From Gammaproteobacteria bacterium (GTDB taxonomy: Bacteria; Pseudomonadota; Gammaproteobacteria; Eutrophobiales; Eutrophobiaceae): DNA of 64,000 nt. Positions 1 through 64,000 of the stretch are shown piece after piece. The notes under the pieces were generated by a model. That model ran no database searches. It was not told the DNA's origin and saw only the letters and a list, made by a program, of their open reading frames with translations. Within the stretch, counting starts at the first letter, position 1, and every line of letters starts with the position of its first letter. A program made the position numbers and the translations under genes. The stretch lies in NCBI GenBank assembly GCA_965116495.1, contig OZ220696.1, forward strand, positions 1,696,001 through 1,760,000. Reading direction: 5' to 3'.

Positions 1-368
1 TCCGGGTTTGATTGGCGAAAACCCTGAATCACCCGGGGCAACCAATGATAGGTGCCGTAGGCTTTCATGCCGAGGCGAACGGATTCGAAATTTTTTGCTG
101 CCGCAGTGCTGATTTGATATTCGACGTTTTCCAGTTCCTTGAGAATAATCTCCGCCGAAAACAATAATCTCCTGCCGGCGTCCGTCAAAAACAATTTTCT
201 GTTTTTTCTTTCAAATAACAGGGCGTCCAGCCTTCTCTCTGCATCATGAAGCCGATGGCTGAGGGCAGATTGAGTGACACCGAGTTGCCGGGCTGCCTCA
301 GTGACGCTACCGGTATCGCTGATGGCCTTGATCATGCGCAAATGCAGTATTTCCAGCTTCAGATTCAT
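1..368 (-). CDS. LysR-family transcriptional regulator (5' part; runs off window start)
   Basis: Not in the ORF track. Manual translation from ATG at 368: MNLKLEILHLRMIKAISDTGSVTEAARQLGVTQSALSHRLHDAERRLDALLFER.., the classic LysR HTH. Divergent from kynU. Confidence 0.93.
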   Translation of the reverse strand, partial: MNLKLEILHLRMIKAISDTGSVTEAARQLGVTQSALSHRLHDAERRLDALLFERKNRKLFLTDAGRRLLFSAEIILKELENVEYQISTAAAKNFESVRLGMKAYGTYHWLPRVIQGFRQSNP

Positions 369-376
369 AATTAAAC

Positions 377-413
377 ATGAGATTTTCTCATATTTTATAT
401 GAGAATTATGAAT
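377..413. promoter_or_regulatory. Putative LysR binding sites (T-N11-A dyad)
   Basis: ATGAGA-TTT-TCTCAT at 377-391 plus a second half-site ATGAGAATTATGAAT at 399-413, in the lysR/kynU intergenic region. Confidence 0.6.
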
Positions 414-471
414 TTTACTAATTTATCTTCCCTGACTATATTTTGTTCTTGATACCAGAGGCAACTGACAC

Positions 472-1713
472 ATGGCAGATTTAACATTTACAGATATACA
501 AGCGCTTGATGCAAGCGATCCGCTTGCGTATGTGCGAGAACGTTTTGAATTACCCCCTGATACGCGGTATTTCGCCGGTAATTCACTGGGCGCATTGCCG
601 AAAACCATTCCGCAACGCCTGCAGAAACTGGCGCTGGAGGAGTGGGGGCAGAATTTGGTGCGCGGCTGGTTACGGGATGACTGGTTTCAACTCCCGCAAA
701 CCGTGGGCGACAAGCTGGCAGGATTGATCGGCGCTGATAAAGGAGAGGTGGTCGTTTGTGACAGCACCTCGGTCAACCTCTACAAGCTGGCTGTCGCGGC
801 GCTGCACCTGCGCCCGCAGCGCAACAAGATCATCACCACTTCAGATAACTTCCCGACGGGACTGTATATCCTGCAGGGACTGGCAGCAACACTGGATCGG
901 GATATCGAACTCAAAATCCTGGAACCGGACGAATTTCTTGACGCCGTGGACGAGGAGACAGCCTTGGTTACGCTGACTCACGTCGATTACAGAACGGGCT
1001 ATCTCCATGACATGGAGGCAGTCACCCGGCGCGCACACACCAACGGCGCGCTGGCGTTATGGGATTTGTCGCACAGTTGCGGCGCCATGCCGCTTGACCT
1101 TAACGCCTGTAACGTCGATATGGCTATCGGCTGTGGCTACAAATACCTGAATGCGGGGCCCGGCGCGCCGGCATTTTTGTTCGTTAGAAAAGACCTGCAA
1201 GCGCAGGTCAGACAACCGCTGACCGGCTGGATGGGACATGCCGACCCGTTTGCCATGAGTCAGCAATACGAGCCGGCCCCGGATATCCGGCGCCTGCTGT
1301 GCGGTACACACCTGGTGCCCGGCCTGGTGTGCCTGGACGAAGCGATGAACGTCTTTGCGGATATCGATATGCGGGCAGTGGCGCAGAAATCCGCAAAAAT
1401 GGGCAAGTGTTTCATCCGCCTGATGGAACAACGTTGCAACCAATACGGCTTTACGCTGGCCTCACCAGCGGCAAACGAACGGCGCGGCAGCCAGGTCTGT
1501 TTTCGGCATGAACAGGCTTATCCCATCGTACAAGCCTTGATCGAACGTAACGTGATCTGTGATTTCCGCGCGCCGGATATCGTTCGTTTCGGACTGGCAA
1601 CCCTGTATTCGAGATACCGGGATATCTGGGAGGCAGTCGCCGTGATTGTCGCCGTTATGGAAGAACAGGCGTGGCAGCAGGACCAGTTCAGCCAACTGGC
1701 GGCAGTAACATAA
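472..1713 (+). CDS. kynU: Kynureninase (Pseudomonas-type)
   Basis: YFAGNSLG, EVVVCDSTSVNLYK, WDLSHS, GCGYKYLNAGPGAP (PLP Lys), GWMGH and DFRAPDIVRFG motifs. Confidence 0.93.
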   Translation: MADLTFTDIQALDASDPLAYVRERFELPPDTRYFAGNSLGALPKTIPQRLQKLALEEWGQNLVRGWLRDDWFQLPQTVGDKLAGLIGADKGEVVVCDSTSVNLYKLAVAALHLRPQRNKIITTSDNFPTGLYILQGLAATLDRDIELKILEPDEFLDAVDEETALVTLTHVDYRTGYLHDMEAVTRRAHTNGALALWDLSHSCGAMPLDLNACNVDMAIGCGYKYLNAGPGAPAFLFVRKDLQAQVRQPLTGWMGHADPFAMSQQYEPAPDIRRLLCGTHLVPGLVCLDEAMNVFADIDMRAVAQKSAKMGKCFIRLMEQRCNQYGFTLASPAANERRGSQVCFRHEQAYPIVQALIERNVICDFRAPDIVRFGLATLYSRYRDIWEAVAVIVAVMEEQAWQQDQFSQLAAVT

Positions 1714-1754
1714 CATTATATCTTGTCAAATCAGTAATCAAGCCGGGGGCAATC

Positions 1755-4070
1755 ATGAATAAATTCCCAGAGGACATACTTAAACAAGCAGTAATTTTGT
1801 TTTCTTTGTTGGTTTTAACCTCTCAGACAGTCTATTCTCAAAACGTATTGGAGGAGATTGTGGTGACCGCGACAAAACGGGGCCAGGTGAGTATCCAGGA
1901 CACTGCTATCGCTATCCAGGCATTGAGCGAAGAAATGCTGGACAGGCGCGGCGTCGTTGAGTTTGCGGACTGGGCTTATGCTGTCCCGGGACTTGAATTC
2001 AGGGACAACGGGCCAGGTGACAAACAGTATATCATGCGCGGCGTCGCCTCGCGTGCAGCCTCACCCGTCGGCGTGTACTTCAATGAGGCAGTGTTGACCG
2101 CCAATAACACTACCAATGAGGGTGGCGGGCGCAATGCGGAGATCAAGCTGTACGATATTGAACGAATCGAAGTATTGAAGGGGCCGCAGGGAACCCTGTA
2201 CGGCGCCAACTCCATGGCGGGGACGGTAAAAATCATCAGCAAACAACCGCAATTCAACGAGTTTGACTCATACGTTGAGGGGCTGGTTTCCACGACTGAA
2301 AAAGGCAGTGAAAGTTATAACGGCAGCGCCATGCTCAATATGCCGGTGATTGATGATCAGCTAGCCCTGCGTCTGGTGGGCTGGTACGAGAACAATGGGG
2401 GATATATCGACCAGATTCGTCATGGAGTGAAAGATGCCAATGAAGAAGATACCTATGGCGCACGCTTACATTTGCGCTATGAGCCCGCCGATTATCTTCG
2501 CTTCAATGTGATGGCGCTGTACCAGGATACGGAAGTCGATGATGTTTCACGCTACACCAAAGGGGCATCACTGACGCCGCCCGCCCCGCCTCTTGACACC
2601 ATTGCCGGCGGGCCGGAGTTGGCGGCCACCCGCATACCCGGGGGTGACCTGGTGAATCATGACTACGTGTTTCAACCTTGGGAAGACAAGTCTGAAATTT
2701 ACAGTTTTCAGGTGGAATGGGACATCGGACAGGTCACCCTCACAGGCGCCACTAACTGGTACGACCGTGAGAACCTGTATGGTTTCGACTCCGCCTCGAC
2801 CGACTTCACGTTCAGAGGTGTCGGCTATCCTTTCGTGAGCACCGCCTCATTTCCTCAGGAACGCTCGTTATGGAGCAATGAAATTCGTCTGGCCTCGCAA
2901 TTCGACGGCAGGTTCAATTTTGTTCTTGGCGGCTATACACAGGTTGAAGAGGCCGACTATGACGTGGAGATCGTCGTCAGCGGGCCGGAGGGGCGGCGCC
3001 TGCCATTTAACCCCAATACCGAGGGCTACTTCGGACCCGGGACCGGGAAACCCGGCAACGCGGCCTTTGGTCGCACCCTGAGTTACTCCCTGTTTCAATC
3101 TGCGCTGTTCGGCGAGTTGACATTTGACTTTACCGACCGGGTCAGCATTCAGGCGGGCGGCCGTTTTTTCTGGTCCGACCAGGAAATAGAGGAGCAGGCA
3201 ATAAAGCCGATTGGCGCTATCGGCGCCGGTCCGGTACTGAATACAGATTTCACCAGTAACCGTTTCACTCCCAAGGTGTCTTTTTCTTACGACGTCACGG
3301 AGGATGCAATGCTGTATTTCACCTATACCGAAGGCTTTCGGGTAGGGGGAATTAACCAGCGCACGCCGTTCGCGCCCATCCCCCCATCTTATAACCCGGA
3401 TAACCTCAGCAATCTTGAAGCGGGATGGAAAACGACCTGGATGGACCGACGCCTGACCTTGAACGGATCCGTTTACTGGATTAACTGGGAAGATATACAA
3501 ATCGTGCAGGCCGATGCGATTACCGGCATATTCAATTTCGTCAGCAATGGCGGAGAGGCGCGTATCCGCGGCCTGGAAATGCAGGCAGACTTTATCCCGG
3601 TTGCAAACTGGGAATTCTCGGCGGCGTTGGCTTATACCGATGCCAAAATTGTAGAGGATCAACCCCAGATATTTCTGGGACCTCCCGTACCGCTCATCCG
3701 CACGCCGCTAATGAAAGGTGACGATGTCCCCGGCGTGCCCGAATTTTCTGCAACACTGTTCACCCAGTATTCACGTGCACTGGCCGCTTCAGGGCTTGAG
3801 GTGGCCGTCAGCGGAGATATATCATATGTCGGGTCATCCTCGACCGAAGGCAACGCGCGCAATCCCTTCAACCGAGAGACAGGGGACTATGCTGTGGTCA
3901 ATGTTCGCGCTGCCATATTGCGGCAGGATGCCTGGAGCGTAACGGCGTTTCTCGACAATGCGTTTGACAAGAGGGCTATCGTGGACATCATCGCCGATTC
4001 ACAGAACCCGGATGATATTACTACCCTACGCCCGCGCACATTTGGAATCAGAACCAGGCTGGATTTCTGA
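1755..4070 (+). CDS. TonB-dependent receptor
   Basis: Signal peptide from ATG 1755, TonB box EEIVVTATKR, plug motif DIERIEVLKGPQGTLYG, C-terminal Phe (PRTFGIRTRLDF). Confidence 0.93.
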   Translation: MNKFPEDILKQAVILFSLLVLTSQTVYSQNVLEEIVVTATKRGQVSIQDTAIAIQALSEEMLDRRGVVEFADWAYAVPGLEFRDNGPGDKQYIMRGVASRAASPVGVYFNEAVLTANNTTNEGGGRNAEIKLYDIERIEVLKGPQGTLYGANSMAGTVKIISKQPQFNEFDSYVEGLVSTTEKGSESYNGSAMLNMPVIDDQLALRLVGWYENNGGYIDQIRHGVKDANEEDTYGARLHLRYEPADYLRFNVMALYQDTEVDDVSRYTKGASLTPPAPPLDTIAGGPELAATRIPGGDLVNHDYVFQPWEDKSEIYSFQVEWDIGQVTLTGATNWYDRENLYGFDSASTDFTFRGVGYPFVSTASFPQERSLWSNEIRLASQFDGRFNFVLGGYTQVEEADYDVEIVVSGPEGRRLPFNPNTEGYFGPGTGKPGNAAFGRTLSYSLFQSALFGELTFDFTDRVSIQAGGRFFWSDQEIEEQAIKPIGAIGAGPVLNTDFTSNRFTPKVSFSYDVTEDAMLYFTYTEGFRVGGINQRTPFAPIPPSYNPDNLSNLEAGWKTTWMDRRLTLNGSVYWINWEDIQIVQADAITGIFNFVSNGGEARIRGLEMQADFIPVANWEFSAALAYTDAKIVEDQPQIFLGPPVPLIRTPLMKGDDVPGVPEFSATLFTQYSRALAASGLEVAVSGDISYVGSSSTEGNARNPFNRETGDYAVVNVRAAILRQDAWSVTAFLDNAFDKRAIVDIIADSQNPDDITTLRPRTFGIRTRLDF

Positions 4071-4102
4071 GTGAACACCCGTCAGCGCCCTGGCAGTGAG
4101 AG

Positions 4103-4900
4103 ATGCGAATGCCTGTAAAGCGGGTTGGATTAATCGGTTTCGGATTTGTTGGCAGCAGGCTGTATCACAGGTTGACGGAACGCCACCCCGACGTGGAAAT
4201 CGGCTTCGTTTACAACCGCAGCCGCCCGGCGCTGGCAGGACTGCCGCAGGAGATTATTCTTGACGATCCAGACGTTGCAGCGCAACGTGGTTGTGATTTG
4301 ATCGTAGAGATGGCTCACCCGCAAATCACTGAGCAGTATGGCGCCGGCTTTCTCAGGTGCGCGGATTATATGCCGCTTTCCGTGAACGGCCTCGTCGATG
4401 CGACCCTGCTCAAAAAACTGGTCGAAATTGCGGCAGAAAATGGCCGCCGGTTATTCATTCCACATGGCGCGCTGATGGGATGCGACAACCTGATTGAATG
4501 GAAACATATGTGGCAGGAAGTGTCTGTCTCCATGCGCAAGCATCCTGAACACTTGAATATCCAGGATTTACCGGAGCATGTCGGCGCCGGCAGTAAGGAA
4601 ACCGTACTATACGACGGCCCGGTATCAGGCATCGCGCGCAAATTTCCCCGAAACGTCAACGTGATGGTAGCCTGCGCACTCGCGACAATCGGAACAGACC
4701 GATGTCAGGGCCGGTTGATCGCTGATCCTGCAGCGGAACGTGCCGTGCTTGAAGTGGCCGCAACCGGTAAAGACGGCTCCAGACTCTACATGAGAAAAGA
4801 AGCGCCGATGGCGGGCGTCTCCGGCGCAGAGATGTTCGAATCCCAGTATCGTTCGGTGCTGAAGGCGCTGGGGCTGTACCAAACCCTGGATTTTGTATAG
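4103..4900 (+). CDS. Aspartate dehydrogenase-domain protein (ASPDH-like; NadX catalytic motifs absent)
   Basis: GxGxxG Rossmann motif (GFGFVG), DLIVEMAHP, GALMG, RKHP, VLYDGPV...FPRNVNV..ALA, LIADP. Confidence 0.85.
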   Translation: MRMPVKRVGLIGFGFVGSRLYHRLTERHPDVEIGFVYNRSRPALAGLPQEIILDDPDVAAQRGCDLIVEMAHPQITEQYGAGFLRCADYMPLSVNGLVDATLLKKLVEIAAENGRRLFIPHGALMGCDNLIEWKHMWQEVSVSMRKHPEHLNIQDLPEHVGAGSKETVLYDGPVSGIARKFPRNVNVMVACALATIGTDRCQGRLIADPAAERAVLEVAATGKDGSRLYMRKEAPMAGVSGAEMFESQYRSVLKALGLYQTLDFV

Positions 4901-4909
4901 GCAATCCAC

Positions 4910-5842
4910 TTGACATTCCAGTTTCTGACCCAGTACGTTTTTCCTGCCATTATTTTTACCATCATGTTCGGGATGGGACTGGCCCTGCGAACGGATGACT
5001 TTCGACCTGTCCTCTTGCAACCGAAGGCCGCCCTGTTAGGTCTTGCAGGACAGATGGTTCTGCTGCCCTTATGGGGTTTGCTGATAACCCGCCTGTTGCC
5101 GGTGCCGGCGGAAATCGCAGTGGGACTCATGCTTCTTGCTGCCAGCCCGGGCGGGGTCACCTCCAATGCCATCTCGTTTGCCGCAAGGGCTGATATTGCC
5201 TTGTCAATTTGCCTGACCGCGGTTTCGAGTATCCTGGTATCTTTCACCTTGCCGTTGTGGGCTGCCTATGCCATCAGCACGTATATGGACTATGATGCCG
5301 AATTGAGTTTGCCGATCGGAAAAAGTATTTTGCAACTGGCATTGTTGACGATTTTGCCGATGGCGACAGGTATGATAACCCGGCGTTATGCTGGCGAGAG
5401 AGCAATCGGACCGGTCGAATTTTTCCGCAAGTTTTCAATCGTTTTAATTTGTTTTCTTGCGCTCAGCACGGTGTGGTTTAACCTGGATTACTTCAGCAGT
5501 CTGGCAGATTTCCTTACCGTCACGATGTTATGTGTCCTGTTTATGGTCACGATCATGTGTATCGCTTACATGACATCCGTCTACTTCAGGCTTTCCGCCC
5601 GTCAAGGCATCACCATTGTCATTGAGACGGGCATACAGAATTTGGCTATTACGCTGTTGGTAGTCATGACATTGTTGCAACGCCCGGAAATTGGCCGGTT
5701 GCCGCTGGTCTATGGTATGTTAATGATCACAGTGCCCTGGTTTTTTGTGGCATATTTCAAACGTCAACAAAGTTCCTGTGCCAGAGTCAACAGCGACACG
5801 GCTATTGCGGGAGGTTCCGATGAGCAAACTCAACGCCTTTAA
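4910..5842 (+). CDS. Bile acid:sodium symporter (BASS/SBF) family transporter
   Basis: IMFGMGLAL, ASPGGVTSN and IETGIQN motifs; multiple TM helices; TTG start. Confidence 0.9.
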   Translation: MTFQFLTQYVFPAIIFTIMFGMGLALRTDDFRPVLLQPKAALLGLAGQMVLLPLWGLLITRLLPVPAEIAVGLMLLAASPGGVTSNAISFAARADIALSICLTAVSSILVSFTLPLWAAYAISTYMDYDAELSLPIGKSILQLALLTILPMATGMITRRYAGERAIGPVEFFRKFSIVLICFLALSTVWFNLDYFSSLADFLTVTMLCVLFMVTIMCIAYMTSVYFRLSARQGITIVIETGIQNLAITLLVVMTLLQRPEIGRLPLVYGMLMITVPWFFVAYFKRQQSSCARVNSDTAIAGGSDEQTQRL

Positions 5843-5909
5843 CTTCCAGGCCTGGATTGACGAACACAGACACCTGCTCAAACCGCCGGTGGGCTGGGTC
5901 GGATTATGA
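5820..5909 (+). pseudogene. nbaC: Truncated 3-hydroxyanthranilate 3,4-dioxygenase (N-terminal 25 codons only)
   Basis: GGAGG RBS then MSKLNAFNFQAWIDEHRHLLKPPVG-WVGL*; WIDEHxHLLKPPVG is the conserved HAO N-terminus. Stop overlaps the next ATG (ATGA). Confidence 0.85.
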
Positions 5910-6892
5910 ACATAGACATCCACAGCCATTTCTACCCGGACGCGATTCCCGACTTATCCACCCGCTTCGGTGGCGAGTGGCCGGGGTTTCGCCATACCGG
6001 ACCCGGCAAGGGCATGATCACCCTGGGGAACCGGGATTACCGGCCGGTGTACGAGGCGTGCTGGAACCCGGCGCTGCGGCTGGAGGAAATGGACCGTGAC
6101 GGCATAACCATCCAGGTTATGTGCGCCACCCCGTTGCTGTTCGCCTATGAAAAACCCGCGCACCAGGCGCTGGAATGCGCCAGGCTGTTTAACGACATGG
6201 CGCTGGAGTTATGCGGCCACGCGCCCGAGCGGCTGAAAGCGCTGTGCCAGGTGCCGCTGCAGGATACCGACGCATCCTGCCGGGAGGTGAGCCGGGCCGC
6301 GCGGGCCGGACATATCGGAGTACAGATCGGCAACCACGTCGGGCCGCGCAACCTGGATGATGAGGGTCTGATTACCTTCCTGCAACACTGCGCTGCGGAA
6401 GACGTGCCGGTACTGGTGCACCCCTGGGACATGATGGCGCCGGAACGCATGCCCGGATACATGCTGCAATGGCTGGTGGCCATGCCGGCAGAGACGCAGT
6501 TATCCATCCTGTCCCTGATCCTGTCCGGCGCGTTCGAACGCCTGCCACGCAGCCTGCGCATCTGCTTCGCCCACGGCGGCGGCAGCTTCGCCTTCCTGCT
6601 CGGCCGCGTGGACAATGCCTGGCACAACCGCGACCTCGTGCGCAAGGACTGCCCGCACCCGCCGTCACATTACACCGACCGCTTCTACACGGACTCAGCC
6701 GTGTTTGATGAGAACGCCCTGGCGTTACTGGTAAACGTCATGGGAGAGGAACGCGTCATGCTCGGCTCCGACTACCCGTTCCCCCTGGGCGAACAGCGTG
6801 TCGGGTCGCTGATCAGCGGCTCAGGTAAATTCAGTGCGGCGACTAAAACCAGATTGTTGGGGGGTAATGCTGTTAAGTTTTTTGATCTTTGA
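5906..6892 (+). CDS. nbaD: 2-amino-3-carboxymuconate-6-semialdehyde decarboxylase (ACMSD, amidohydrolase)
   Basis: IDIHSH, VLVHPWDMM, WLVAMPAET, CFAHGGGSF, LGSDYPFPLGE motifs; kynurenine context. Confidence 0.9.
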   Translation: MNIDIHSHFYPDAIPDLSTRFGGEWPGFRHTGPGKGMITLGNRDYRPVYEACWNPALRLEEMDRDGITIQVMCATPLLFAYEKPAHQALECARLFNDMALELCGHAPERLKALCQVPLQDTDASCREVSRAARAGHIGVQIGNHVGPRNLDDEGLITFLQHCAAEDVPVLVHPWDMMAPERMPGYMLQWLVAMPAETQLSILSLILSGAFERLPRSLRICFAHGGGSFAFLLGRVDNAWHNRDLVRKDCPHPPSHYTDRFYTDSAVFDENALALLVNVMGEERVMLGSDYPFPLGEQRVGSLISGSGKFSAATKTRLLGGNAVKFFDL

Positions 6893-6898
6893 AAGTGT

Positions 6899-6933
6899 TT
6901 TGCAACCACCAGACGAGTGGTGCTGCAATTTTT
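6899..6933 (+). terminator. Possible intrinsic terminator of the kyn operon
   Basis: TTGCA-ACCAC...GTGGT-GC-TGCAA imperfect stem followed by TTTTT just after nbaD. Confidence 0.35.
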
Positions 6934-7050
6934 CCTTCAGTCTTGCATCCGGAGGATCTTGAAGCGCCAAGCATCCCAGCTCGGCCTTACAGGCTTATGC
7001 GTTAGGCCGAGGGCAGAATTAATCCTGTCCATCCTGCACATCAAGGTTGA

Positions 7051-7805
7051 TCATTTCATCTCCGGAAAAATGCTGTTGAGCCGGTGCACAAAACCAGCAG
7101 GGTCTTCCAGTTGACCGCCTTCGCTTAACAGGACCTGTTCGAACAGGATGTTGGCCCAGTCACTGAAGCGGTTGTCATCCTCCTCGTCCTGTAGCTTGCC
7201 GACAATGGGATGGTCCGGGTTAATCTCCAGGATGGGTTTTGTCGCGGGGAGTTGCTGGCCTGAAGCTTTCAGGATCTGTTCCAAATGGCGGCCCACGGTC
7301 TCCACGGTGTATTCGCTCCTGCCGTCAGAGACCCAGCGCACGCCCTCCTCTCTTGGCAGCCCCGCACAGCGAAGTGACTACCTCCACCTTTTCGGCTACG
7401 ATGAACGAGGAATAAAACCCCACGCCGAACTGGCCTATCAGTTGCGAATCCTTGCCCTGATCACCGGTCAGCGAGGCGAAGAACTGTTTGGTGCCGGATT
7501 TGGCGATTGGTGCCCAGGTTATCCACCACTTCCTGTCTGGACATGCCGATGCCGTTGTCGATAACGGTAACGGTCTTCTGCGTCTTGTTGTATTCCACCC
7601 GGATCTTCAGTTCCGCGTCGTCCTCGAACAGGCTGTCGTCCTGCAAGCCTTCAAAACGCAGCCGGTCGGCGGCGTCGGAGGCGTTCGAGATCAGTTCACG
7701 CAGGAAGATCTCCTGGTTGCTGTACAAGGAGTGGATCATCAGGTCCAGCAACTGCTGGACTTCCGTTTGAAAACCAAGCGCTTCTTTTTGTGCATCTACT
7801 GTCAT
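7051..7805 (-). pseudogene. htpG: Hsp90 chaperone HtpG pseudogene (two +1 frameshifts and a large internal deletion)
   Basis: N-term [34 protein letters not shown]; extra base near 7507 (NLGT/IAKSGT); [10 protein letters not shown]; extra base near 7372; in-frame jump near 7294 from YTVETV to the C-terminal GRHLEQILK..ILEINPDHP..EGGQLEDPAGFV. Confidence 0.93.
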
Positions 7806-7840
7806 GGCATCCCCGTTATAACGAAATGTTCGAATGCCTT

Positions 7841-7869
7841 ATTTGGGGGTTAATGCGCGAAATTTCAAG
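7841..7869 (-). promoter_or_regulatory. Sigma-32 (RpoH) promoter of htpG
   Basis: Minus strand CTTGAAA-N14-CCCCAAAT, close to consensus CTTGAAA-N13/14-CCCCATNT. Confidence 0.8.
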
Positions 7870-7930
7870 GGAATGCACGGCTGCCTTATAATGGTTCCCA
7901 TCGGATAACAGACGTACTTGCGTACAGTTA

Positions 7931-8755
7931 TTATTCAGGCTTCATAAACTTCATGGTCATCCGGTCGCTCTCACCAATGGCGGCATACTTCTCGCGATCC
8001 TCATCGCCCAGCCGGTAGACCGGCGGCAGGGTCCAGACGCCTTTCGGGTGGTCTTTGGTATCCTTCGGGTTGGCATTGATCTCGGTCTTGTCAACGAACT
8101 GAAGCCCGGCCTGCTCTACCAGGCGGATGACTTCGGCCTCGGATACATAACCCCGTTCTGACCATTCCTTGCCGACCATGTGCTCCTCGCCCCTGTGGGT
8201 TACCAGACCCAGGATGCCTCCCGGTTTGAGCACCTTGTAAATCGCTGAAAAAACCTGGTTCGCCATGTCGTTATTCAGCCAGTTGTGAACATTGCGGAAG
8301 GTCAGCACCATGTCCGCCTGCCCTTCCGGTTGCAGATCCGGCTTGTTCGGAGGCGCGAACTCAAACATGTTGACGTTGCCGTATATCTCCGGAGCAGAGG
8401 CCAGCTTGTCCGCGTATTTTTTGTAGCTTTTGCGGTAGTACTCTATCTCGGATTCACTGTCGTAGCTTCCCACATAGAATTTCCCGTTATCCCTTAAGTA
8501 CGGCGCCAGAATCTCGGAATACCAGCCGCCTGCGCCCGGGGATATTTCGACCACGGTCAGGTCATTGCGGATGCCGAACCAGTCCAGTGTCTTTGCCGGG
8601 TTGCGGTACTGGTTGCGCGCCTTGTAGGCGTCGGAACGATGGTCGCCGTTGGCGAGCACCGTGAGTTGGTTAATGTTTTCATTGGCAACCGCCACGCTTG
8701 CCGGCAGACCCAGGCTTGCTATTAATACCACCAGACAATACTTCAGTTTCATCAC
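7931..8755 (-). CDS. Predicted class I SAM-dependent methyltransferase with signal peptide (COG4798-like)
   Basis: VVEISPGAGGWYSEILAP, DMVLTFRNVHNW, LKPGG, NANPKDTKDHPKGVWTLPP, AIGESDRM; N-terminal Sec signal. Confidence 0.85.
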   Translation of the reverse strand: MMKLKYCLVVLIASLGLPASVAVANENINQLTVLANGDHRSDAYKARNQYRNPAKTLDWFGIRNDLTVVEISPGAGGWYSEILAPYLRDNGKFYVGSYDSESEIEYYRKSYKKYADKLASAPEIYGNVNMFEFAPPNKPDLQPEGQADMVLTFRNVHNWLNNDMANQVFSAIYKVLKPGGILGLVTHRGEEHMVGKEWSERGYVSEAEVIRLVEQAGLQFVDKTEINANPKDTKDHPKGVWTLPPVYRLGDEDREKYAAIGESDRMTMKFMKPE

Positions 8756-8823
8756 TCTTTTCCTCCGTTATACCGGTTAATGCGTATATGTTACCCTGTC
8801 TTGTCATCGTTGAGAAATGTCAA

Positions 8824-9597
8824 ATGAAACAAGTCGCCGTCATTACGGGAGCCGGAGCCGGAATCGGCCGGGCCTGCGCCGGGAATCTTGCAGAAAAAGG
8901 CTACCGTGTTGTGATTACGGATATCGATCCGGGCCGGGTTGCGGAGACGACTGCTGAAATCACCGGGGCAGGGAGCGCTGCCATCGGCATCACCGGCGAT
9001 ATTTCCCTCGCTGAGACTGCGCTGGAAATCAGGGGAAAAACCCTGGACGCATGGGGCCGGATAGACGTACTGGTTGCCAACGCGGGGATACAGACCGGCG
9101 GGAGCCTGCTCGGTACCGGGGAACAGGACTGGGACATGATCCTGGCCGTCAACCTGAAAGGCGTGGCGCATTGCTGCAAAGCGGTGTTGCCGGCCATGCG
9201 GGAACAGCAATGCGGGGCAATTGTTATCGTCTCATCGGTGAATGCTGTTGTCGGCTCTGCCGGCATGGCCATGTATGACGCCAGCAAGGCAGCCGTGCTG
9301 GCGCTGATGCGCAACCTGGCGGTTGAAAACGGCGAGTACGGGATCAGGGTGAATGCCGTCGCCCCGGGCGCAACACTGACCGATTATCACCTGCAACGGG
9401 CAGCAGCCAGTGGGATGACCGGGCAGCAACTACGGGAAACCACCCGTGGCTATGGCTTGCTCGGCCGCGCTGCGGAACCGGATGAGATCGCACGCGCCAT
9501 CTGTTTCCTGGCATCGGATGAAGCATCGTTTATCACCGGCCAGACACTGTTCGCGGATGGCGGTTTTTCGGTCACATCCAACCGTCAGCCTGCCTGA
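8824..9597 (+). CDS. Short-chain dehydrogenase/reductase (SDR)
   Basis: TGAGAGIG, NAG, YDASK (YxxxK), ITGQTLFADGG; start placed at ATG 8824. Confidence 0.92.
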   Translation: MKQVAVITGAGAGIGRACAGNLAEKGYRVVITDIDPGRVAETTAEITGAGSAAIGITGDISLAETALEIRGKTLDAWGRIDVLVANAGIQTGGSLLGTGEQDWDMILAVNLKGVAHCCKAVLPAMREQQCGAIVIVSSVNAVVGSAGMAMYDASKAAVLALMRNLAVENGEYGIRVNAVAPGATLTDYHLQRAAASGMTGQQLRETTRGYGLLGRAAEPDEIARAICFLASDEASFITGQTLFADGGFSVTSNRQPA

Positions 9598-9609
9598 ACC
9601 CGCATAACC

Positions 9610-10599
9610 ATGACGGACAGAATTAAATGGGGCATCCTCGGGACCGGACGCATCGCCCGGAGTTTCGCGATTGCCCTGAACTATCTCGAAGACGCCGAAC
9701 TGTACGGAATAGCTTCCCGGTCTGAAGATAAAGCTGCTGCGTTTTCCGAAGAGTATTCAGTGCAGAAACATTTTCACGATTACAGGAGTCTCGCCGCCGA
9801 CCCTGACATCGACGTCGTGTATATCGCCACTCCCCATTCCCTGCACAAGGAGAACTGCCTGATGTGCCTGGAAAACGGCAAGGCCGTATTGTGCGAAAAA
9901 CCCTTTACAATCAATGCTTCGGAAGCGGCTGAGGTTATCGACTGCGCCCGTGAAAGCCGGTTGTTTCTCATGGAGGCGATGTGGACCCGTTTCGTCCCTG
10001 CAGCAGTTAAATTGAAGGAACTGATCACGGATAACGTCATCGGCGATATCCGGTACCTGTTTGCCGGCGGCGCAATCATACCCGGTTTTGAGCCGGATTT
10101 TTACGTGTTCAGGAAAGAACTGGGCGGCGGCGTGCTGCTCGATGCCGGTGTTTACCTGGTATCGCTGGCGTCCTGGCTGCTGGGCTATCCGGATAAAATC
10201 CAGTCCGTTGGAAAGCTGAATGACCGCGGCGTCGACGACCACGATGCGCTCCTGCTGGAGTACGACAGCGGCGCCATTGCCAGCATGTACGTTTCAATGC
10301 GCAGCAAATCCCGCCCGGATATTACCGTCCTGGGCGGCAAGGGAAAGATTTATGTCCACCCGCCCCTGTTCTGTCCCAGCAAAATTACCCTGAGCCTGTT
10401 CGATGCAGAAGAAACAGAAATAACTCTACCGATAGAATCCAACGGCTATCAATTTGAGGTAATGGAAGTTAACCGCTGCCTGCGGGAAGGAAGAACGGAA
10501 AGCGATGTCATGCCGTTGGACGAGACACTGGACATCATGCGGATAATGGATGAGATACGGGGACAGTTCGGCCTGAAATATCCGCTGGAAGCATCCTGA
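9610..10599 (+). CDS. Gfo/Idh/MocA-family oxidoreductase (dihydrodiol/xylose dehydrogenase-like)
   Basis: WGILGTGRIA, YIATPHSLH, LCEKP, MEAMWTRF, GGGVLLDAGVY. Confidence 0.92.
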   Translation: MTDRIKWGILGTGRIARSFAIALNYLEDAELYGIASRSEDKAAAFSEEYSVQKHFHDYRSLAADPDIDVVYIATPHSLHKENCLMCLENGKAVLCEKPFTINASEAAEVIDCARESRLFLMEAMWTRFVPAAVKLKELITDNVIGDIRYLFAGGAIIPGFEPDFYVFRKELGGGVLLDAGVYLVSLASWLLGYPDKIQSVGKLNDRGVDDHDALLLEYDSGAIASMYVSMRSKSRPDITVLGGKGKIYVHPPLFCPSKITLSLFDAEETEITLPIESNGYQFEVMEVNRCLREGRTESDVMPLDETLDIMRIMDEIRGQFGLKYPLEAS

Positions 10600-10632
10600 A
10601 GTGGGTATATAATGTATTCGTTTCCAGGCTAC

Positions 10633-10660
10633 CGTCATTCTGGCGAACGCCGGAATCCAG
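10633..10660 (+). repeat. CGTC-type REP-like palindrome
   Basis: CGTCATTCTGGCGAACGCCGGAATCCAG; family recurs throughout the window. Confidence 0.75.
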
Positions 10661-10686
10661 AAGGTAGCTTCTCACAATAACGTAAT

Positions 10687-10759
10687 GCCGGATTAGCTCA
10701 GTTGGTAGAGCGCCCGCCTTGTAAGCGGATGGTCGGCGGTTCGAATCCGTCATCCGGCA
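10687..10759 (+). tRNA. tRNA-Thr(TGT), CCA not encoded
   Basis: GCCGGAT/ATCCGGC acceptor stem, D arm GCTCAGTTGGTAGAGC, anticodon loop CTTGTAA, T loop GGTTCGAATCC. Confidence 0.93.
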
Positions 10760-11059
10760 GATTTTTCTTCTGACTGCTTGTGAAACGAAACAAGGGCAGG
10801 TCAATAAAGAGAATTCCTGTGTTAGCATAACAGGATACCGTGAGGCCGGTCTGATCCCCGGCGCCGAGGTCCTGTTGCGGAGCGCGGCACTGAACTTCTC
10901 CGCCTTTGCCTTGCCATCTTCGGGCAAACCAGTCGGCGTTATCCTACAGTCTGACCAACGTATCGATATATGACGGACTCCGGTACAGACAGGGCTGAAT
11001 AATTGTATTCTTGAATTTGGCCTGTAATTGCGTTATATTGCACCTGGTATATTGATCAT

Positions 11060-11418
11060 GGGGGCGTACCTGGTTTCGACGAGGGTGCTGAATCCCAAGG
11101 GGCATGCCGAGGCGCAGAATACCTCGTAAATACATCTGCAAACTTTTATAGTTGACGAAGAGTACAACTACGCTCTGGCCGCATAAAGCCGGCCAGCCTC
11201 TGACTGATTAGTGCTTGTGCTTTCAATCCCAGAGGTCAGATACACAAGCTCGCGATGAAGTCTGTCCGGGGTGGATTCGCTAAAACTTAACGGACTCGTT
11301 GCCTGCGTTCCCCCGCCGTTTCGGGTAACAGGCGATTAAATTCAATGATTCGGCTAAGCATGTAGAACCGAAGGCTGATGGCTCGCGGACGCCGGTTCGA
11401 CTCCGGCCGCCTCCACCA
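11060..11418 (+). ncRNA. ssrA: tmRNA
   Basis: 5' GGGGGCG pairs with 3' CGCCTCC-ACCA with G3.U wobble; GGTTTCGAC; T loop GGTTCGACTCC; tag frame 11154-11186 reads DEEYNYALAA*. Confidence 0.95.
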
Positions 11419-11427
11419 TGTCATTGA

Positions 11428-11455
11428 CTGGATTCTGGCTTCCGCCAGAACGACG
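11428..11455 (-). repeat. CGTC-type REP-like palindrome
   Basis: Reverse complement reads CGTCGTTCTGGCGGAAGCCAGAATCCAG. Confidence 0.75.
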
Positions 11456-11465
11456 GGACAATGGT

Positions 11466-11948
11466 TCAGATATACATCATGATACTGTCCAGCGGCGCGT
11501 CTGCGTTAAGCAGGTCCACGCGCTTGAATTTTATTTTCAGCCCCTCCCCTGTCTGAACCAGGCGCCAGGTGACAGTTCCGGCAAAGGTGTCCTGTTTGCG
11601 GTGATGGATCACGGCGATCACGCTCGCAGTGACGGTAATCCCGCCGTCAGGACCTGCCGGTGTACCGGTTTCCAGTTTTGACAGGATGCGCACGGACCGC
11701 ACCTCCTGCTGCATGGACGGCGATAACGGGTTGTGCAGGTTGTACTTGCGCATTTCCATCAGGGCGCGGTTGTCGTAGATCAGGGAATCGTGCTGTTCCG
11801 GGTCGGTCTGGTCCCGTTCCAGCGGCATCCAGTAAAAACCGTCTTCCGTAAACAGGGAGATCCAGGTATCGAGGTCAGCCTTATCCAGGCAGCGCGTCTC
11901 CAGGCGGATCAGGTCTGCGATAGCTTCCTGTAGTGTATCGTCAGCCAT
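11466..11948 (-). CDS. Aromatic ring-hydroxylating dioxygenase beta subunit
   Basis: E..LD....W..LFTEDGFYWMP, SLIYD, KIKFKRVDLLN; directly downstream of the alpha subunit. Confidence 0.9.
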   Translation of the reverse strand: MADDTLQEAIADLIRLETRCLDKADLDTWISLFTEDGFYWMPLERDQTDPEQHDSLIYDNRALMEMRKYNLHNPLSPSMQQEVRSVRILSKLETGTPAGPDGGITVTASVIAVIHHRKQDTFAGTVTWRLVQTGEGLKIKFKRVDLLNADAPLDSIMMYI

Positions 11949-11949
11949 T

Positions 11950-13266
11950 TCAGATCATATATTCGAGCCAGGCCGTGTACTGGTTGCGCAACGCCAGGTC
12001 GCTGGTGCCGGCTGCCCTTAGCCTCCCCCCGTCCCGGACTTCCCTGCCGTAGTGGCGGTGCATGTCTATCCATTCGGCTGCGCCAGCCTCAGCGCTTTCC
12101 TGGATCCGGATATAGCATTCCAGGTCATCCGGGCCGACCATCGAGGCAGGGGAGTTGATCAGGCGCGAGTAGCGCAGGGTGCGTTCCAGCATGTTCGGAG
12201 GCGCCCCTTTCAACCTGAAAGTCCAGGATTCGATGATGGTTTCGTTGACCGACACCGGTATGACGATACGGACGGATTGAATATTGTCACGCACCGTGCA
12301 GGAGGGGTAGAGCAGACCGTTATGGCGGTTGAACGAGAGTATTTCCCGGGTGCGTTCCCTGCCGTAGGCCTGTTCCATCGCCTGCAGGTAATCGGGGTAG
12401 ACCTGGTAGTGGCTGAAAATGCTGGATGTACCGCCCATGTAGGCATGTCCCCGCGGCAGCCCGACAAAACCCATCTTGTCGAAGAAGTCATAGGATCCGC
12501 CAAACGGGGCGATGACTTCCGCTTCCGGTAACGGGTCATGGCCGGACGGAAGCTGTTCCAAGTATTGCCGTACCGCGTCACTGGTGCCGGCATGGGCCAC
12601 CATGGGGTGCATGGCGTCGTGCAGGTTCTCGGTGAAGAACTTCCAGTTGACCGGATGACGAAACCGGTGACAGGTCTTCCCGGTCACCTCAACCTCACCG
12701 GCGGGCGCGCGATCGACCATGTTATCAATGGTGTCGCGCATTTCACCGAGGAAGCTTTCAAGGTCAGGCCCTGTCGCGGAAAGAGAGGCGAAGACAAAAC
12801 CCCGATACTGCCCGGTTCTGGCCACCCCGGGCAGACCGTATTCGGTAGCGCTGCTGTCGAAACCCACGTCCCTGTAGCCGGCCGGGCTCGGCTGCGAGCG
12901 CAATGACCCGTCCGTCCGGTACGTCCAGCCGTGATACGGGCACTTGAATATCCCGTTGCCGGCGCTGCCGTTACGGGCCTGGCAGACCTGTGCGCCGCGA
13001 TGCCCGCAGCGGTTCACCAACACGTTGATATCAGTGCCGTTCATGTCCCTGACCATGATGACCGGCGTAAGCCCGATACTGGTGGTAAGATAATCCCCTG
13101 GGGATTTAACCTGGCTCTCATGGCCGACGTAGATCCATGCCTGCCCCCAGATCCGCTCCATTTCCAGTTTGAAGATATCTTCCCTGACATAGACGTCTCG
13201 GTGTACGCGGGCAGGTTCGACCAGGGAGTTCAGGGCTTTGGGGTTGTCGTAGAGCTCGTGTCTCAT
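11950..13266 (-). CDS. Aromatic ring-hydroxylating (Rieske) dioxygenase alpha subunit
   Basis: Rieske ligands NRCGHRG...CPYHGW; mononuclear Fe site ENLHDAMHPMVAH and GPDD; start placed at ATG 13266. Confidence 0.93.
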   Translation of the reverse strand: MRHELYDNPKALNSLVEPARVHRDVYVREDIFKLEMERIWGQAWIYVGHESQVKSPGDYLTTSIGLTPVIMVRDMNGTDINVLVNRCGHRGAQVCQARNGSAGNGIFKCPYHGWTYRTDGSLRSQPSPAGYRDVGFDSSATEYGLPGVARTGQYRGFVFASLSATGPDLESFLGEMRDTIDNMVDRAPAGEVEVTGKTCHRFRHPVNWKFFTENLHDAMHPMVAHAGTSDAVRQYLEQLPSGHDPLPEAEVIAPFGGSYDFFDKMGFVGLPRGHAYMGGTSSIFSHYQVYPDYLQAMEQAYGRERTREILSFNRHNGLLYPSCTVRDNIQSVRIVIPVSVNETIIESWTFRLKGAPPNMLERTLRYSRLINSPASMVGPDDLECYIRIQESAEAGAAEWIDMHRHYGREVRDGGRLRAAGTSDLALRNQYTAWLEYMI

Positions 13267-13275
13267 TGTCGACAG

Positions 13276-13304
13276 GTTATAAAGATTTATGGATGCTGGG
13301 TCAA
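13276..13304 (-). promoter_or_regulatory. Candidate sigma-70 promoter for the dioxygenase, with -35 inside a REP
   Basis: TTGACC (13304-13299)-N17-TATAAC (13281-13276). Confidence 0.5.
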
Positions 13305-13318
13305 GCCCGGCATGACGA
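13290..13318 (-). repeat. CGTC-type REP-like palindrome
   Basis: Reverse complement TCGTCATGCCGGGCTTGACCCAGCATCCA. Confidence 0.75.
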
Positions 13319-13322
13319 TAAC

Positions 13323-13352
13323 AAAATAAAAAGCCGGACAATGTCCGGCTTT
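13323..13352 (-). terminator. Intrinsic terminator after rplQ
   Basis: AGCCGGAC-N3-GTCCGGCT stem followed by TTTTATTTT on the minus strand. Confidence 0.8.
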
Positions 13353-13384
13353 GAGTTCTTACCACTTTATCAGTTATAGTTATC

Positions 13385-13783
13385 TCAGCTTTCCGTACTA
13401 TTGTTATTTTCTTCCGAACTTGTTACGGGCCGGTCTACCAGTTCCACGATGGCCATCGGCGCCTTATCACCGACCCGGTAACCGCATTTCAGTATGCGCA
13501 GGTAGCCACCCGGCCTGCTCTTGTAACGCGGTCCTAATTCATTAAACAGCTTGGTCACCGTCGGCCTGTCGCGCAAACGGGAGAATGCCAGTCTGCGCCT
13601 GGCAACGGAATCCGTTTTTGCCAGTGTAATCAAAGGTTCGGCCACGCGGCGCAATTCCTTGGCCTTGGCAACGGTGGTTTTGATCGTTTCGTGCTGTACC
13701 AGCGAGACGGCCATATTACGAAACATCGCCTTGCGATGGCTGCTGTTCCGGTTCAGTTTCCGCCCGCTTTCTCTATGTCGCAT
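13385..13783 (-). CDS. rplQ: 50S ribosomal protein L17
   Basis: [30 protein letters not shown]. Confidence 0.97.
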
Positions 13784-13802
13784 AACAGTAACCCGGCTAA
13801 AT

Positions 13803-14822
13803 CTAATGTGATATGACAGACGCCATTTCCCTTTCCTCATACAGGTCGGAAGGGGGCCAGTTTTCCAGCCTCATCCCCAGCGACAGGCCGCGGGAGGCGA
13901 GCACGTCCTTGATTTCCGTCAGGGATTTTTTACCCAGGTTCGGGGTCTTTAACAATTCCATTTCCGTACGCTGAATCAGGTCGCCGATATAGTAGATACT
14001 TTCCGCCTTCAGACAGTTGGCCGAACGAACGGTGAGTTCCAGGTCATCCACAGGGCGTAACAGGACGGGATCGATATCCGGCTCATCACTCGCTGCCGGG
14101 GTTTCTTCGGCCTGTTCCGCTTCCAGGTCAACGAATATGGATAACTGGTTGCGCAGGATAAGCGCAGCTTCCTTGATGGCTTCTTCCGGGTTGATAGTAC
14201 CGTTCGTTTCCACTTCAAGAATCAACTTGTCCAGGTCCGTCTGTTGTTCCACGCGGGCACTCTGGACATCATAAGACACGCGTTTAACGGGACTGAACGA
14301 AGCATCCAGCTTCAGCCTGCCTATACTCTGTCCGATATCTTCATCCGGATTGCCTATCGTTACTGGGCGGTAACCGCGTCCGCGCTCAACTATGATACTC
14401 ATATTCAACTCACCGGCCCGGGTGAGATTTGCAATCGGTTGATCGGGATTGGCAATTTCCACGTCGTGGTCCACGCTGATGTCGCTTGCCTTGACTTCAC
14501 CCGGTCCGATCTTGCTCAAAGACAGGGTGACATCGTCCTTGGCATGTACATTGATCGCCAGTTCCTTCAGGTTCAGCAGGATATCCGTCACATCCTCGTG
14601 CACACCGTCGATTGTTGTATATTCGTGTAACACACCGTCTATTTCCACTTCGGTCACCGCACAACCTGACATGGATGACAACAAAACCCGGCGCAAGGCA
14701 TTGCCTAAAGTATGACCAAAACCACGATTGAGCGGTTCTATGGTAATTTTTGCCAGCGTATTGCTGATGTTTTCCACATCAACCCGGCGCGGTTTTAATA
14801 ATTCACTGAATGTTGAAGGCAT
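13803..14822 (-). CDS. rpoA: RNA polymerase alpha subunit
   Basis: [37 protein letters not shown]. Confidence 0.98.
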
Positions 14823-14843
14823 ATCTGTTGTTCCTGTAGCTGC

Positions 14844-15464
14844 TTACTTGGAATAAAGTTCTACGACTAACTGTTCGTTTATATCCGATGGCAGTTCACT
14901 GCGTTCAGGCGTTGATTTAAACACTCCTGCCATCTTCTTGGGATCAACCTCTACCCACTCCGGAAACCCGATCTGTTCTGCTACATTAAGGGCATCCTGG
15001 ATGCGCAGTTGTTTCTTGTTTTTTTCCTTTATCTCAACCTTGTCCTCGGGCTTGACCTGATAGGATGGAATATTAACGGACTGTCCATTTACCAGTATCG
15101 ATTTGTGGCTTACCAGTTGCCTGGCCTCATTACGGGTACAGCCAAACCCCATCCGGAACACCACGTTGTCAAGGCGAGTTTCAAGAATTTGCAACAGGTT
15201 CTCTCCGGTGGATCCTTTACGCCGGACTGCTTCCTTGTAATAGCGGCGAAACTGCTTTTCCAGGACACCATAGATGCGCCGCAGCTTCTGCTTTTCCCTG
15301 AGTTGAACAGCATAGTCAGACAACCTCTTTGCCCTGACGCCTTGCTGGCCGGGCGGTTTGTCAATCTGGCATTTGGATTCTATAGGCCGTGCACGGCTTT
15401 TCAAAAACAGGTCGACGCCTTCACGGCGACTCAGCTTACATTTGGGTCCTAGGTAACGAGCCAT
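14844..15464 (-). CDS. rpsD: 30S ribosomal protein S4
   Basis: [32 protein letters not shown]. Confidence 0.97.
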
Positions 15465-15475
15465 ATCTCCTCCGA

Positions 15476-15862
15476 TTACACCCGCCTTCTTTTTGGCGGG
15501 CGACAACCATTATGGGGGATGGGCGTTACGTCAGTGATATTGGTAATCTTATAGCCCAGTGCATTCAATGCGCGTACTGCCGACTCCCGGCCTGGTCCGG
15601 GACCTTTAATATTCACTTCCAGGTTCTTCATGCCGAACTCCTGTGCCACTTCACCCACTTTCTGGGCAGCGATCTGCGCGGCAAACGGCGTGCTTTTGCG
15701 TGAGCCGCGAAATCCACTACCGCCGGCCGTGGCCCACGCAAGCGTATTGCCCTGCCTGTCGGTAATATTGATGATGGTATTGTTAAATGACGCATGAACG
15801 TGCGCGATACCATCAACTACCGTTTTCTTGACCTTCTTTCTTGTACTTCTCGGTTTTGCCAT
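15476..15862 (-). CDS. rpsK: 30S ribosomal protein S11
   Basis: [32 protein letters not shown]. Confidence 0.98.
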
Positions 15863-15878
15863 TCACTTTCTCGTAGTG

Positions 15879-16235
15879 TTACTTTTTGATGATCCGGCGA
15901 GGCCCTTTGCGTGTCCTCGCATTCGTACGGGTACGCTGGCCGCGCAAGGGAAGCCCGCGCCGGTGACGGATGCCACGGTATGAGCCTAAATCCATCAGGC
16001 GCTTGATGTTCATGGATACATCCCTGCGTAAATCACCTTCCAGCTCATAATTCGTGACTTCCGCACGCAGCTGGTCCAGTTGGCCCTCACTGAGCGTCGA
16101 CACCTTGACGGCAGGTTCTATTCCCGTTGCCGAACAGATTTTCCGGGCACTGGTATTTCCTATGCCATAAATATGGGTCAACGCAATGCTGACGTGTTTA
16201 TTATCCGGGATATTTACCCCTGCAATACGAGCCAT
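15879..16235 (-). CDS. rpsM: 30S ribosomal protein S13
   Basis: [24 protein letters not shown]. Confidence 0.98.
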
Positions 16236-16263
16236 CAGTTTTCTCTCCTGTCAGTTTCCGGCA

Positions 16264-16288
16264 GAGGACGGAATTGAATTCCGTCCCC
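16264..16288. repeat. GGGGAC-type short palindrome
   Basis: GAGGACGGAATT-G-AATTCCGTCCCC; same family as 39088 and 45498. Confidence 0.6.
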
Positions 16289-16324
16289 GTACGATTTCAA
16301 TAGGTTCTTGAGTCACCATTCGGC

Positions 16325-16438
16325 TCACCCCTGCCGCTGTTTGTGACGCGGGTCGGAACAGATAACACGGACACTTCCCCGCCTGCGGATAATGCGGCAA
16401 TTTCTACATATCTTTTTTACAGAAGCCCTGACTTTCAT
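16325..16438 (-). CDS. rpmJ: 50S ribosomal protein L36 (Zn-binding type)
   Basis: Not in the ORF track; [37 protein letters not shown]. Confidence 0.97.
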
Positions 16439-16476
16439 TTCATTCTCCGCGCATATTCCGTTCATGGAAGCGCATT

Positions 16477-17820
16477 TCAACGCCGCCCATGGCTTTTCAG
16501 ATTGGCCTTCTTTAACGCGCCTTCGTATTGATGCGACATCAAATGGGCCTGAATTTGCGCCATAAAATCCATTACGACGACCACGATGATCAATAATGAC
16601 GTCCCACCGAAATAGAACGGCACGTTATATTGTATGATCAGGAACTCCGGCAACAGGCACACGAAAGTGATGTACAAGGCGCCGACCATGGTCAACTTTG
16701 TCAATACACCGTCAAGATACTTAGCTGTCTGTTCTCCGGGCCTCATCCCCGGTACAAACGCACCCGATTTTTTCAGGTTGTCCGCTGTTTCCCTCGGATC
16801 AAAAACCACGGCAGTGTAGAAAAAGCAGAAGAAAATGATCCCTGCGGCATAGAACGCGACGTATATCGGTTGTCCGGGTTGCAGCAATGTTGCCAGGTCC
16901 TGCAGCCAACGCATTTCCCGGGCCTGGCCCGCCCAGCTTGCCAGGGTCCCCGGAAACAGGATCAGGCTGGAAGCAAAAATCGGCGGAATAACCCCCGCCA
17001 TATTCAGCTTCAAGGGTAAATGGCTTGATTGGCCCGCGTACAGTTTTCGCCCTACCTGGCGTTGAGCATAATTTACCGTAATCCTGCGCTGTCCTCGCTC
17101 AATAAAAACGACAAAGCCTGTGACGGCGATGGCCAGGGTGAACAGGGTGAACACCATTATCAGGTGCAATTCACCGGTGCGGGATAACTCCAGCGTTCCG
17201 CCGATCGCGGACGGCAGGCCGGCAACGATACCGGCAAAAATGATCAATGAGATTCCGTTACCCACACCCCGCTCGGTGATCTGTTCCCCCAGCCACATCA
17301 GGAACATGGTCCCGGTTACCAGCGTGGTTACCGCGGTGACGCGAAAAGCGATCCCCGGGTCCATCACAACCGAACCGCCGGCAACCTGCTGACCCTCCAG
17401 CGCCAGCGATACGCCCAGTGCCTGGAACGTGGCCAGCAGCACCGTTCCGTAGCGCGTATACTGGGTGATCCTGCGGCGTCCCGCTTCACCTTCCCTGCGC
17501 AACTGCTTCAGGCGCGGGTCGACGAATGACAAAATCTGCATGATGATCGAGGCGGATATGTACGGCATGATGCCAAGGGCGACCACCGACAAGCGTTCCA
17601 GTGCGCCGCCGGAAAACATATTGAACATATCCAGGATAGTGCCCCGCTGTTGCTCGAACAGTTGTGCCAGGGTATCCGGGTTTATGCCAGGGACGGGAAT
17701 AAACGTACATATCCGGTAAATAAACAGGGCGAACAGGACGAACAGCAGCCGCCTGCGTAACTCCGTTACCTGGGTCAACCCGGCGAGACCGCCTGGTATT
17801 GCTGGATTTTTTGCTGCCAT
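16477..17820 (-). CDS. secY: Preprotein translocase SecY
   Basis: [37 protein letters not shown]. Confidence 0.98.
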
Positions 17821-17823
17821 GCC

Positions 17824-18258
17824 CTACTCTTCGAACTTCCCGCCGGCGGCTTCAATGGCAGCCCGCGCTCCCTTTGTTGCCCGAATTCCCTTGATGGTGA
17901 CTGCCTTACCGATCGTTCCGCTGGCAATAATTTTTACCCTCTTGATTTTCCACGGGATCAGCCCGGCTTTTTTCAACACATTCACGTCGATGGTTTCGGC
18001 TGCCGCTTTCTCCAGTTCATCAAGCCGGATTTCATCGGTAATCCGGGACAGGTAGGAGCGGAAACCAACCTTGGGCAATCGCCGCTGCAACGGCATCTGT
18101 CCACCCTCAAAACCTACCTTGTGATACCCGCCTGAGCGTGACTTCTGTCCCTTATGGCCGCGGCCTGCCGTCTTTCCATGTCCGGACCCGATACCCCGGC
18201 CCACTCGTTTGGCCGCACGTCTGGCGCCGTCCGCAGGCTTGATTGTATTAAGACGCAT
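17824..18258 (-). CDS. rplO: 50S ribosomal protein L15
   Basis: [18 protein letters not shown]. Confidence 0.97.
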
Positions 18259-18259
18259 T

Positions 18260-18451
18260 TCAGATTTCATCGATTGTTAACAAATAGGCCACCTTATTGA
18301 TCATGCCCCGGTTTTCCACAGTATCCGCAAGCGTTACCGAATGACCTATGCGGCGCAGACCCAGGCCCGCAACGCAGGCTTTGTGCTTTGCCGTCCTGCG
18401 GTTGACGCTGCGTTTCAAGGTAACCTTGATCTGTTTCTTTGTCTCGGCCAT
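18260..18451 (-). CDS. rpmD: 50S ribosomal protein L30
   Basis: [21 protein letters not shown]. Confidence 0.96.
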
Positions 18452-18492
18452 CATTATCCCGGTGTTCTTTCGTATCCTATTCTAACCCATGC

Positions 18493-18999
18493 CTACCCGG
18501 TAATTTCTTCAACGGTTTTACCGCGTTTTGCCGCGAAATATTCCGGTGCATCCATCGACTGCAACCCTTTCATTGTCGTCCTGACCACGTTAATCGGATT
18601 GGTCGACCCCGTGCATTTTGCCAGCACGTTATTTACCCCGGCGCATTCAAAAACCGCCCGCATTGCACCGCCGGCAATAATACCCGTACCTTCCGAGGCC
18701 GGTTGCATGTACACCTTGGCAGCGCCGTGTCTTGCCGTGATTGCATAATGCAATGTATCACCGTTAAGCGGGACGGTAATCATGTTACGACGCGCTTTTT
18801 CCATGGCTTTCTGTATTGCAACCGGCACTTCCCGAGCCTTGCCCCGGCCAAACCCGACTCTGCCGTTTCCGTCTCCGACAACGGTCAATGCCGTAAAGCC
18901 GAATACACGCCCGCCTTTGACAACCTTGGCCACCCGGTTGACTGCTACCAATTTCTCCAGTAAGTCCTCATTACCGGTGATGGATTCTGATACCGCCAT
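18493..18999 (-). CDS. rpsE: 30S ribosomal protein S5
   Basis: [23 protein letters not shown]. Confidence 0.98.
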
Positions 19000-19021
19000 G
19001 CTGGTTTTATCTCCTCACCTG

Positions 19022-19375
19022 TTAGAATTTCATACCTTGTTCCCTGGCGGCGTCAGCCAACGCCTTCACCCTGCCATGGAAACTGAAACCTGAGCGGTCA
19101 AACGCAACCAGGTCTATGCCTGCTTTCAGCGCACGTTCTGCAACGACCTTGCCCACCACGGCTGCCGCCTCCTTGTTGCTGCTGTTCTTGATCCTGCCGC
19201 GCACTTCCTTATCCAGGGTGGATGCGCTTACCAGCACTTCCGACCCGCCCGCATTGATCACCTGGGCATAGATATGCCGCGGCGTGCGGAATACGCACAA
19301 CCTGTTCACGTCCTGCGTCTTGATACGCATGCGTGATTTTACCGCCCTTCTCAATCTTGCTGTCTTCTTCTTCAT
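19022..19375 (-). CDS. rplR: 50S ribosomal protein L18
   Basis: [26 protein letters not shown]. Confidence 0.97.
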
Positions 19376-19908
19376 TACGCTTTCTTTGCTTCCTTACGCA
19401 GAATCTGCTCATTGGCGTAGCGCACTCCTTTCCCCTTATAAGGCTCGGGAGGCCGGTAACTGCGGATTTTCGCCGCCATCTGTCCGACCTTCTGTTTATC
19501 CGGACCCCTGACTACAATCTGGGTCTGGGTGGGGGTTTCGACCGAAATGCCGTCGGGAATATCAAGGTCTACCGGATGGGAAAACCCCAGGGCCAGGTTG
19601 ATGCTCCCCGGGTTTGCCTGGGCGCGATACCCCACCCCGATTATCTCGAGTTTAATCTCAAAACCGTCGGAAACCCCGGTCACCATATTCTGCAGAATTG
19701 CCCTGGTAGTGCCTGCCAGTGCCCGCGCCGACTTGGTGTTGTCCTTTGCTGAAAACTTCAGCAGGTTATCTTCCCGATCCAGGCGCACCAGTGAATGAAG
19801 CGTGTGTGTCAATTCACCTTTACCGCCCTTGATCCGCACCACTGCGTCATTCACGTCGACCTGCACGTTCTCAGGGACAGTTATCGGATTATTGGCAATT
19901 CTTGACAT
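19375..19908 (-). CDS. rplF: 50S ribosomal protein L6
   Basis: [20 protein letters not shown]. Confidence 0.98.
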
Positions 19909-19916
19909 ATCTTGTC

Positions 19917-20312
19917 CTACGCTACGATACAGATAATTTCACCGCCAATTCCCAGCTGCCTGGCGCTCTTGTCCGTCATCACGCCCCTGGAAGTGGATAT
20001 AATGGCCGTTCCTAGTCCCCCGTAAACCTGGGGCAACTTGTCGCTGGGGCTGTAACGGCGTAATCCCGGACTGCTGACACGCCGCAATAACTCGATCACA
20101 GGCTTGCCTTCAAAATACTTTAACTCTATTTCCAACACGGGCTTGACCGCGTCGTCATTCACTTTGAAGCCGGTAATATAGCCTTCTTGCCGGAGGATTT
20201 CTGCCACGGCAAGTTTGAATTTTGACGAAGGCATGCTGACTTCCCGCTTCAACCTTTCCTGGCCGTTGCGGACCCGTGTCAACATGTCCGATATTTGATC
20301 CTGTAAGCTCAT
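19917..20312 (-). CDS. rpsH: 30S ribosomal protein S8
   Basis: [23 protein letters not shown]. Confidence 0.97.
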
Positions 20313-20343
20313 TATCTATTCTCTTGCAACCTCGTCGGTTTTC

Positions 20344-20649
20344 TCACCAGCTGGCCTTGACCAGACCCGGAATATCCCCGCGCATGGCGGCCTCGCGCAG
20401 CTTGTTTCTTCCCAGTCCGAATTTTCGATAATAACCATTCGGCCGCCCCGTCTGGCTGCACCGGTTCCTTAACCTGGAGGGACTGGAATCCCGGGGTAAC
20501 TTATTCAGTTTTACCCTCGCCTCCAGACGTTCTTCGGGAGTCAACGACATATCATTGATAGTGCGCTTTAAACCGGCGCGTTTCTCGGCATATTTCTTAA
20601 CCAGGCGCTCCCTTTTTCTTTCTCTGTTTACCATTGATCTTTTTGCCAT
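20344..20649 (-). CDS. rpsN: 30S ribosomal protein S14 (long, Zn-independent type)
   Basis: [24 protein letters not shown]. Confidence 0.97.
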
Positions 20650-20659
20650 GATTCCTCCG

Positions 20660-21211
20660 TTATGAGCCGGCTTGATTCCGCAACGGAAAATTGAAGGCCT
20701 TCAGCAAGGCTTGTGCCTCTTCATCCGTTTTTGCAGACGTCGTGATCGTCACATCCAGGCCGCGCAATGTATCGATCTTGTCATAATCGATTTCGGGAAA
20801 AATAATCTGTTCCTTTACACCCAGGCTGTAATTGCCGCGTCCATCAAATGAACGCGGGCTCAAGCCACGAAAATCCCTGATCCGGGGTATGGCAACTGAA
20901 ATCAGCCTGTCCAGGAACTCATACATGCGTTTACGCCGCAGCGTAACCTTGCAACCGTTCGGAAAACCCTTCCTGACCTTGAAGTTTGCTACGGATTTCT
21001 TTGCGTTGACCACGATCGGTTTCTGCCCTGAAATGCGCGTCATGTCATCAACCGCGTGCTCAATCATTTTTTTATCGGCCATTGCTTTGCCCAATCCCAT
21101 GTTGAGCGTAATTTTGGTTATCTTCGGCACCTGCATCGGTGTCGAGTAACCGAACTGCTCCATCAACTGCGGGGCAACTGTAGTCCGGTAATATTCCTGT
21201 AATCTAGCCAT
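20660..21211 (-). CDS. rplE: 50S ribosomal protein L5
   Basis: [24 protein letters not shown]. Confidence 0.98.
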
Positions 21212-21225
21212 CTTGATAATGTCGT

Positions 21226-21546
21226 TTAAACATCGACCACTTCGTTATTTGATTTGAAGAAACGGACTTTCCGGCCGTCCTCCAAAAACCGGAATCCGAC
21301 ACGGTCCGGTCTGTTTGCCACCGGATTCCACAGCGCAATATTGGAAATCGCAAACGGCATCTCCTTCTCAATAATGCCCCCGGGCGCTCCCCGCATGGGG
21401 TTACCCTTGGTATGGCGTTTAGCCATATTGATGTTTTCAACGATAACCTTGTTCCCGTCTACATCAATATTCAGCACGATGCCGCGTTTACCCCTGTCCT
21501 TACCGGCAATCACGACTACTTCATCACCTTTTCGTATCCTGTTCAT
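21226..21546 (-). CDS. rplX: 50S ribosomal protein L24
   Basis: [24 protein letters not shown]. Confidence 0.97.
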
Positions 21547-21559
21547 GGTCTGTCCCTGA

Positions 21560-21928
21560 TTATAAAACCTCGGGGGCGAGGGAAACGATTTTCATAAAAT
21601 TCTCACTTCTGAGTTCACGGGTAACCGGACCAAATATCCGGGTGCCGACAGGCTGCAACTGGTTATTCAGCAACACGGCGGCATTACTGTCGAACCGTAT
21701 CAGCGAACCGTCCGGCCTCCTCACTCCCTTTTTGGTCCGCACTACCACAGCGTTGTAAATCTCGCCTTTTTTAACCTTGCTCCTGGGGATAGCTTCCTTG
21801 ATGCTGACTTTAATCACGTCCCCTACTTTGGCATAACGCCTTTTCGAGCCGCCCAGGACCTTCACACACATGAGACGACGCGCACCGCTGTTGTCGGCGG
21901 CGCCCAGTATTGTCTGCATCTGAATCAT
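21560..21928 (-). CDS. rplN: 50S ribosomal protein L14
   Basis: [22 protein letters not shown]. Confidence 0.98.
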
Positions 21929-21950
21929 CTCAACGCTCCGTTCAATTCCC

Positions 21951-21978
21951 CGTCATTCCTGCGCAAGCAGGAACCCAG
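21951..21978 (+). repeat. CGTC-type REP-like palindrome between rplN and rpsQ
   Basis: CGTCATTCCTGCGCAAGCAGGAACCCAG. Confidence 0.75.
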
Positions 21979-22064
21979 TTCAATGAAGCGCCGCCGGAGG
22001 CGGCTCATTGTTCTGCAGAATTCCGGTTTACGTACAAATGACGAATGAATTGTAAAGTTCTGCA

Positions 22065-22331
22065 TCATATTTCCTGAGCCTTGCTGATGATGCTGCGTAA
22101 GCGCCAGGCCTTGGTTTTGGAAACAGGCCGGGACGATTCAATGATGACCTTATCGCCTTCATTGCACTCGTTGTTTTCGTCATGCGCGAGCAGCCTCGTG
22201 GTACGCCGTATGTATTTCCCGTACAGCGGATGTTTAACGGTCCGCCCGACGTCCACAGCAATCGACTTGTCCATCTTGTTACTGACAACCGTCCCCGTCA
22301 GTGTTCTGGCTGATTTCCCGGATTCACTCAT
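22065..22331 (-). CDS. rpsQ: 30S ribosomal protein S17
   Basis: [24 protein letters not shown]. Confidence 0.97.
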
Positions 22332-22521
22332 CTTGTTTCGCTTTCTCGTTTAATACTGTCTTAACCCTGGCAATTTCCCGGCGCACTACCCTGAAACGGC
22401 CAGGGCTGCCGAGCTGGCCGGAACCTTTTTGCATACGCAGGTTAAATTGTTCACGCAACAGGTCCACGAGAAGTTCATTCAACTCCTCGGGTTTCTTGCT
22501 CCTTAATTCCGCTGCCTTCAT
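22324..22521 (-). CDS. rpmC: 50S ribosomal protein L29
   Basis: [17 protein letters not shown]. Confidence 0.96.
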
Positions 22522-22934
22522 TAAAGTATGGTCCTGCTGACGAATATCGTTTTGACCGGTAATTTTGCCGCGGCAAGCTTGAAGGCATCTCTTGCCAGTT
22601 CTTCCGACACGCCTTCAATTTCGTACAGCATCTTTCCGGGTTGAACAACGGATACCCAGTATTCAACATTGCCTTTTCCCTTGCCTTGCCGCACCTCAAG
22701 GGGTTTTGTAGTGATCGGCTTGTCAGGAAAAATCCGGATCCAGACTTTTCCTCCCCGCTTGACTTTGCGGGTAATCGTCCGGCGGGCAGCCTCAATCTGG
22801 CGCGCAGTAATCCGGCCTCGGGTAATAGCCTTCAGCCCGAACTCGCCAAAACTGACCTTGTTGCCGTTGTTGGCGAGCCCGCGATTTCTACCTTTGCTTT
22901 GCTTTCTGAATTTGCTTCGTTTCGGTTGTAACAT
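22521..22934 (-). CDS. rplP: 50S ribosomal protein L16
   Basis: [19 protein letters not shown]. Confidence 0.98.
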
Positions 22935-22938
22935 TTGC

Positions 22939-23613
22939 TTATGCCCCGATCACAGGCGTTTCATCATCATCAGTCCTGTCTTCGACGTTGAATACTTCAC
23001 CCTTGAATATCCAGACCTTTACGCCGATGACTCCATAAGTCGTATTGGAGTTGGCAATCCCGTAATCAATATCGGCCCGTAAGGTGTGCAACGGTACCCG
23101 CCCCTCCCGATACCACTCGGAACGAGCGATTTCCGCGCCGTTCAAACGACCGCTGACATTGATTTTAATGCCCAGGGCACCAAGCCTCATTGAATTAGTT
23201 ACCGCGCGTTTCATGGCCCGCCTGAACATGATCTTTCTTTCGATTTGCTGGGCGACACTCTCCGCAACCAGGTTTGCATCGAGTTCTGGTTTCCTGATTT
23301 CCCGTACGCTGACTTTCGCCCTGATACCCATCATATCCGACACTTCCTGGCTTAACCGCTCAATGTCTTCTCCTTTCTTACCGATTACTATCCCTGGTCT
23401 TGCGCTGTGTATGATCACCTTGATTTCATTTGGGGGACGCTCGATCTGAATGCGGCTGACCGAAGCGTTAGCCAGTTTTTTCCTCAGGTATTCGCGTACC
23501 TGCAGGTCTGTATTCAAATACTTTGCATAATCTTTTGTATCGGCATACCAGGTTGAGGTCCAGTCCTTGATGATGCCGATACGAATACCCGTGGGGTGTA
23601 CTTTCTGTCCCAT
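22939..23613 (-). CDS. rpsC: 30S ribosomal protein S3
   Basis: [30 protein letters not shown]. Confidence 0.98.
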
Positions 23614-23620
23614 AGTTTGT

Positions 23621-23956
23621 CTACTCTGTCGTCTCAGTGACTGTTATTACCAGGTGGCTGGTACGTTTGAAAATCCTGTCGGCGCGTCCGCGGGCCCTGG
23701 TCCGTAAGCGTTTGTGTGTAGGCCCCTTGTCAACGGTTATTGCAGTTATTTTCAGTTCGTCTATATCCGCAGCCTCGTTATGTTCGGCATTTGCAATCGC
23801 CGACTCCAGTACTTTCCTGACAATCCCGGCGGCCTTCTTGTTACTGTAAGCCAAAAGATTCAATGCGCGGTCGACCGGCAATCCACGCACCTGGTCTGCA
23901 ACCAGGCGCAGTTTTTGCGGCGCCATACTCACATACTTCAGACATGCAGTAGTCAT
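23621..23956 (-). CDS. rplV: 50S ribosomal protein L22
   Basis: [20 protein letters not shown]. Confidence 0.97.
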
Positions 23957-23974
23957 TGCCCTGTTGGTCTCCGG

Positions 23975-24250
23975 CTATTTTGCGGTTTTTTTATCCGCGG
24001 CATGGCCGCGAAACGTCCGGGTGATAGCAAACTCGCCCAGTTTATGACCGACCATGTTCTCTGTAATAAAAACCGGCACGTGGTCCCGGCCATTGTGTAT
24101 TGCAATGGTCAGTCCAACCATATCCGGCACTATCATTGACCTTCTGGACCACGTCTTGATGGGTCGTTTATCATTATTCTGCTTCGCAGTCTCGACCTTT
24201 CTGATCAGGTGGTGGTCTATGAACGGCCCTTTTTTAATTGAACGCGGCAT
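23975..24250 (-). CDS. rpsS: 30S ribosomal protein S19
   Basis: [24 protein letters not shown]. Confidence 0.97.
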
Positions 24251-24262
24251 TGCCAATCTCTC

Positions 24263-25087
24263 CTAGCTCTTCCTTTTACGAATAATCATATTATCGGTGC
24301 GTTTGTTCTTCCTTGTCTTGTAGCCTTTCGTGGGATAACCCCAGGGTGTGGAAGGGTGCCGTCCACCGGATGAACGTCCCTCACCGCCTCCATGGGGATG
24401 ATCTACCGGGTTCATCGCTACGCCACGTACCGTCGGCCGTATTCCGCGCCAGCGTTTCGCCCCTGCCTTGCCTAATTTTTGCAGAGAATGTTCGACGTTG
24501 CTGACCTCTCCGATAGTGGCGCGGCAATCCAGCGGCACCTTTCTCACTTCACCCGAACGCAGGCGCAATGTCGCATGCGCGCCCTCGCGAGCCACCAACT
24601 GGACGCTGGTACCGGCGCTGCGGGCAAGTTGTGCCCCTTTCCCCGGCTTTAATTCCACGCAATGAATGTTTGTTCCCATAGGAATATTACGCAGGGGCAG
24701 ACAATTCCCCGGCGCTATTTCAGCACGCGGCCCGGACATCAACGCGGCATCGACCGCCACACCGGACGGAGCAATAATGTAGCGGCGCTCGCCATCTGCA
24801 TAACATAACAGGGCAATATGCGCAGTCCGGTTCGGGTCGTATTCAATTCTCTCCACCCTGGCTGCTATGCCGTCCTTGTCCCGTTTGAAATCAATGAGCC
24901 GATAGCGTTGTTTTGCGCCCCCGCCCCGGTGTCTCACGGTAATTCTGCCGCGATTGTTGCGGCCGGCGGTCTTGCCCTGCTTTTCCACCAACGGGCTGTA
25001 CGGATCACCCTTGTACAAGTCCGGGTTAACGACCTTGACAACACCCCGGCGGCCTGCTGTAGTCGGTTTTGGTTTGATTAATGGCAT
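24263..25087 (-). CDS. rplB: 50S ribosomal protein L2
   Basis: [23 protein letters not shown]. Confidence 0.98.
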
Positions 25088-25094
25088 TTTTTCT

Positions 25095-25397
25095 TCAGGC
25101 TCCGATGAAATCTATGTCAAAGCCGGGTTTCAGCCTGACGTAGGCCTTCTTCCAGTCCGGGCGTTTACCCGGCGCCCGCCTGAACATCTTGCTCTTGCCG
25201 CGTACGTTCAGCACCTGTACCGACTCAACCTCGACTTCAAACATTTTTTCCACTGCTCTCTTAATATCCGGCTTGGTTGCATCACGCATCACCTTGAAAA
25301 CAAACTGCCGGTATTTATCAGCCGTAAACGTACTTTTTTCCGTTACACGCGGCTCCAGCAGAATTTTCATTAGCCTTTCGTCATTCATATCAGTCAT
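25095..25397 (-). CDS. rplW: 50S ribosomal protein L23
   Basis: [22 protein letters not shown]. Confidence 0.97.
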
Positions 25398-25472
25398 GTC
25401 TTCACCTGCCCCGGGGCCGGTCCCCTGTTGATGCGGGCATGGCGCGGTGCGCCGTTCATGGCAGGTGGACGG

Positions 25473-26189
25473 TCAGCCATCCGCAGCATTATCGTCTCCC
25501 CCGTCTTGCGCCTCTGCGCCTGCGGCCTCGTTTTCGTTGACTTCCGGTTCCCCTTCCGTGGCGTCGGTGTTCGGCCCCAGCCATTTTTCCACTGCTTCCA
25601 GAGCCGGCCTGGTAATCAGCACCCGGTCGAACCCGACCAGTGAATACGGGTCCATCTCATGGGTTTCCATTACGGCAACCCGGGCCAGGTTACGGGTTGC
25701 CAAGTGTAATTCTTCGCTGATGGAATCGGTAATAATCAGCACCTCGTCCAGGCCCAGTTCCGCCAATAACTCTACCGCTGCCTTTGTCTTCGCCAAACTC
25801 AGTTTCAACTGGTCAATGCACAGCAGCCTTTCCTGGCGCACCAGTTCAGACAGAATTGACCGCAAGGCCCCGCGATACATTTTCCTGTTCACTTTCCTGG
25901 CAAAATTACGCTGGTTGTTTGCGAATGTAACGCCGCCACCTCGCCAGATTGGACTCCTGATCGTCCCGGCCCTGGCCCGGCCAAGACCTTTCTGGCGCCA
26001 GGGCTTTTTCCCGCCGCCTCTCACCGCGGCGCGGTTTTTAAGCGATTTGAATGCAGACCTGCCGGTCGACAGGTAAGAGGTGATCACCTGGTGTACGAGG
26101 GGTTCATTGTAATCGGCGCCGAATACCTCGTCGGCAACTTTCAGGCGGCCTGCCCGTTTTTTCCCGGCTTTAAGCATTGACAATTCCAC
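25473..26189 (-). CDS. rplD: 50S ribosomal protein L4 with acidic C-terminal extension
   Basis: GTG start after GGAGG; GGGKKPWRQKG, SPIWRGGG, KVNRKM. Confidence 0.96.
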   Translation of the reverse strand: MELSMLKAGKKRAGRLKVADEVFGADYNEPLVHQVITSYLSTGRSAFKSLKNRAAVRGGGKKPWRQKGLGRARAGTIRSPIWRGGGVTFANNQRNFARKVNRKMYRGALRSILSELVRQERLLCIDQLKLSLAKTKAAVELLAELGLDEVLIITDSISEELHLATRNLARVAVMETHEMDPYSLVGFDRVLITRPALEAVEKWLGPNTDATEGEPEVNENEAAGAEAQDGGDDNAADG

Positions 26190-26199
26190 CCCGAACCTC

Positions 26200-26847
26200 C
26201 TACGCGCCTGTTGACTTGACCGCGGGCCTGACGATGAGCGTCCCACCGGCGGCGCCTGGGACAGAACCCTTGACAAGCACCAGGTTCCGTTCCTTATCAA
26301 CCCGGACAACCTCCAGGTTCTGTGCCGTCTGTTTTACATTGCCCATGTGGCCGGCCATCTTCTTGCCGGGGAAAACACGCCCGGGTGACTGGTTCTGACC
26401 TATCGAACCTGGGGCCCGGTGGGCACGGGAGTTACCGTGACTGTTGCGCTGACTGCTGAAATTGTGCCGTTTTATCACTCCTGCGTAGCCTTTTCCGATT
26501 GACTTGCCGGTCACGTCGACTTTCTGTCCTGTCTTGAAAATATCCACCGTTATTTCAGAACCCATACCCAGTTCCCCGGCTTCGTTTCCGTCCAGCCTGA
26601 ATTCATGCAGACCCTCGGCAGATTCCACATCGGCCCTGGCCAGCGTTCCGGCCCGGGGTTTATTGATCAGGTTGCGGCGCTTACCGCCGTAAGCGACCTG
26701 CACGGCGCGGTATCCATGTTGCTCGACGGTGGCCAGGGAGGTAATCCTGTTGGGGCCTGCCTCGATCACGGTTACAGGCACAGACTGGCCTGTTTCCGTG
26801 AATATCCGGGTCATCCCCCGCTTTTTTCCCACTATTCCTATCGCCAT
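26200..26847 (-). CDS. rplC: 50S ribosomal protein L3
   Basis: [24 protein letters not shown]. Confidence 0.98.
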
Positions 26848-26876
26848 CTTTCTGACCCGTTATGTTCCTGTGATCT

Positions 26877-27191
26877 TCAGCTCAGCCTAATCTGGACGTC
26901 CACGCCCGCGGCCAGGTCAAGTTTCATTAGTGCGTCAACCGTTTTATCCGTGGGGTTGACGATATCCACCAGGCGCTTGTGGGTCCTGATCTCGTACTGG
27001 TCCCTGGCATCCTTGTTGACGTGGGGCGATATCAGGACGGTGTAACGTTCTTTTTTTGTCGGCAACGGGATCGGCCCCTTCACCTGCGCGCCGGTGCGGC
27101 GCGCGGTCTCTACGATTTCGCGGGTCGACTGGTCGATTAGCCGGTGGTCGAACGCTTTCAGCCTGATCCTTATTATCTGTTGTTCTGCCAT
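26877..27191 (-). CDS. rpsJ: 30S ribosomal protein S10
   Basis: [25 protein letters not shown]. Confidence 0.98.
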
Positions 27192-27225
27192 AGTTTTGTC
27201 ACTCTGTTCTCAGTACCTGATGTAT

Positions 27226-29331
27226 CTAGCTGGTGTTTCTTTTCGAGATTACATCCGCAATGCCGGGTGGAACAGGCGTGTATTTCGCGAACTCCATCGT
27301 GTAAGTGGCGCGTCCCTGGGTGGCAGAACGCAAGGCGGTTGCATAACCGAACATCTGTTCCAGCGGCACTTCCGCCTTGATAACCTTCCCGGCCGGGGAA
27401 GTCATGGTTTCCGACAAAATGCCGCGGCGCCGGCTCAAATCACCTGTAACCGAACCCAGGTAGTCTTCCGGCGTCACAACTTCCACGCTCATGACCGGTT
27501 CCAGCAGGGTCGGCGCGGCGCGGCCGGCGCCATCCCTGAAGCCTATGGATCCCGCTATCTTGAAGGCCATTTCGCTGGAATCCACTTCATGGTAGGAACC
27601 GTCGTACAGGGTTACCTTCACGTCCACCATCGGGTAACCGGCTATGACACCGTTCTCCATTTGTTCCTGTATGCCCTTGTTTACTGCCGGAATATAGTCT
27701 TTGGGTACGGCGCCGCCTACGATCTTGTTAATGAACTCATAGCCGTGCCCGGGTTCCTGCGGCTCGATTTTCAATATCACGTGGCCGTACTGGCCGCGTC
27801 CCCCGGTTTGACGTACAAACCTGCCTTCCGCCTTCTCCACCGGTTTTCTTATGGTTTCGCGGTAGGCTACCTGCGGCCTGCCGACGCTGGCGTCGACCTT
27901 GAATTCCCGTTTCAACCGGTCCACGATTATCTCCAGGTGTAGTTCACCCATTCCCGAGATGATGGTCTGCCCCGACTCGTCGTCGGTATGCACCCGAAAA
28001 GAGGGATCTTCCTGCGCCAGTTTACCCAGGGCCATACCCATTTTTTCCTGGTCGGGCCTGGTTTTCGGTTCAACCGCGATAGAAATGACAGGATCAGGAA
28101 ATTCCATTTTTTCCAGGATGATGGCTTGATTCGCGGCACACAGGGTATCACCCGTCGTGACGTCCTTGAGGCCCACCGCAGCGGCTATGTCCCCCGCCCT
28201 GACCTCGTTAATTTCTTCCCGTGAATTGGCGTGCATCTGTAAAATCCGTCCGATCCGCTCTTTCTTGCCTCTCACCGAGTTCAGGACCATGTCGCCGGAA
28301 CCGAGCACGCCGGAATAGACCCGGAAAAAAGTCAATGACCCGACGAACGGGTCAGTAGCTATCTTGAACGCCAGCGCCGCGAACGGCGCGCTATCGGTGG
28401 ATTCGCGGGAAACTTCAGTTTCGGCAGCATTCGTGAGCGAGCCTTTTACGGCCGGGACGTCAACAGGTGCGGGGAGGTAGTCAATGACAGCATCCAGCAT
28501 ACACTGGACGCCCTTGTTCTTGAATGCCGAACCACACAGTACCGGCACGATCTCGTTGGTGAGGGTCCTTGCCCGTATCCCGTGTTTTATTTGCTGTTCC
28601 GACAAATCCCCTTCTTCCAGGTACAACTCCATCAGTTCCTCGTCAGACTCAGCGGCAGCTTCCACTACGTGTTCACGGGCCTCCCGGCAGGCACTCAGCA
28701 TGTCCTCCGGGATATCCCGTTCGTTAAACTTCATCCCCATACTCGAATCATCCCAGTAAATCGCCTTGCCCCGGACCAGGTCGACAATGCCCTGGAACCT
28801 GTGTTCCGTCCCGATCGGGAGTTGTAAAGGGACGGCCGTGCTGCCGAGACGTTCTCTTATCTGGTTGACGACCCTGGGAAAATCCGCGCCCGAACGATCC
28901 ATCTTGTTGACGAAGGCCACCCTGGGGACGTTATATTTGCTGGCCTGGCGCCATACGGTTTCCGACTGCGGCTCTACGCCGCCGACGGCACAAAAAACCG
29001 CGCAGGCCCCGTCCAGCACCCTGAGAGACCTTTCAACTTCAATGGTGAAATCCACATGCCCCGGCGTATCGATAATATTGATCCTGTGTTCCCGGTACTG
29101 GCCTGCCATGCCTTTCCAGAAACAAGTGGTCGCCGCTGATGTGATCGTAATGCCACGTTCCTGCTCCTGTTCCATCCAGTCCATAGTGGCAGCACCGTCA
29201 TGCACTTCGCCCAGCTTATGGGAAACCCCGGTGTAGTACAGGATGCGCTCCGTGGTCGTCGTCTTACCTGCATCGATGTGCGCCATGATGCCGATATTAC
29301 GATAACGTTCGATGGGGATACTACGCGCCAT
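27226..29331 (-). CDS. fusA: Elongation factor G
   Basis: [30 protein letters not shown]. Confidence 0.98.
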
Positions 29332-29356
29332 GGCCTGTTGACTCCTGTTCCTGCTC

Positions 29357-29827
29357 CTACCACCGGTAATGGGAAAAGGCCTTGTTGGCCTCAGCCATCT
29401 TGTGGGTGTCTTCCCGTTTCTTTATCGCAGTCCCTTTGTTGTCCGAAGCATCCATAATCTCGCCCGCAAGACGCAAGCCCATACTCTTCTCGCCCCGTCT
29501 CTTGGACGCATCGACCAGCCAGCGCATCGCCAGGGTCATACTGCGCTCGGAACGCACTTCGATCGGTATCTGGTAGGTAGCGCCGCCAACCCGTCTGGAT
29601 TTCACCTCAACGATGGGCTTTACATTATCCAGCGCCTGTATGAATACCTCCAGGGAATCCGTTTTTTTTCTGCTGCCGATTTGATCCAGGGCGCCATAGA
29701 CTATTTTTTCCGCGATGGATTTCTTGCCGCTGCGCATGACCATATTAATAAACTTCGCCAGTACCTGGTTGTGGTATTTCGGATCCGGCAGTATCTCCCT
29801 TTTCTCGGCTTCTCTTCTTCTGGACAT
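29357..29827 (-). CDS. rpsG: 30S ribosomal protein S7
   Basis: [23 protein letters not shown]. Confidence 0.98.
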
Positions 29828-29847
29828 GGCGCTTCTCTTGATCCGTA

Positions 29848-30222
29848 TTACGACTTGGGTTTCTTGGCCCCGTACTTGGAACGCCGCTGGCGCCGGTCAG
29901 CCACTCCCGACGTATCCAGGGTGCCTCTCACCGTATGGTAGCGCACGCCGGGCAGGTCCTTTACCCTGCCGCCCCGGATCAGGATGACGGAGTGTTCCTG
30001 CAGGTTATGCCCCTCTCCGCCAATATAGGTGGTGACTTCATGACCGTTGGTCAGTCGCACCCTGGCAACTTTGCGCAGGGCGGAGTTGGGTTTCTTCGGC
30101 GTGGTGGTGTAGACGCGGGTACACACCCCACGCTTCTGTGGACAACTGTCCAGGGCAGGGACGTTACTTTTTGCCCTTTGCCGTTTTCTCGGCTTGCGCA
30201 CCAACTGGCTGACTGTAGTCAT
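29848..30222 (-). CDS. rpsL: 30S ribosomal protein S12
   Basis: [22 protein letters not shown]. Confidence 0.98.
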
Positions 30223-30424
30223 AAATATACTTTAGCAATATCCGGTTAGTTCAACCCTGTTTCATTCGGGGTTTTAGCGGCACAGGGGAACGGCGCGATC
30301 CGGCGCTCCTCAAACACGCATACTGGTTGATTAAAATAAAAAAACAACCACTACAACGGTCGTTTTTGGCCCTTGAAAGGAAGGCTGGAACCTCGTGTCC
30401 AAAACCCTCCCAAAAAGAAGCGGG

Positions 30425-30454
30425 ATTATATTTCGTTAAGGATTACAATGTCAA
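30425..30454 (-). promoter_or_regulatory. Consensus sigma-70 promoter of the str operon
   Basis: TTGACA-N18-TATAAT followed by GC-rich discriminator CCCGC, about 200 bp upstream of rpsL. Confidence 0.8.
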
Positions 30455-30464
30455 GCAGAAAAGT

Positions 30465-30548
30465 ATATTTGGGGTCAGAGTAAAAATACGGTTGGCTGGG
30501 AGCTAATGCTGACGTGTTGTCGAGTATTTTTACTCTGACCCCAAATAT
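30465..30548. repeat. MITE/REPIN-like element with perfect 25-bp inverted arms
   Basis: ATATTTGGGGTCAGAGTAAAAATAC-N34-GTATTTTTACTCTGACCCCAAATAT. Confidence 0.85.
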
Positions 30549-30580
30549 GCCGCGCAACAGCGTATGCCTGCGCCACGCCA

Positions 30581-34840
<4,260 letters not shown>

Positions 34841-34910
34841 AGTTCACTACCTCCTAGGCCATGTAGTCCGTCACATTGAATTGGGACCGGTCGCGCCGGT
34901 AGTTGCCCGC

Positions 34911-39056
<4,146 letters not shown>

Positions 39057-39087
39057 TACATGCCCTCTTCATAGAAAAAGGTAGGAC

Positions 39088-39113
39088 AGGGGACAGGCAT
39101 AATTCTGTCCCCT
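39088..39113. repeat. GGGGAC-type short palindrome
   Basis: AGGGGACAG-GCATAATT-CTGTCCCCT in the rplL-rpoB spacer. Confidence 0.65.
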
Positions 39114-39173
39114 ATGTTCTTTTGGGCGCGCCGGGGTATAACAGGTGCTGCCAACAAAAACACCCGAGTTGAA

Positions 39174-39554
39174 CTATTTAAGTTCAACCGTTGCGCCGGC
39201 TTCTTCCAGTTTCGCTTTTACTTCTTCGGCCTCTTCCTTGGCAATTGCTTCCCTGATCGTGGCAGGGACACCTTCAACCAGTTCTTTCGCTTCCTTCAAT
39301 CCCATGCCGGTCAGTGCGCGTACGACCTTGATCACCGGAACCTTGCTGCTGCCAAAACTGCTCATGACTACATCAAATTCAGTTTGTTCCTCAACTTGTT
39401 CGGCGGCGTCAGCAGGACCCGCCGCGGCCACGGCTGCGACAGGCGCTGCAGCGGAAACACCCCATTGTTCTTCCAGTTCCGAGATCAGGCCAACCAGGTC
39501 CATGACCGGCATATTGCTTAAAGCCTCTTTAATTTCATCTTTTGAAACAGACAT
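39174..39554 (-). CDS. rplL: 50S ribosomal protein L7/L12
   Basis: [28 protein letters not shown]. Confidence 0.98.
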
Positions 39555-39592
39555 TTTCTACTCCTCTCTGATACGATTTACTGAACGTGTGA

Positions 39593-40117
39593 TTATGTGG
39601 ATTGTTGTTCGCGGCGGGCATCAAACAACCGAAGGAGTTTCGCCTCCGGTTCTGACAGGACTCGCAGGAATTTGCCGAGCGGGGCCTGCAGCAAGCCCAG
39701 CAACATGGAACGCGCCTGCTCCAGTGAGGGCAAACTTGCAACGCGTTCAATGTCTTTTGAATCAAGCAAGCGGCCATCCATTGAGACAAGCCTGACGACC
39801 AGCTTTTCATTTTCTTTGGCGAAGTCGCGTATGACTTTCGCGGCAGACCCCGGTTCTTCACTGGAAAAGGCAAGGACCAGCGGACCCGTCAGCGTAGCAC
39901 GCATGCAATCGAACTGCGTTCCCTCCAGGGCCCGGCGCGCCAGGGTGTTCCGAACTACCTTGAGATAGATGCCAGCGTTCCGGGCTGAGCGCCTCAACGC
40001 GGTCATCTCCGCAACATTCAAGCCGCTGTACTCTGCAGCTATTGCTGCCGGCGCCGCGGCAGCCACCGCCGCGACTTCAGCTACAACCGCCTGCTTCTGT
40101 TCCAGTGTAAGACCCAC
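39593..40117 (-). CDS. rplJ: 50S ribosomal protein L10
   Basis: KVVRNTLARRA, ASLPS; GTG start. Confidence 0.96.
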   Translation of the reverse strand: MGLTLEQKQAVVAEVAAVAAAAPAAIAAEYSGLNVAEMTALRRSARNAGIYLKVVRNTLARRALEGTQFDCMRATLTGPLVLAFSSEEPGSAAKVIRDFAKENEKLVVRLVSMDGRLLDSKDIERVASLPSLEQARSMLLGLLQAPLGKFLRVLSEPEAKLLRLFDARREQQST

Positions 40118-40134
40118 GAGCCTGCCTCCTGTGA

Positions 40135-40824
40135 TTATGTTGCTGCCTGGTCAACCACAACACCCGGTCCCATCGTGGTTGAAAGACTGATTTTCTTCAG
40201 ATAAACACCCTTTGCAGAACCCGGTTTTGCCTTTTTCAGGTCGGTCAGGAGGGTATCCAGATTTTCCATAAGATCCTCCACTGCAAACGAAGTCTTGCCA
40301 ATCCCGCAGTGGATGATCCCGTTCTTGTCCGTGCGGTAACGAACCTGGCCCGCTTTTGCATTGCGTACCGCCTGGCTGATATCCCTGGTCACCGTGCCGA
40401 CCTTGGGGTTGGGCATTAATCCCCTGGGCCCAAGCAGTTTCCCGAGCTTGCCTACTACCGGCATGGCATCCGGTGCGGCTACCACCACATTGAAATCCAT
40501 CAGTCCGGCCTGGATCTGTTCGGCCAGGTCCTGCATACCTATGTATTCAGCGCCCGCCTCCCGGGCTTCATCTGCCTGTCCACCCTGGGCAAACACGGCG
40601 ACCTTGACGACTTTGCCGGTGCCCTGGGGCAGAACGGTCGACCCCCTGACGATCTGGTCGGATTTTCTCGGGTCAACGCCGAGGTTGATTGCCACCTCGA
40701 CAGTTTCGTCAAATTTCGCGGTTGCGCCCTCTTTGAGCAGATTAAGGGCATCCAGGACGGGATAGGATTTTCCGCCATCGATTTTTGCCCTGGCCTCACG
40801 GGCGCGTTTGGATGATGCTGACAC
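40135..40824 (-). CDS. rplA: 50S ribosomal protein L1
   Basis: [31 protein letters not shown]; GTG at 40824 preferred for RBS spacing. Confidence 0.97.
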
Positions 40825-40825
40825 G

Positions 40826-41272
40826 TTATACAACCTCCGTCTCTATACCCATGCTCCTTGCCGTCCCGGCAATCGTGCGCACGGCTGCATCCATGTCCAT
40901 AGCGGTCAGATCCGGTTCCTTGGACCTGGCTATCTCTTCCATTTGCGCCCGGGTAACCTTACCGACCTTGTCCGTGTTGGGAGTCCCGCTGCCGGTTTCG
41001 ATGCCTGCAGCCTTTTTCAGCAGGTAGGATGCCGGGGGCGTCTTTGTTTCAAATGAAAAAGTCTTGTCCGTGTAGACACTGATGATTACCGGTACGGGCA
41101 AACCTTCTTCCGTATTCTGGGTTTTTGCGTTGAAGGCCTTGCAAAACTCCATAATATTCAACCCGTGCTGGCCCAGCGCCGGACCGACAGGTGGGCTGGG
41201 ACTAGCCTTTCCCGCCGGCACCTGCAACTTGATGAAGGTGCTGATTTTTTTTGAACTGGTTTTCTTTGCCAC
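40826..41272 (-). CDS. rplK: 50S ribosomal protein L11
   Basis: [27 protein letters not shown]. Confidence 0.98.
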
Positions 41273-41308
41273 TGTTTACTCCCGCTGACTACGCTGTAAC
41301 AAGACCTC

Positions 41309-41842
41309 TTATTCTTTCTCCACCTGGGTGAACTCAAGCTCTACCGGTGTAGAACGCCCGAAAATCAATACGGATACCCGCAATCGGCTCTTTTCATAAT
41401 TTACTTCTTCCACTACACCGTTAAAATCCGTAAACGGCCCGTCAGTTACCCGTACAACCTCGCCGGGCTCGAACAGAATTTTCGGTCTGGGTTTATCCAC
41501 ACCTTCTTCGACACGCTGCAGGATGGAATCTGCTTCAGCAGTGGATATCGGCACCGGTCTATCCGTTGTTCCACCAATAAAGCCCAACACCCTGGGCGCT
41601 TCCTTGACCAGGTGCCAGGTCGCATCGTTCATTTCCATTTGTACCAGTACATAACCCGGAAAAAACTTGCGGTCGCTTTTTCGCTTCTTGCCGTCGCGCA
41701 TCTCCACGACTTCTTCGGTAGGCACCAGGATGTCACCGAACTGATCCTTCAAATCACTCCGCTCAATACGTTCCGTCAAGGTACGCATGACATTTTGTTC
41801 ATGACCGGAATAGGCCTGCACCACATACCATTTGAGCCCCAT
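41309..41842 (-). CDS. nusG: Transcription termination/antitermination factor NusG
   Basis: [26 protein letters not shown]. Confidence 0.98.
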
Positions 41843-41846
41843 CAGT

Positions 41847-42221
41847 TCACCCTCCCGGTCCGCCTATCAATAACCTGATCGCCCAGCCCAGCACTGAATC
41901 CAGCCCCCATAAAATCAGGGCAGCCAAGATGACCACACCTATTACCAGAAGCGTTGTCTGTGTCGTCTCCTGGCGCGTGGGCCAAACCACCTTGCGCACT
42001 TCAACCTGGGCCTCCTGCAAAAAATTCCACAGGTCTCTGCCCGGTTCCGTCTGCAAACCTATCCAGGCGGCAACACCCGTGGCTGCCAGTAATCCGGCAA
42101 CCCTTAACGGCGTTGACTGTTCATCAAAAATATAAAAGCCGGCCACTGCAGCGATGACAATCAGCGCGGCAATGACCAGTTTTACCAGGTCAAACTTTAC
42201 GTTCACTGTCTCTGAACTCAT
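41847..42221 (-). CDS. secE: Preprotein translocase SecE
   Basis: [13 protein letters not shown]; three TM segments. Confidence 0.96.
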
Positions 42222-42241
42222 CGCTTAACCCATCATATGTA

Positions 42242-42315
42242 TGGGGTCAGGGTAAAAATACAGCAGACCGGCATGTAGCATTGGTTTGTCATCATATATT
42301 TTTACCCTGACCCCA
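42242..42315. repeat. Second GGGGTCAG MITE/REPIN-like element (19-bp perfect arms)
   Basis: TGGGGTCAGGGTAAAAATA-N36-TATTTTTACCCTGACCCCA. Confidence 0.85.
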
Positions 42316-42330
42316 AATATCATGTCCAGT

Positions 42331-42406
42331 TGGCAGGCCAGGAGGGAATCGAACCCCCAACCTGCGGTTTTGGAGACCGCCGCTCTGCCAATTGAGCTAC
42401 TGGCCT
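42331..42406 (-). tRNA. tRNA-Trp(CCA)
   Basis: AGGCCAG..CTGGCCT-G-CCA; anticodon loop CTCCAAA; canonical tuf-trnW-secE position. Confidence 0.96.
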
Positions 42407-42560
42407 ATGCTAATCTTCCTCAGTGTAATCGCGACATGCATTGCCTGACCCTGTGCAGCTTGCCGGCAGGGGTACAGGTCCGAAATGCTGGTAAATCCAG
42501 AGACAGGCTTGCGCCGGCATGACGAGTGTCGCTATTCAAGCGTCGTTAATCCGGGAGCTG

Positions 42561-43751
42561 TTATTCGATAATCTTGCTGACGACGCCGGCGCCTACGGTA
42601 CGGCCACCTTCACGTATCGCGAACCGCACCCCTTCTTCCATGGCAATGGGGGATATCAAGTCCACAACCATACGGATGTTGTCGCCCGGCATCACCATCT
42701 CGGAACCTTCGGGCAACTCTACCGCGCCTGTCACGTCTGTGGTACGAAAATAAAACTGTGGCCGATAATTACTGAAAAACGGTGTATGTCGTCCTCCCTC
42801 TTCCTTGCTTAACACATACACCTCACACTCGAACTTCGTATGTGGCGTGATACTCCCGGGTACACAGAGTACCTGTCCGCGCTCTACCTCATCCCGCTTG
42901 GTACCACGCAGCAATACGCCCACATTATCGCCGGCCTGTCCCTCGTCCAGCAACTTGCGAAACATTTCCACGCCCGTACAGGTCGTCTTCGTCGTCTCGC
43001 GTATTCCGACTATCTCAACCTCTTCTCCTACCCGGATAATGCCGCGTTCCACCCGGCCGGTAACCACTGTTCCACGGCCGCTAATCGAAAAGACATCTTC
43101 TATGGGCAGCAAGAACGGCTGGTCCACAGGGCGTTCCGGTATCGGTATGTATTCATCCATTGCCTGCATCAGGCGGTCGACCGAACCCATGCCCATCTCA
43201 CCTTCATCACCTTCCAACGCCTGCAACGCACTGCCCGTTATGACCGGCGTATCATCACCGGGGAACTCGTAGGTGTCCAGCAACTCCCGCACCTCCAACT
43301 CTACCAGTTCCAGCAATTCTTCATCATCCACCTGGTCGGCCTTATTCAGGTACACCACGATCTTGGGTACGCCCACCTGGCGCGCGAGCAATATGTGTTC
43401 GCGGGTCTGAGGCATCGGCCCGTCCGCGGCGCTCACCACCAGTACCGCGCCATCCATCTGCGCCGCGCCCGTGATCATGTTTTTCACATAATCCGCATGG
43501 CCCGGACAATCCACATGGGCATAGTGACGGTTCTCACTTTCATATTCAACGTGCGCCGTTGCAATCGTGATACCGCGTTCGCGTTCTTCCGGTGCATTAT
43601 CAATCTGGTCATACGCTTTCACTTCCCCGCCGAAGCGCGCGGCCATCGCCTGCGTAATCGCTGCCGTCAGGGTCGTCTTCCCGTGATCGACATGGCCGAT
43701 CGTTCCTACGTTAACGTGAGGCTTCGTTCGTTGAAATTTTTCCTTGGACAT
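42561..43751 (-). CDS. tuf: Elongation factor Tu
   Basis: [31 protein letters not shown]. Confidence 0.99.
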
Positions 43752-43792
43752 ACAATATTCTCCTCAGACTGTTAAATATAAAAAATTGTTCA

Positions 43793-43868
43793 TGGAGCCC
43801 ATAACCGGAATTGAACCGGTGACCTCTTCCTTACCAAGAAAGTGCTCTACCGACTGAGCTATATGGGC
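43793..43868 (-). tRNA. tRNA-Thr(GGT)
   Basis: GCCCATA..TATGGGC-T-CCA; anticodon GGT. Confidence 0.96.
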
Positions 43869-43893
43869 ATCGACCCTGCTTCTCCGCTGTAAC

Positions 43894-43967
43894 TGGAGCG
43901 GGTGATGGGAATCGAACCCACGCCGTCAGCTTGGAAGGCTGAAGTTCTACCATTGAACTACACCCGC
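43894..43967 (-). tRNA. tRNA-Gly(TCC)
   Basis: GCGGGTG..CACCCGC-T-CCA; anticodon TCC; 74 nt. Confidence 0.96.
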
Positions 43968-44053
43968 CAGGTAACACCGGTCAGAATCTCTACTGTCACA
44001 ACGGCATTCCGCAATCATGCCCTATCGTTGTTTCCCTACCCCCTGCACCATCT

Positions 44054-44138
44054 TGGTGGAGGGGGTAGGATTCGAACCTACGAAGGCGTCGCCAGCAGAT
44101 TTACAGTCTGCCCCCGTTGACCGCTTGGGTACCCCTCC
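44054..44138 (-). tRNA. tRNA-Tyr(GTA)
   Basis: GGAGGGG..CCCCTCC-A-CCA; anticodon GTA; long variable arm. Confidence 0.96.
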
Positions 44139-44157
44139 GGATTTAAGCAAGCCCATC

Positions 44158-44186
44158 ATTCTGATATAAACCATCTATTCTGTCAA
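44158..44186 (-). promoter_or_regulatory. Sigma-70 promoter of the tRNA-tuf operon
   Basis: TTGACA-N17-CAGAAT ending about 20 bp upstream of tRNA-Tyr. Confidence 0.65.
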
Positions 44187-44326
44187 CACACATGATTAAA
44201 AATTTGTCTCTGCGGACTTTCCCTGCGTTGCCGCCGGTTGGCCGGGACTATACCAAGGGTTCTAAATAACATGACTATATGTTATGATCGGCCGAAAAAC
44301 CACCGCCCAGAAAAAGGGGAAACAGC

Positions 44327-45484
44327 GTGAAAAAATTTATCTTCCTACTCTTGTTGGGGCTTGCTTTTCTGTTGTCAGGTTGTGGAAACAACGGTGAGCC
44401 CAGACCCGAACCCTTAATGGATCAGGAGCCTGAGCCCGAGCCTGAGCCTGAGCCTGAGCCGGAACCTGAACCCGAGCCGGAGCCGGAACCCGAGCCGGAA
44501 CCCGAGCCCGAGCCGGAACCTGAACCTGAGCCTGAGCCGGAACCCGAGCCCGAGCCGGAACCTGAACCCATGGGCAGGTTCCCTGACATCGAATGGGCAT
44601 TAGATGCAGATCAAACCCTGACCAGTATCGGCGGTACGGCGCTTGATCTCACGGAGGACCAGGTAAGAAATACTATAACAGGAATAGCAGACAGTACCGA
44701 CACGGACACGTATCTCACCAGCACCCTGGCCCTGCTTGTCACCGGTGATGACGATATCTTTACCACATCCGATTGTGAGGGATCGACATGCAACGCCGGT
44801 CCCGGCGGCATCCAGCAGATCGGCATTGACGATCACGACCTGGTGGGGAATGAGTACCAGGCGGTCATGACCTACGGGGGCATTTCCTTTGCCCAGTCGC
44901 GCAGGGCAGGTGAAGAAATTCCTCTCGTCGGTACCAGTGATACAACCGAGGTTCTCACTTACGGCGGCTGGCTTGATCACCACTACTTCGGCGTACAGGC
45001 GACGTTCGACGGGAACACTGAAGACCCCAGCCAGGTAGCCATATTCAGTTTTACGTTCGGTAACGCTAGCGGAACCAACCCTGATGACTCCGGCAGCGGC
45101 ACCTGGAACGGCGTTGCAATCGGGGTTAACCTGCTTGAACGGTTCGAGGACCGCAGCCTGCTTACGGCCGATGTCTCCATCACGGTTGCCGATTTCCTTA
45201 ACCCGACGGTGGATGTCCTGTTCGACAATATCAAAGACCTCAGGACGGGCGAGGACCTGGTCGTAAGCGGTGTTACCGTAGAATCCGTAGATTGGGCGGG
45301 TCTTGACCTGACCGATGGTTCGTTTGCAGAAGAACTGGGAGATGTTGAAGATCCACTTAACCTGTCCCAGCCACGTAAACGGATAGCAGCCCACTTCTAC
45401 GGGCCAGGGCACGAGGAAGTCGGTGGTATCTTCGAATACTTCTCGGTAGTCGGCTCGTTCGGCGCCAAGCGCGATGATCAATAA
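44327..45484 (+). CDS. Surface lipoprotein with (EP)24 linker and C-terminal TbpB-like beta-barrel (Slam substrate)
   Basis: Lipobox LLSG-C; Glu-Pro repeat; C-terminal [21 protein letters not shown] signature. Confidence 0.85.
44426..44569 (+). repeat. Coding hexanucleotide tandem repeat GARCCN x24 (Glu-Pro)
   Basis: 144 bp of GAG/GAA + CCN units. Confidence 0.95.
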
Positions 45485-45497
45485 CCGGAAAACCAAC

Positions 45498-45529
45498 AGG
45501 GGACAGAATTAATTCTGTCCCCTTTTTCT
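45498..45529 (+). repeat. Perfect 26-bp GGGGAC palindrome plus T-run (may act as terminator)
   Basis: AGGGGACAGAATT|AATTCTGTCCCCT followed by TTTTCT, between the lipoprotein and Slam genes. Confidence 0.7.
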
Positions 45530-45551
45530 TGCTGTACCCCTTAACCTTCCG

Positions 45552-46994
45552 ATGTCTACGACACAGCCCGGTTACATTTTCGTAACCGGGAGATTTCCTG
45601 CATTTATCTGTATCGTCTCGCTTATATGTGTCTGGGCGTGCGCGACACAGGCTCAGGATGATAACACCGGCAATGGCGCGCAGCCGGCTGACGTGACTGA
45701 CAAACTGCCCCTTCTTGATGCCGGAACGGCCATGAGGCTGGCCCGCAAGTGGACCGATGAAGGACAACCGCAACGGGCATTTGAATTGTTACGCCGCGTC
45801 ATGCAGGCCGCCAGGGCCGAAGGCGATATCGATACCACCAATTTCCGCTTCCTGGCGGCACAGGCCTTGTTGAAAATGGGTCGCCCTGCCCATGCGGCGG
45901 TGATCCTGGGCCAACTGGCGGTGGAACACCCGGAACTGAATCGGGTACGCCTGGATTATGCTGCCGCGCTGTTCACCCTCGGACATGACGAACATGCGGA
46001 ATCCCTGTTCCGGGAACTGCGCAGCAAGGACGACCTGCCGGCGCCGGTGCGGCGCAACGTGGAGGGTTTCCTGGAACGTATCCGGGCGCGCCAGAGGTTC
46101 CAGGTCAACTTCGATTTCGGCTTCTGGCGCGACAATAACGTCAATCATGCCCCGGAACAGGACACGGTCCAGGTGCCCATATTCGGCGGGCTGGAATTCG
46201 AACTGGACGAACAGGCGGTAAAAGCCTGGGTGGCGCGTACCGGTCTGAACCTGCGCTGGCGCCATACCCTCCTGCTGGGCGGACGCGCCTACTTCGAGAC
46301 CCGCGCGGGGGTTGCCCGCAACACGGCCATCAATGCAGAAGAACATAACCGCACCTGGCTTAACCTGTCGTCCGGACCGCGCTGGCGCTATGCCATGAAC
46401 CTTGCGGGACAACGCCGGCCCGGTATGCTGCGCGCCGATATCGGCGGCGAACAACGCTGGCGCGGCGGTGGCAACTACGCGATCAGCGGCTGGGCCAAGC
46501 TGGGATTGGACCAGACCCTTAACAGGAACTGGAGCGCCGGTGCCTCTGCCCGCGTCTGGGAAACCCGTTATAACAAACTGGATAAGGACCTTGACCCGTT
46601 CGGGCAGTCCCTCGAACTGAACCTCGTCCGGCGCCTGGGCTTGGGCCGCCTGCAAGCCGGCGCCAGACTGGCACAGGAAACCACGGATCGCCGTAACCTG
46701 CGCTGGCAGGGGTGGGGAACATCGCTCGGTTACAGTACGATACTCGGGCAGAACTGGAACCTGGCTGCGCGGGCATACATTGATGAACGGTATTACGAAG
46801 GAACATACCCGCTGTTCAGGGAAGACCGCAAAGACCAGACGATCATTGCCAACCTTACCGTCTCCAACCGCGCGATAGCAGTAGCGGGTTACATGCCGGA
46901 ACTCACGGTAGGCTGGTCGCAAACCGACTCGACCATTCCGTTATACGACCGGCAGAATCGAATCTTTATGCTCGGCCTGCGCCGATTGTTCTGA
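45552..46994 (+). CDS. Surface lipoprotein assembly modifier (Slam/DUF560; type XI secretion translocon)
   Basis: Signal peptide, TPR region (RVRLDYAAALF), DNNVNHAP motif, amphipathic beta strands, SxIPLYD, terminal Phe; adjacent to a TbpB-like lipoprotein. Confidence 0.85.
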   Translation: MSTTQPGYIFVTGRFPAFICIVSLICVWACATQAQDDNTGNGAQPADVTDKLPLLDAGTAMRLARKWTDEGQPQRAFELLRRVMQAARAEGDIDTTNFRFLAAQALLKMGRPAHAAVILGQLAVEHPELNRVRLDYAAALFTLGHDEHAESLFRELRSKDDLPAPVRRNVEGFLERIRARQRFQVNFDFGFWRDNNVNHAPEQDTVQVPIFGGLEFELDEQAVKAWVARTGLNLRWRHTLLLGGRAYFETRAGVARNTAINAEEHNRTWLNLSSGPRWRYAMNLAGQRRPGMLRADIGGEQRWRGGGNYAISGWAKLGLDQTLNRNWSAGASARVWETRYNKLDKDLDPFGQSLELNLVRRLGLGRLQAGARLAQETTDRRNLRWQGWGTSLGYSTILGQNWNLAARAYIDERYYEGTYPLFREDRKDQTIIANLTVSNRAIAVAGYMPELTVGWSQTDSTIPLYDRQNRIFMLGLRRLF

Positions 46995-46995
46995 T

Positions 46996-47108
46996 AATTT
47001 GGGACACCCATAAATTCACGGGCATATTAAATTTGGGACACCCATCATATTAAATTTGGGACACCCATAATTTTACACACTTATTTAATTTATGGGTGTC
47101 CCAAATTT
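46996..47108. repeat. AATTTGGGACACCCAT cluster (3 direct copies + 1 inverted)
   Basis: Read directly from the sequence between convergent genes. Confidence 0.85.
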
Positions 47109-48391
47109 CAGACCTGCGCCAGGACGTCTTCCAGTACGGATAAAAGTAAATCCGCGTTGTCTTTTGAAAACGGCAGGGGAGGCCGCATCTTCAATACGTT
47201 GTCGTACACGCCTACGTTGCTGATCAGTATCCCTTTATCTTTCATGGCGTTGACGACGTGTTTGGTCTCATCCCGCGCCGGTGTCTTTTGCTCCTGGTCA
47301 GTCACCAGTTCGACGCCGATGAACAGACCGTGGCCGCGCACATCGCCGATGAGGTCATGTTCGGCCTGCAAGCTGCGCAATCCGTCTCTTATATACTCGC
47401 CCACGATCCGGGAGTTTTCCTGCAGGTTTTCCTGTTCGATGACATCCAGCACCGCCATGCCCACCGCGCACTGCACCGGGTTGCCCCCGAAAGTATTGAA
47501 ATACATAACCTGTTCCCGGAAATTATTCACCAGGTCGGCGCGGGCCACTACCCCGCCGACCGGGTGCCCGTTGCCCATGGGTTTGCCCATGGTGGCGATA
47601 TCCGGCGTAACGCCGCCTACCTGGTAGCCCCACATTTTCCTGCCGGTGCGGGCGAAACCGCACTGCACCTCATCGGCGATGTAGAGGCCGCCGGCAGCGC
47701 GTACATACTCCATAGTCTGTTCCATGTAACCGGGCGGGACGCTGGGCAAGCCCTCATTGGCGAAGATGGAACAGATCAACATGCCGGCGAAACCGGTGCC
47801 GTCTTCCTCGAACTCATCGATGGCCTGTTTTACCCTTGCTGCGTATGCGGCGGCCAGGGCCTCGCCCGCCAGGCCGTCCAGGGGCCGGTAGGTCTCCGGG
47901 AAAGGTACGGTTTTTACATTCGGGCTGGGGGATTCACCGCCATGGAAGATAGTGGACAATTCATCTACCGCCGTGGTATTGCCGTGGTAAGTGAAGTTGG
48001 TACAGATAATGCCCTGTTTGCCGGTGGCCCGGCGCGCCATGCGCAGGGCGATCTCGTTGGCCTCACTGCCGGTGCAGACGATGAAGGCCATGGACAGGGG
48101 TTCGTTGTGCAGGGTAGTCAGGCGCTCTGCATATTCCAGCACCAGTTCGTGCAGGTAGCGGTTATGGACGTTCAGGGTCTGTGACTGCCGGTACAAGGCC
48201 TCAACCACGTGGGGATGGCAGTGCCCCACGTTGGGCACGTTATTGTACACGTCCAGGTATTTTTTCCCGTCAGCGTCGTACAGCCAGACGCCCTCGCCCC
48301 TGACGATATGCACCGGTTCATTGTAGAACAGGGGGGCGCCAGCGCCCAGCAGGCGGTAGCGCCGCTCCAGGAGTTGTGTGTCAATTGTCAT
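47108..48391 (-). CDS. Class III PLP aminotransferase (AGXT2/PHYKPL-like)
   Basis: YLDVYNNVPNVGH, GSEANE, ADEVQCGFAR, MGKPMGNG (PLP Lys), FNTFGGNP. Confidence 0.92.
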   Translation of the reverse strand: MTIDTQLLERRYRLLGAGAPLFYNEPVHIVRGEGVWLYDADGKKYLDVYNNVPNVGHCHPHVVEALYRQSQTLNVHNRYLHELVLEYAERLTTLHNEPLSMAFIVCTGSEANEIALRMARRATGKQGIICTNFTYHGNTTAVDELSTIFHGGESPSPNVKTVPFPETYRPLDGLAGEALAAAYAARVKQAIDEFEEDGTGFAGMLICSIFANEGLPSVPPGYMEQTMEYVRAAGGLYIADEVQCGFARTGRKMWGYQVGGVTPDIATMGKPMGNGHPVGGVVARADLVNNFREQVMYFNTFGGNPVQCAVGMAVLDVIEQENLQENSRIVGEYIRDGLRSLQAEHDLIGDVRGHGLFIGVELVTDQEQKTPARDETKHVVNAMKDKGILISNVGVYDNVLKMRPPLPFSKDNADLLLSVLEDVLAQV

Positions 48392-48420
48392 TTTTTTCAA
48401 TGACAATTTACCAACCATTT

Positions 48421-48517
48421 CGTCATTCCTGCGGATGCAGGAATCCAGCGAAATAAAGAGTCTCCCCTTGGATGACACACTATCATACCGGATGCCGGTT
48501 CAAGCCCGGCATGACGA
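48421..48517. repeat. Inverted pair of CGTC-type REPs
   Basis: CGTCATTCCTGCGGATGCAGGAATCCAG ... CCGGATGCCGGTTCAAGCCCGGCATGACG. Confidence 0.75.
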
Positions 48518-48527
48518 ACCTGGGACG

Positions 48528-49994
48528 TCATAACGGTCCTGCTCCCCCTTTCAACTTTTCTACTTCCCGCCGGATCACGTCGATGGCCAGGTCAACGGTA
48601 TCGATGTGGGTGCGGTATGACAGGATGCAAAGCCGGAGCATGTAAATATTATCGATCAGGGTCGAGGTAAGAACGATCGTGCCGTCGCGCCGCAATCTCT
48701 CTACCAGTCTCCTGTTGAACTCATCCACATCACCTTCGACACCGACATAACGGAATACGAAGATGGACAACTGGGGTTCGGGGCCGACCTCAAAACCGGG
48801 CATTGACTGTAATCTCTTCCAGGCATAACGGGCCAGCAGCAGCTTCTCGCTCAGCATGGCGCGGAACGGTGCGACGCCTATGAGTTTGAGCGGCAACCAC
48901 AGGCGCAAGGCGCGGAAATGGCGGGTCAACTCCGGGCTTACGTCCGCGGGCGAGACTTCCTGATCGTGGAAAGCCCTGTCCTGCAGGTAGTCGGCTGTAT
49001 AATAATGCGCCTGGTACAAATGCCTGCCATCCCTGATCAGTGCCGCACCCAGGCCGAACGGTGTGTGCAGTCCCTTATGCGGGTTCATAACCACCGAATC
49101 CGATAGCTCGATCCCGCGGAATTGTTCCCTGACCAGATCGCAAAGGATAAAGAAACCTCCGTAGGCCGCGTCCACGTGAAACCAGAGCCCATGCTCGCGC
49201 GTCACCGCGCCGATGCATTCCAGATCGTCAACGTTGCCAAGGTCCGTGGTGCCGGCCGAACTGACCACCAGCCACGGATCAAGTCCTGCGGAACGGTCGG
49301 CGCGAATCATCTCCACCAGGGCGTCCGGGTCCATGCCGAAATCTGCATCGGTGGCTACTTCGCGCATGACACCGCCGCCCAGGCCGGCGATGTGCAAGGC
49401 CTTGGCAACGCAATGGTGGGTAAAACGGGTGTAATACACCACGGCCCGAGTGTATTTCTCGGCTTTCAAACCATGGGCTTCCCTGGCCGTAACGATACAG
49501 GTCAGGGTAGCGATGCTGCCCCCCGAGGCCAGTACGCCTTTCGCCGTTCCCCGGCGATAGCCCACCAGTTCCGCCATCCAGTCCAGCAACTGGTATTCCA
49601 TGCGCACCGCACCGGGTGAGCTGGCAAACTCACCGGCATATTCGTCCATCACCGCCGCCATGTAATCGCCCAGGGCCGAGTAGTACATGCTGCACGGGGA
49701 TATATAACCGAAGAACTTGCCGGATACGGCACATAACGCCTGTTCGTCAACATTTTCCTTGTAGATACGCAGGATTTCCCCGATCTCCATGCCCTCTTCA
49801 GCAATGGGAGAATCATACAGGCCGGCACCCATATCCTCGGTAAAGTTAAACGCCGGACGCTGAGGGAGGTCGTGCAGGAACTGTTCGACGTAATCATTCA
49901 CCGCGCCCAGCAACTCCTTACGCCGCGCCGCACCCGGTTCGATAACGCCTGCCTGTTCCGAGAACTCGTTGATTTGTCTGATCAATTCTTCCAT
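48528..49994 (-). CDS. Group II PLP-dependent decarboxylase (aromatic amino acid decarboxylase-like)
   Basis: SGGS, AGTT, FHVDAAYGG, DSVVMNPHKGL (PLP Lys), ELTRHFRALRLW. Confidence 0.9.
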   Translation of the reverse strand: MEELIRQINEFSEQAGVIEPGAARRKELLGAVNDYVEQFLHDLPQRPAFNFTEDMGAGLYDSPIAEEGMEIGEILRIYKENVDEQALCAVSGKFFGYISPCSMYYSALGDYMAAVMDEYAGEFASSPGAVRMEYQLLDWMAELVGYRRGTAKGVLASGGSIATLTCIVTAREAHGLKAEKYTRAVVYYTRFTHHCVAKALHIAGLGGGVMREVATDADFGMDPDALVEMIRADRSAGLDPWLVVSSAGTTDLGNVDDLECIGAVTREHGLWFHVDAAYGGFFILCDLVREQFRGIELSDSVVMNPHKGLHTPFGLGAALIRDGRHLYQAHYYTADYLQDRAFHDQEVSPADVSPELTRHFRALRLWLPLKLIGVAPFRAMLSEKLLLARYAWKRLQSMPGFEVGPEPQLSIFVFRYVGVEGDVDEFNRRLVERLRRDGTIVLTSTLIDNIYMLRLCILSYRTHIDTVDLAIDVIRREVEKLKGGAGPL

Positions 49995-50030
49995 TTTATA
50001 CTTAACGACATAAATAGCGCCGCATCATAG

Positions 50031-50170
50031 TTCGTCATTCCGGCGCCCCGTTCGTCATTCCGGCACCCCCGTCCGTCATTCCGGCGGAAGCCGGAATCAA
50101 GTAATATACAAACATTCCTTATAAGGAGTTTTGTTGTCTACTAGATTCCGGCTTCCGCCGGAATGACGAA
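50031..50170. repeat. CGTC-type REP cluster (three tandem heads + inverted partner)
   Basis: CGTCATTCCGGC x3, the last complete (..GGAAGCCGGAATC), and inverted GATTCCGGCTTCCGCCGGAATGACG at 50144-50168. Confidence 0.85.
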
Positions 50171-50193
50171 CAGGAGGAGGCGGTTCATTTTAT

Positions 50194-51939
50194 TCAGGCA
50201 GCGGCGCCCTGCTCGAACAGGCTGTCGCGCAGGGGCGGTTTTGTCTTGGCCAGAACGCAGACTTCCGGGGGAATATCGAACACCAGTGCATGGTCGGGAC
50301 CGATGCCCTCCTCGCGCAGACAATCGGCTATATTATCGTCCACCTCGGTAAACCCGGCCCGACGATTAAACTCCCATTCATCTTCCAGGCACTGCCAGCC
50401 CAGGTCGACAATCTGCCGGCGCGTCACCTCTTCGCCGTAAAACAGGCTGTAACAGCGGCGTATTTCATCAAGGTTGGGCTGCATGAACTGGCATAGGCCG
50501 GAAGAGTCGCATACGGCATTGACGATCTGCGCATCCTGGGACGCGCGTACCGCATCTTCTCCGGCCAACTCGGGGTCGATTACCAGGCCGGCGGTGTGAT
50601 CCGCGCCCATGGCGCTGGTGGCGTAAGTCACGCCTGCGGCCTTCAGCGGGCGCGGGTCCCAGGCCGGCAGGGCCTGTCCTTTTGCCACGGGGATACGGGA
50701 GTGGTTGCGGTGCGTGCCGATAGACAGGGCCCCGTCACCCACCAGCCGGCCGATTTCCGTACCGTTGCCGACATCATTACGTAACAAAATCTTTACTGCG
50801 TCCGCATCGCCCCATTCCATGCCGCCGGAATCCATGTACACGGCAATGGCCGCGCCCGTCTCTATGGTATCCATCCCCAGTTCATCACAGAGTCGGTCCA
50901 GGTCGGCAACGTCCTCCCAGTTATTTATCGCACAACAGGAACCCAGCAGGGTCAGGGTCTCAAACTCCAGAGCGGAGGTCACGTAATTGCCGGACTCGTC
51001 ATGAATGATGTTGGAACAGCGGACAATGCAGCCGGCCATGCAGTTGTGCATCCCACCGCCGCGTTCTGCGAACGCCTCATGGATGCGGGCTCCATCCAGT
51101 TTATCCACATCCGGGTTCCTGCCCTCGGTCCGGTTCTTGTAGGGAAATGTGTGCAGCATGTTGGCCATGGGGACACCGGTGCTGGTACCGCCCTTGAATA
51201 TATTGTGGCGGCCGTCACTTAAATAGCTCTGGCTGAAGGTCTTGTTATTTGCGTTAAAGGCCTTGTTGTCCGCCGACGCTCTGAGACGCGCCTTGCCCCG
51301 GTCTATCAGCACCCATTTCAGGCACTTGGAACCCATCACCGCGCCGACCCCGCCGCGCGCGGCATGGCGCGCAGGCCGCCGCCCCTTGCTCTTGTCGGTG
51401 GTAGCAACGGAGGCGGTCTTCAGCATCATCTCGCCGGCGGGGCCGATGCTGATCGCACAGGCGTTTTTGGAACGCCCGGCCAGCAGCTTCTCGCAACTGA
51501 CATAGTTCCACATGCCCTTGTAGTCATCCGCGCCGATCAGTTCCACACCCTCTGCCGTCACCGCCAGCCCCCAGCGCCGCTCCCGGTCTGCAGGTTGGCC
51601 GGTTACGACGATGCCCCGGTAACCCAGTTTCATCAGGTCCTGGCCCGGCTCGCCACCGGTATTGGCCTCCTTTATCCCACCGGTAAGGGGGCTTTTACAG
51701 CCTACGGACAAACGTCCCGAAGTGGGCACCGAAGTGCCTGACAACACGCCCGGGGCCAGCACCAGGATGTTATCCGGACCCAGGGGGTCACATGCGGGGT
51801 CGCACTCATCCAGCAATATCCGCGCAGATAGGGAACGCCCACCCAGGTATTTCCAGTCTGCCGGATAATCCTCAATCGAAACGGTCAAAGCCGTCATATC
51901 GACACGGATCAGCTTGTCGTTGTCCCAAACACCGCTCAT
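50194..51939 (-). CDS. Aldehyde:ferredoxin oxidoreductase family (tungstopterin, 4Fe-4S)
   Basis: KSPLTGGIKEAN, IGPAGE, AARGGVGAVMGSK, CMAGCIVRC, CDELGMDTI, GADHT, DSSGLCQF; GAGGAG RBS before ATG 51939. Confidence 0.92.
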   Translation of the reverse strand: MSGVWDNDKLIRVDMTALTVSIEDYPADWKYLGGRSLSARILLDECDPACDPLGPDNILVLAPGVLSGTSVPTSGRLSVGCKSPLTGGIKEANTGGEPGQDLMKLGYRGIVVTGQPADRERRWGLAVTAEGVELIGADDYKGMWNYVSCEKLLAGRSKNACAISIGPAGEMMLKTASVATTDKSKGRRPARHAARGGVGAVMGSKCLKWVLIDRGKARLRASADNKAFNANNKTFSQSYLSDGRHNIFKGGTSTGVPMANMLHTFPYKNRTEGRNPDVDKLDGARIHEAFAERGGGMHNCMAGCIVRCSNIIHDESGNYVTSALEFETLTLLGSCCAINNWEDVADLDRLCDELGMDTIETGAAIAVYMDSGGMEWGDADAVKILLRNDVGNGTEIGRLVGDGALSIGTHRNHSRIPVAKGQALPAWDPRPLKAAGVTYATSAMGADHTAGLVIDPELAGEDAVRASQDAQIVNAVCDSSGLCQFMQPNLDEIRRCYSLFYGEEVTRRQIVDLGWQCLEDEWEFNRRAGFTEVDDNIADCLREEGIGPDHALVFDIPPEVCVLAKTKPPLRDSLFEQGAAA

Positions 51940-52046
51940 ATCAGTCTCCTCGGCTATTGCAAGTCGGCTTATTATCACCAGTGCAACACTGATAGTCCAA
52001 CACTTTGTACTAACCCAGGTACGCTTGCTGTTTGCACGTGGAGCGC

Positions 52047-52148
52047 AAATTTGGGACACCCATAAATTAGTGGAACGCAAATTTGTTGTTGGCGAATTTA
52101 TGGTTGTCCCAAATTTGTTCGGCCCGAATTTATGGTTGTCCCAAATTT
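52047..52148. repeat. AAATTTGGGACA(C/A)CCATAAATT cluster (1 direct copy + 2 inverted)
   Basis: Same unit as 46996-47108, in the divergent AOR/P450 intergenic region. Confidence 0.85.
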
Positions 52149-52201
52149 GTTGCTGTTAGCAAAACGTAGCCTGCCCCTTTTTAACGAGGTAGTATGACAA
52201 T

Positions 52202-53425
52202 ATGCAGGACAAAAAACAGAAAGTATCCGTCGCGGACTTCAGCCTCACCGATTTGCCCGATGATTACTACGAAGACCCCTATCCCTACTACCATGCATTG
52301 CGGGAACAGGATCCCGTACGCCGCTTTGCGGACGGCAGCTACTTCTTTACCCGTCACGCCGACCTGTTCCGTATCTATCGCGACCCGAAACTGTTCAGCT
52401 CCGATAAAAAGAAGATGTTCAAACCCCTGTTCGGGGACACATTATTATATGAGCACCATACCACCAGCCTGGTATTTAATGACCCGCCGCTACATACCCA
52501 TGTACGCAAGGCAATCGGCGATGCCCTGTCGCAGAAGACCCTGATTGCCATGGAACCGGGTCTGCGTGAATTCACCGCAGGATTACTGGACAGCATCGAA
52601 GACAAGGGAGAGTTCGACGCGATGTCCGATTTTGCCACCCTTATCCCAGTCGAGGTGATCGGTAACCTGTTACGCCTCCCCCGTGAGGATCGCGGGATGC
52701 TGCAGCGCTGGGCGAACGCCATACTGGGCGCGCTTGAATTTGACCTGTCGAAAGAAAAGCTGGAGTACGGGAACCGCTGTGTCAGCGAATTCCTGGACTA
52801 TCTCGCCGATCTGGTGAAGGACCGCCGAAAAAACCTTTCCGATGATTACGACGATATATTGAGCCGGTTGATAAAATGGGAATCCGATGGTTTTGTATTA
52901 TCCGATAAACAGCTTTATCACCAGTGTATTTTCATACTGAATGCCGGTCATGAAACGACCACGAATCTCATCGGCCACAGTATCTATTGTTTGCTTACCC
53001 ACCCGGACCAGTTGCAACTGCTGAAACAGAAGCCTGAATTAGCCGGTTCCGCCATCGAAGAGATCCTGAGATATGAGGCGCCGGTACAACTCGGCAACAG
53101 GGCAACCACCGAAGCGGTGCAATTCGATGACGTCAGCATACCGGCCGGGAAGACCTTGACCTTCGCCATCGGCGCGGCAAACAGGGACCCCGCCGTGTAC
53201 CCTGAGCCCGACCGGCTGGACATTACCCGCAATCCCCGCAACCACATGGCCTTCGCCGGCGGCATTCATACCTGCGCCGGCCTCAACGTGGCGCGACTGG
53301 AAGCGCGCATTGCCGTCCCGGCGCTGCTCAACCGCTTCCCCGGCCTGACCTTGACCGGCAGGCCGGTACGAGACAAACGTGCCCGTTTCAGGGGCCTGCT
53401 GTCATTGCCGATGTCCATTCGCTGA
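52202..53425 (+). CDS. Cytochrome P450
   Basis: I-helix AGHETT, ExxR (EILR), heme motif FAGGIHTCAG. Confidence 0.95.
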   Translation: MQDKKQKVSVADFSLTDLPDDYYEDPYPYYHALREQDPVRRFADGSYFFTRHADLFRIYRDPKLFSSDKKKMFKPLFGDTLLYEHHTTSLVFNDPPLHTHVRKAIGDALSQKTLIAMEPGLREFTAGLLDSIEDKGEFDAMSDFATLIPVEVIGNLLRLPREDRGMLQRWANAILGALEFDLSKEKLEYGNRCVSEFLDYLADLVKDRRKNLSDDYDDILSRLIKWESDGFVLSDKQLYHQCIFILNAGHETTTNLIGHSIYCLLTHPDQLQLLKQKPELAGSAIEEILRYEAPVQLGNRATTEAVQFDDVSIPAGKTLTFAIGAANRDPAVYPEPDRLDITRNPRNHMAFAGGIHTCAGLNVARLEARIAVPALLNRFPGLTLTGRPVRDKRARFRGLLSLPMSIR

Positions 53426-53459
53426 TTAATAAGATGCGTGGGGTCAGAGTAGGCGCACA

Positions 53460-53903
53460 TCAAAATTCCTGCACACTTAACTTATCAAGCAATCTCTCCA
53501 GTTGCGATTGTTCCTGCTCCGTCAACGCGGCTTTCAACTCCGCCTCATAAGTCAGCGCCAGGGGGACAATCTGCGCGTACATGGCGTAACCTGCTTCGGA
53601 CAGGCATAAAATTGAGCGGCGCCGGTCATCTCCGGAAAAATTACGCTTGAGCAATCCCTTGTTGAGCAGTTTTGTCACCGCCCGGCTAACCGGCACCTTG
53701 TCCATTTCGGTCTCGCTGCAAACGTCATCGGCGGACAGTCCCGGCTGCTGGCCAAGCATAGCCATCACCCGCCACTCGGGAATACTCAATCCGAATTTCT
53801 CCGAGTAGAGCCGGAAAAAGGAAGCGCTGATGCGGTTGGTAACGATGGACAACCGATAAGGCAGGAACTCCTTCAGGTTCAGTCCCGGGTTCTGCTGGCT
53901 CAT
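53460..53903 (-). CDS. MarR-family transcriptional regulator
   Basis: FLPYRLS, EWRVMA, MDKVPVSRAV, DRRRS..LSEAG; downstream of hmgA. Confidence 0.92.
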   Translation of the reverse strand: MSQQNPGLNLKEFLPYRLSIVTNRISASFFRLYSEKFGLSIPEWRVMAMLGQQPGLSADDVCSETEMDKVPVSRAVTKLLNKGLLKRNFSGDDRRRSILCLSEAGYAMYAQIVPLALTYEAELKAALTEQEQSQLERLLDKLSVQEF

Positions 53904-53975
53904 GCTGCTTTTCGAAGCAAAATCAAAGGGGCCAGACTCATTTGATTTTTCCGGCGCCGAAATGGTATCCGTTAA

Positions 53976-55310
53976 TCAGGATTTAAAGTGTTTTTTCAGC
54001 TTCTGCCAGCAGTCAACATAATTCCGCTGCCGTTGCGCCGACTCCAGGGCGAAGCGGGTCGGCTGGATCACGTAGCGGGACTCGAACATGAAGGCCATGG
54101 TTGCCTCCTGCTTGACCGGCGCCAGTCTGGTCTTGGAAGAGCCTTCGAAAGCCGTTTCGTCAGGGCCGTGGGCGGACATACAATTGTGCAGGCTGGCGCC
54201 GCCCGGCACGAATCCTTCCGGTTTGGCGTCATACTTGCCGTAAATCAGGCCCATGAACTCACTCATGACGTTGCGGTGGTACCAAGGCGCCCGGAAAGTA
54301 TCTTCAGCCACCATCCAGCGCGGCGGAAAGATCACGAAATCCACGTTGGCGGTTCCCGGTGTATCGGAGGGTGAAGTCAATACCGTATAGATGGACGGGT
54401 CAGGATGGTCATAACTGACCGTATTGATCACGTTGAACAACTCAAGTCCATATTTATATGGCACTGAATTGCCCACCCAGGCAACCACATCCAGGGGTGA
54501 GTGATCGATGGCGCAGCCATGCAGCCTGCCGGAAAACTTGCACACCAGTTCGAACTCGCCCTGTTGGTCCTGGTAGGCCGCAACCGGCGCCTTGAAGTCC
54601 CGATCATTGGCGAACCCATCGGAACCGACGGGCCCGCGTTCCGGCAGGCGGAAATGGGCGCCGTAGTTTTCACAAACGTACCCGCGGCCGGGTCCGTCGG
54701 GCAAGTCCACGCAGAACTTCATCCCGCGCGGGATCAGCGCGACCTCCCCGGGCTGCACGTCAAGCCGGCCGCATTCCGTATGGATATCCAGCCTCCCCTG
54801 CTGCGGCACGATCAGTAGCTCGCCGTCCGCGTCGTAGAAATAGCGGCCCTCCATGGAACGGTTCGCCAGGTAATAATGAATGCCGCAACCGACCTGCGTG
54901 GCCGCGTTGCCGTTGGCGGCAAACGTCACCAGGCCATCGATGAAATCAGCCGGCGTGTCTGGTATCGGGATGGGGTCCCAGCGCATCTGGTTGGGTGGCG
55001 GCGCTACATCCATGATGGGTCCGTTAAAGATGCGCGACTGCTCCAAGGGACGGAAATCGCCATGCGTCACCGAGGGCCGGATACGGTAAAACCAGGTGCG
55101 GCGGTTCGATTCCCGCGGCGCGGTGAAGGCGGTGCTGCTGAGCTTCTCCGCGTACAACCCGTAAGCCACTTTCTGCGGGGAAAACCTGCCCTGGGGCAAG
55201 GCCCCCGCCAGGGCCTCGGATTCATGCTCATTGCCGAACCCGCTCAGGTATTCATATGCCTCGGCGGTTTCCGCAACTTCTGCTACTCTTGGGCTGACAA
55301 CTGTTGCCAT
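53976..55310 (-). CDS. hmgA: Homogentisate 1,2-dioxygenase
   Basis: [60 protein letters not shown]. Confidence 0.97.
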
Positions 55311-55342
55311 GATGAATCTCCTGCAGGATTTGTTAAAACACA

Positions 55343-55366
55343 GTATAGTTACAAATGTAACTAATT
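55343..55366. promoter_or_regulatory. Palindromic operator (likely MarR) inside the hmgA promoter; left copy of a 24-bp direct repeat
   Basis: TAGTTACA-AA-TGTAACTA; minus-strand TTTACA-N18-TATACT spans it. Confidence 0.75.
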
Positions 55367-55396
55367 GTAAAGAAACCTTCGACCCCGGCGCCTATT

Positions 55397-55478
55397 CGTC
55401 ATTCCTGCGCAAGCAGGAATCCAGTAAAATTAGCGAAGATACGATAACAGACAGGTTCCTGCTTACACAGGAACGACA
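55397..55478. repeat. CGTC-type REP with degenerate inverted partner
   Basis: CGTCATTCCTGCGCAAGCAGGAATCCAG ... GGTTCCTGCTTACACAGGAACGAC. Confidence 0.7.
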
Positions 55479-55522
55479 GAAACTACTAATGACAAGTTGT
55501 TTTCACCCGCGAACACAACAAC

Positions 55523-56359
55523 ATGGCCGCGGCCCGGGCGTTCGACCAGGCCGATGAACTGGCCGCGTTCCGCACCGAATCCACCTTTCCGACCAATATC
55601 GAGGGTGAACCATTACTGTACTTCGCCGGCCACTCGCTGGGCCTCATGCCCAACCGCGCCCGCGAGGCGCTGAATGCCGAGTGCGACGCCTGGGGCAAAT
55701 ACGCCGTCAAAGGGCACTTTGAATCCGAACGACCCTGGGTACGCTGTCACACCTATGTCGCGGACAGCCTGGCGCGCCTCAGCGGCGCCAAACCGTCCGA
55801 AGTGGTGGCGATGAATACGCTCACCGTCAACCTGCACCTGATGCTGGTCAGTTTTTACCGTCCGACGAAAACCCGTTACAAGATCATCATCGAAAAAAAC
55901 GCTTTCCCGTCGGACCAGTACGCGGTCGATTCACAGGCCCGTTTTCACGGGTTTTACCCTGATGACGCCATTGTCGAACTTGAGCCGAAACCGGGACAAC
56001 CGGCCATAGCCGATGATGACGTCCTGGAACTGTTCGATGCGGCTACCATGCCCAGGGTGCGCGCGAAGAGCGAACAACTGACTTCGTACCTGGAATGGCT
56101 TTTGCTGGAGAACGTCAGCGACTTCGTAGAGGTGCTGACGCCCCCACACACACTGGCAAAACAGACCCGCGGCTGTACCTTGTCGCTACGCTTCAAGAAA
56201 GACCCCAGGGGGATGTTGAAAGTATTATCTGACCGGGGCGCAGTCACGGATTTCAGGGAGCCGGATATCATCCGCGTCGCGCCCATCCCCCTGTATAACA
56301 GCTTTGAGGATGTGTACCGATTCAGTGAGATTGTGGCGGAGTTCTGCAGTAACGGATAA
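55523..56359 (+). pseudogene. kynU: Second kynureninase with in-frame internal deletion of the PLP-lysine region
   Basis: YFAGHSLGLMP, EVVAMNTLTVNLHLMLVSFYRP, AFPSDQY and C-terminal DFREPDIIRVAPIPLYN present; DLAH and YKY motifs absent; only 278 aa. Confidence 0.85.
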
Positions 56360-56455
56360 GCACCAGACTTATCTTACCTCGGGTTAGTGCCCTCAGTATA
56401 AGGACTCGTGTCCTGATCAGGAGAAAGGATGCGGCCGCATTATTTCAATTTTCTC

Positions 56456-56485
56456 TTGACAAAATATTTCTGTATCTTCTATACT
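56456..56485 (+). promoter_or_regulatory. Sigma-70 promoter of the R-M locus
   Basis: TTGACA-N18-TATACT. Confidence 0.7.
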
Positions 56486-56502
56486 GCAATAAAAAATACT
56501 AT

Positions 56503-57093
56503 TTGAAGATGATTGAGGCATTAAAATATATCGCTTCCATTCAGACCGGGCTGACTTTCCGTACTCGTCTTGAGCATTCGCCAAAAGGTAATATTACGGT
56601 GATTCAGATGAAGGACTTCAGTGCTGACAACCGCGTTGCCTTTGAAAAACTCACCCTTATAGAGATACAGAATTTGAAAGAACGTCAAATGGTACAAATT
56701 GACGATCTGATATTCCGCCCCCGAGGTTTCAGGAATACTGCAGCACTGGTAAGCCGAGAGCTCAACGACACAACACTAGCCGCCCCCCTGTTACGTGTAC
56801 GGGTACATGATGCAACTGTTTTGCCGGCGTATCTCTGCTGGTTCATCAACTTGCCGGTATCTCAGTCTTTCCTGCAAAGACACGCCAACGGCACAGCCAT
56901 GAAAATGATCGGCAAGAAAGCCCTGGAAGCACTTGAGGTGCTTATTCCATCCGTTCCGACACAACAACGCATCGTTGAATTAAGCCACCTTGCTGACAGA
57001 GAGCAAAACATACTTGAGAGTTTGTCAGTAAAACGCAGGCAATTAGTGGATAGCAGATTAATGCGGGTCATAACAACTTCGCGTCATCCGTAA
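56503..57093 (+). CDS. hsdS: Half-size type I R-M specificity subunit (single TRD)
   Basis: One TRD (IQMKD..DDLIF..YLCWFIN) plus conserved P..TQQRIVEL helix; 196 aa; upstream of hsdM. Confidence 0.8.
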   Translation: MKMIEALKYIASIQTGLTFRTRLEHSPKGNITVIQMKDFSADNRVAFEKLTLIEIQNLKERQMVQIDDLIFRPRGFRNTAALVSRELNDTTLAAPLLRVRVHDATVLPAYLCWFINLPVSQSFLQRHANGTAMKMIGKKALEALEVLIPSVPTQQRIVELSHLADREQNILESLSVKRRQLVDSRLMRVITTSRHP

Positions 57094-57118
57094 GCAAGCC
57101 CAAACGGCAGAACAAACA

Positions 57119-58627
57119 GTGATCAAAGTACAACAAAAAGACATTAACAAAGCCGCCTGGGATGCCTGCGACACATTCCGTGGAGTGCTGGACCCGGCAC
57201 AGTACAAGGATTACATCCTGGTCATGCTTTTTGTGAAATACATCTCCGATATATGGAACGACCATTATGAAACCTACCGCAAGGAATACCGGGATGATGA
57301 AGTACGCATCCGCCGCCGTTTGCAACGCGAACGATTTGTTCTTCCTGAAGGCGATAGTTTCTATGATCTTTACGAAAGCCGTAATGAGGCCAATATCGGT
57401 GAGCTAATCAATACCGCTCTGGACGCCATCGAAACCGAGAACAGACTGAAACTGGAAGGATTGTTCCGTAATATCGATTTTAACTCTGAGGCTAACCTCG
57501 GCAAAACCAGTGATCGTAACCGTCGCCTGAAAACCCTGCTTGAAGACTTCAACAAAGCGGAACTTGACATGCGCCCCAGCCGGGTTCCCGGAGATGTTAT
57601 AGGCAACACCTACATCTACCTGATCGAGCGTTTTGCCTCTGATGCGGGCAAGAAGGCAGGAGAGTTCTATACCCCACACAAGGTCTCCGAACTGGTGGCG
57701 AAACTGTGCGCGCCAAAGCCGGGCGCCCGCATCTGCGACCCGGCTTGCGGGTCAGGCGGTCTTTTGATAGAAGCAGCGCAGGTGGTAGGCAACAATGATT
57801 ATGCGCTCTACGGCATGGAGGTCAACGGCAGTACCTGGGCGCTGGCCAGGATGAACATGTTTTTGCATGGCGCAGATGCTGCCCGAATAGAATGGTGCGA
57901 TACCTTGACTGCCCCTGCGCTGGTAGAAAACGACCGCCTGATGACATTCGACAACGTGGTCGCCAATCCACCATTTTCATTGAAAAAGTGGGGCGCCGAA
58001 GCCGGCAGTGAAGATCCGTATAACCGCTTCTGGCGCGGGTTGCCCCCGGTCTCCAAAGGTGATTTTGCCTTCATCAGTCACATGATAGAAATCGCCGTTG
58101 GAAACAGGGGCCGTGTCGCGGTAGTCGTCCCCCACGGCGTCCTGTTTCGAGGCGCTGCGGAGGGCCGCATAAGACGTAAGCTGATTGAAGACAACCTGCT
58201 CGATATGGTAATCGGCCTGCCTGGCAACCTGTTCCCTACTACCAGCATCCCGGTCGCAATCCTGATATTTGACCGCTCCCGCGAACAGGGCGGGCTTAAC
58301 GCCGGTCGCAAAGACGTGCTCTTTGTCGACGCCAGCAAAGATTACCAGCCTGGCAAGAACCAGAACGCCCTGCTGGACGAGCACATCGAAAAGATCCTGG
58401 AGACCTGCAAAGAACGCGAGGACGTTGAAAAGTATGCACACCTGGCCGACTTTGATGAGATCGCGGAAAACGACTTCAACCTGAACATTCCGCGCTACGT
58501 CGATACCTACGAGGAAGAGGAAGAAATCGATATCGACGCGGTACAACGGGAAATTGACCGGCTTGAAGAAGAACTGTCCAGGGTACGGGTGGAAATGGCG
58601 GAGAAAATGAAAGAAATCCAAAGATGA
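57119..58627 (+). CDS. hsdM: Type I R-M methyltransferase (m6A)
   Basis: GEFYTP, DPACGSGG (motif I), VANPPF (motif IV), HGVLFRG, NLNIPRY. Confidence 0.96.
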   Translation: MIKVQQKDINKAAWDACDTFRGVLDPAQYKDYILVMLFVKYISDIWNDHYETYRKEYRDDEVRIRRRLQRERFVLPEGDSFYDLYESRNEANIGELINTALDAIETENRLKLEGLFRNIDFNSEANLGKTSDRNRRLKTLLEDFNKAELDMRPSRVPGDVIGNTYIYLIERFASDAGKKAGEFYTPHKVSELVAKLCAPKPGARICDPACGSGGLLIEAAQVVGNNDYALYGMEVNGSTWALARMNMFLHGADAARIEWCDTLTAPALVENDRLMTFDNVVANPPFSLKKWGAEAGSEDPYNRFWRGLPPVSKGDFAFISHMIEIAVGNRGRVAVVVPHGVLFRGAAEGRIRRKLIEDNLLDMVIGLPGNLFPTTSIPVAILIFDRSREQGGLNAGRKDVLFVDASKDYQPGKNQNALLDEHIEKILETCKEREDVEKYAHLADFDEIAENDFNLNIPRYVDTYEEEEEIDIDAVQREIDRLEEELSRVRVEMAEKMKEIQR

Positions 58628-59517
58628 ATGAAAACAGGTTCAATTTGTCCACTCATCACATTGAGCAATACATTTTTGATCTGCGAGGCATACAAGTCAT
58701 GGTGGATAGAGACCTGGCAATGTTGTACGGGGTGCCAACCAGGAGATTAAATGAGCAGGTTAGCAGAAACAGGGAACGCTTCCCTGATTCCTTTATGTTT
58801 CAATTGAGCAAAGAGGAAAAAAATGAACTGGTCGCAAATTGCGACAGGTTAAATGGTATGAAGCATTCATCAACGTGCCCTTACGCGTTCACCGAACAGG
58901 GAGTCGCTATGCTCTCTGCGGTACTGCACAGTAAGACAGCGGTGGAGGTCAGCATACAGATCATGCAGACCTTTGTAGGAATACGTAAATTTATTTCCTC
59001 TCATGCAGGGCTTTTTCAACGTCTGGAAAAGATTGAAAAAAAACAGCTGGAAACCGATCAAAAGTTTGAACACATATTCAGTGCTCTGGAGGGCAAAACG
59101 CTTATTCCCAGTCAAGGTATCTTCTATGACAGGGAAATCTTTGACGCCTACTTTCTTGTCATCAAATTGATAAAAACCGCCAACACGTCCATCGTGCTGA
59201 TTGACAACTATATTGATGAGACTGTTCTTCTCATGTTAAGCAAACGGCCCAAAGGAGTTGAAGCCACCATCTATACATCGAAGATTACTAAAACCCTTCA
59301 AAACGATCTTAAAAAGCATAACAGCCAATACGCCCCCGTTACCGTTAAAATTTTCAGAAAAGCCCACGACCGTTTCCTGGTGATTGACACAAAGACTGTT
59401 TACCACATCGGCGCCTCGCTTAAGGATGCAGGTAAAAAATGGTTTGCTTTTTCAGAAATAAATCTGGACGCAAACGAAATGATAACGAGGATACAAACAG
59501 AGGGATGTCATGGATAG
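58624..59517 (+). CDS. ORF6N-domain protein with C-terminal PLD-like domain
   Basis: RGIQVMVDRDLAMLYGV..NEQVSRNRERFP..FMFQL..PYAFTEQGVAMLS (ORF6N); IDNY..HDRFLVID..HIGASLKD. Confidence 0.85.
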   Translation: MNENRFNLSTHHIEQYIFDLRGIQVMVDRDLAMLYGVPTRRLNEQVSRNRERFPDSFMFQLSKEEKNELVANCDRLNGMKHSSTCPYAFTEQGVAMLSAVLHSKTAVEVSIQIMQTFVGIRKFISSHAGLFQRLEKIEKKQLETDQKFEHIFSALEGKTLIPSQGIFYDREIFDAYFLVIKLIKTANTSIVLIDNYIDETVLLMLSKRPKGVEATIYTSKITKTLQNDLKKHNSQYAPVTVKIFRKAHDRFLVIDTKTVYHIGASLKDAGKKWFAFSEINLDANEMITRIQTEGCHG

Positions 59518-59538
59518 GAAAAAAGGGCACGAGTAGTG

Positions 59539-59674
59539 ATGAATAACAGTGCCGTTAAAGACATGGTTTTGCCGAACGGGTTGTTGAAAACTCTCACTGC
59601 AGACAATTGTTCAGAGTGGAAGCACTACAAAAGTATGAATTTATTCGAGAGTCTTTCAAGAAGAGGATATAGCA
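59539..59674 (+). pseudogene. Probable remnant of full-length hsdS
   Basis: LPNG..SEWKHYKSMNLFE resembles HsdS conserved boundaries; lies where hsdS is expected between hsdM and hsdR. Confidence 0.4.
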
Positions 59675-59821
59675 ATGCTGCGTGTAGAAAAACGGTTGGA
59701 GTATTACAACGCCCTGGACCAGGCGCATACCCAAAACGACTATCAGCCATTCTTATCTTTAATAATAGAAATCGTCGAGCTTAGTTTCCAGCCCTACTGG
59801 CACGCATTAAACATCAAATAA
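59675..59821 (+). pseudogene. C-terminal remnant of a Fic-family protein
   Basis: LRVEKRLEYYNALDQAHTQNDYQPFLSLIIEIV..YW*; R..YY.AL..A is typical of the post-active-site helix; the HPFxDGNGR motif is missing. Confidence 0.6.
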
Positions 59822-59830
59822 GGCGAACTG

Positions 59831-62800
59831 ATGCCCGACTTCAAATTCAACGAAAAATACCTCTCCCAGATCCCGGCCCTGCAACAACTGATCAACCTGG
59901 GTTTTGAATACATAACCCCGGAGCAGGCGCTGGCCCAGCGCGGTGGTCAGCTTATCAACGTTTTGCTGGAGGATACTCTGCGGGAGCAGTTAAAGCGCAT
60001 CAACCGTATCCATTACAAAGGTAGCGAGTACCAGTTCAGTGAGGAGAACATCCAGTCGGCGATCCGGAAAATCAGGAATATCCCCTACCAGGGCCTGCAA
60101 AAAACCAATGAGGCAGTGTATGACCTGCTAACGTTGGGTGTTGCCTTGGAACAGGCAATCGAGGGCGCTTCCAAGAGTTTCTCCCTTAATTACATCGACT
60201 GGAAGCAGCTGAACAATAACCTGTTCCAGGTTACGGCCGAGTTTCCGATACTGCGCAGACACAGCGTGGAAACTGCTCGTCCGGACATCGTGTTGTTCGT
60301 AAACGGCATACCCATGGTCGTTATCGAGTGCAAAGCCCCTGACGAGAAAGTCGAGCAGGCAGTATCCCAGAACATCCGCAACCAGGGCGCTGACTATATC
60401 CCCCAACTGTTCATCTATACGCAACTGGTGATGGGAGTTAACAAGACCACAGCCTTATACGCCACTGCCGGCTCGGACGAGGAGTATTGGAGCGCCTGGC
60501 AGGAACGCGAGGATCGTGGGGATGCTGTTGAAGCCGGCATCAACACGCCGCTGACCGATGAACAGAAAAACCGGCTTTTTTCCGGGGATTTTGCCCCTGC
60601 ACGCGGCTTTTTCGATGCGCTCGAGAGTGAAAAGGGACGCCTGGGAACCGAGCAGGACAAATCGATTTACAGTCTGTGCCGTCCAGAGCGGCTGTTGGAC
60701 CTGTCCTATCGCTTTGTCGTGTTCGACAACGGCATCAGGAAAATAGCACGCTATCAACAATATTTTGTCGTGCACTCAACCATGCGGCGGCTCAGACAGC
60801 GCGACAATCAGGGTAGGCGTAAGGGTGGAATGATCTGGCATACCCAGGGGTCGGGAAAATCCCTGAGCATGGTGATGCTGGTGCGCGCATTGGCGCTGGA
60901 TGCAGGCAGGGATTCCCTGTGCATTGTGCTGGTTACAGACCGCAAGGACCTGGACAGACAGTTGGGCAACACCTTCGTTGCCTGCGGCCTGAGCCGGGAG
61001 CAGGCCACATCCGGACGCAACCTGATAAAACACCTCAGGAACAGGGTGGACATTATCACCACCCTGATTCACAAATTCGAGACCGCCCTGGCAGCGGAAA
61101 AGTACACCGATACATCTGCTGACATTCTCGTGCTGGTGGATGAAAGCCACCGCACCAATTTCGGCGAACTCGCAGCACGGATGCGGCAGATGTTACCCAA
61201 TGCCTGTTATCTCGGATTCACCGGGACTCCGCTGACAAAAGAACAGAAGAACAACTTCGCCCGCTTCGGTGAGCTTATCCAGCCTTCTTACACCATCCGC
61301 CAGGCAGTCAGCGACAAGGCGGTGGTCCCGCTGCTGTATGAAGGCCGCCACGTGGAGATGAAACAGGATAAAGCAGCCGTGGACCTGTGGTTTGCGCGGC
61401 ATACTGCCGGCTTAGACGAAAGCCGGAAGGCTGACTTGAAGAAAAAGTATGCTCGTGTGGAATTGTTGAACACTGTAGATCAAGTCGTTTATATGCGCGC
61501 CTTCGATATCAGCGAGCATTTCCGTAGCCATTGGCAAAACACCGGTTTCAAAGCCCAACTGGTAGCGCCGCTCAGGTCTGTCGCGATCAGGTATCACCAG
61601 TTCCTGAATGAACTCGACGCCGTATCCTCAGAGGTGATCATCTCGGCGCCTGACATGCGGGAAGGGCATGAGCAAATCGATAAAGAGCCAACTGACGAAG
61701 TAAACAAGTTCTGGCGATCGGAGATGAACAAATACGGTTCGGAGGACGAGCGTGACGAGCAGATCATCAATCGATTCAATGACAGCGACGAACCGGAAAT
61801 ACTGATCGTCGTAAACAAGTTGCTGACGGGATTTGATGCCCCGCGCAATACGGTGCTGTACCTCTGCTGCACCCTGCGGGAACACACGTTATTACAGGCC
61901 ATTGCACGGGTCAATCGCGTGTACCGGGACAAGGAATTCGGCTATATCATCGATTATGGCAACGTGCTTAAAGAACTGGACATGGCGCTGGCGATGTATG
62001 ACGTGCTGCAGGACTTCGACGAAGACGACCTTGCCGAATCGCTCACATCGATCAACCAGGAAGTAAACAGGCTGCCGCAACATCACTCGGATTTGTGGGA
62101 TATCTTCAAGCAGGTAGAAAATCGAAGCGATGACGAGGAGTTTGAACGACTGCTGGCCGATACCGAGCTACGAGAGGAGTTCTATGCGCCCCTGTCAGAA
62201 TACGCGAAAACACTTGCTGTCGCGTTATCATCGGAACGGTTCGTAACAACCACCGATGAAAGCGAGATGAAGCGCTACAAGGATGACCTGAAACGCTTTC
62301 AGAGACTCAGCAACGCGGCCCGTCTGCGCTACGCTGAAAGTGTGGATTTCAGCAGTATTGAGCCGCGTATCAGAAAATTGCTTGATACTCATATACAGGC
62401 AGACACAGTCACCCGGCTCAATAAGCCGGTAAACATCTTCGACGATACGTCATTCAACCGGATCAAGGATGAGCAAGGTGTGTATGGCAACCTGACAACG
62501 GCGGCCAGGGCTGACACCATAGCCCACGCCGTCAAATGCACCATCAACGAAAAGATGGATGAAGACCCGGCGTTTTATCGTAAATTCTCAGTGTTGATCC
62601 AGGAAATGATTGACTCCTCCGGAGCCAAGCGCACCAGCGATCTGGAATATCTAAATCAGGTGACACAATTACGCGACCAAGTTGTATCCCGAAGACACGA
62701 TGACGCTCCGGAGAAGCTGCGCGACAACGATGAGGCATGCGCCTATTACGGAGTGGTAAAACCTGTCTACCTGGCACACAACACGTTTTCAGGACAACAA

Positions 62801-63040
62801 CTTGACGATATGGCGGCAGACACCGCGCTTACTGCTCAAGGTATCCTGAGCGATTGCCAAAAGGTTGATTTCTGGAACGATCTGGACGCCAGGAATAGCG
62901 TTAAGAATGCCATTGACGATTACCTCCACGATGAGATCAAATATAAGCATGATGTACCCCTGAGCGTAGAGCAGATGGACGAAATCATAGAAAAACTCAT
63001 GAAGGTCGCCGAGTGCCGAAGGAGTGTATCGAATATGTAG
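59831..63040 (+). CDS. hsdR: Type I restriction endonuclease subunit R
   Basis: RPDIVLFVNG..IECK nuclease motif, HTQGSGKS, DESH, FTGTP, LTGFDAP, QAIARVNR. Confidence 0.96.
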   Translation: MPDFKFNEKYLSQIPALQQLINLGFEYITPEQALAQRGGQLINVLLEDTLREQLKRINRIHYKGSEYQFSEENIQSAIRKIRNIPYQGLQKTNEAVYDLLTLGVALEQAIEGASKSFSLNYIDWKQLNNNLFQVTAEFPILRRHSVETARPDIVLFVNGIPMVVIECKAPDEKVEQAVSQNIRNQGADYIPQLFIYTQLVMGVNKTTALYATAGSDEEYWSAWQEREDRGDAVEAGINTPLTDEQKNRLFSGDFAPARGFFDALESEKGRLGTEQDKSIYSLCRPERLLDLSYRFVVFDNGIRKIARYQQYFVVHSTMRRLRQRDNQGRRKGGMIWHTQGSGKSLSMVMLVRALALDAGRDSLCIVLVTDRKDLDRQLGNTFVACGLSREQATSGRNLIKHLRNRVDIITTLIHKFETALAAEKYTDTSADILVLVDESHRTNFGELAARMRQMLPNACYLGFTGTPLTKEQKNNFARFGELIQPSYTIRQAVSDKAVVPLLYEGRHVEMKQDKAAVDLWFARHTAGLDESRKADLKKKYARVELLNTVDQVVYMRAFDISEHFRSHWQNTGFKAQLVAPLRSVAIRYHQFLNELDAVSSEVIISAPDMREGHEQIDKEPTDEVNKFWRSEMNKYGSEDERDEQIINRFNDSDEPEILIVVNKLLTGFDAPRNTVLYLCCTLREHTLLQAIARVNRVYRDKEFGYIIDYGNVLKELDMALAMYDVLQDFDEDDLAESLTSINQEVNRLPQHHSDLWDIFKQVENRSDDEEFERLLADTELREEFYAPLSEYAKTLAVALSSERFVTTTDESEMKRYKDDLKRFQRLSNAARLRYAESVDFSSIEPRIRKLLDTHIQADTVTRLNKPVNIFDDTSFNRIKDEQGVYGNLTTAARADTIAHAVKCTINEKMDEDPAFYRKFSVLIQEMIDSSGAKRTSDLEYLNQVTQLRDQVVSRRHDDAPEKLRDNDEACAYYGVVKPVYLAHNTFSGQQLDDMAADTALTAQGILSDCQKVDFWNDLDARNSVKNAIDDYLHDEIKYKHDVPLSVEQMDEIIEKLMKVAECRRSVSNM

Positions 63041-63129
63041 TCATCCATGAGTTGCGTCACCTGCTCCACCACAACCACGGCCCGAAATTCCAGCGACTGG
63101 TTGACTTGAACTGTGCCAAACATGTATAG
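63013..63129 (+). pseudogene. Remnant of YgjP/DUF45 (M48-like) metallopeptidase-fold gene overlapping the hsdR 3' end
   Basis: PKECIEYVVIHELRHLLHHNHGPKF (HExxH..HNH..F) in another frame; N- and C-termini missing. Confidence 0.75.
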
Positions 63130-63147
63130 TTACAAATGTAACTAATT
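63124..63147. promoter_or_regulatory. Right copy of the 24-bp repeat/operator, overlapping the promoter of the FAH-family gene
   Basis: GTATAGTTACAAATGTAACTAATT identical to 55343-55366; TTGACT(63101)-N18-TATAGT; GAGGAG RBS follows. Confidence 0.75.
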
Positions 63148-63162
63148 TTTGAGGAGAAAGCT

Positions 63163-64000
63163 GTGAAACTCGCCAGTCTTAGTGAGGGAGGGCGCGACGG
63201 CACCCTGGTAGTAGTCAATCGCGACATGAGCAAGGCCGTCAAGGTTCCTGACATCGCGCCGACCATGCAGGCAGCACTCGAAGAGTGGGCGGATACGGAA
63301 CCTGCCTTGGTAGAAGTCTTCGACTGCCTCCAGGCAGGAAATGTTGAGGACGCCTTCGATTTCGACCCGAAACAAGTGGCCGCACCCCTGCCCCGTTCCT
63401 ACCACTGGGCGGACGGCAGCGCCTACGTCACCCACGTAGAACTGGTGCGCAAGGCGCGCGGGGCGGAACTGCCCGATTCCTTCTGGACCGACCCGCTCAT
63501 GTATATGGGCGCTTCCGATGTGTTTCTCGGCCCCTGTGACGATATCCCGCTGGAAAGCGAGGACTGGGGCATAGACTTCGAATCCGAGGTGGCGATCTTC
63601 ACCGACGACGTGCCCGCAGGCATCACCCCGGAACAGGCAAAGGCGCATATCAAGCTCGTCACCATCATCAACGACGTATCGCTCAGGAACCTGATCCCCA
63701 AGGAACTGGCTAAACAGTTCGGGTTTTACCAGTCCAAGCCGCATACCGCGTTCGCGCCCGTTGCCGTTACCCCGGACGAACTGGGCGATGCCTGGGACGG
63801 CGGCAAGATCCATCTGCCCCTGCATTCCATCATGAACGGTGTAAAACTGGGGTCGCCCAACGCCGGTGTCGACAATACCTTCGACCTGCCCCGCTTGATC
63901 TCCCACGCGGCCAAATCACGCCCGCTCATGGCGGGAACGGTGGTCGGGTCGGGGACCGTTGCCAACGTCGGCAGCAAGGACGGCTCGTCCTGTATCTCTG
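63163..64000 (+). CDS. Fumarylacetoacetate hydrolase-family protein (runs off window end)
   Basis: Not in the ORF track. GTG start: MKLASL..GRDGTLVVV..PLPRSYHWADGSAY..HVELVRKARGA..IDFESEVA..NDVSLRNLIP..QSKP..GSGTV. Confidence 0.92.
   Translation, partial: MKLASLSEGGRDGTLVVVNRDMSKAVKVPDIAPTMQAALEEWADTEPALVEVFDCLQAGNVEDAFDFDPKQVAAPLPRSYHWADGSAYVTHVELVRKARGAELPDSFWTDPLMYMGASDVFLGPCDDIPLESEDWGIDFESEVAIFTDDVPAGITPEQAKAHIKLVTIINDVSLRNLIPKELAKQFGFYQSKPHTAFAPVAVTPDELGDAWDGGKIHLPLHSIMNGVKLGSPNAGVDNTFDLPRLISHAAKSRPLMAGTVVGSGTVANVGSKDGSSCIS

Follow-up and report, generated by a model that had tools for sequence, protein, structure and literature searches.

The window analysed here is a stretch of 64,000 nucleotides from the genome of a Gammaproteobacteria bacterium (genome G000). 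Near its left end lies a compact run of genes on one strand: a kynureninase gene (kynU), a gene for a TonB-dependent receptor, ORF 4103-4900, a BASS transporter gene, a 29-codon relic of an HAO gene and an ACMSD gene (Table 1). The run has gaps of 41, 32 and 9 nucleotides and two overlaps, one of them between the stop codon of the HAO relic and the start of the ACMSD gene, a spacing that suggests co-transcription from kynU to ACMSD; a scan for promoters and terminators gave counts at chance level (5 versus 4.9; 10 versus 7.0). An earlier note on this DNA had described an operon in which ORF 4103-4900 is found together with the kynureninase, HAO relic and ACMSD genes, and these do lie on the same strand, but the two transporter genes that are its direct neighbours had been omitted. 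The same note had seen no nadA or nadC in the window, in agreement with their positions at 2.90 and 1.15 Mb of the genome; nadB is also outside the window, at 0.85 Mb.

Table 1. Annotated features at the left end of the window (coordinates are window positions)
Feature	Coordinates	Strand	Evidence and remarks
Divergent LysR regulator of the cassette, 5' part	1..368	-	Pfam HTH_1; 297 aa; runs off the window
Kynureninase, bacterial kynurenine-preferring type (Trp/Thr signature)	472..1713	+	TIGR01814 286.6, above cut-off 246.4; 1qz9 E 3e-123
TonB-dependent outer-membrane receptor, likely importer	1755..4070	+	Pfam PF00593, PF07715
ASPDH-sister oxidoreductase	4103..4900	+	Rossmann domain and Asp_DH_C; A214/L216 at the AMR/NadX His positions; K232, W137, GVSGxEM with E243
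BASS/SBF sodium symporter, likely inner-membrane importer	4910..5842	+	Pfam PF01758
HAO relic, 29 codons	5820..5909	+	In-frame loss of ~453 nt between short imperfect direct repeats
ACMSD, second genome copy	5906..6892	+	Pfam Amidohydro_2; 85% to native copy at 4.074 Mb
htpG relic	7051..7805	-	Internal loss of ~1.1 kb; passenger near right end of transferred block

A horizontally gained cassette

These genes belong to a block (genome 1,695,243-1,703,912; window 1-7912, its end lying at about 7912) that is 97-99% identical to locus L001, whereas identity to L001 is 75-82% for the native prmB-HAO-ACMSD-htpG-mutS region of the host at 4.07 Mb, a region that the block duplicates with a likeness of about 80%. 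These identities mark the block as recently gained by horizontal transfer. Its copies of prmB, HAO and htpG are cut; kynU, the receptor gene, the ASPDH-sister gene, the BASS gene and ACMSD are whole. Both the HAO and the htpG deletion junctions are present in runs X1, X2 and X5 from two studies, one of which may be the source of the window. Since a horizontally gained block carries these cut passengers, the HAO-ACMSD adjacency largely reflects the site at which a LysR-kynU-receptor-gene-BASS cassette was inserted; in loci L001 and L003 this cassette is followed by HAO-ACMSD. The receptor gene holds the same position in L001-L003 and L013, as does the LysR gene (11476-12369 in L012), and the BASS gene lies directly downstream of the homologue in L001-L003, L013 and Niveispirillum; in the latter, a 27%-identical receptor is encoded directly upstream of it.

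Within the host genus, G000 and 3 of 22 relatives carry the gene, and a kynureninase of the ORF 472-1713 type, the only intact kynureninase that we found in G000, is intact in exactly these genomes, with a relic in G408. HAO and ACMSD are both present in 19 of the 22 relatives, 16 of which lack the gene, and in G415 the cassette is on a different contig from HAO-ACMSD. The G408 locus (L193, 9431-11395) holds a LysR gene, the kynU relic (residues 1-45 and 355-413) and an adjacent HAO gene, and is a decayed form of the cassette without receptor, ASPDH-like or BASS gene. A native kynureninase gene of the eukaryote (3-hydroxykynurenine) type is also found in the window (55523-56359, + strand), but ~140 of its residues, those of the PLP lysine region among them, have been lost in frame; this type is whole in most relatives of the genus.

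Two further features of the window were recorded. A pair of genes for the alpha and beta subunits of a Rieske ring-hydroxylating dioxygenase (11466-13365, - strand), below all named cut-offs, lies 4.5 kb from the transferred block; an aromatic acid, for instance anthranilate, could be the substrate. At 44327-45484 (+ strand), a lipoprotein-like ORF carries a long (PE)n repeat.

Fold, family and active site of the ORF 4103-4900 protein

ORF 4103-4900 encodes 265 residues, and a second Met codon at 4109 corresponds to the start used by close database homologues of 263 residues. Each of the motifs quoted in the earlier note is present in its translation: FVYNR (35-39), VEMAHP (68-73), GALMG (122-126), KHP (146-148), VLYDGPV..PRN (168-184), LIADP-AAERAVLEV (205-218) and AGVSG (237-241). 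The aspartate-dehydrogenase fold named in that note was also recovered, since the Pfam domains Asp_DH_C (70.5 bits) and NAD_binding_3 (47.9 bits) were both above cut-off and since the best structural matches of an AlphaFold2 model (pLDDT 90.9, from a 46-sequence alignment) were 2dc1, 1h2h and 1j5p, all solved aspartate dehydrogenases (TM 0.74-0.77). An ESM Atlas search returned Asp_DH_C clusters only, and G000 has no other Asp_DH_C gene.

Considering this fold, one reading is that the protein is a divergent L-aspartate dehydrogenase (NadX, EC 1.4.1.21) for NAD synthesis, as its homologues are often labelled in the source databases. It shares with the NadX references (TM1643 1j5p/1h2h, A. fulgidus 2dc1, TIGR03855; for assayed enzymes, see the accessible part of PMC5554190) the Rossmann and Asp_DH_C domains and the conserved residues E69, S93, G122-A123, K146, P182, N184 and N186. 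However, all eight NCBIfam aspartate dehydrogenase models matched it below their cut-offs (best, 102.7 versus 184; TIGR03855, 96.4 versus 206.55), it lacks both the N-x-H motif and the K/R-T-S loop of NadX, no nadA or nadC lies close to the gene, and the genome uses nadB. A separate NadX-type gene also lies near the homologue of Niveispirillum, and a tree in which the protein groups with NadX was rejected (AU p=8e-5, 34 rows), so that we regard this reading as extremely unlikely.

A word search yielded 539 relatives, with identities of 49-98% among the 120 matches listed, and the more distant relatives in a profile library include proteins named from bat, shrew, fish, nematode and choanoflagellate. 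The protein is 32% identical to shrew ASPDH and scores 169 bits against an animal profile versus 124 bits against a NadX profile. In a quick tree of 117 rows, the ORF 4103-4900 clade, the animal ASPDH/2-aminomuconate reductase (AMR) clade and NadX had SH-aLRT values of 99, 100 and 99, and the first two fell on one side of a branch with a value of 99, as sisters at only 80. In a careful tree rooted on NadX, built from 34 hand-chosen rows of 107 representatives with four long-branch rows excluded, the ORF 4103-4900 clade was sister to the AMR clade (98/94), the two being separate with 100% bootstrap each; grouping with the 'other' prokaryotic rows was only barely rejected in this set (AU p=0.048). 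The tree that the earlier note had suggested therefore bears out its view of an ASPDH-like protein that is not NadX, as do the AU test and the profile scores.

A scan of genome contigs with this single protein found three close loci, and 400 other genomes of the phylum contained no clade member (best other score 117 bits, versus 424). This subfamily is real, rare and mis-annotated, and our search, which did not extend to subscription journals, found no literature on it or on a 'kynurenine dehydrogenase'.

Three more distant proteins or groups were noted on the way. On a plasmid of Halorussus lipolyticus, a 38%-identical homologue (L182, 9983-10768) is the last gene of a sugar-type ABC operon, with no annotated kynurenine gene within 10 kb. 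A further prokaryotic group (P0167, P0182, P0218 and relatives; 21 rows) is placed between NadX and the AMR side and has a G-x-T-G-A-Y-T motif, His at 188 and mostly His at 216. On a Neorhizobium plasmid, a gene annotated nadX (H9; L183, 10001-10768; 29% identity, outside the tree set) lies in a hydantoinase/DapA-like/ETF catabolic cluster.

At the active site, N187-x-H189 of 2dc1 aligns with A214-V-L216, as the earlier note had read from the AAERAVLEV stretch, and H233 of shrew ASPDH, which corresponds to human His223 by length offset, aligns with A214. Among 121 close homologues, 112 have Ala and 9 have Gly at position 214, and His is never found at 214 or 216; 1 of 22 distant members of the wider clade has His at 214. 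By comparison, the control sets have His at 214 in 26/26 animal ASPDH proteins, and Asn at 214 (26/26) with His at 216 (24/26) in NadX-type proteins. W137, K232 and E243 are invariant (121/121), N38 and R39 are kept in 119/121 and 120/121, and K146, N184 and N186 are common to the clade and to most NadX and AMR proteins. H72-P73, M188, a basic residue at 232 and V-S/T-G at 239-241 are shared with AMR and not with NadX, these being markers picked from this same alignment; an amide at 234, as in AMR and not NadX, is found in most of the clade, with Ala in the ORF 4103-4900 protein itself. The orientation in which K232 would face was deduced from the hairpin pattern of the model. Since the clade lacks the defining residue of both NadX and AMR, it is, on sequence grounds, a third subfamily beside them.

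According to the accessible part of a June 2026 preprint (bioRxiv 10.64898/2026.06.05.730449), human ASPDH does not oxidise aspartate; it is an NAD(P)H-dependent reductase of 2-aminomuconate that works about two-fold faster with NADPH, a hydride being transferred to C2 and C5 being protonated. From a model and an alignment, proton transfer is assigned there to His223, which precedes the NadX His by two residues. The proposal on 2-aminomuconate that the earlier note had mentioned is thus correct for human ASPDH. The ORF 4103-4900 clade resembles animal ASPDH/AMR in its fold, its sister position, the residues listed above including N38-R39 and its link to kynurenine metabolism. It differs from it by its lack of His223 (A214 in the ORF 4103-4900 protein), by the invariant residues W137 and E243, which are Leu and Ala in AMR, by L-S-V instead of G-S-P at 92-94 (in the ORF 4103-4900 protein), by its lower score against the animal profile and by its gene neighbours, which are kynureninase and importers rather than HAO and ACMSD.

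True His-bearing proteins do exist in bacteria: all six that we aligned (P0168, P0390, P0397, P0413, P0415 and P0436, from two species of Candidatus Uabimicrobium, from Myxococcota and from Deltaproteobacteria) keep the AMR His and also have R232. The one placed in the tree, P0168 (WP_372368834.1), belongs there to the AMR clade, and scores of 299-309 bits against the animal profile were obtained for the two Uabimicrobium proteins; a plasmid search for this type gave no match. On sequence evidence, they are better candidates for the proposed bacterial 2-aminomuconate reductase than the ORF 4103-4900 protein. Their place inside the AMR clade is at odds with the clear separation of prokaryotic and eukaryotic sequences described in the accessible part of the preprint (bioRxiv 10.64898/2026.06.05.730449), the tree of which may already include such prokaryotic sequences.

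Kynureninase and importers as recurrent neighbours

The neighbourhood of the gene was compared across 83 loci, namely 3 from genomes and the best 80 of 314 from metagenomes, many of which are short and several near-identical and so not independent; co-occurrence at the level of genomes was covered for the host genus and for family f55. In this set (best 80 of 314 metagenome loci included), a kynureninase gene adjoins the gene in 27/83 loci, giving the linkage to kynurenine genes for which the earlier note had proposed to look; outside the host genus the count is 23/79, all within 257 bp. Where 3 kb or more of sequence flanks the gene on both sides, as in 22 of these loci, a kynureninase is encoded in 12 and HAO in 2. 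Over all 83 (again with the best 80 of 314), HAO is nearby in 2 and a close ACMSD likewise in 2, these loci all belonging to the host genus, and one further ACMSD-like gene (27%) lies 3.3 kb from a homologue. The gene is therefore tied to kynurenine metabolism, as had been claimed, but its conserved neighbour is kynureninase and not HAO or ACMSD.

Importers recur as well: still among the 83 loci (best 80 of 314), a TrpX-like ABC binding protein is encoded in 27, a TctC protein directly upstream in 14 and a BASS transporter in 4, the TctC-linked subgroup being mostly without a kynureninase nearby. The recurring layouts are kynU-TBDR-gene-BASS, kynU and the gene divergent with an ABC system after the gene, and ABC-gene-kynU-MarR. 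The partner kynureninases come from at least four separate lineages, and 20/20 of those aligned carry the Trp/Thr signature, which the accessible part of PMC11329768 links to a preference for kynurenine. Around control kynureninase genes (1.5 kb flanks), the gene was found in 0/30 loci. A specialised kynureninase clade as the partner was considered and ruled out, the partners being scattered and canonical.

In family f55, the gene is present in 8 of 351 genomes, with a kynureninase gene divergently adjacent in all eight. A TDO match was found in seven of these carriers, so that import is not obligatory in this family. All 12 carrier genomes checked have an HAO gene at some place, as does the Niveispirillum cluster, compared with 69/351 genomes of f55; since the f55 carriers come from three HAO-rich genera, this co-presence reflects few independent events. 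The eight HAO regions of the f55 carriers contain no close ACMSD, with matches of 23-26% only, and one query for 2-aminomuconate deaminase found none in the eight genomes. In the HAO regions of L202-L207 and L209, HAO is paired with a DHDPS-family protein instead of ACMSD, often also with a PRK06126-type FAD monooxygenase, which may be another ring-cleavage route.

The complete plasmid record NZ_CP025613.1 of Niveispirillum cyanobacteriorum TH16 carries a homologue in the order receptor-gene-BASS, with kynU 8 kb further on, followed by genes for a semialdehyde dehydrogenase, a deaminase, HAO and ACMSD, and with the separate NadX-type gene in between; as the record is unannotated, these genes were identified by similarity. 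After the BASS gene, this plasmid also encodes a secreted-looking protein of 574 residues without Pfam match (L211, 1859-3580).

These data bear on the function suggested by the earlier note, namely that the protein is a bacterial 2-aminomuconate reductase, which would use NAD(P)H to reduce 2-aminomuconate to aminohexenedioate with K232 or E243 standing in for the His. The sister position and shared residues, HAO in all carrier genomes checked, the deaminase not found in the f55 carriers with that one query, and HAO-ACMSD following the cassette in L001 and L003 all speak for it. Against it, the reductase His is absent from all close homologues and from 21 of the 22 distant clade members, the real His-bearing type occurs in other bacteria, and HAO and ACMSD are rarely nearby, as described above, the f55 HAO regions and the separate contigs of G415 pointing the same way. 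A true 2-aminomuconate deaminase is moreover encoded in G000 (6izh, E 4e-50), in 3/3 carriers of the host genus and in the Niveispirillum cluster; the accessible part of the preprint (bioRxiv 10.64898/2026.06.05.730449) describes reductase and deaminase as mutually exclusive among eukaryotes. We consider this reading rather unlikely, and the further claim of a lower-pathway variant distinct from the deaminase route is not supported, as the same genomes encode the deaminase, which in Niveispirillum even belongs to the cluster itself.

A predicted reaction upstream of kynureninase

The bacterial 2-aminomuconate deaminase route is known by the gene names nbaCDEF. Like organisms that use kynU and this route (AmnE structure 6izh), G000 has a kynureninase, an intact HAO elsewhere in the genome, ACMSD, a semialdehyde dehydrogenase (above cut-off, in a meta-cleavage cluster) and the deaminase. 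It differs by the extra oxidoreductase and importers beside kynU, an arrangement not seen at the control kynU loci, and by its lack of matches for three other enzymes: TDO was not found in G000, and one of 24 relatives has a match, with a stop inside; three KMO-like queries, one verified by structure search, had no match in G000; IDO was not found either, in a search that is weak as it had no match in any control genome. Since TDO and KMO were not found in G000 and the one TDO among the relatives is broken, the substrate would come from outside. Given the missing His and the frequent kynureninase and importer neighbours, the enzyme likely makes kynurenine from a scavenged product of tryptophan breakdown instead of catalysing a late step of the pathway.

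Our favoured reading, which we hold tentatively, is that the protein is an NAD(P)H-dependent C2 imino-acid reductase that would feed kynureninase from an imported kynurenine-skeleton compound, with kynurenate and xanthurenate as lead candidates. Its observed base is the fold, the clade, the loss of both catalytic His residues, the repeated pairing with kynureninase and with importers of several families, and the lack of matches for TDO, IDO and KMO in the host genome. The importers would bring in the kynurenine-skeleton compound, and hydride transfer to C2 of the imported imino or enamino acid would yield an amino acid of the L-kynurenine type, on which the kynureninase encoded nearby could act. 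The sister enzyme AMR has been shown to transfer a hydride to C2, which we count in favour of this reading. As kynurenine corresponds to aspartate with its beta-carboxylate replaced by an aryl ketone, the lost N-x-H and NPxTS motifs and the small residues at 214/216 would fit a bulky side chain; K232 and E243 would take over from the His the role of proton donor or charge partner, and N38-R39 would point to the use of NADP(H) in the reductive direction. DpkA, DauB and mu-crystallin are imino-acid reductases with folds other than that of aspartate dehydrogenase, and we know of no kynurenine-type substrate for them. They offer a works-like analogy, by description only, in which a C2 imine is converted with NAD(P)H into the L-amino acid that the next enzyme can use.

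The lead substrate would be kynurenate (or xanthurenate), which with ammonia would undergo the reverse of kynurenate formation, pulled by kynureninase; an imino-kynurenine from another source is the alternative substrate. Since kynurenate formation is described as effectively irreversible in the accessible part of PMC11354673, this lead substrate is chemically demanding. The specific form of the proposal, a kynurenate/xanthurenate reductive aminase that uses ammonia and NADPH to reopen the quinoline ring and yields L-(3-hydroxy)kynurenine for removal by the coupled kynureninase, is put forward as an unlikely but definite prediction. Against the C2-reductase reading as a whole, 10 of the 22 long loci (of the 83, best 80 of 314 included) and most TctC-linked loci have no kynureninase nearby. 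HAO in 12/12 carriers fits a 3-hydroxy substrate and fits a 2-aminomuconate reductase too, and the transporter families point both ways, to amino-acid binders and to carboxylate binders.

The same kynureninase linkage could also be explained by catalysis in the opposite direction, with an NAD(P)+-dependent dehydrogenase that would convert L-kynurenine or kynurenine yellow via an imine to kynurenate, as a branch or clean-up reaction beside kynureninase. The keto/imino product cyclises spontaneously and favourably (accessible part of PMC11354673), and its capture by the aryl amine would make the His unnecessary. Such an enzyme would, however, compete with a co-regulated kynureninase for one substrate, no kynurenate-degrading oxygenase recurs in the minimal clusters, and the nearly invariant N38-R39 resembles the NADPH-preferring human enzyme, leaving this oxidative reaction quite improbable. 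A further possibility is that the enzyme resembles alanine dehydrogenase and would remove the L-alanine that kynureninase sets free, in line with the adjoining genes and with the changed aspartate-specificity residues of NadX. We judge it very unlikely, as G000 already encodes an alanine dehydrogenase of the canonical type (519 bits, cut-off 391.85), as positions 214 and 216 became smaller and not larger, and as two-gene TctC-gene units without kynureninase suggest an imported substrate. The remaining probability falls to another imported imino acid as substrate.

Altogether, the gene encodes a known fold in a new subfamily, possibly with a new reaction. As its clade is annotated as aspartate dehydrogenase, it would be mis-scored as NAD synthesis. 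A sister clade with neither catalytic His, together with bacterial proteins inside the AMR clade, makes the route from NadX to ASPDH traceable in bacteria, and if the enzyme is the proposed kynurenate/xanthurenate reductive aminase, the clade would be an intermediate stage between aspartate dehydrogenase and the animal 2-aminomuconate reductase. With an importer and two enzymes, bacteria could then reverse, with no need of oxygen, a step regarded as irreversible and final. From the pairing with kynureninase and importers, we predict a not yet described reaction through which compounds enter kynurenine catabolism, possibly the neuroactive kynurenate or xanthurenate.

What the first reader, a model, noticed from the sequence alone, without database searches (positions are those of the whole stretch)
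47108..55310. Candidate undescribed route from aromatic amino acids/amines to homogentisate: decarboxylase, transaminase, tungsten AOR, P450, HmgA
Seen: co-oriented AOR, group II decarboxylase and class III aminotransferase; divergent P450; then MarR-hmgA, with an FAH-family gene beyond the insert. No hppD is in the window. Known: group II decarboxylases make arylethylamines, class III transaminases convert amines to aldehydes, AOR-family enzymes oxidise arylacetaldehydes, and fungi use P450s to hydroxylate phenylacetates to homogentisate, whereas bacteria usually use HppD or flavin hydroxylases. Inference: Tyr/Phe (or halogenated or host-derived analogues) -> amine -> aldehyde -> arylacetate -> homogentisate -> fumarate + acetoacetate, an HppD-independent pathway mixing a tungstoenzyme with oxygenases. 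All substrate assignments are hypothetical.
Basis: inference. Interest (0 to 1): 0.7.

Follow-up and report, generated by a model that had tools for sequence, protein, structure and literature searches.

The report
P450 side-door into homogentisate pathway
The proposed five-gene pathway is three separate gene sets lying side by side, but one gene, a cytochrome P450 from a family for which my searches found no natural role, turns up next to phenylacetate- or homogentisate-breakdown genes in distant bacteria and likely rescues a leaked by-product (2-hydroxyphenylacetate) by feeding it into the homogentisate pathway.

Summary
All genes are real, but the 'HppD-independent five-gene route' fails. 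hppD lies 29 kb from hmgA, just beyond the window, and is in 17 of 22 congeners. The 'transaminase' is a phospho-lyase-clade enzyme: its best structures are phospho-lyases, and it is paired with an APH kinase in 11 of 11 loci outside the genus. The full five-gene linkage was seen only within one genus (14 of 19 loci fetched). marR-hmgA is the ordinary homogentisate module; its palindromic operator occurs exactly twice in the genome, before hmgA and before fah, never before the other four genes.

What survives is the P450. It is CYP195-family. In distant bacteria it sits beside hmgA (8 of 90 loci) or paa genes (12 of 90), scattered over its tree, and 13 of 14 evenly sampled carriers have paaA against 24 of 200 background. 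Best reading: a likely 2-hydroxyphenylacetate 5-hydroxylase that salvages the Paa epoxide leak, working like OhpA (CYP116B) without being one. The tungsten-family oxidoreductase and decarboxylase plausibly supply arylacetates. No chemistry is shown.

The parts
47108..48391 (-). Class III PLP enzyme of the phospho-lyase clade (A1RDF1/ETNPPL-like); likely start 48391, longest ORF to 48478
   Evidence: Best PDB hits 5G4I E 2.8e-121 and 6TOR E 7.7e-111, next hit 2e-60; Y78, R107, K430, R432, PLP K299 in 456-aa numbering; APH kinase adjacent or fused in 11 of 11 non-genus loci
48528..49994 (-). Group II PLP-dependent decarboxylase, substrate unknown
   Evidence: PF00282; best PDB 4OBU E 1.3e-57; H193, D275, K307 and loop Y336 retained
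50194..51939 (-). Single-subunit tungsten-family aldehyde oxidoreductase (WOR/AOR), 581 aa; longest ORF to 52080
   Evidence: AFOR_N and AFOR_C; C300, C304, C308 and D447 invariant in 24 of 24 aligned sequences; moeA-like gene beside 25 of 79 distant homologues
51971..51999 (-). Predicted sigma-70 promoter of the WOR-decarboxylase-lyase unit
   Evidence: Consensus match; its hexamers are kept in most of the 18 aligned intergenic regions
52202..53425 (+). CYP195-family cytochrome P450, likely 2-hydroxyphenylacetate 5-hydroxylase
   Evidence: 52% identical to a protein near-identical by eye to CYP195A1; haem C358 and E250-T251; context and co-occurrence
53460..53903 (-). MarR regulator of the homogentisate module
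   Evidence: PF12802; homologue beside 24 of 40 evenly drawn hmgA genes
53976..55310 (-). hmgA, homogentisate 1,2-dioxygenase
   Evidence: TIGR01015 over cut-off
55346..55363 (.). Palindromic operator TAGTTACAAATGTAACTA between the -35 and -10 boxes of the hmgA promoter; likely the MarR site
   Evidence: Conserved in 16 of 16 aligned hmgA upstream regions; exact match only twice in the genome; promoter 55371-55342
55523..56359 (+). kynU with an in-frame internal deletion of about 140 aa, probably dead
56503..63040 (+). Type I restriction-modification insert splitting hmgA from fah
   Evidence: different cargo or none at this spot in congeners
63127..63144 (.). Second exact copy of the operator, before fah
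63163..64000 (+). Fumarylacetoacetate hydrolase (to 64155), followed beyond the window by maiA, scoA, scoB

Best explanation
The region is three gene modules side by side: an ordinary MarR-type homogentisate ring-cleavage module that likely takes its main flux from the HppD gene 29 kb away, an oxidoreductase-decarboxylase unit with a phospho-lyase-clade gene appended in this genus only, and a CYP195-family P450 that likely hydroxylates 2-hydroxyphenylacetate at C5 to homogentisate. Inferred flux: tyrosine goes through 4-hydroxyphenylpyruvate and HppD to HmgA, MaiA, Fah and ScoAB. Phenylalanine has no PhhA here and would go to phenylacetate and the Paa pathway. The unstable Paa epoxide leaks 2-hydroxyphenylacetate, and the P450, with a ferredoxin encoded elsewhere, would return that to HmgA. 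The WOR would oxidise aldehydes to acids; the decarboxylase would make an amine that one of three TTQ amine dehydrogenases, not the neighbouring PLP enzyme, oxidises. The PLP enzyme would act with an unlinked APH kinase to split an O-phospho amino alcohol into aldehyde, ammonia and phosphate. Shown: gene identities, hppD, operator distribution, clade and partner of the PLP enzyme, P450 family and contexts. Inferred: every substrate and every flux.
For: hppD 398 bits against cut-off 277, 17 of 22 congeners. Operator exact twice, none at 3 or fewer mismatches before WOR, P450, decarboxylase, lyase or hppD. Lyase; kinase best PDB hit 6EF6 E 5.5e-51, an aminopropanol kinase by PMC7314540; kinase kept in 21 of 22 congeners. 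P450 neighbours within about 8 kb: hmgA 8 of 76 and paa 11 of 76 identity-ranked loci, 0 of 14 and 1 of 14 evenly drawn loci; about 0.2 hmgA hits expected by chance in 76; 8 and 7 label changes on the tree; no P450 of any kind beside 40 evenly drawn hmgA genes. paaA in 13 of 14 carriers against 24 of 200, within 12-46 kb of the P450 in 6 of the 13; hmgA in 9 of 14 against 43 of 200. The Paa epoxide rearomatises to 2-hydroxyphenylacetyl-CoA (PMC7497051); CYP195A2 acts on substituted salicylates, the one-carbon-shorter 2-hydroxyaryl acids (PMC8197338 table); a P450 2-HPA 5-hydroxylase feeding HmgA is established (PMC8449657). This genome has paa genes, no gentisate dioxygenase, no PhhA and no ~780-aa P450 among its 10 P450 hits.
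Against: No binding or turnover data. 68 of 90 distant P450 loci have neither hmg nor paa genes within the fetched span, though many are short contigs. In the even sample hmgA adjacency is 0 of 14. Three of 14 carriers (one family) lack any HmgA-family hit and have gentisate-dioxygenase-family hits instead. The P450 has no hmg operator and faces marR tail to tail. No ferredoxin or reductase is adjacent. The 14 carriers come from six families, and aromatics-rich genomes tend to hold many such genes, so the co-occurrence overstates. In congener G013 the P450 stays with the WOR while hmgA is 0.68 Mb away; in L252 it precedes ligAB-like genes.
Confidence: 0.5

Rival explanations
1. The P450 hydroxylates some other aryl acid (salicylate-, anthranilate- or benzoate-type) and its product need not enter HmgA; it sits near hmg and paa genes only because aromatic catabolic genes cluster.
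For: CYP195A2 is reported on salicylates; most distant contexts are unrelated; three carriers have gentisate-type rather than HmgA-type dioxygenases; kynU sits in this cluster in most congeners; L252 has ligAB-like genes downstream.
Against: No gentisate dioxygenase in this genome; P450-hmgA co-oriented with gaps under 250 bp in L061, L081, L109, L118; paaA in 13 of 14 carriers; no other P450 beside 40 hmgA genes.
Confidence: 0.27
2. A revised funnel: decarboxylase, TTQ amine dehydrogenase, WOR and P450 form a dedicated route for ring-substituted phenylalanines or arylethylamines (for example ortho- or meta-hydroxylated) that HppD cannot handle, the WOR supplying both the arylacetate and the electrons for the P450.
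For: WOR and decarboxylase co-oriented in this genus, G024 and G425; WOR-P450 divergent pair in G425/L047 and L252 and, indirectly, nine matching contig lengths between the homologue lists (read by eye); a PRK08132-family flavin hydroxylase lies by the decarboxylase in G425 and a homologue in G024; an air-active single-subunit WOR using ferredoxin exists (PMC9424855).
Against: Outside this lineage the WOR family has no decarboxylase (0 of 79), no hmgA (0 of 79) and the P450 once (1 of 79); the P450 family has a close WOR neighbour in 1 of 90 loci; the genome also holds a three-subunit AorABC-type enzyme; conserved order among related Gammaproteobacteria may be inherited synteny.
Confidence: 0.18
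3. One reading: decarboxylase, transaminase, AOR, P450 and HmgA as one HppD-independent pathway for Tyr/Phe.
For: All five genes are linked in 14 of 19 congener loci fetched; in congener G013 (96% complete) and G017 hppD was not found.
Against: hppD present; PLP enzyme is phospho-lyase clade and lies 1.65 Mb away in G018; linkage not seen beyond the genus; no shared operator; in G013, which lacks hppD, hmgA is not linked.
Confidence: 0.05

Closest known systems
OhpA / CYP116B 2-hydroxyphenylacetate 5-hydroxylase (Cupriavidus pinatubonensis JMP134; CYP116B234 of Rhodococcus globerulus)
   Same: P450 proposed to feed 2-HPA into HmgA; gene sometimes next to hmgA (PMC8449657, PMC11889516, passages read)
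   Different: OhpA is a 783-aa self-sufficient fusion with ohpT/ohpR; this is a 407-aa stand-alone CYP195 haem domain with no adjacent redox partner, tied also to paa genes; activity untested
CYP195A (CYP195A1 of Bradyrhizobium, CYP195A2 of Rhodopseudomonas palustris)
   Same: Same family motif; 52% identity to a CYP195A1-like protein
   Different: Below the 55% subfamily line (threshold recalled); only salicylate-derivative activity is listed for CYP195A2 and no natural role appeared in my searches
O-phosphoethanolamine phospho-lyases A1RDF1 (PDB 5G4I) and human ETNPPL (6TOR), with the HYKK/PHYKPL kinase-lyase logic
   Same: Best structural-database hits by 50-60 orders of magnitude; same Tyr, Arg and Lys-x-Arg residues; kinase partner
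   Different: Kinase and SDR partners are scattered in this genome; the amino-alcohol substrate is unknown
Aminoacetone-utilisation (RMM/AAU) SDR-kinase-class III enzyme set of Mycobacterium and Rhodococcus
   Same: The genome's kinase and SDR have 6EF6 and 6CI8/6CI9 as best hits; SDR-lyase-kinase operons in L059, L060, L133, L156, L158
   Different: No shell genes beside these operons; often next to TTQ amine dehydrogenase genes; that 6CI8/6CI9 is the aminopropanol dehydrogenase is recalled, and its margin over FabG is slim
Class I tungsten oxidoreductases (Pyrococcus AOR, Brevibacillus BmWOR) and Aromatoleum AorABC
   Same: AFOR domains, single subunit as in class I; tungstate-transporter-like genes in the genome
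   Different: Roughly 30% identity to the genome's AorABC-type paralogue and distant from solved WORs (best E 4e-57); Asp aligned to the fourth Fe-S cysteine; clade and metal not determined
Homogentisate central pathway (hppD, hmgA, maiA, fah, scoAB, MarR)
   Same: Complete set present; hppD, hmgA, maiA, scoA and scoB over curated cut-offs
   Different: Split by a kynU remnant and a restriction-modification insert, with the operator present on both sides

Membership tests
CYP195 | Over 40% identity to named members (threshold recalled) | tested here: met
   52% to L186 protein, which is near-identical by eye to CYP195A1 in the supplement of PMC8197338; the family motif occurs 18 times in that supplement, which tabulates 18 CYP195A entries
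CYP195A subfamily | 55% identity or more (threshold recalled) | tested here: not met
   52%
CYP195 | Intact P450 catalytic motifs and fold | tested here: met
   C358, E250-T251, E287-x-x-R290 invariant in 27 of 27; model pLDDT 87.5, P450 fold
CYP195 | Binds and oxidises 2-hydroxyaryl acids | not testable with these tools
   Needs assay
OhpA/CYP116B | Haem domain fused to reductase and ferredoxin, about 780 aa | tested here: not met
   407 aa, PF00067 only
OhpA/CYP116B | 2-HPA 5-hydroxylase activity | not testable with these tools
   Inferred from context only
Fungal PhacA/PhacB P450s | Sequence membership of that fungal family | not tested
   No direct comparison run; the protein falls in bacterial CYP195
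Class III phospho-lyases (A1RDF1/ETNPPL) | Closest characterised relatives are phospho-lyases | tested here: met
Class III phospho-lyases (A1RDF1/ETNPPL) | Phosphate-site Tyr/Arg/Lys-x-Arg(Lys) (role of residues recalled from Cuetos 2016, not held) | tested here: met
   R107 and K430-x-R/K432 in 28 of 28 homologous loci, Y78 in 26 of 28 (Val in the two fusions); in none of 10 paralogues
Class III phospho-lyases (A1RDF1/ETNPPL) | Partner small-molecule kinase | tested here: met
   Adjacent in 9 and fused in 2 of 11 non-genus loci; unlinked but present here and in 21 of 22 congeners
Class III phospho-lyases (A1RDF1/ETNPPL) | Phosphate elimination activity | not testable with these tools
   Needs assay
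Class III omega-amine transaminases | Arg that binds the amino-acceptor carboxylate, in register near the C-terminus (recalled) | tested here: not met
   Lys430 at that column with a new Arg two residues on; no transaminase equivalog reaches its cut-off
RMM/AAU aminoacetone utilisation | SDR, APH kinase and class III enzyme together | tested here: inconclusive
   All three in the genome but scattered; operonic in relatives
RMM/AAU aminoacetone utilisation | Microcompartment shell genes | not tested
   No family search run
WOR/AOR class I | AFOR_N and AFOR_C, no adjacent small or FAD subunit | tested here: met
WOR/AOR class I | Four-cysteine [4Fe-4S] ligation as in Pyrococcus AOR | tested here: inconclusive
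   Three Cys with x3 spacing plus an invariant Asp at the fourth position
WOR/AOR class I | Tungsten content and aldehyde oxidation | not testable with these tools
   tupA, tupB, tupC-like genes present but under curated cut-offs
Aromatic L-amino acid decarboxylases (group II) | PLP Lys, His and loop Tyr of a true decarboxylase (roles recalled) | tested here: met
Aromatic L-amino acid decarboxylases (group II) | Aromatic substrate | tested here: inconclusive
   Best PDB E 1.3e-57 only; no equivalog over cut-off; some homologues carry that name automatically
Homogentisate central pathway | hppD, hmgA, maiA, fah, scoAB | tested here: met

The most novel reading that the evidence does not exclude
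CYP195 is a widespread, so far unassigned second family of 2-hydroxyphenylacetate 5-hydroxylases that bridges the Paa and homogentisate pathways. In this lineage it is wired back to back with a single-subunit tungsten oxidoreductase that makes the arylacetate and, through ferredoxin, supplies the P450's electrons, so that aldehyde oxidation pays for ring hydroxylation. A decarboxylase and a kinase/phospho-lyase pair feed aryl aldehydes in, including from beta-hydroxy arylethylamines.
Probability: 0.15. Interest if true: 0.75.

Novelty: new variant of a known kind. Interest (0 to 1): 0.42.

Why it matters
CYP195 is common (7,990 of 8,000 scored candidates at E <= 1e-80, which includes other P450 families; 14 of 400 evenly drawn phylum genomes), and my searches found no natural role for it. 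If it is a 2-HPA 5-hydroxylase, it gives the known leak of the phenylacetate epoxide pathway a fate and shows that bacteria evolved this step in two P450 families. It can be tested in cultured carriers such as Bradyrhizobium, Afipia, Nitratireductor and Ruegeria. A WOR that powers a P450 would be a new kind of redox pairing. The rest of the region is ordinary.

Tried and rejected
HppD-independence: rejected. Transaminase role: rejected. Shared MarR control of all genes: rejected. Five-gene linkage beyond the genus: not found. Gentisate route in this genome: no dioxygenase found. Decarboxylase as an aldehyde synthase: the His and loop Tyr are retained, which argues against it (rule recalled). 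Structure prediction and fold search of the P450 gave only generic P450s at 27-36% identity, no substrate clue. The Atlas search for the decarboxylase was not available. Plasmid searches gave one useful P450 context (inside a Ruegeria paa cluster); the six decarboxylase hits at 35-41% were not followed up. Primary papers on A1RDF1, the aminopropanol kinase and the Paa pathway were not held, so statements from them are recalled. Fisher tests on co-occurrence are not relied on because kin are not independent and the samples overlap. Dropped before counting: four congener loci L043-L046 from the 80-locus scan and congener L199 from the metagenome scan.

Full report
Observation. The six genes are real and correctly named at family level. 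The window lies in a 4.34-Mb single-contig genome, 99.5% complete. There are three transcription units: WOR, decarboxylase and class III PLP gene on the minus strand; the P450 alone on the plus strand; hmgA and marR on the minus strand, ending 35 bp from the P450 stop. Beyond a deleted kynU and a type I restriction-modification insert come fah, maiA, scoA and scoB.

HppD is present. TIGR01263 scores 398 bits against a cut-off of 277 at C1:1780730-1781743, 29 kb from hmgA and 21 kb past the window's end. It is found in 17 of 22 congeners. marR beside hmgA is common: among 40 of the 43 hmgA genes from an even phylum sample, 24 have the MarR homologue, 16 hppD and 14 this FAH type within about 7 kb. 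An 18-bp palindrome sits between the -35 and -10 boxes of hmgA and is kept in 16 of 16 aligned upstream regions. It occurs exactly twice in the genome, at 55346 and 63127. None of the 35 sites with up to three mismatches lies before the WOR, P450, decarboxylase, PLP gene or hppD. The hmg module is ordinary and separately controlled.

The 'aminotransferase' is phospho-lyase clade. Its best solved relatives are the phospholyase 5G4I (E 2.8e-121) and human ETNPPL (E 7.7e-111); the next hit is 2e-60. R107 and K430-x-R/K432 are kept in 28 of 28 homologous loci and Y78 in 26 of 28, and in none of 10 paralogues; their role as phosphate ligands is recalled from Cuetos 2016, which was not held. PMC8154272 (passages) confirms that phospho-lyases were the documented lyases of this class. 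Outside the genus the gene is beside an APH kinase in 9 loci and fused to one in 2, of 11 examined, often behind an SDR. This genome holds both partners elsewhere. Their best structures are 6EF6, an aminopropanol kinase by PMC7314540 (passage), and 6CI8/6CI9, recalled as the aminopropanol dehydrogenase of the RMM locus, whose gene set is described in PMC4207490 (passages). The kinase is kept in 21 of 22 congeners. In G018 the PLP gene lies 1.65 Mb from the cluster. Its place behind the decarboxylase is a genus-level rearrangement. The genome has three TTQ amine-dehydrogenase small subunits that could do the amine-to-aldehyde step.

Linkage. All five genes are together in 14 of 19 congener loci fetched. 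Two loci end at contig edges, G017 has the P450 at an edge, G018 lacks the PLP gene there and G013 lacks hmgA there. In G024, another genus of the family, three modules lie on one contig within 43 kb: WOR-X-decarboxylase, SDR-lyase-kinase and P450-marR-hmgA-fah. In G425 two WORs are divergent from the P450 with the decarboxylase 6 kb downstream, while lyase and hmgA are on another contig. Among 79 non-congener metagenome loci of the WOR family (50-73% identity, mean 8.9 kb, 44 at least 6 kb) there is no decarboxylase, no lyase orthologue, no hmgA and one CYP195-type P450; the commonest neighbour is moeA-like, 25 of 79.

The P450. It carries the CYP195A motif (supplement of PMC8197338, searched by term) and is 52% identical to a CYP195A1-like protein. 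The same paper's table lists CYP195A2 as acting on substituted salicylates. In 14 loci from an even sample of 400 phylum genomes the counts are 0 and 1. About 0.2 hmgA hits would be expected in 76 by chance. The labels change 8 and 7 times on a quick tree of 95 ingroup rows with many open forks, so the associations are not one clade. No P450 of any kind lies beside the 40 control hmgA genes. Thirteen of the 14 carriers have paaA against 24 of 200, six within 12-46 kb of the P450 (four of them one genus); nine have hmgA against 43 of 200. Two more have weak or partial HmgA-family hits, one in a joint hmg-paa cluster about 20-40 kb from the P450. The remaining three have gentisate-dioxygenase-family hits. 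Against: 68 of 90 loci show neither context, and the 14 carriers span only six families.

Mechanism. The compound that joins the two contexts is 2-hydroxyphenylacetate. The Paa epoxide rearomatises to 2-hydroxyphenylacetyl-CoA (PMC7497051, one passage), and 5-hydroxylation of 2-HPA gives homogentisate, as shown for OhpA (PMC8449657, passages) and suggested for CYP116B234 (PMC11889516, passages). Co-occurrence with paa, rather than exclusion, fits salvage better than an alternative to Paa. This genome has paa, and lacks PhhA, gentisate dioxygenase and a CYP116B-sized P450. I put about 0.5 on this reading. Air-active single-subunit WORs that reduce ferredoxin and oxidise phenylacetaldehyde and propionaldehyde exist (PMC9424855 and PMC13328260, passages), so the WOR could supply substrate or electrons. 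That step is speculative and could not be modelled.

Print. Full-text searches for CYP195 (3 papers), for 2-hydroxyphenylacetate with homogentisate and P450 (16 papers, 15 listed, seen as listing and abstract starts except the two read in passages) and for R. palustris P450s with salicylates (5 papers) showed no natural role for CYP195. Subscription papers are largely missing from the library, including the original CYP195A2 work, and supplements other than that of PMC8197338 were not read.

Verdict. A narrower lead stands: a functional hypothesis for the CYP195 family, a new variant of a known kind, easy to test.

Noticed in passing
window 55523-56359: kynU has an in-frame internal deletion of about 140 aa relative to congener L030; a second, full-length kynU-like gene lies at window 472-1713.
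   Followed up: partly
window 55346-63144: The kynU remnant and restriction-modification insert lie between two exact operator copies; congeners carry different cargo here or none, so the site looks like an insertion hotspot.
   Followed up: partly
L133, L156:8390-11498, L158:180-4888: SDR-lyase-kinase operons repeatedly lie near TTQ amine dehydrogenase genes, which may point to beta-hydroxy amines as the lyase route's substrates.
   Followed up: no
L057, L059, L060: In three distant genomes the kinase, with or without the lyase, lies within 5 kb of the CYP195 gene, directly adjacent in two.
   Followed up: no
L247:283-3083: A P450 of another family (36% identity) lies directly upstream of a WOR of this family, a second WOR-P450 pairing.
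   Followed up: no
G000:C1:1689067-1692840: A three-gene AorABC-type oxidoreductase (Fe-S, WOR, FAD subunits) lies just before the window; the genome has four WOR-family genes.
   Followed up: partly
window 52158-52202: A conserved TAATAT-like box ends 6-7 bases before the P450 start in congeners, suggesting a leaderless transcript.
   Followed up: no
window 48400-48520, 50020-50170, 52040-52150, 55400-55480: Short palindromic repeats fill the intergenic gaps; two 11-base cores occur 82 and 61 times in the genome.
   Followed up: partly
window 44327-46994: Lipoprotein with a long Pro-Glu repeat and a TbpB-like C-terminus, followed by a Slam-family gene.
   Followed up: no
L110:2137, L161:19500: Near-perfect copies of the hmg operator lie before an ABC binding-protein gene in an Afipia paa cluster that holds the P450, and at hppD in G385.
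   Followed up: no
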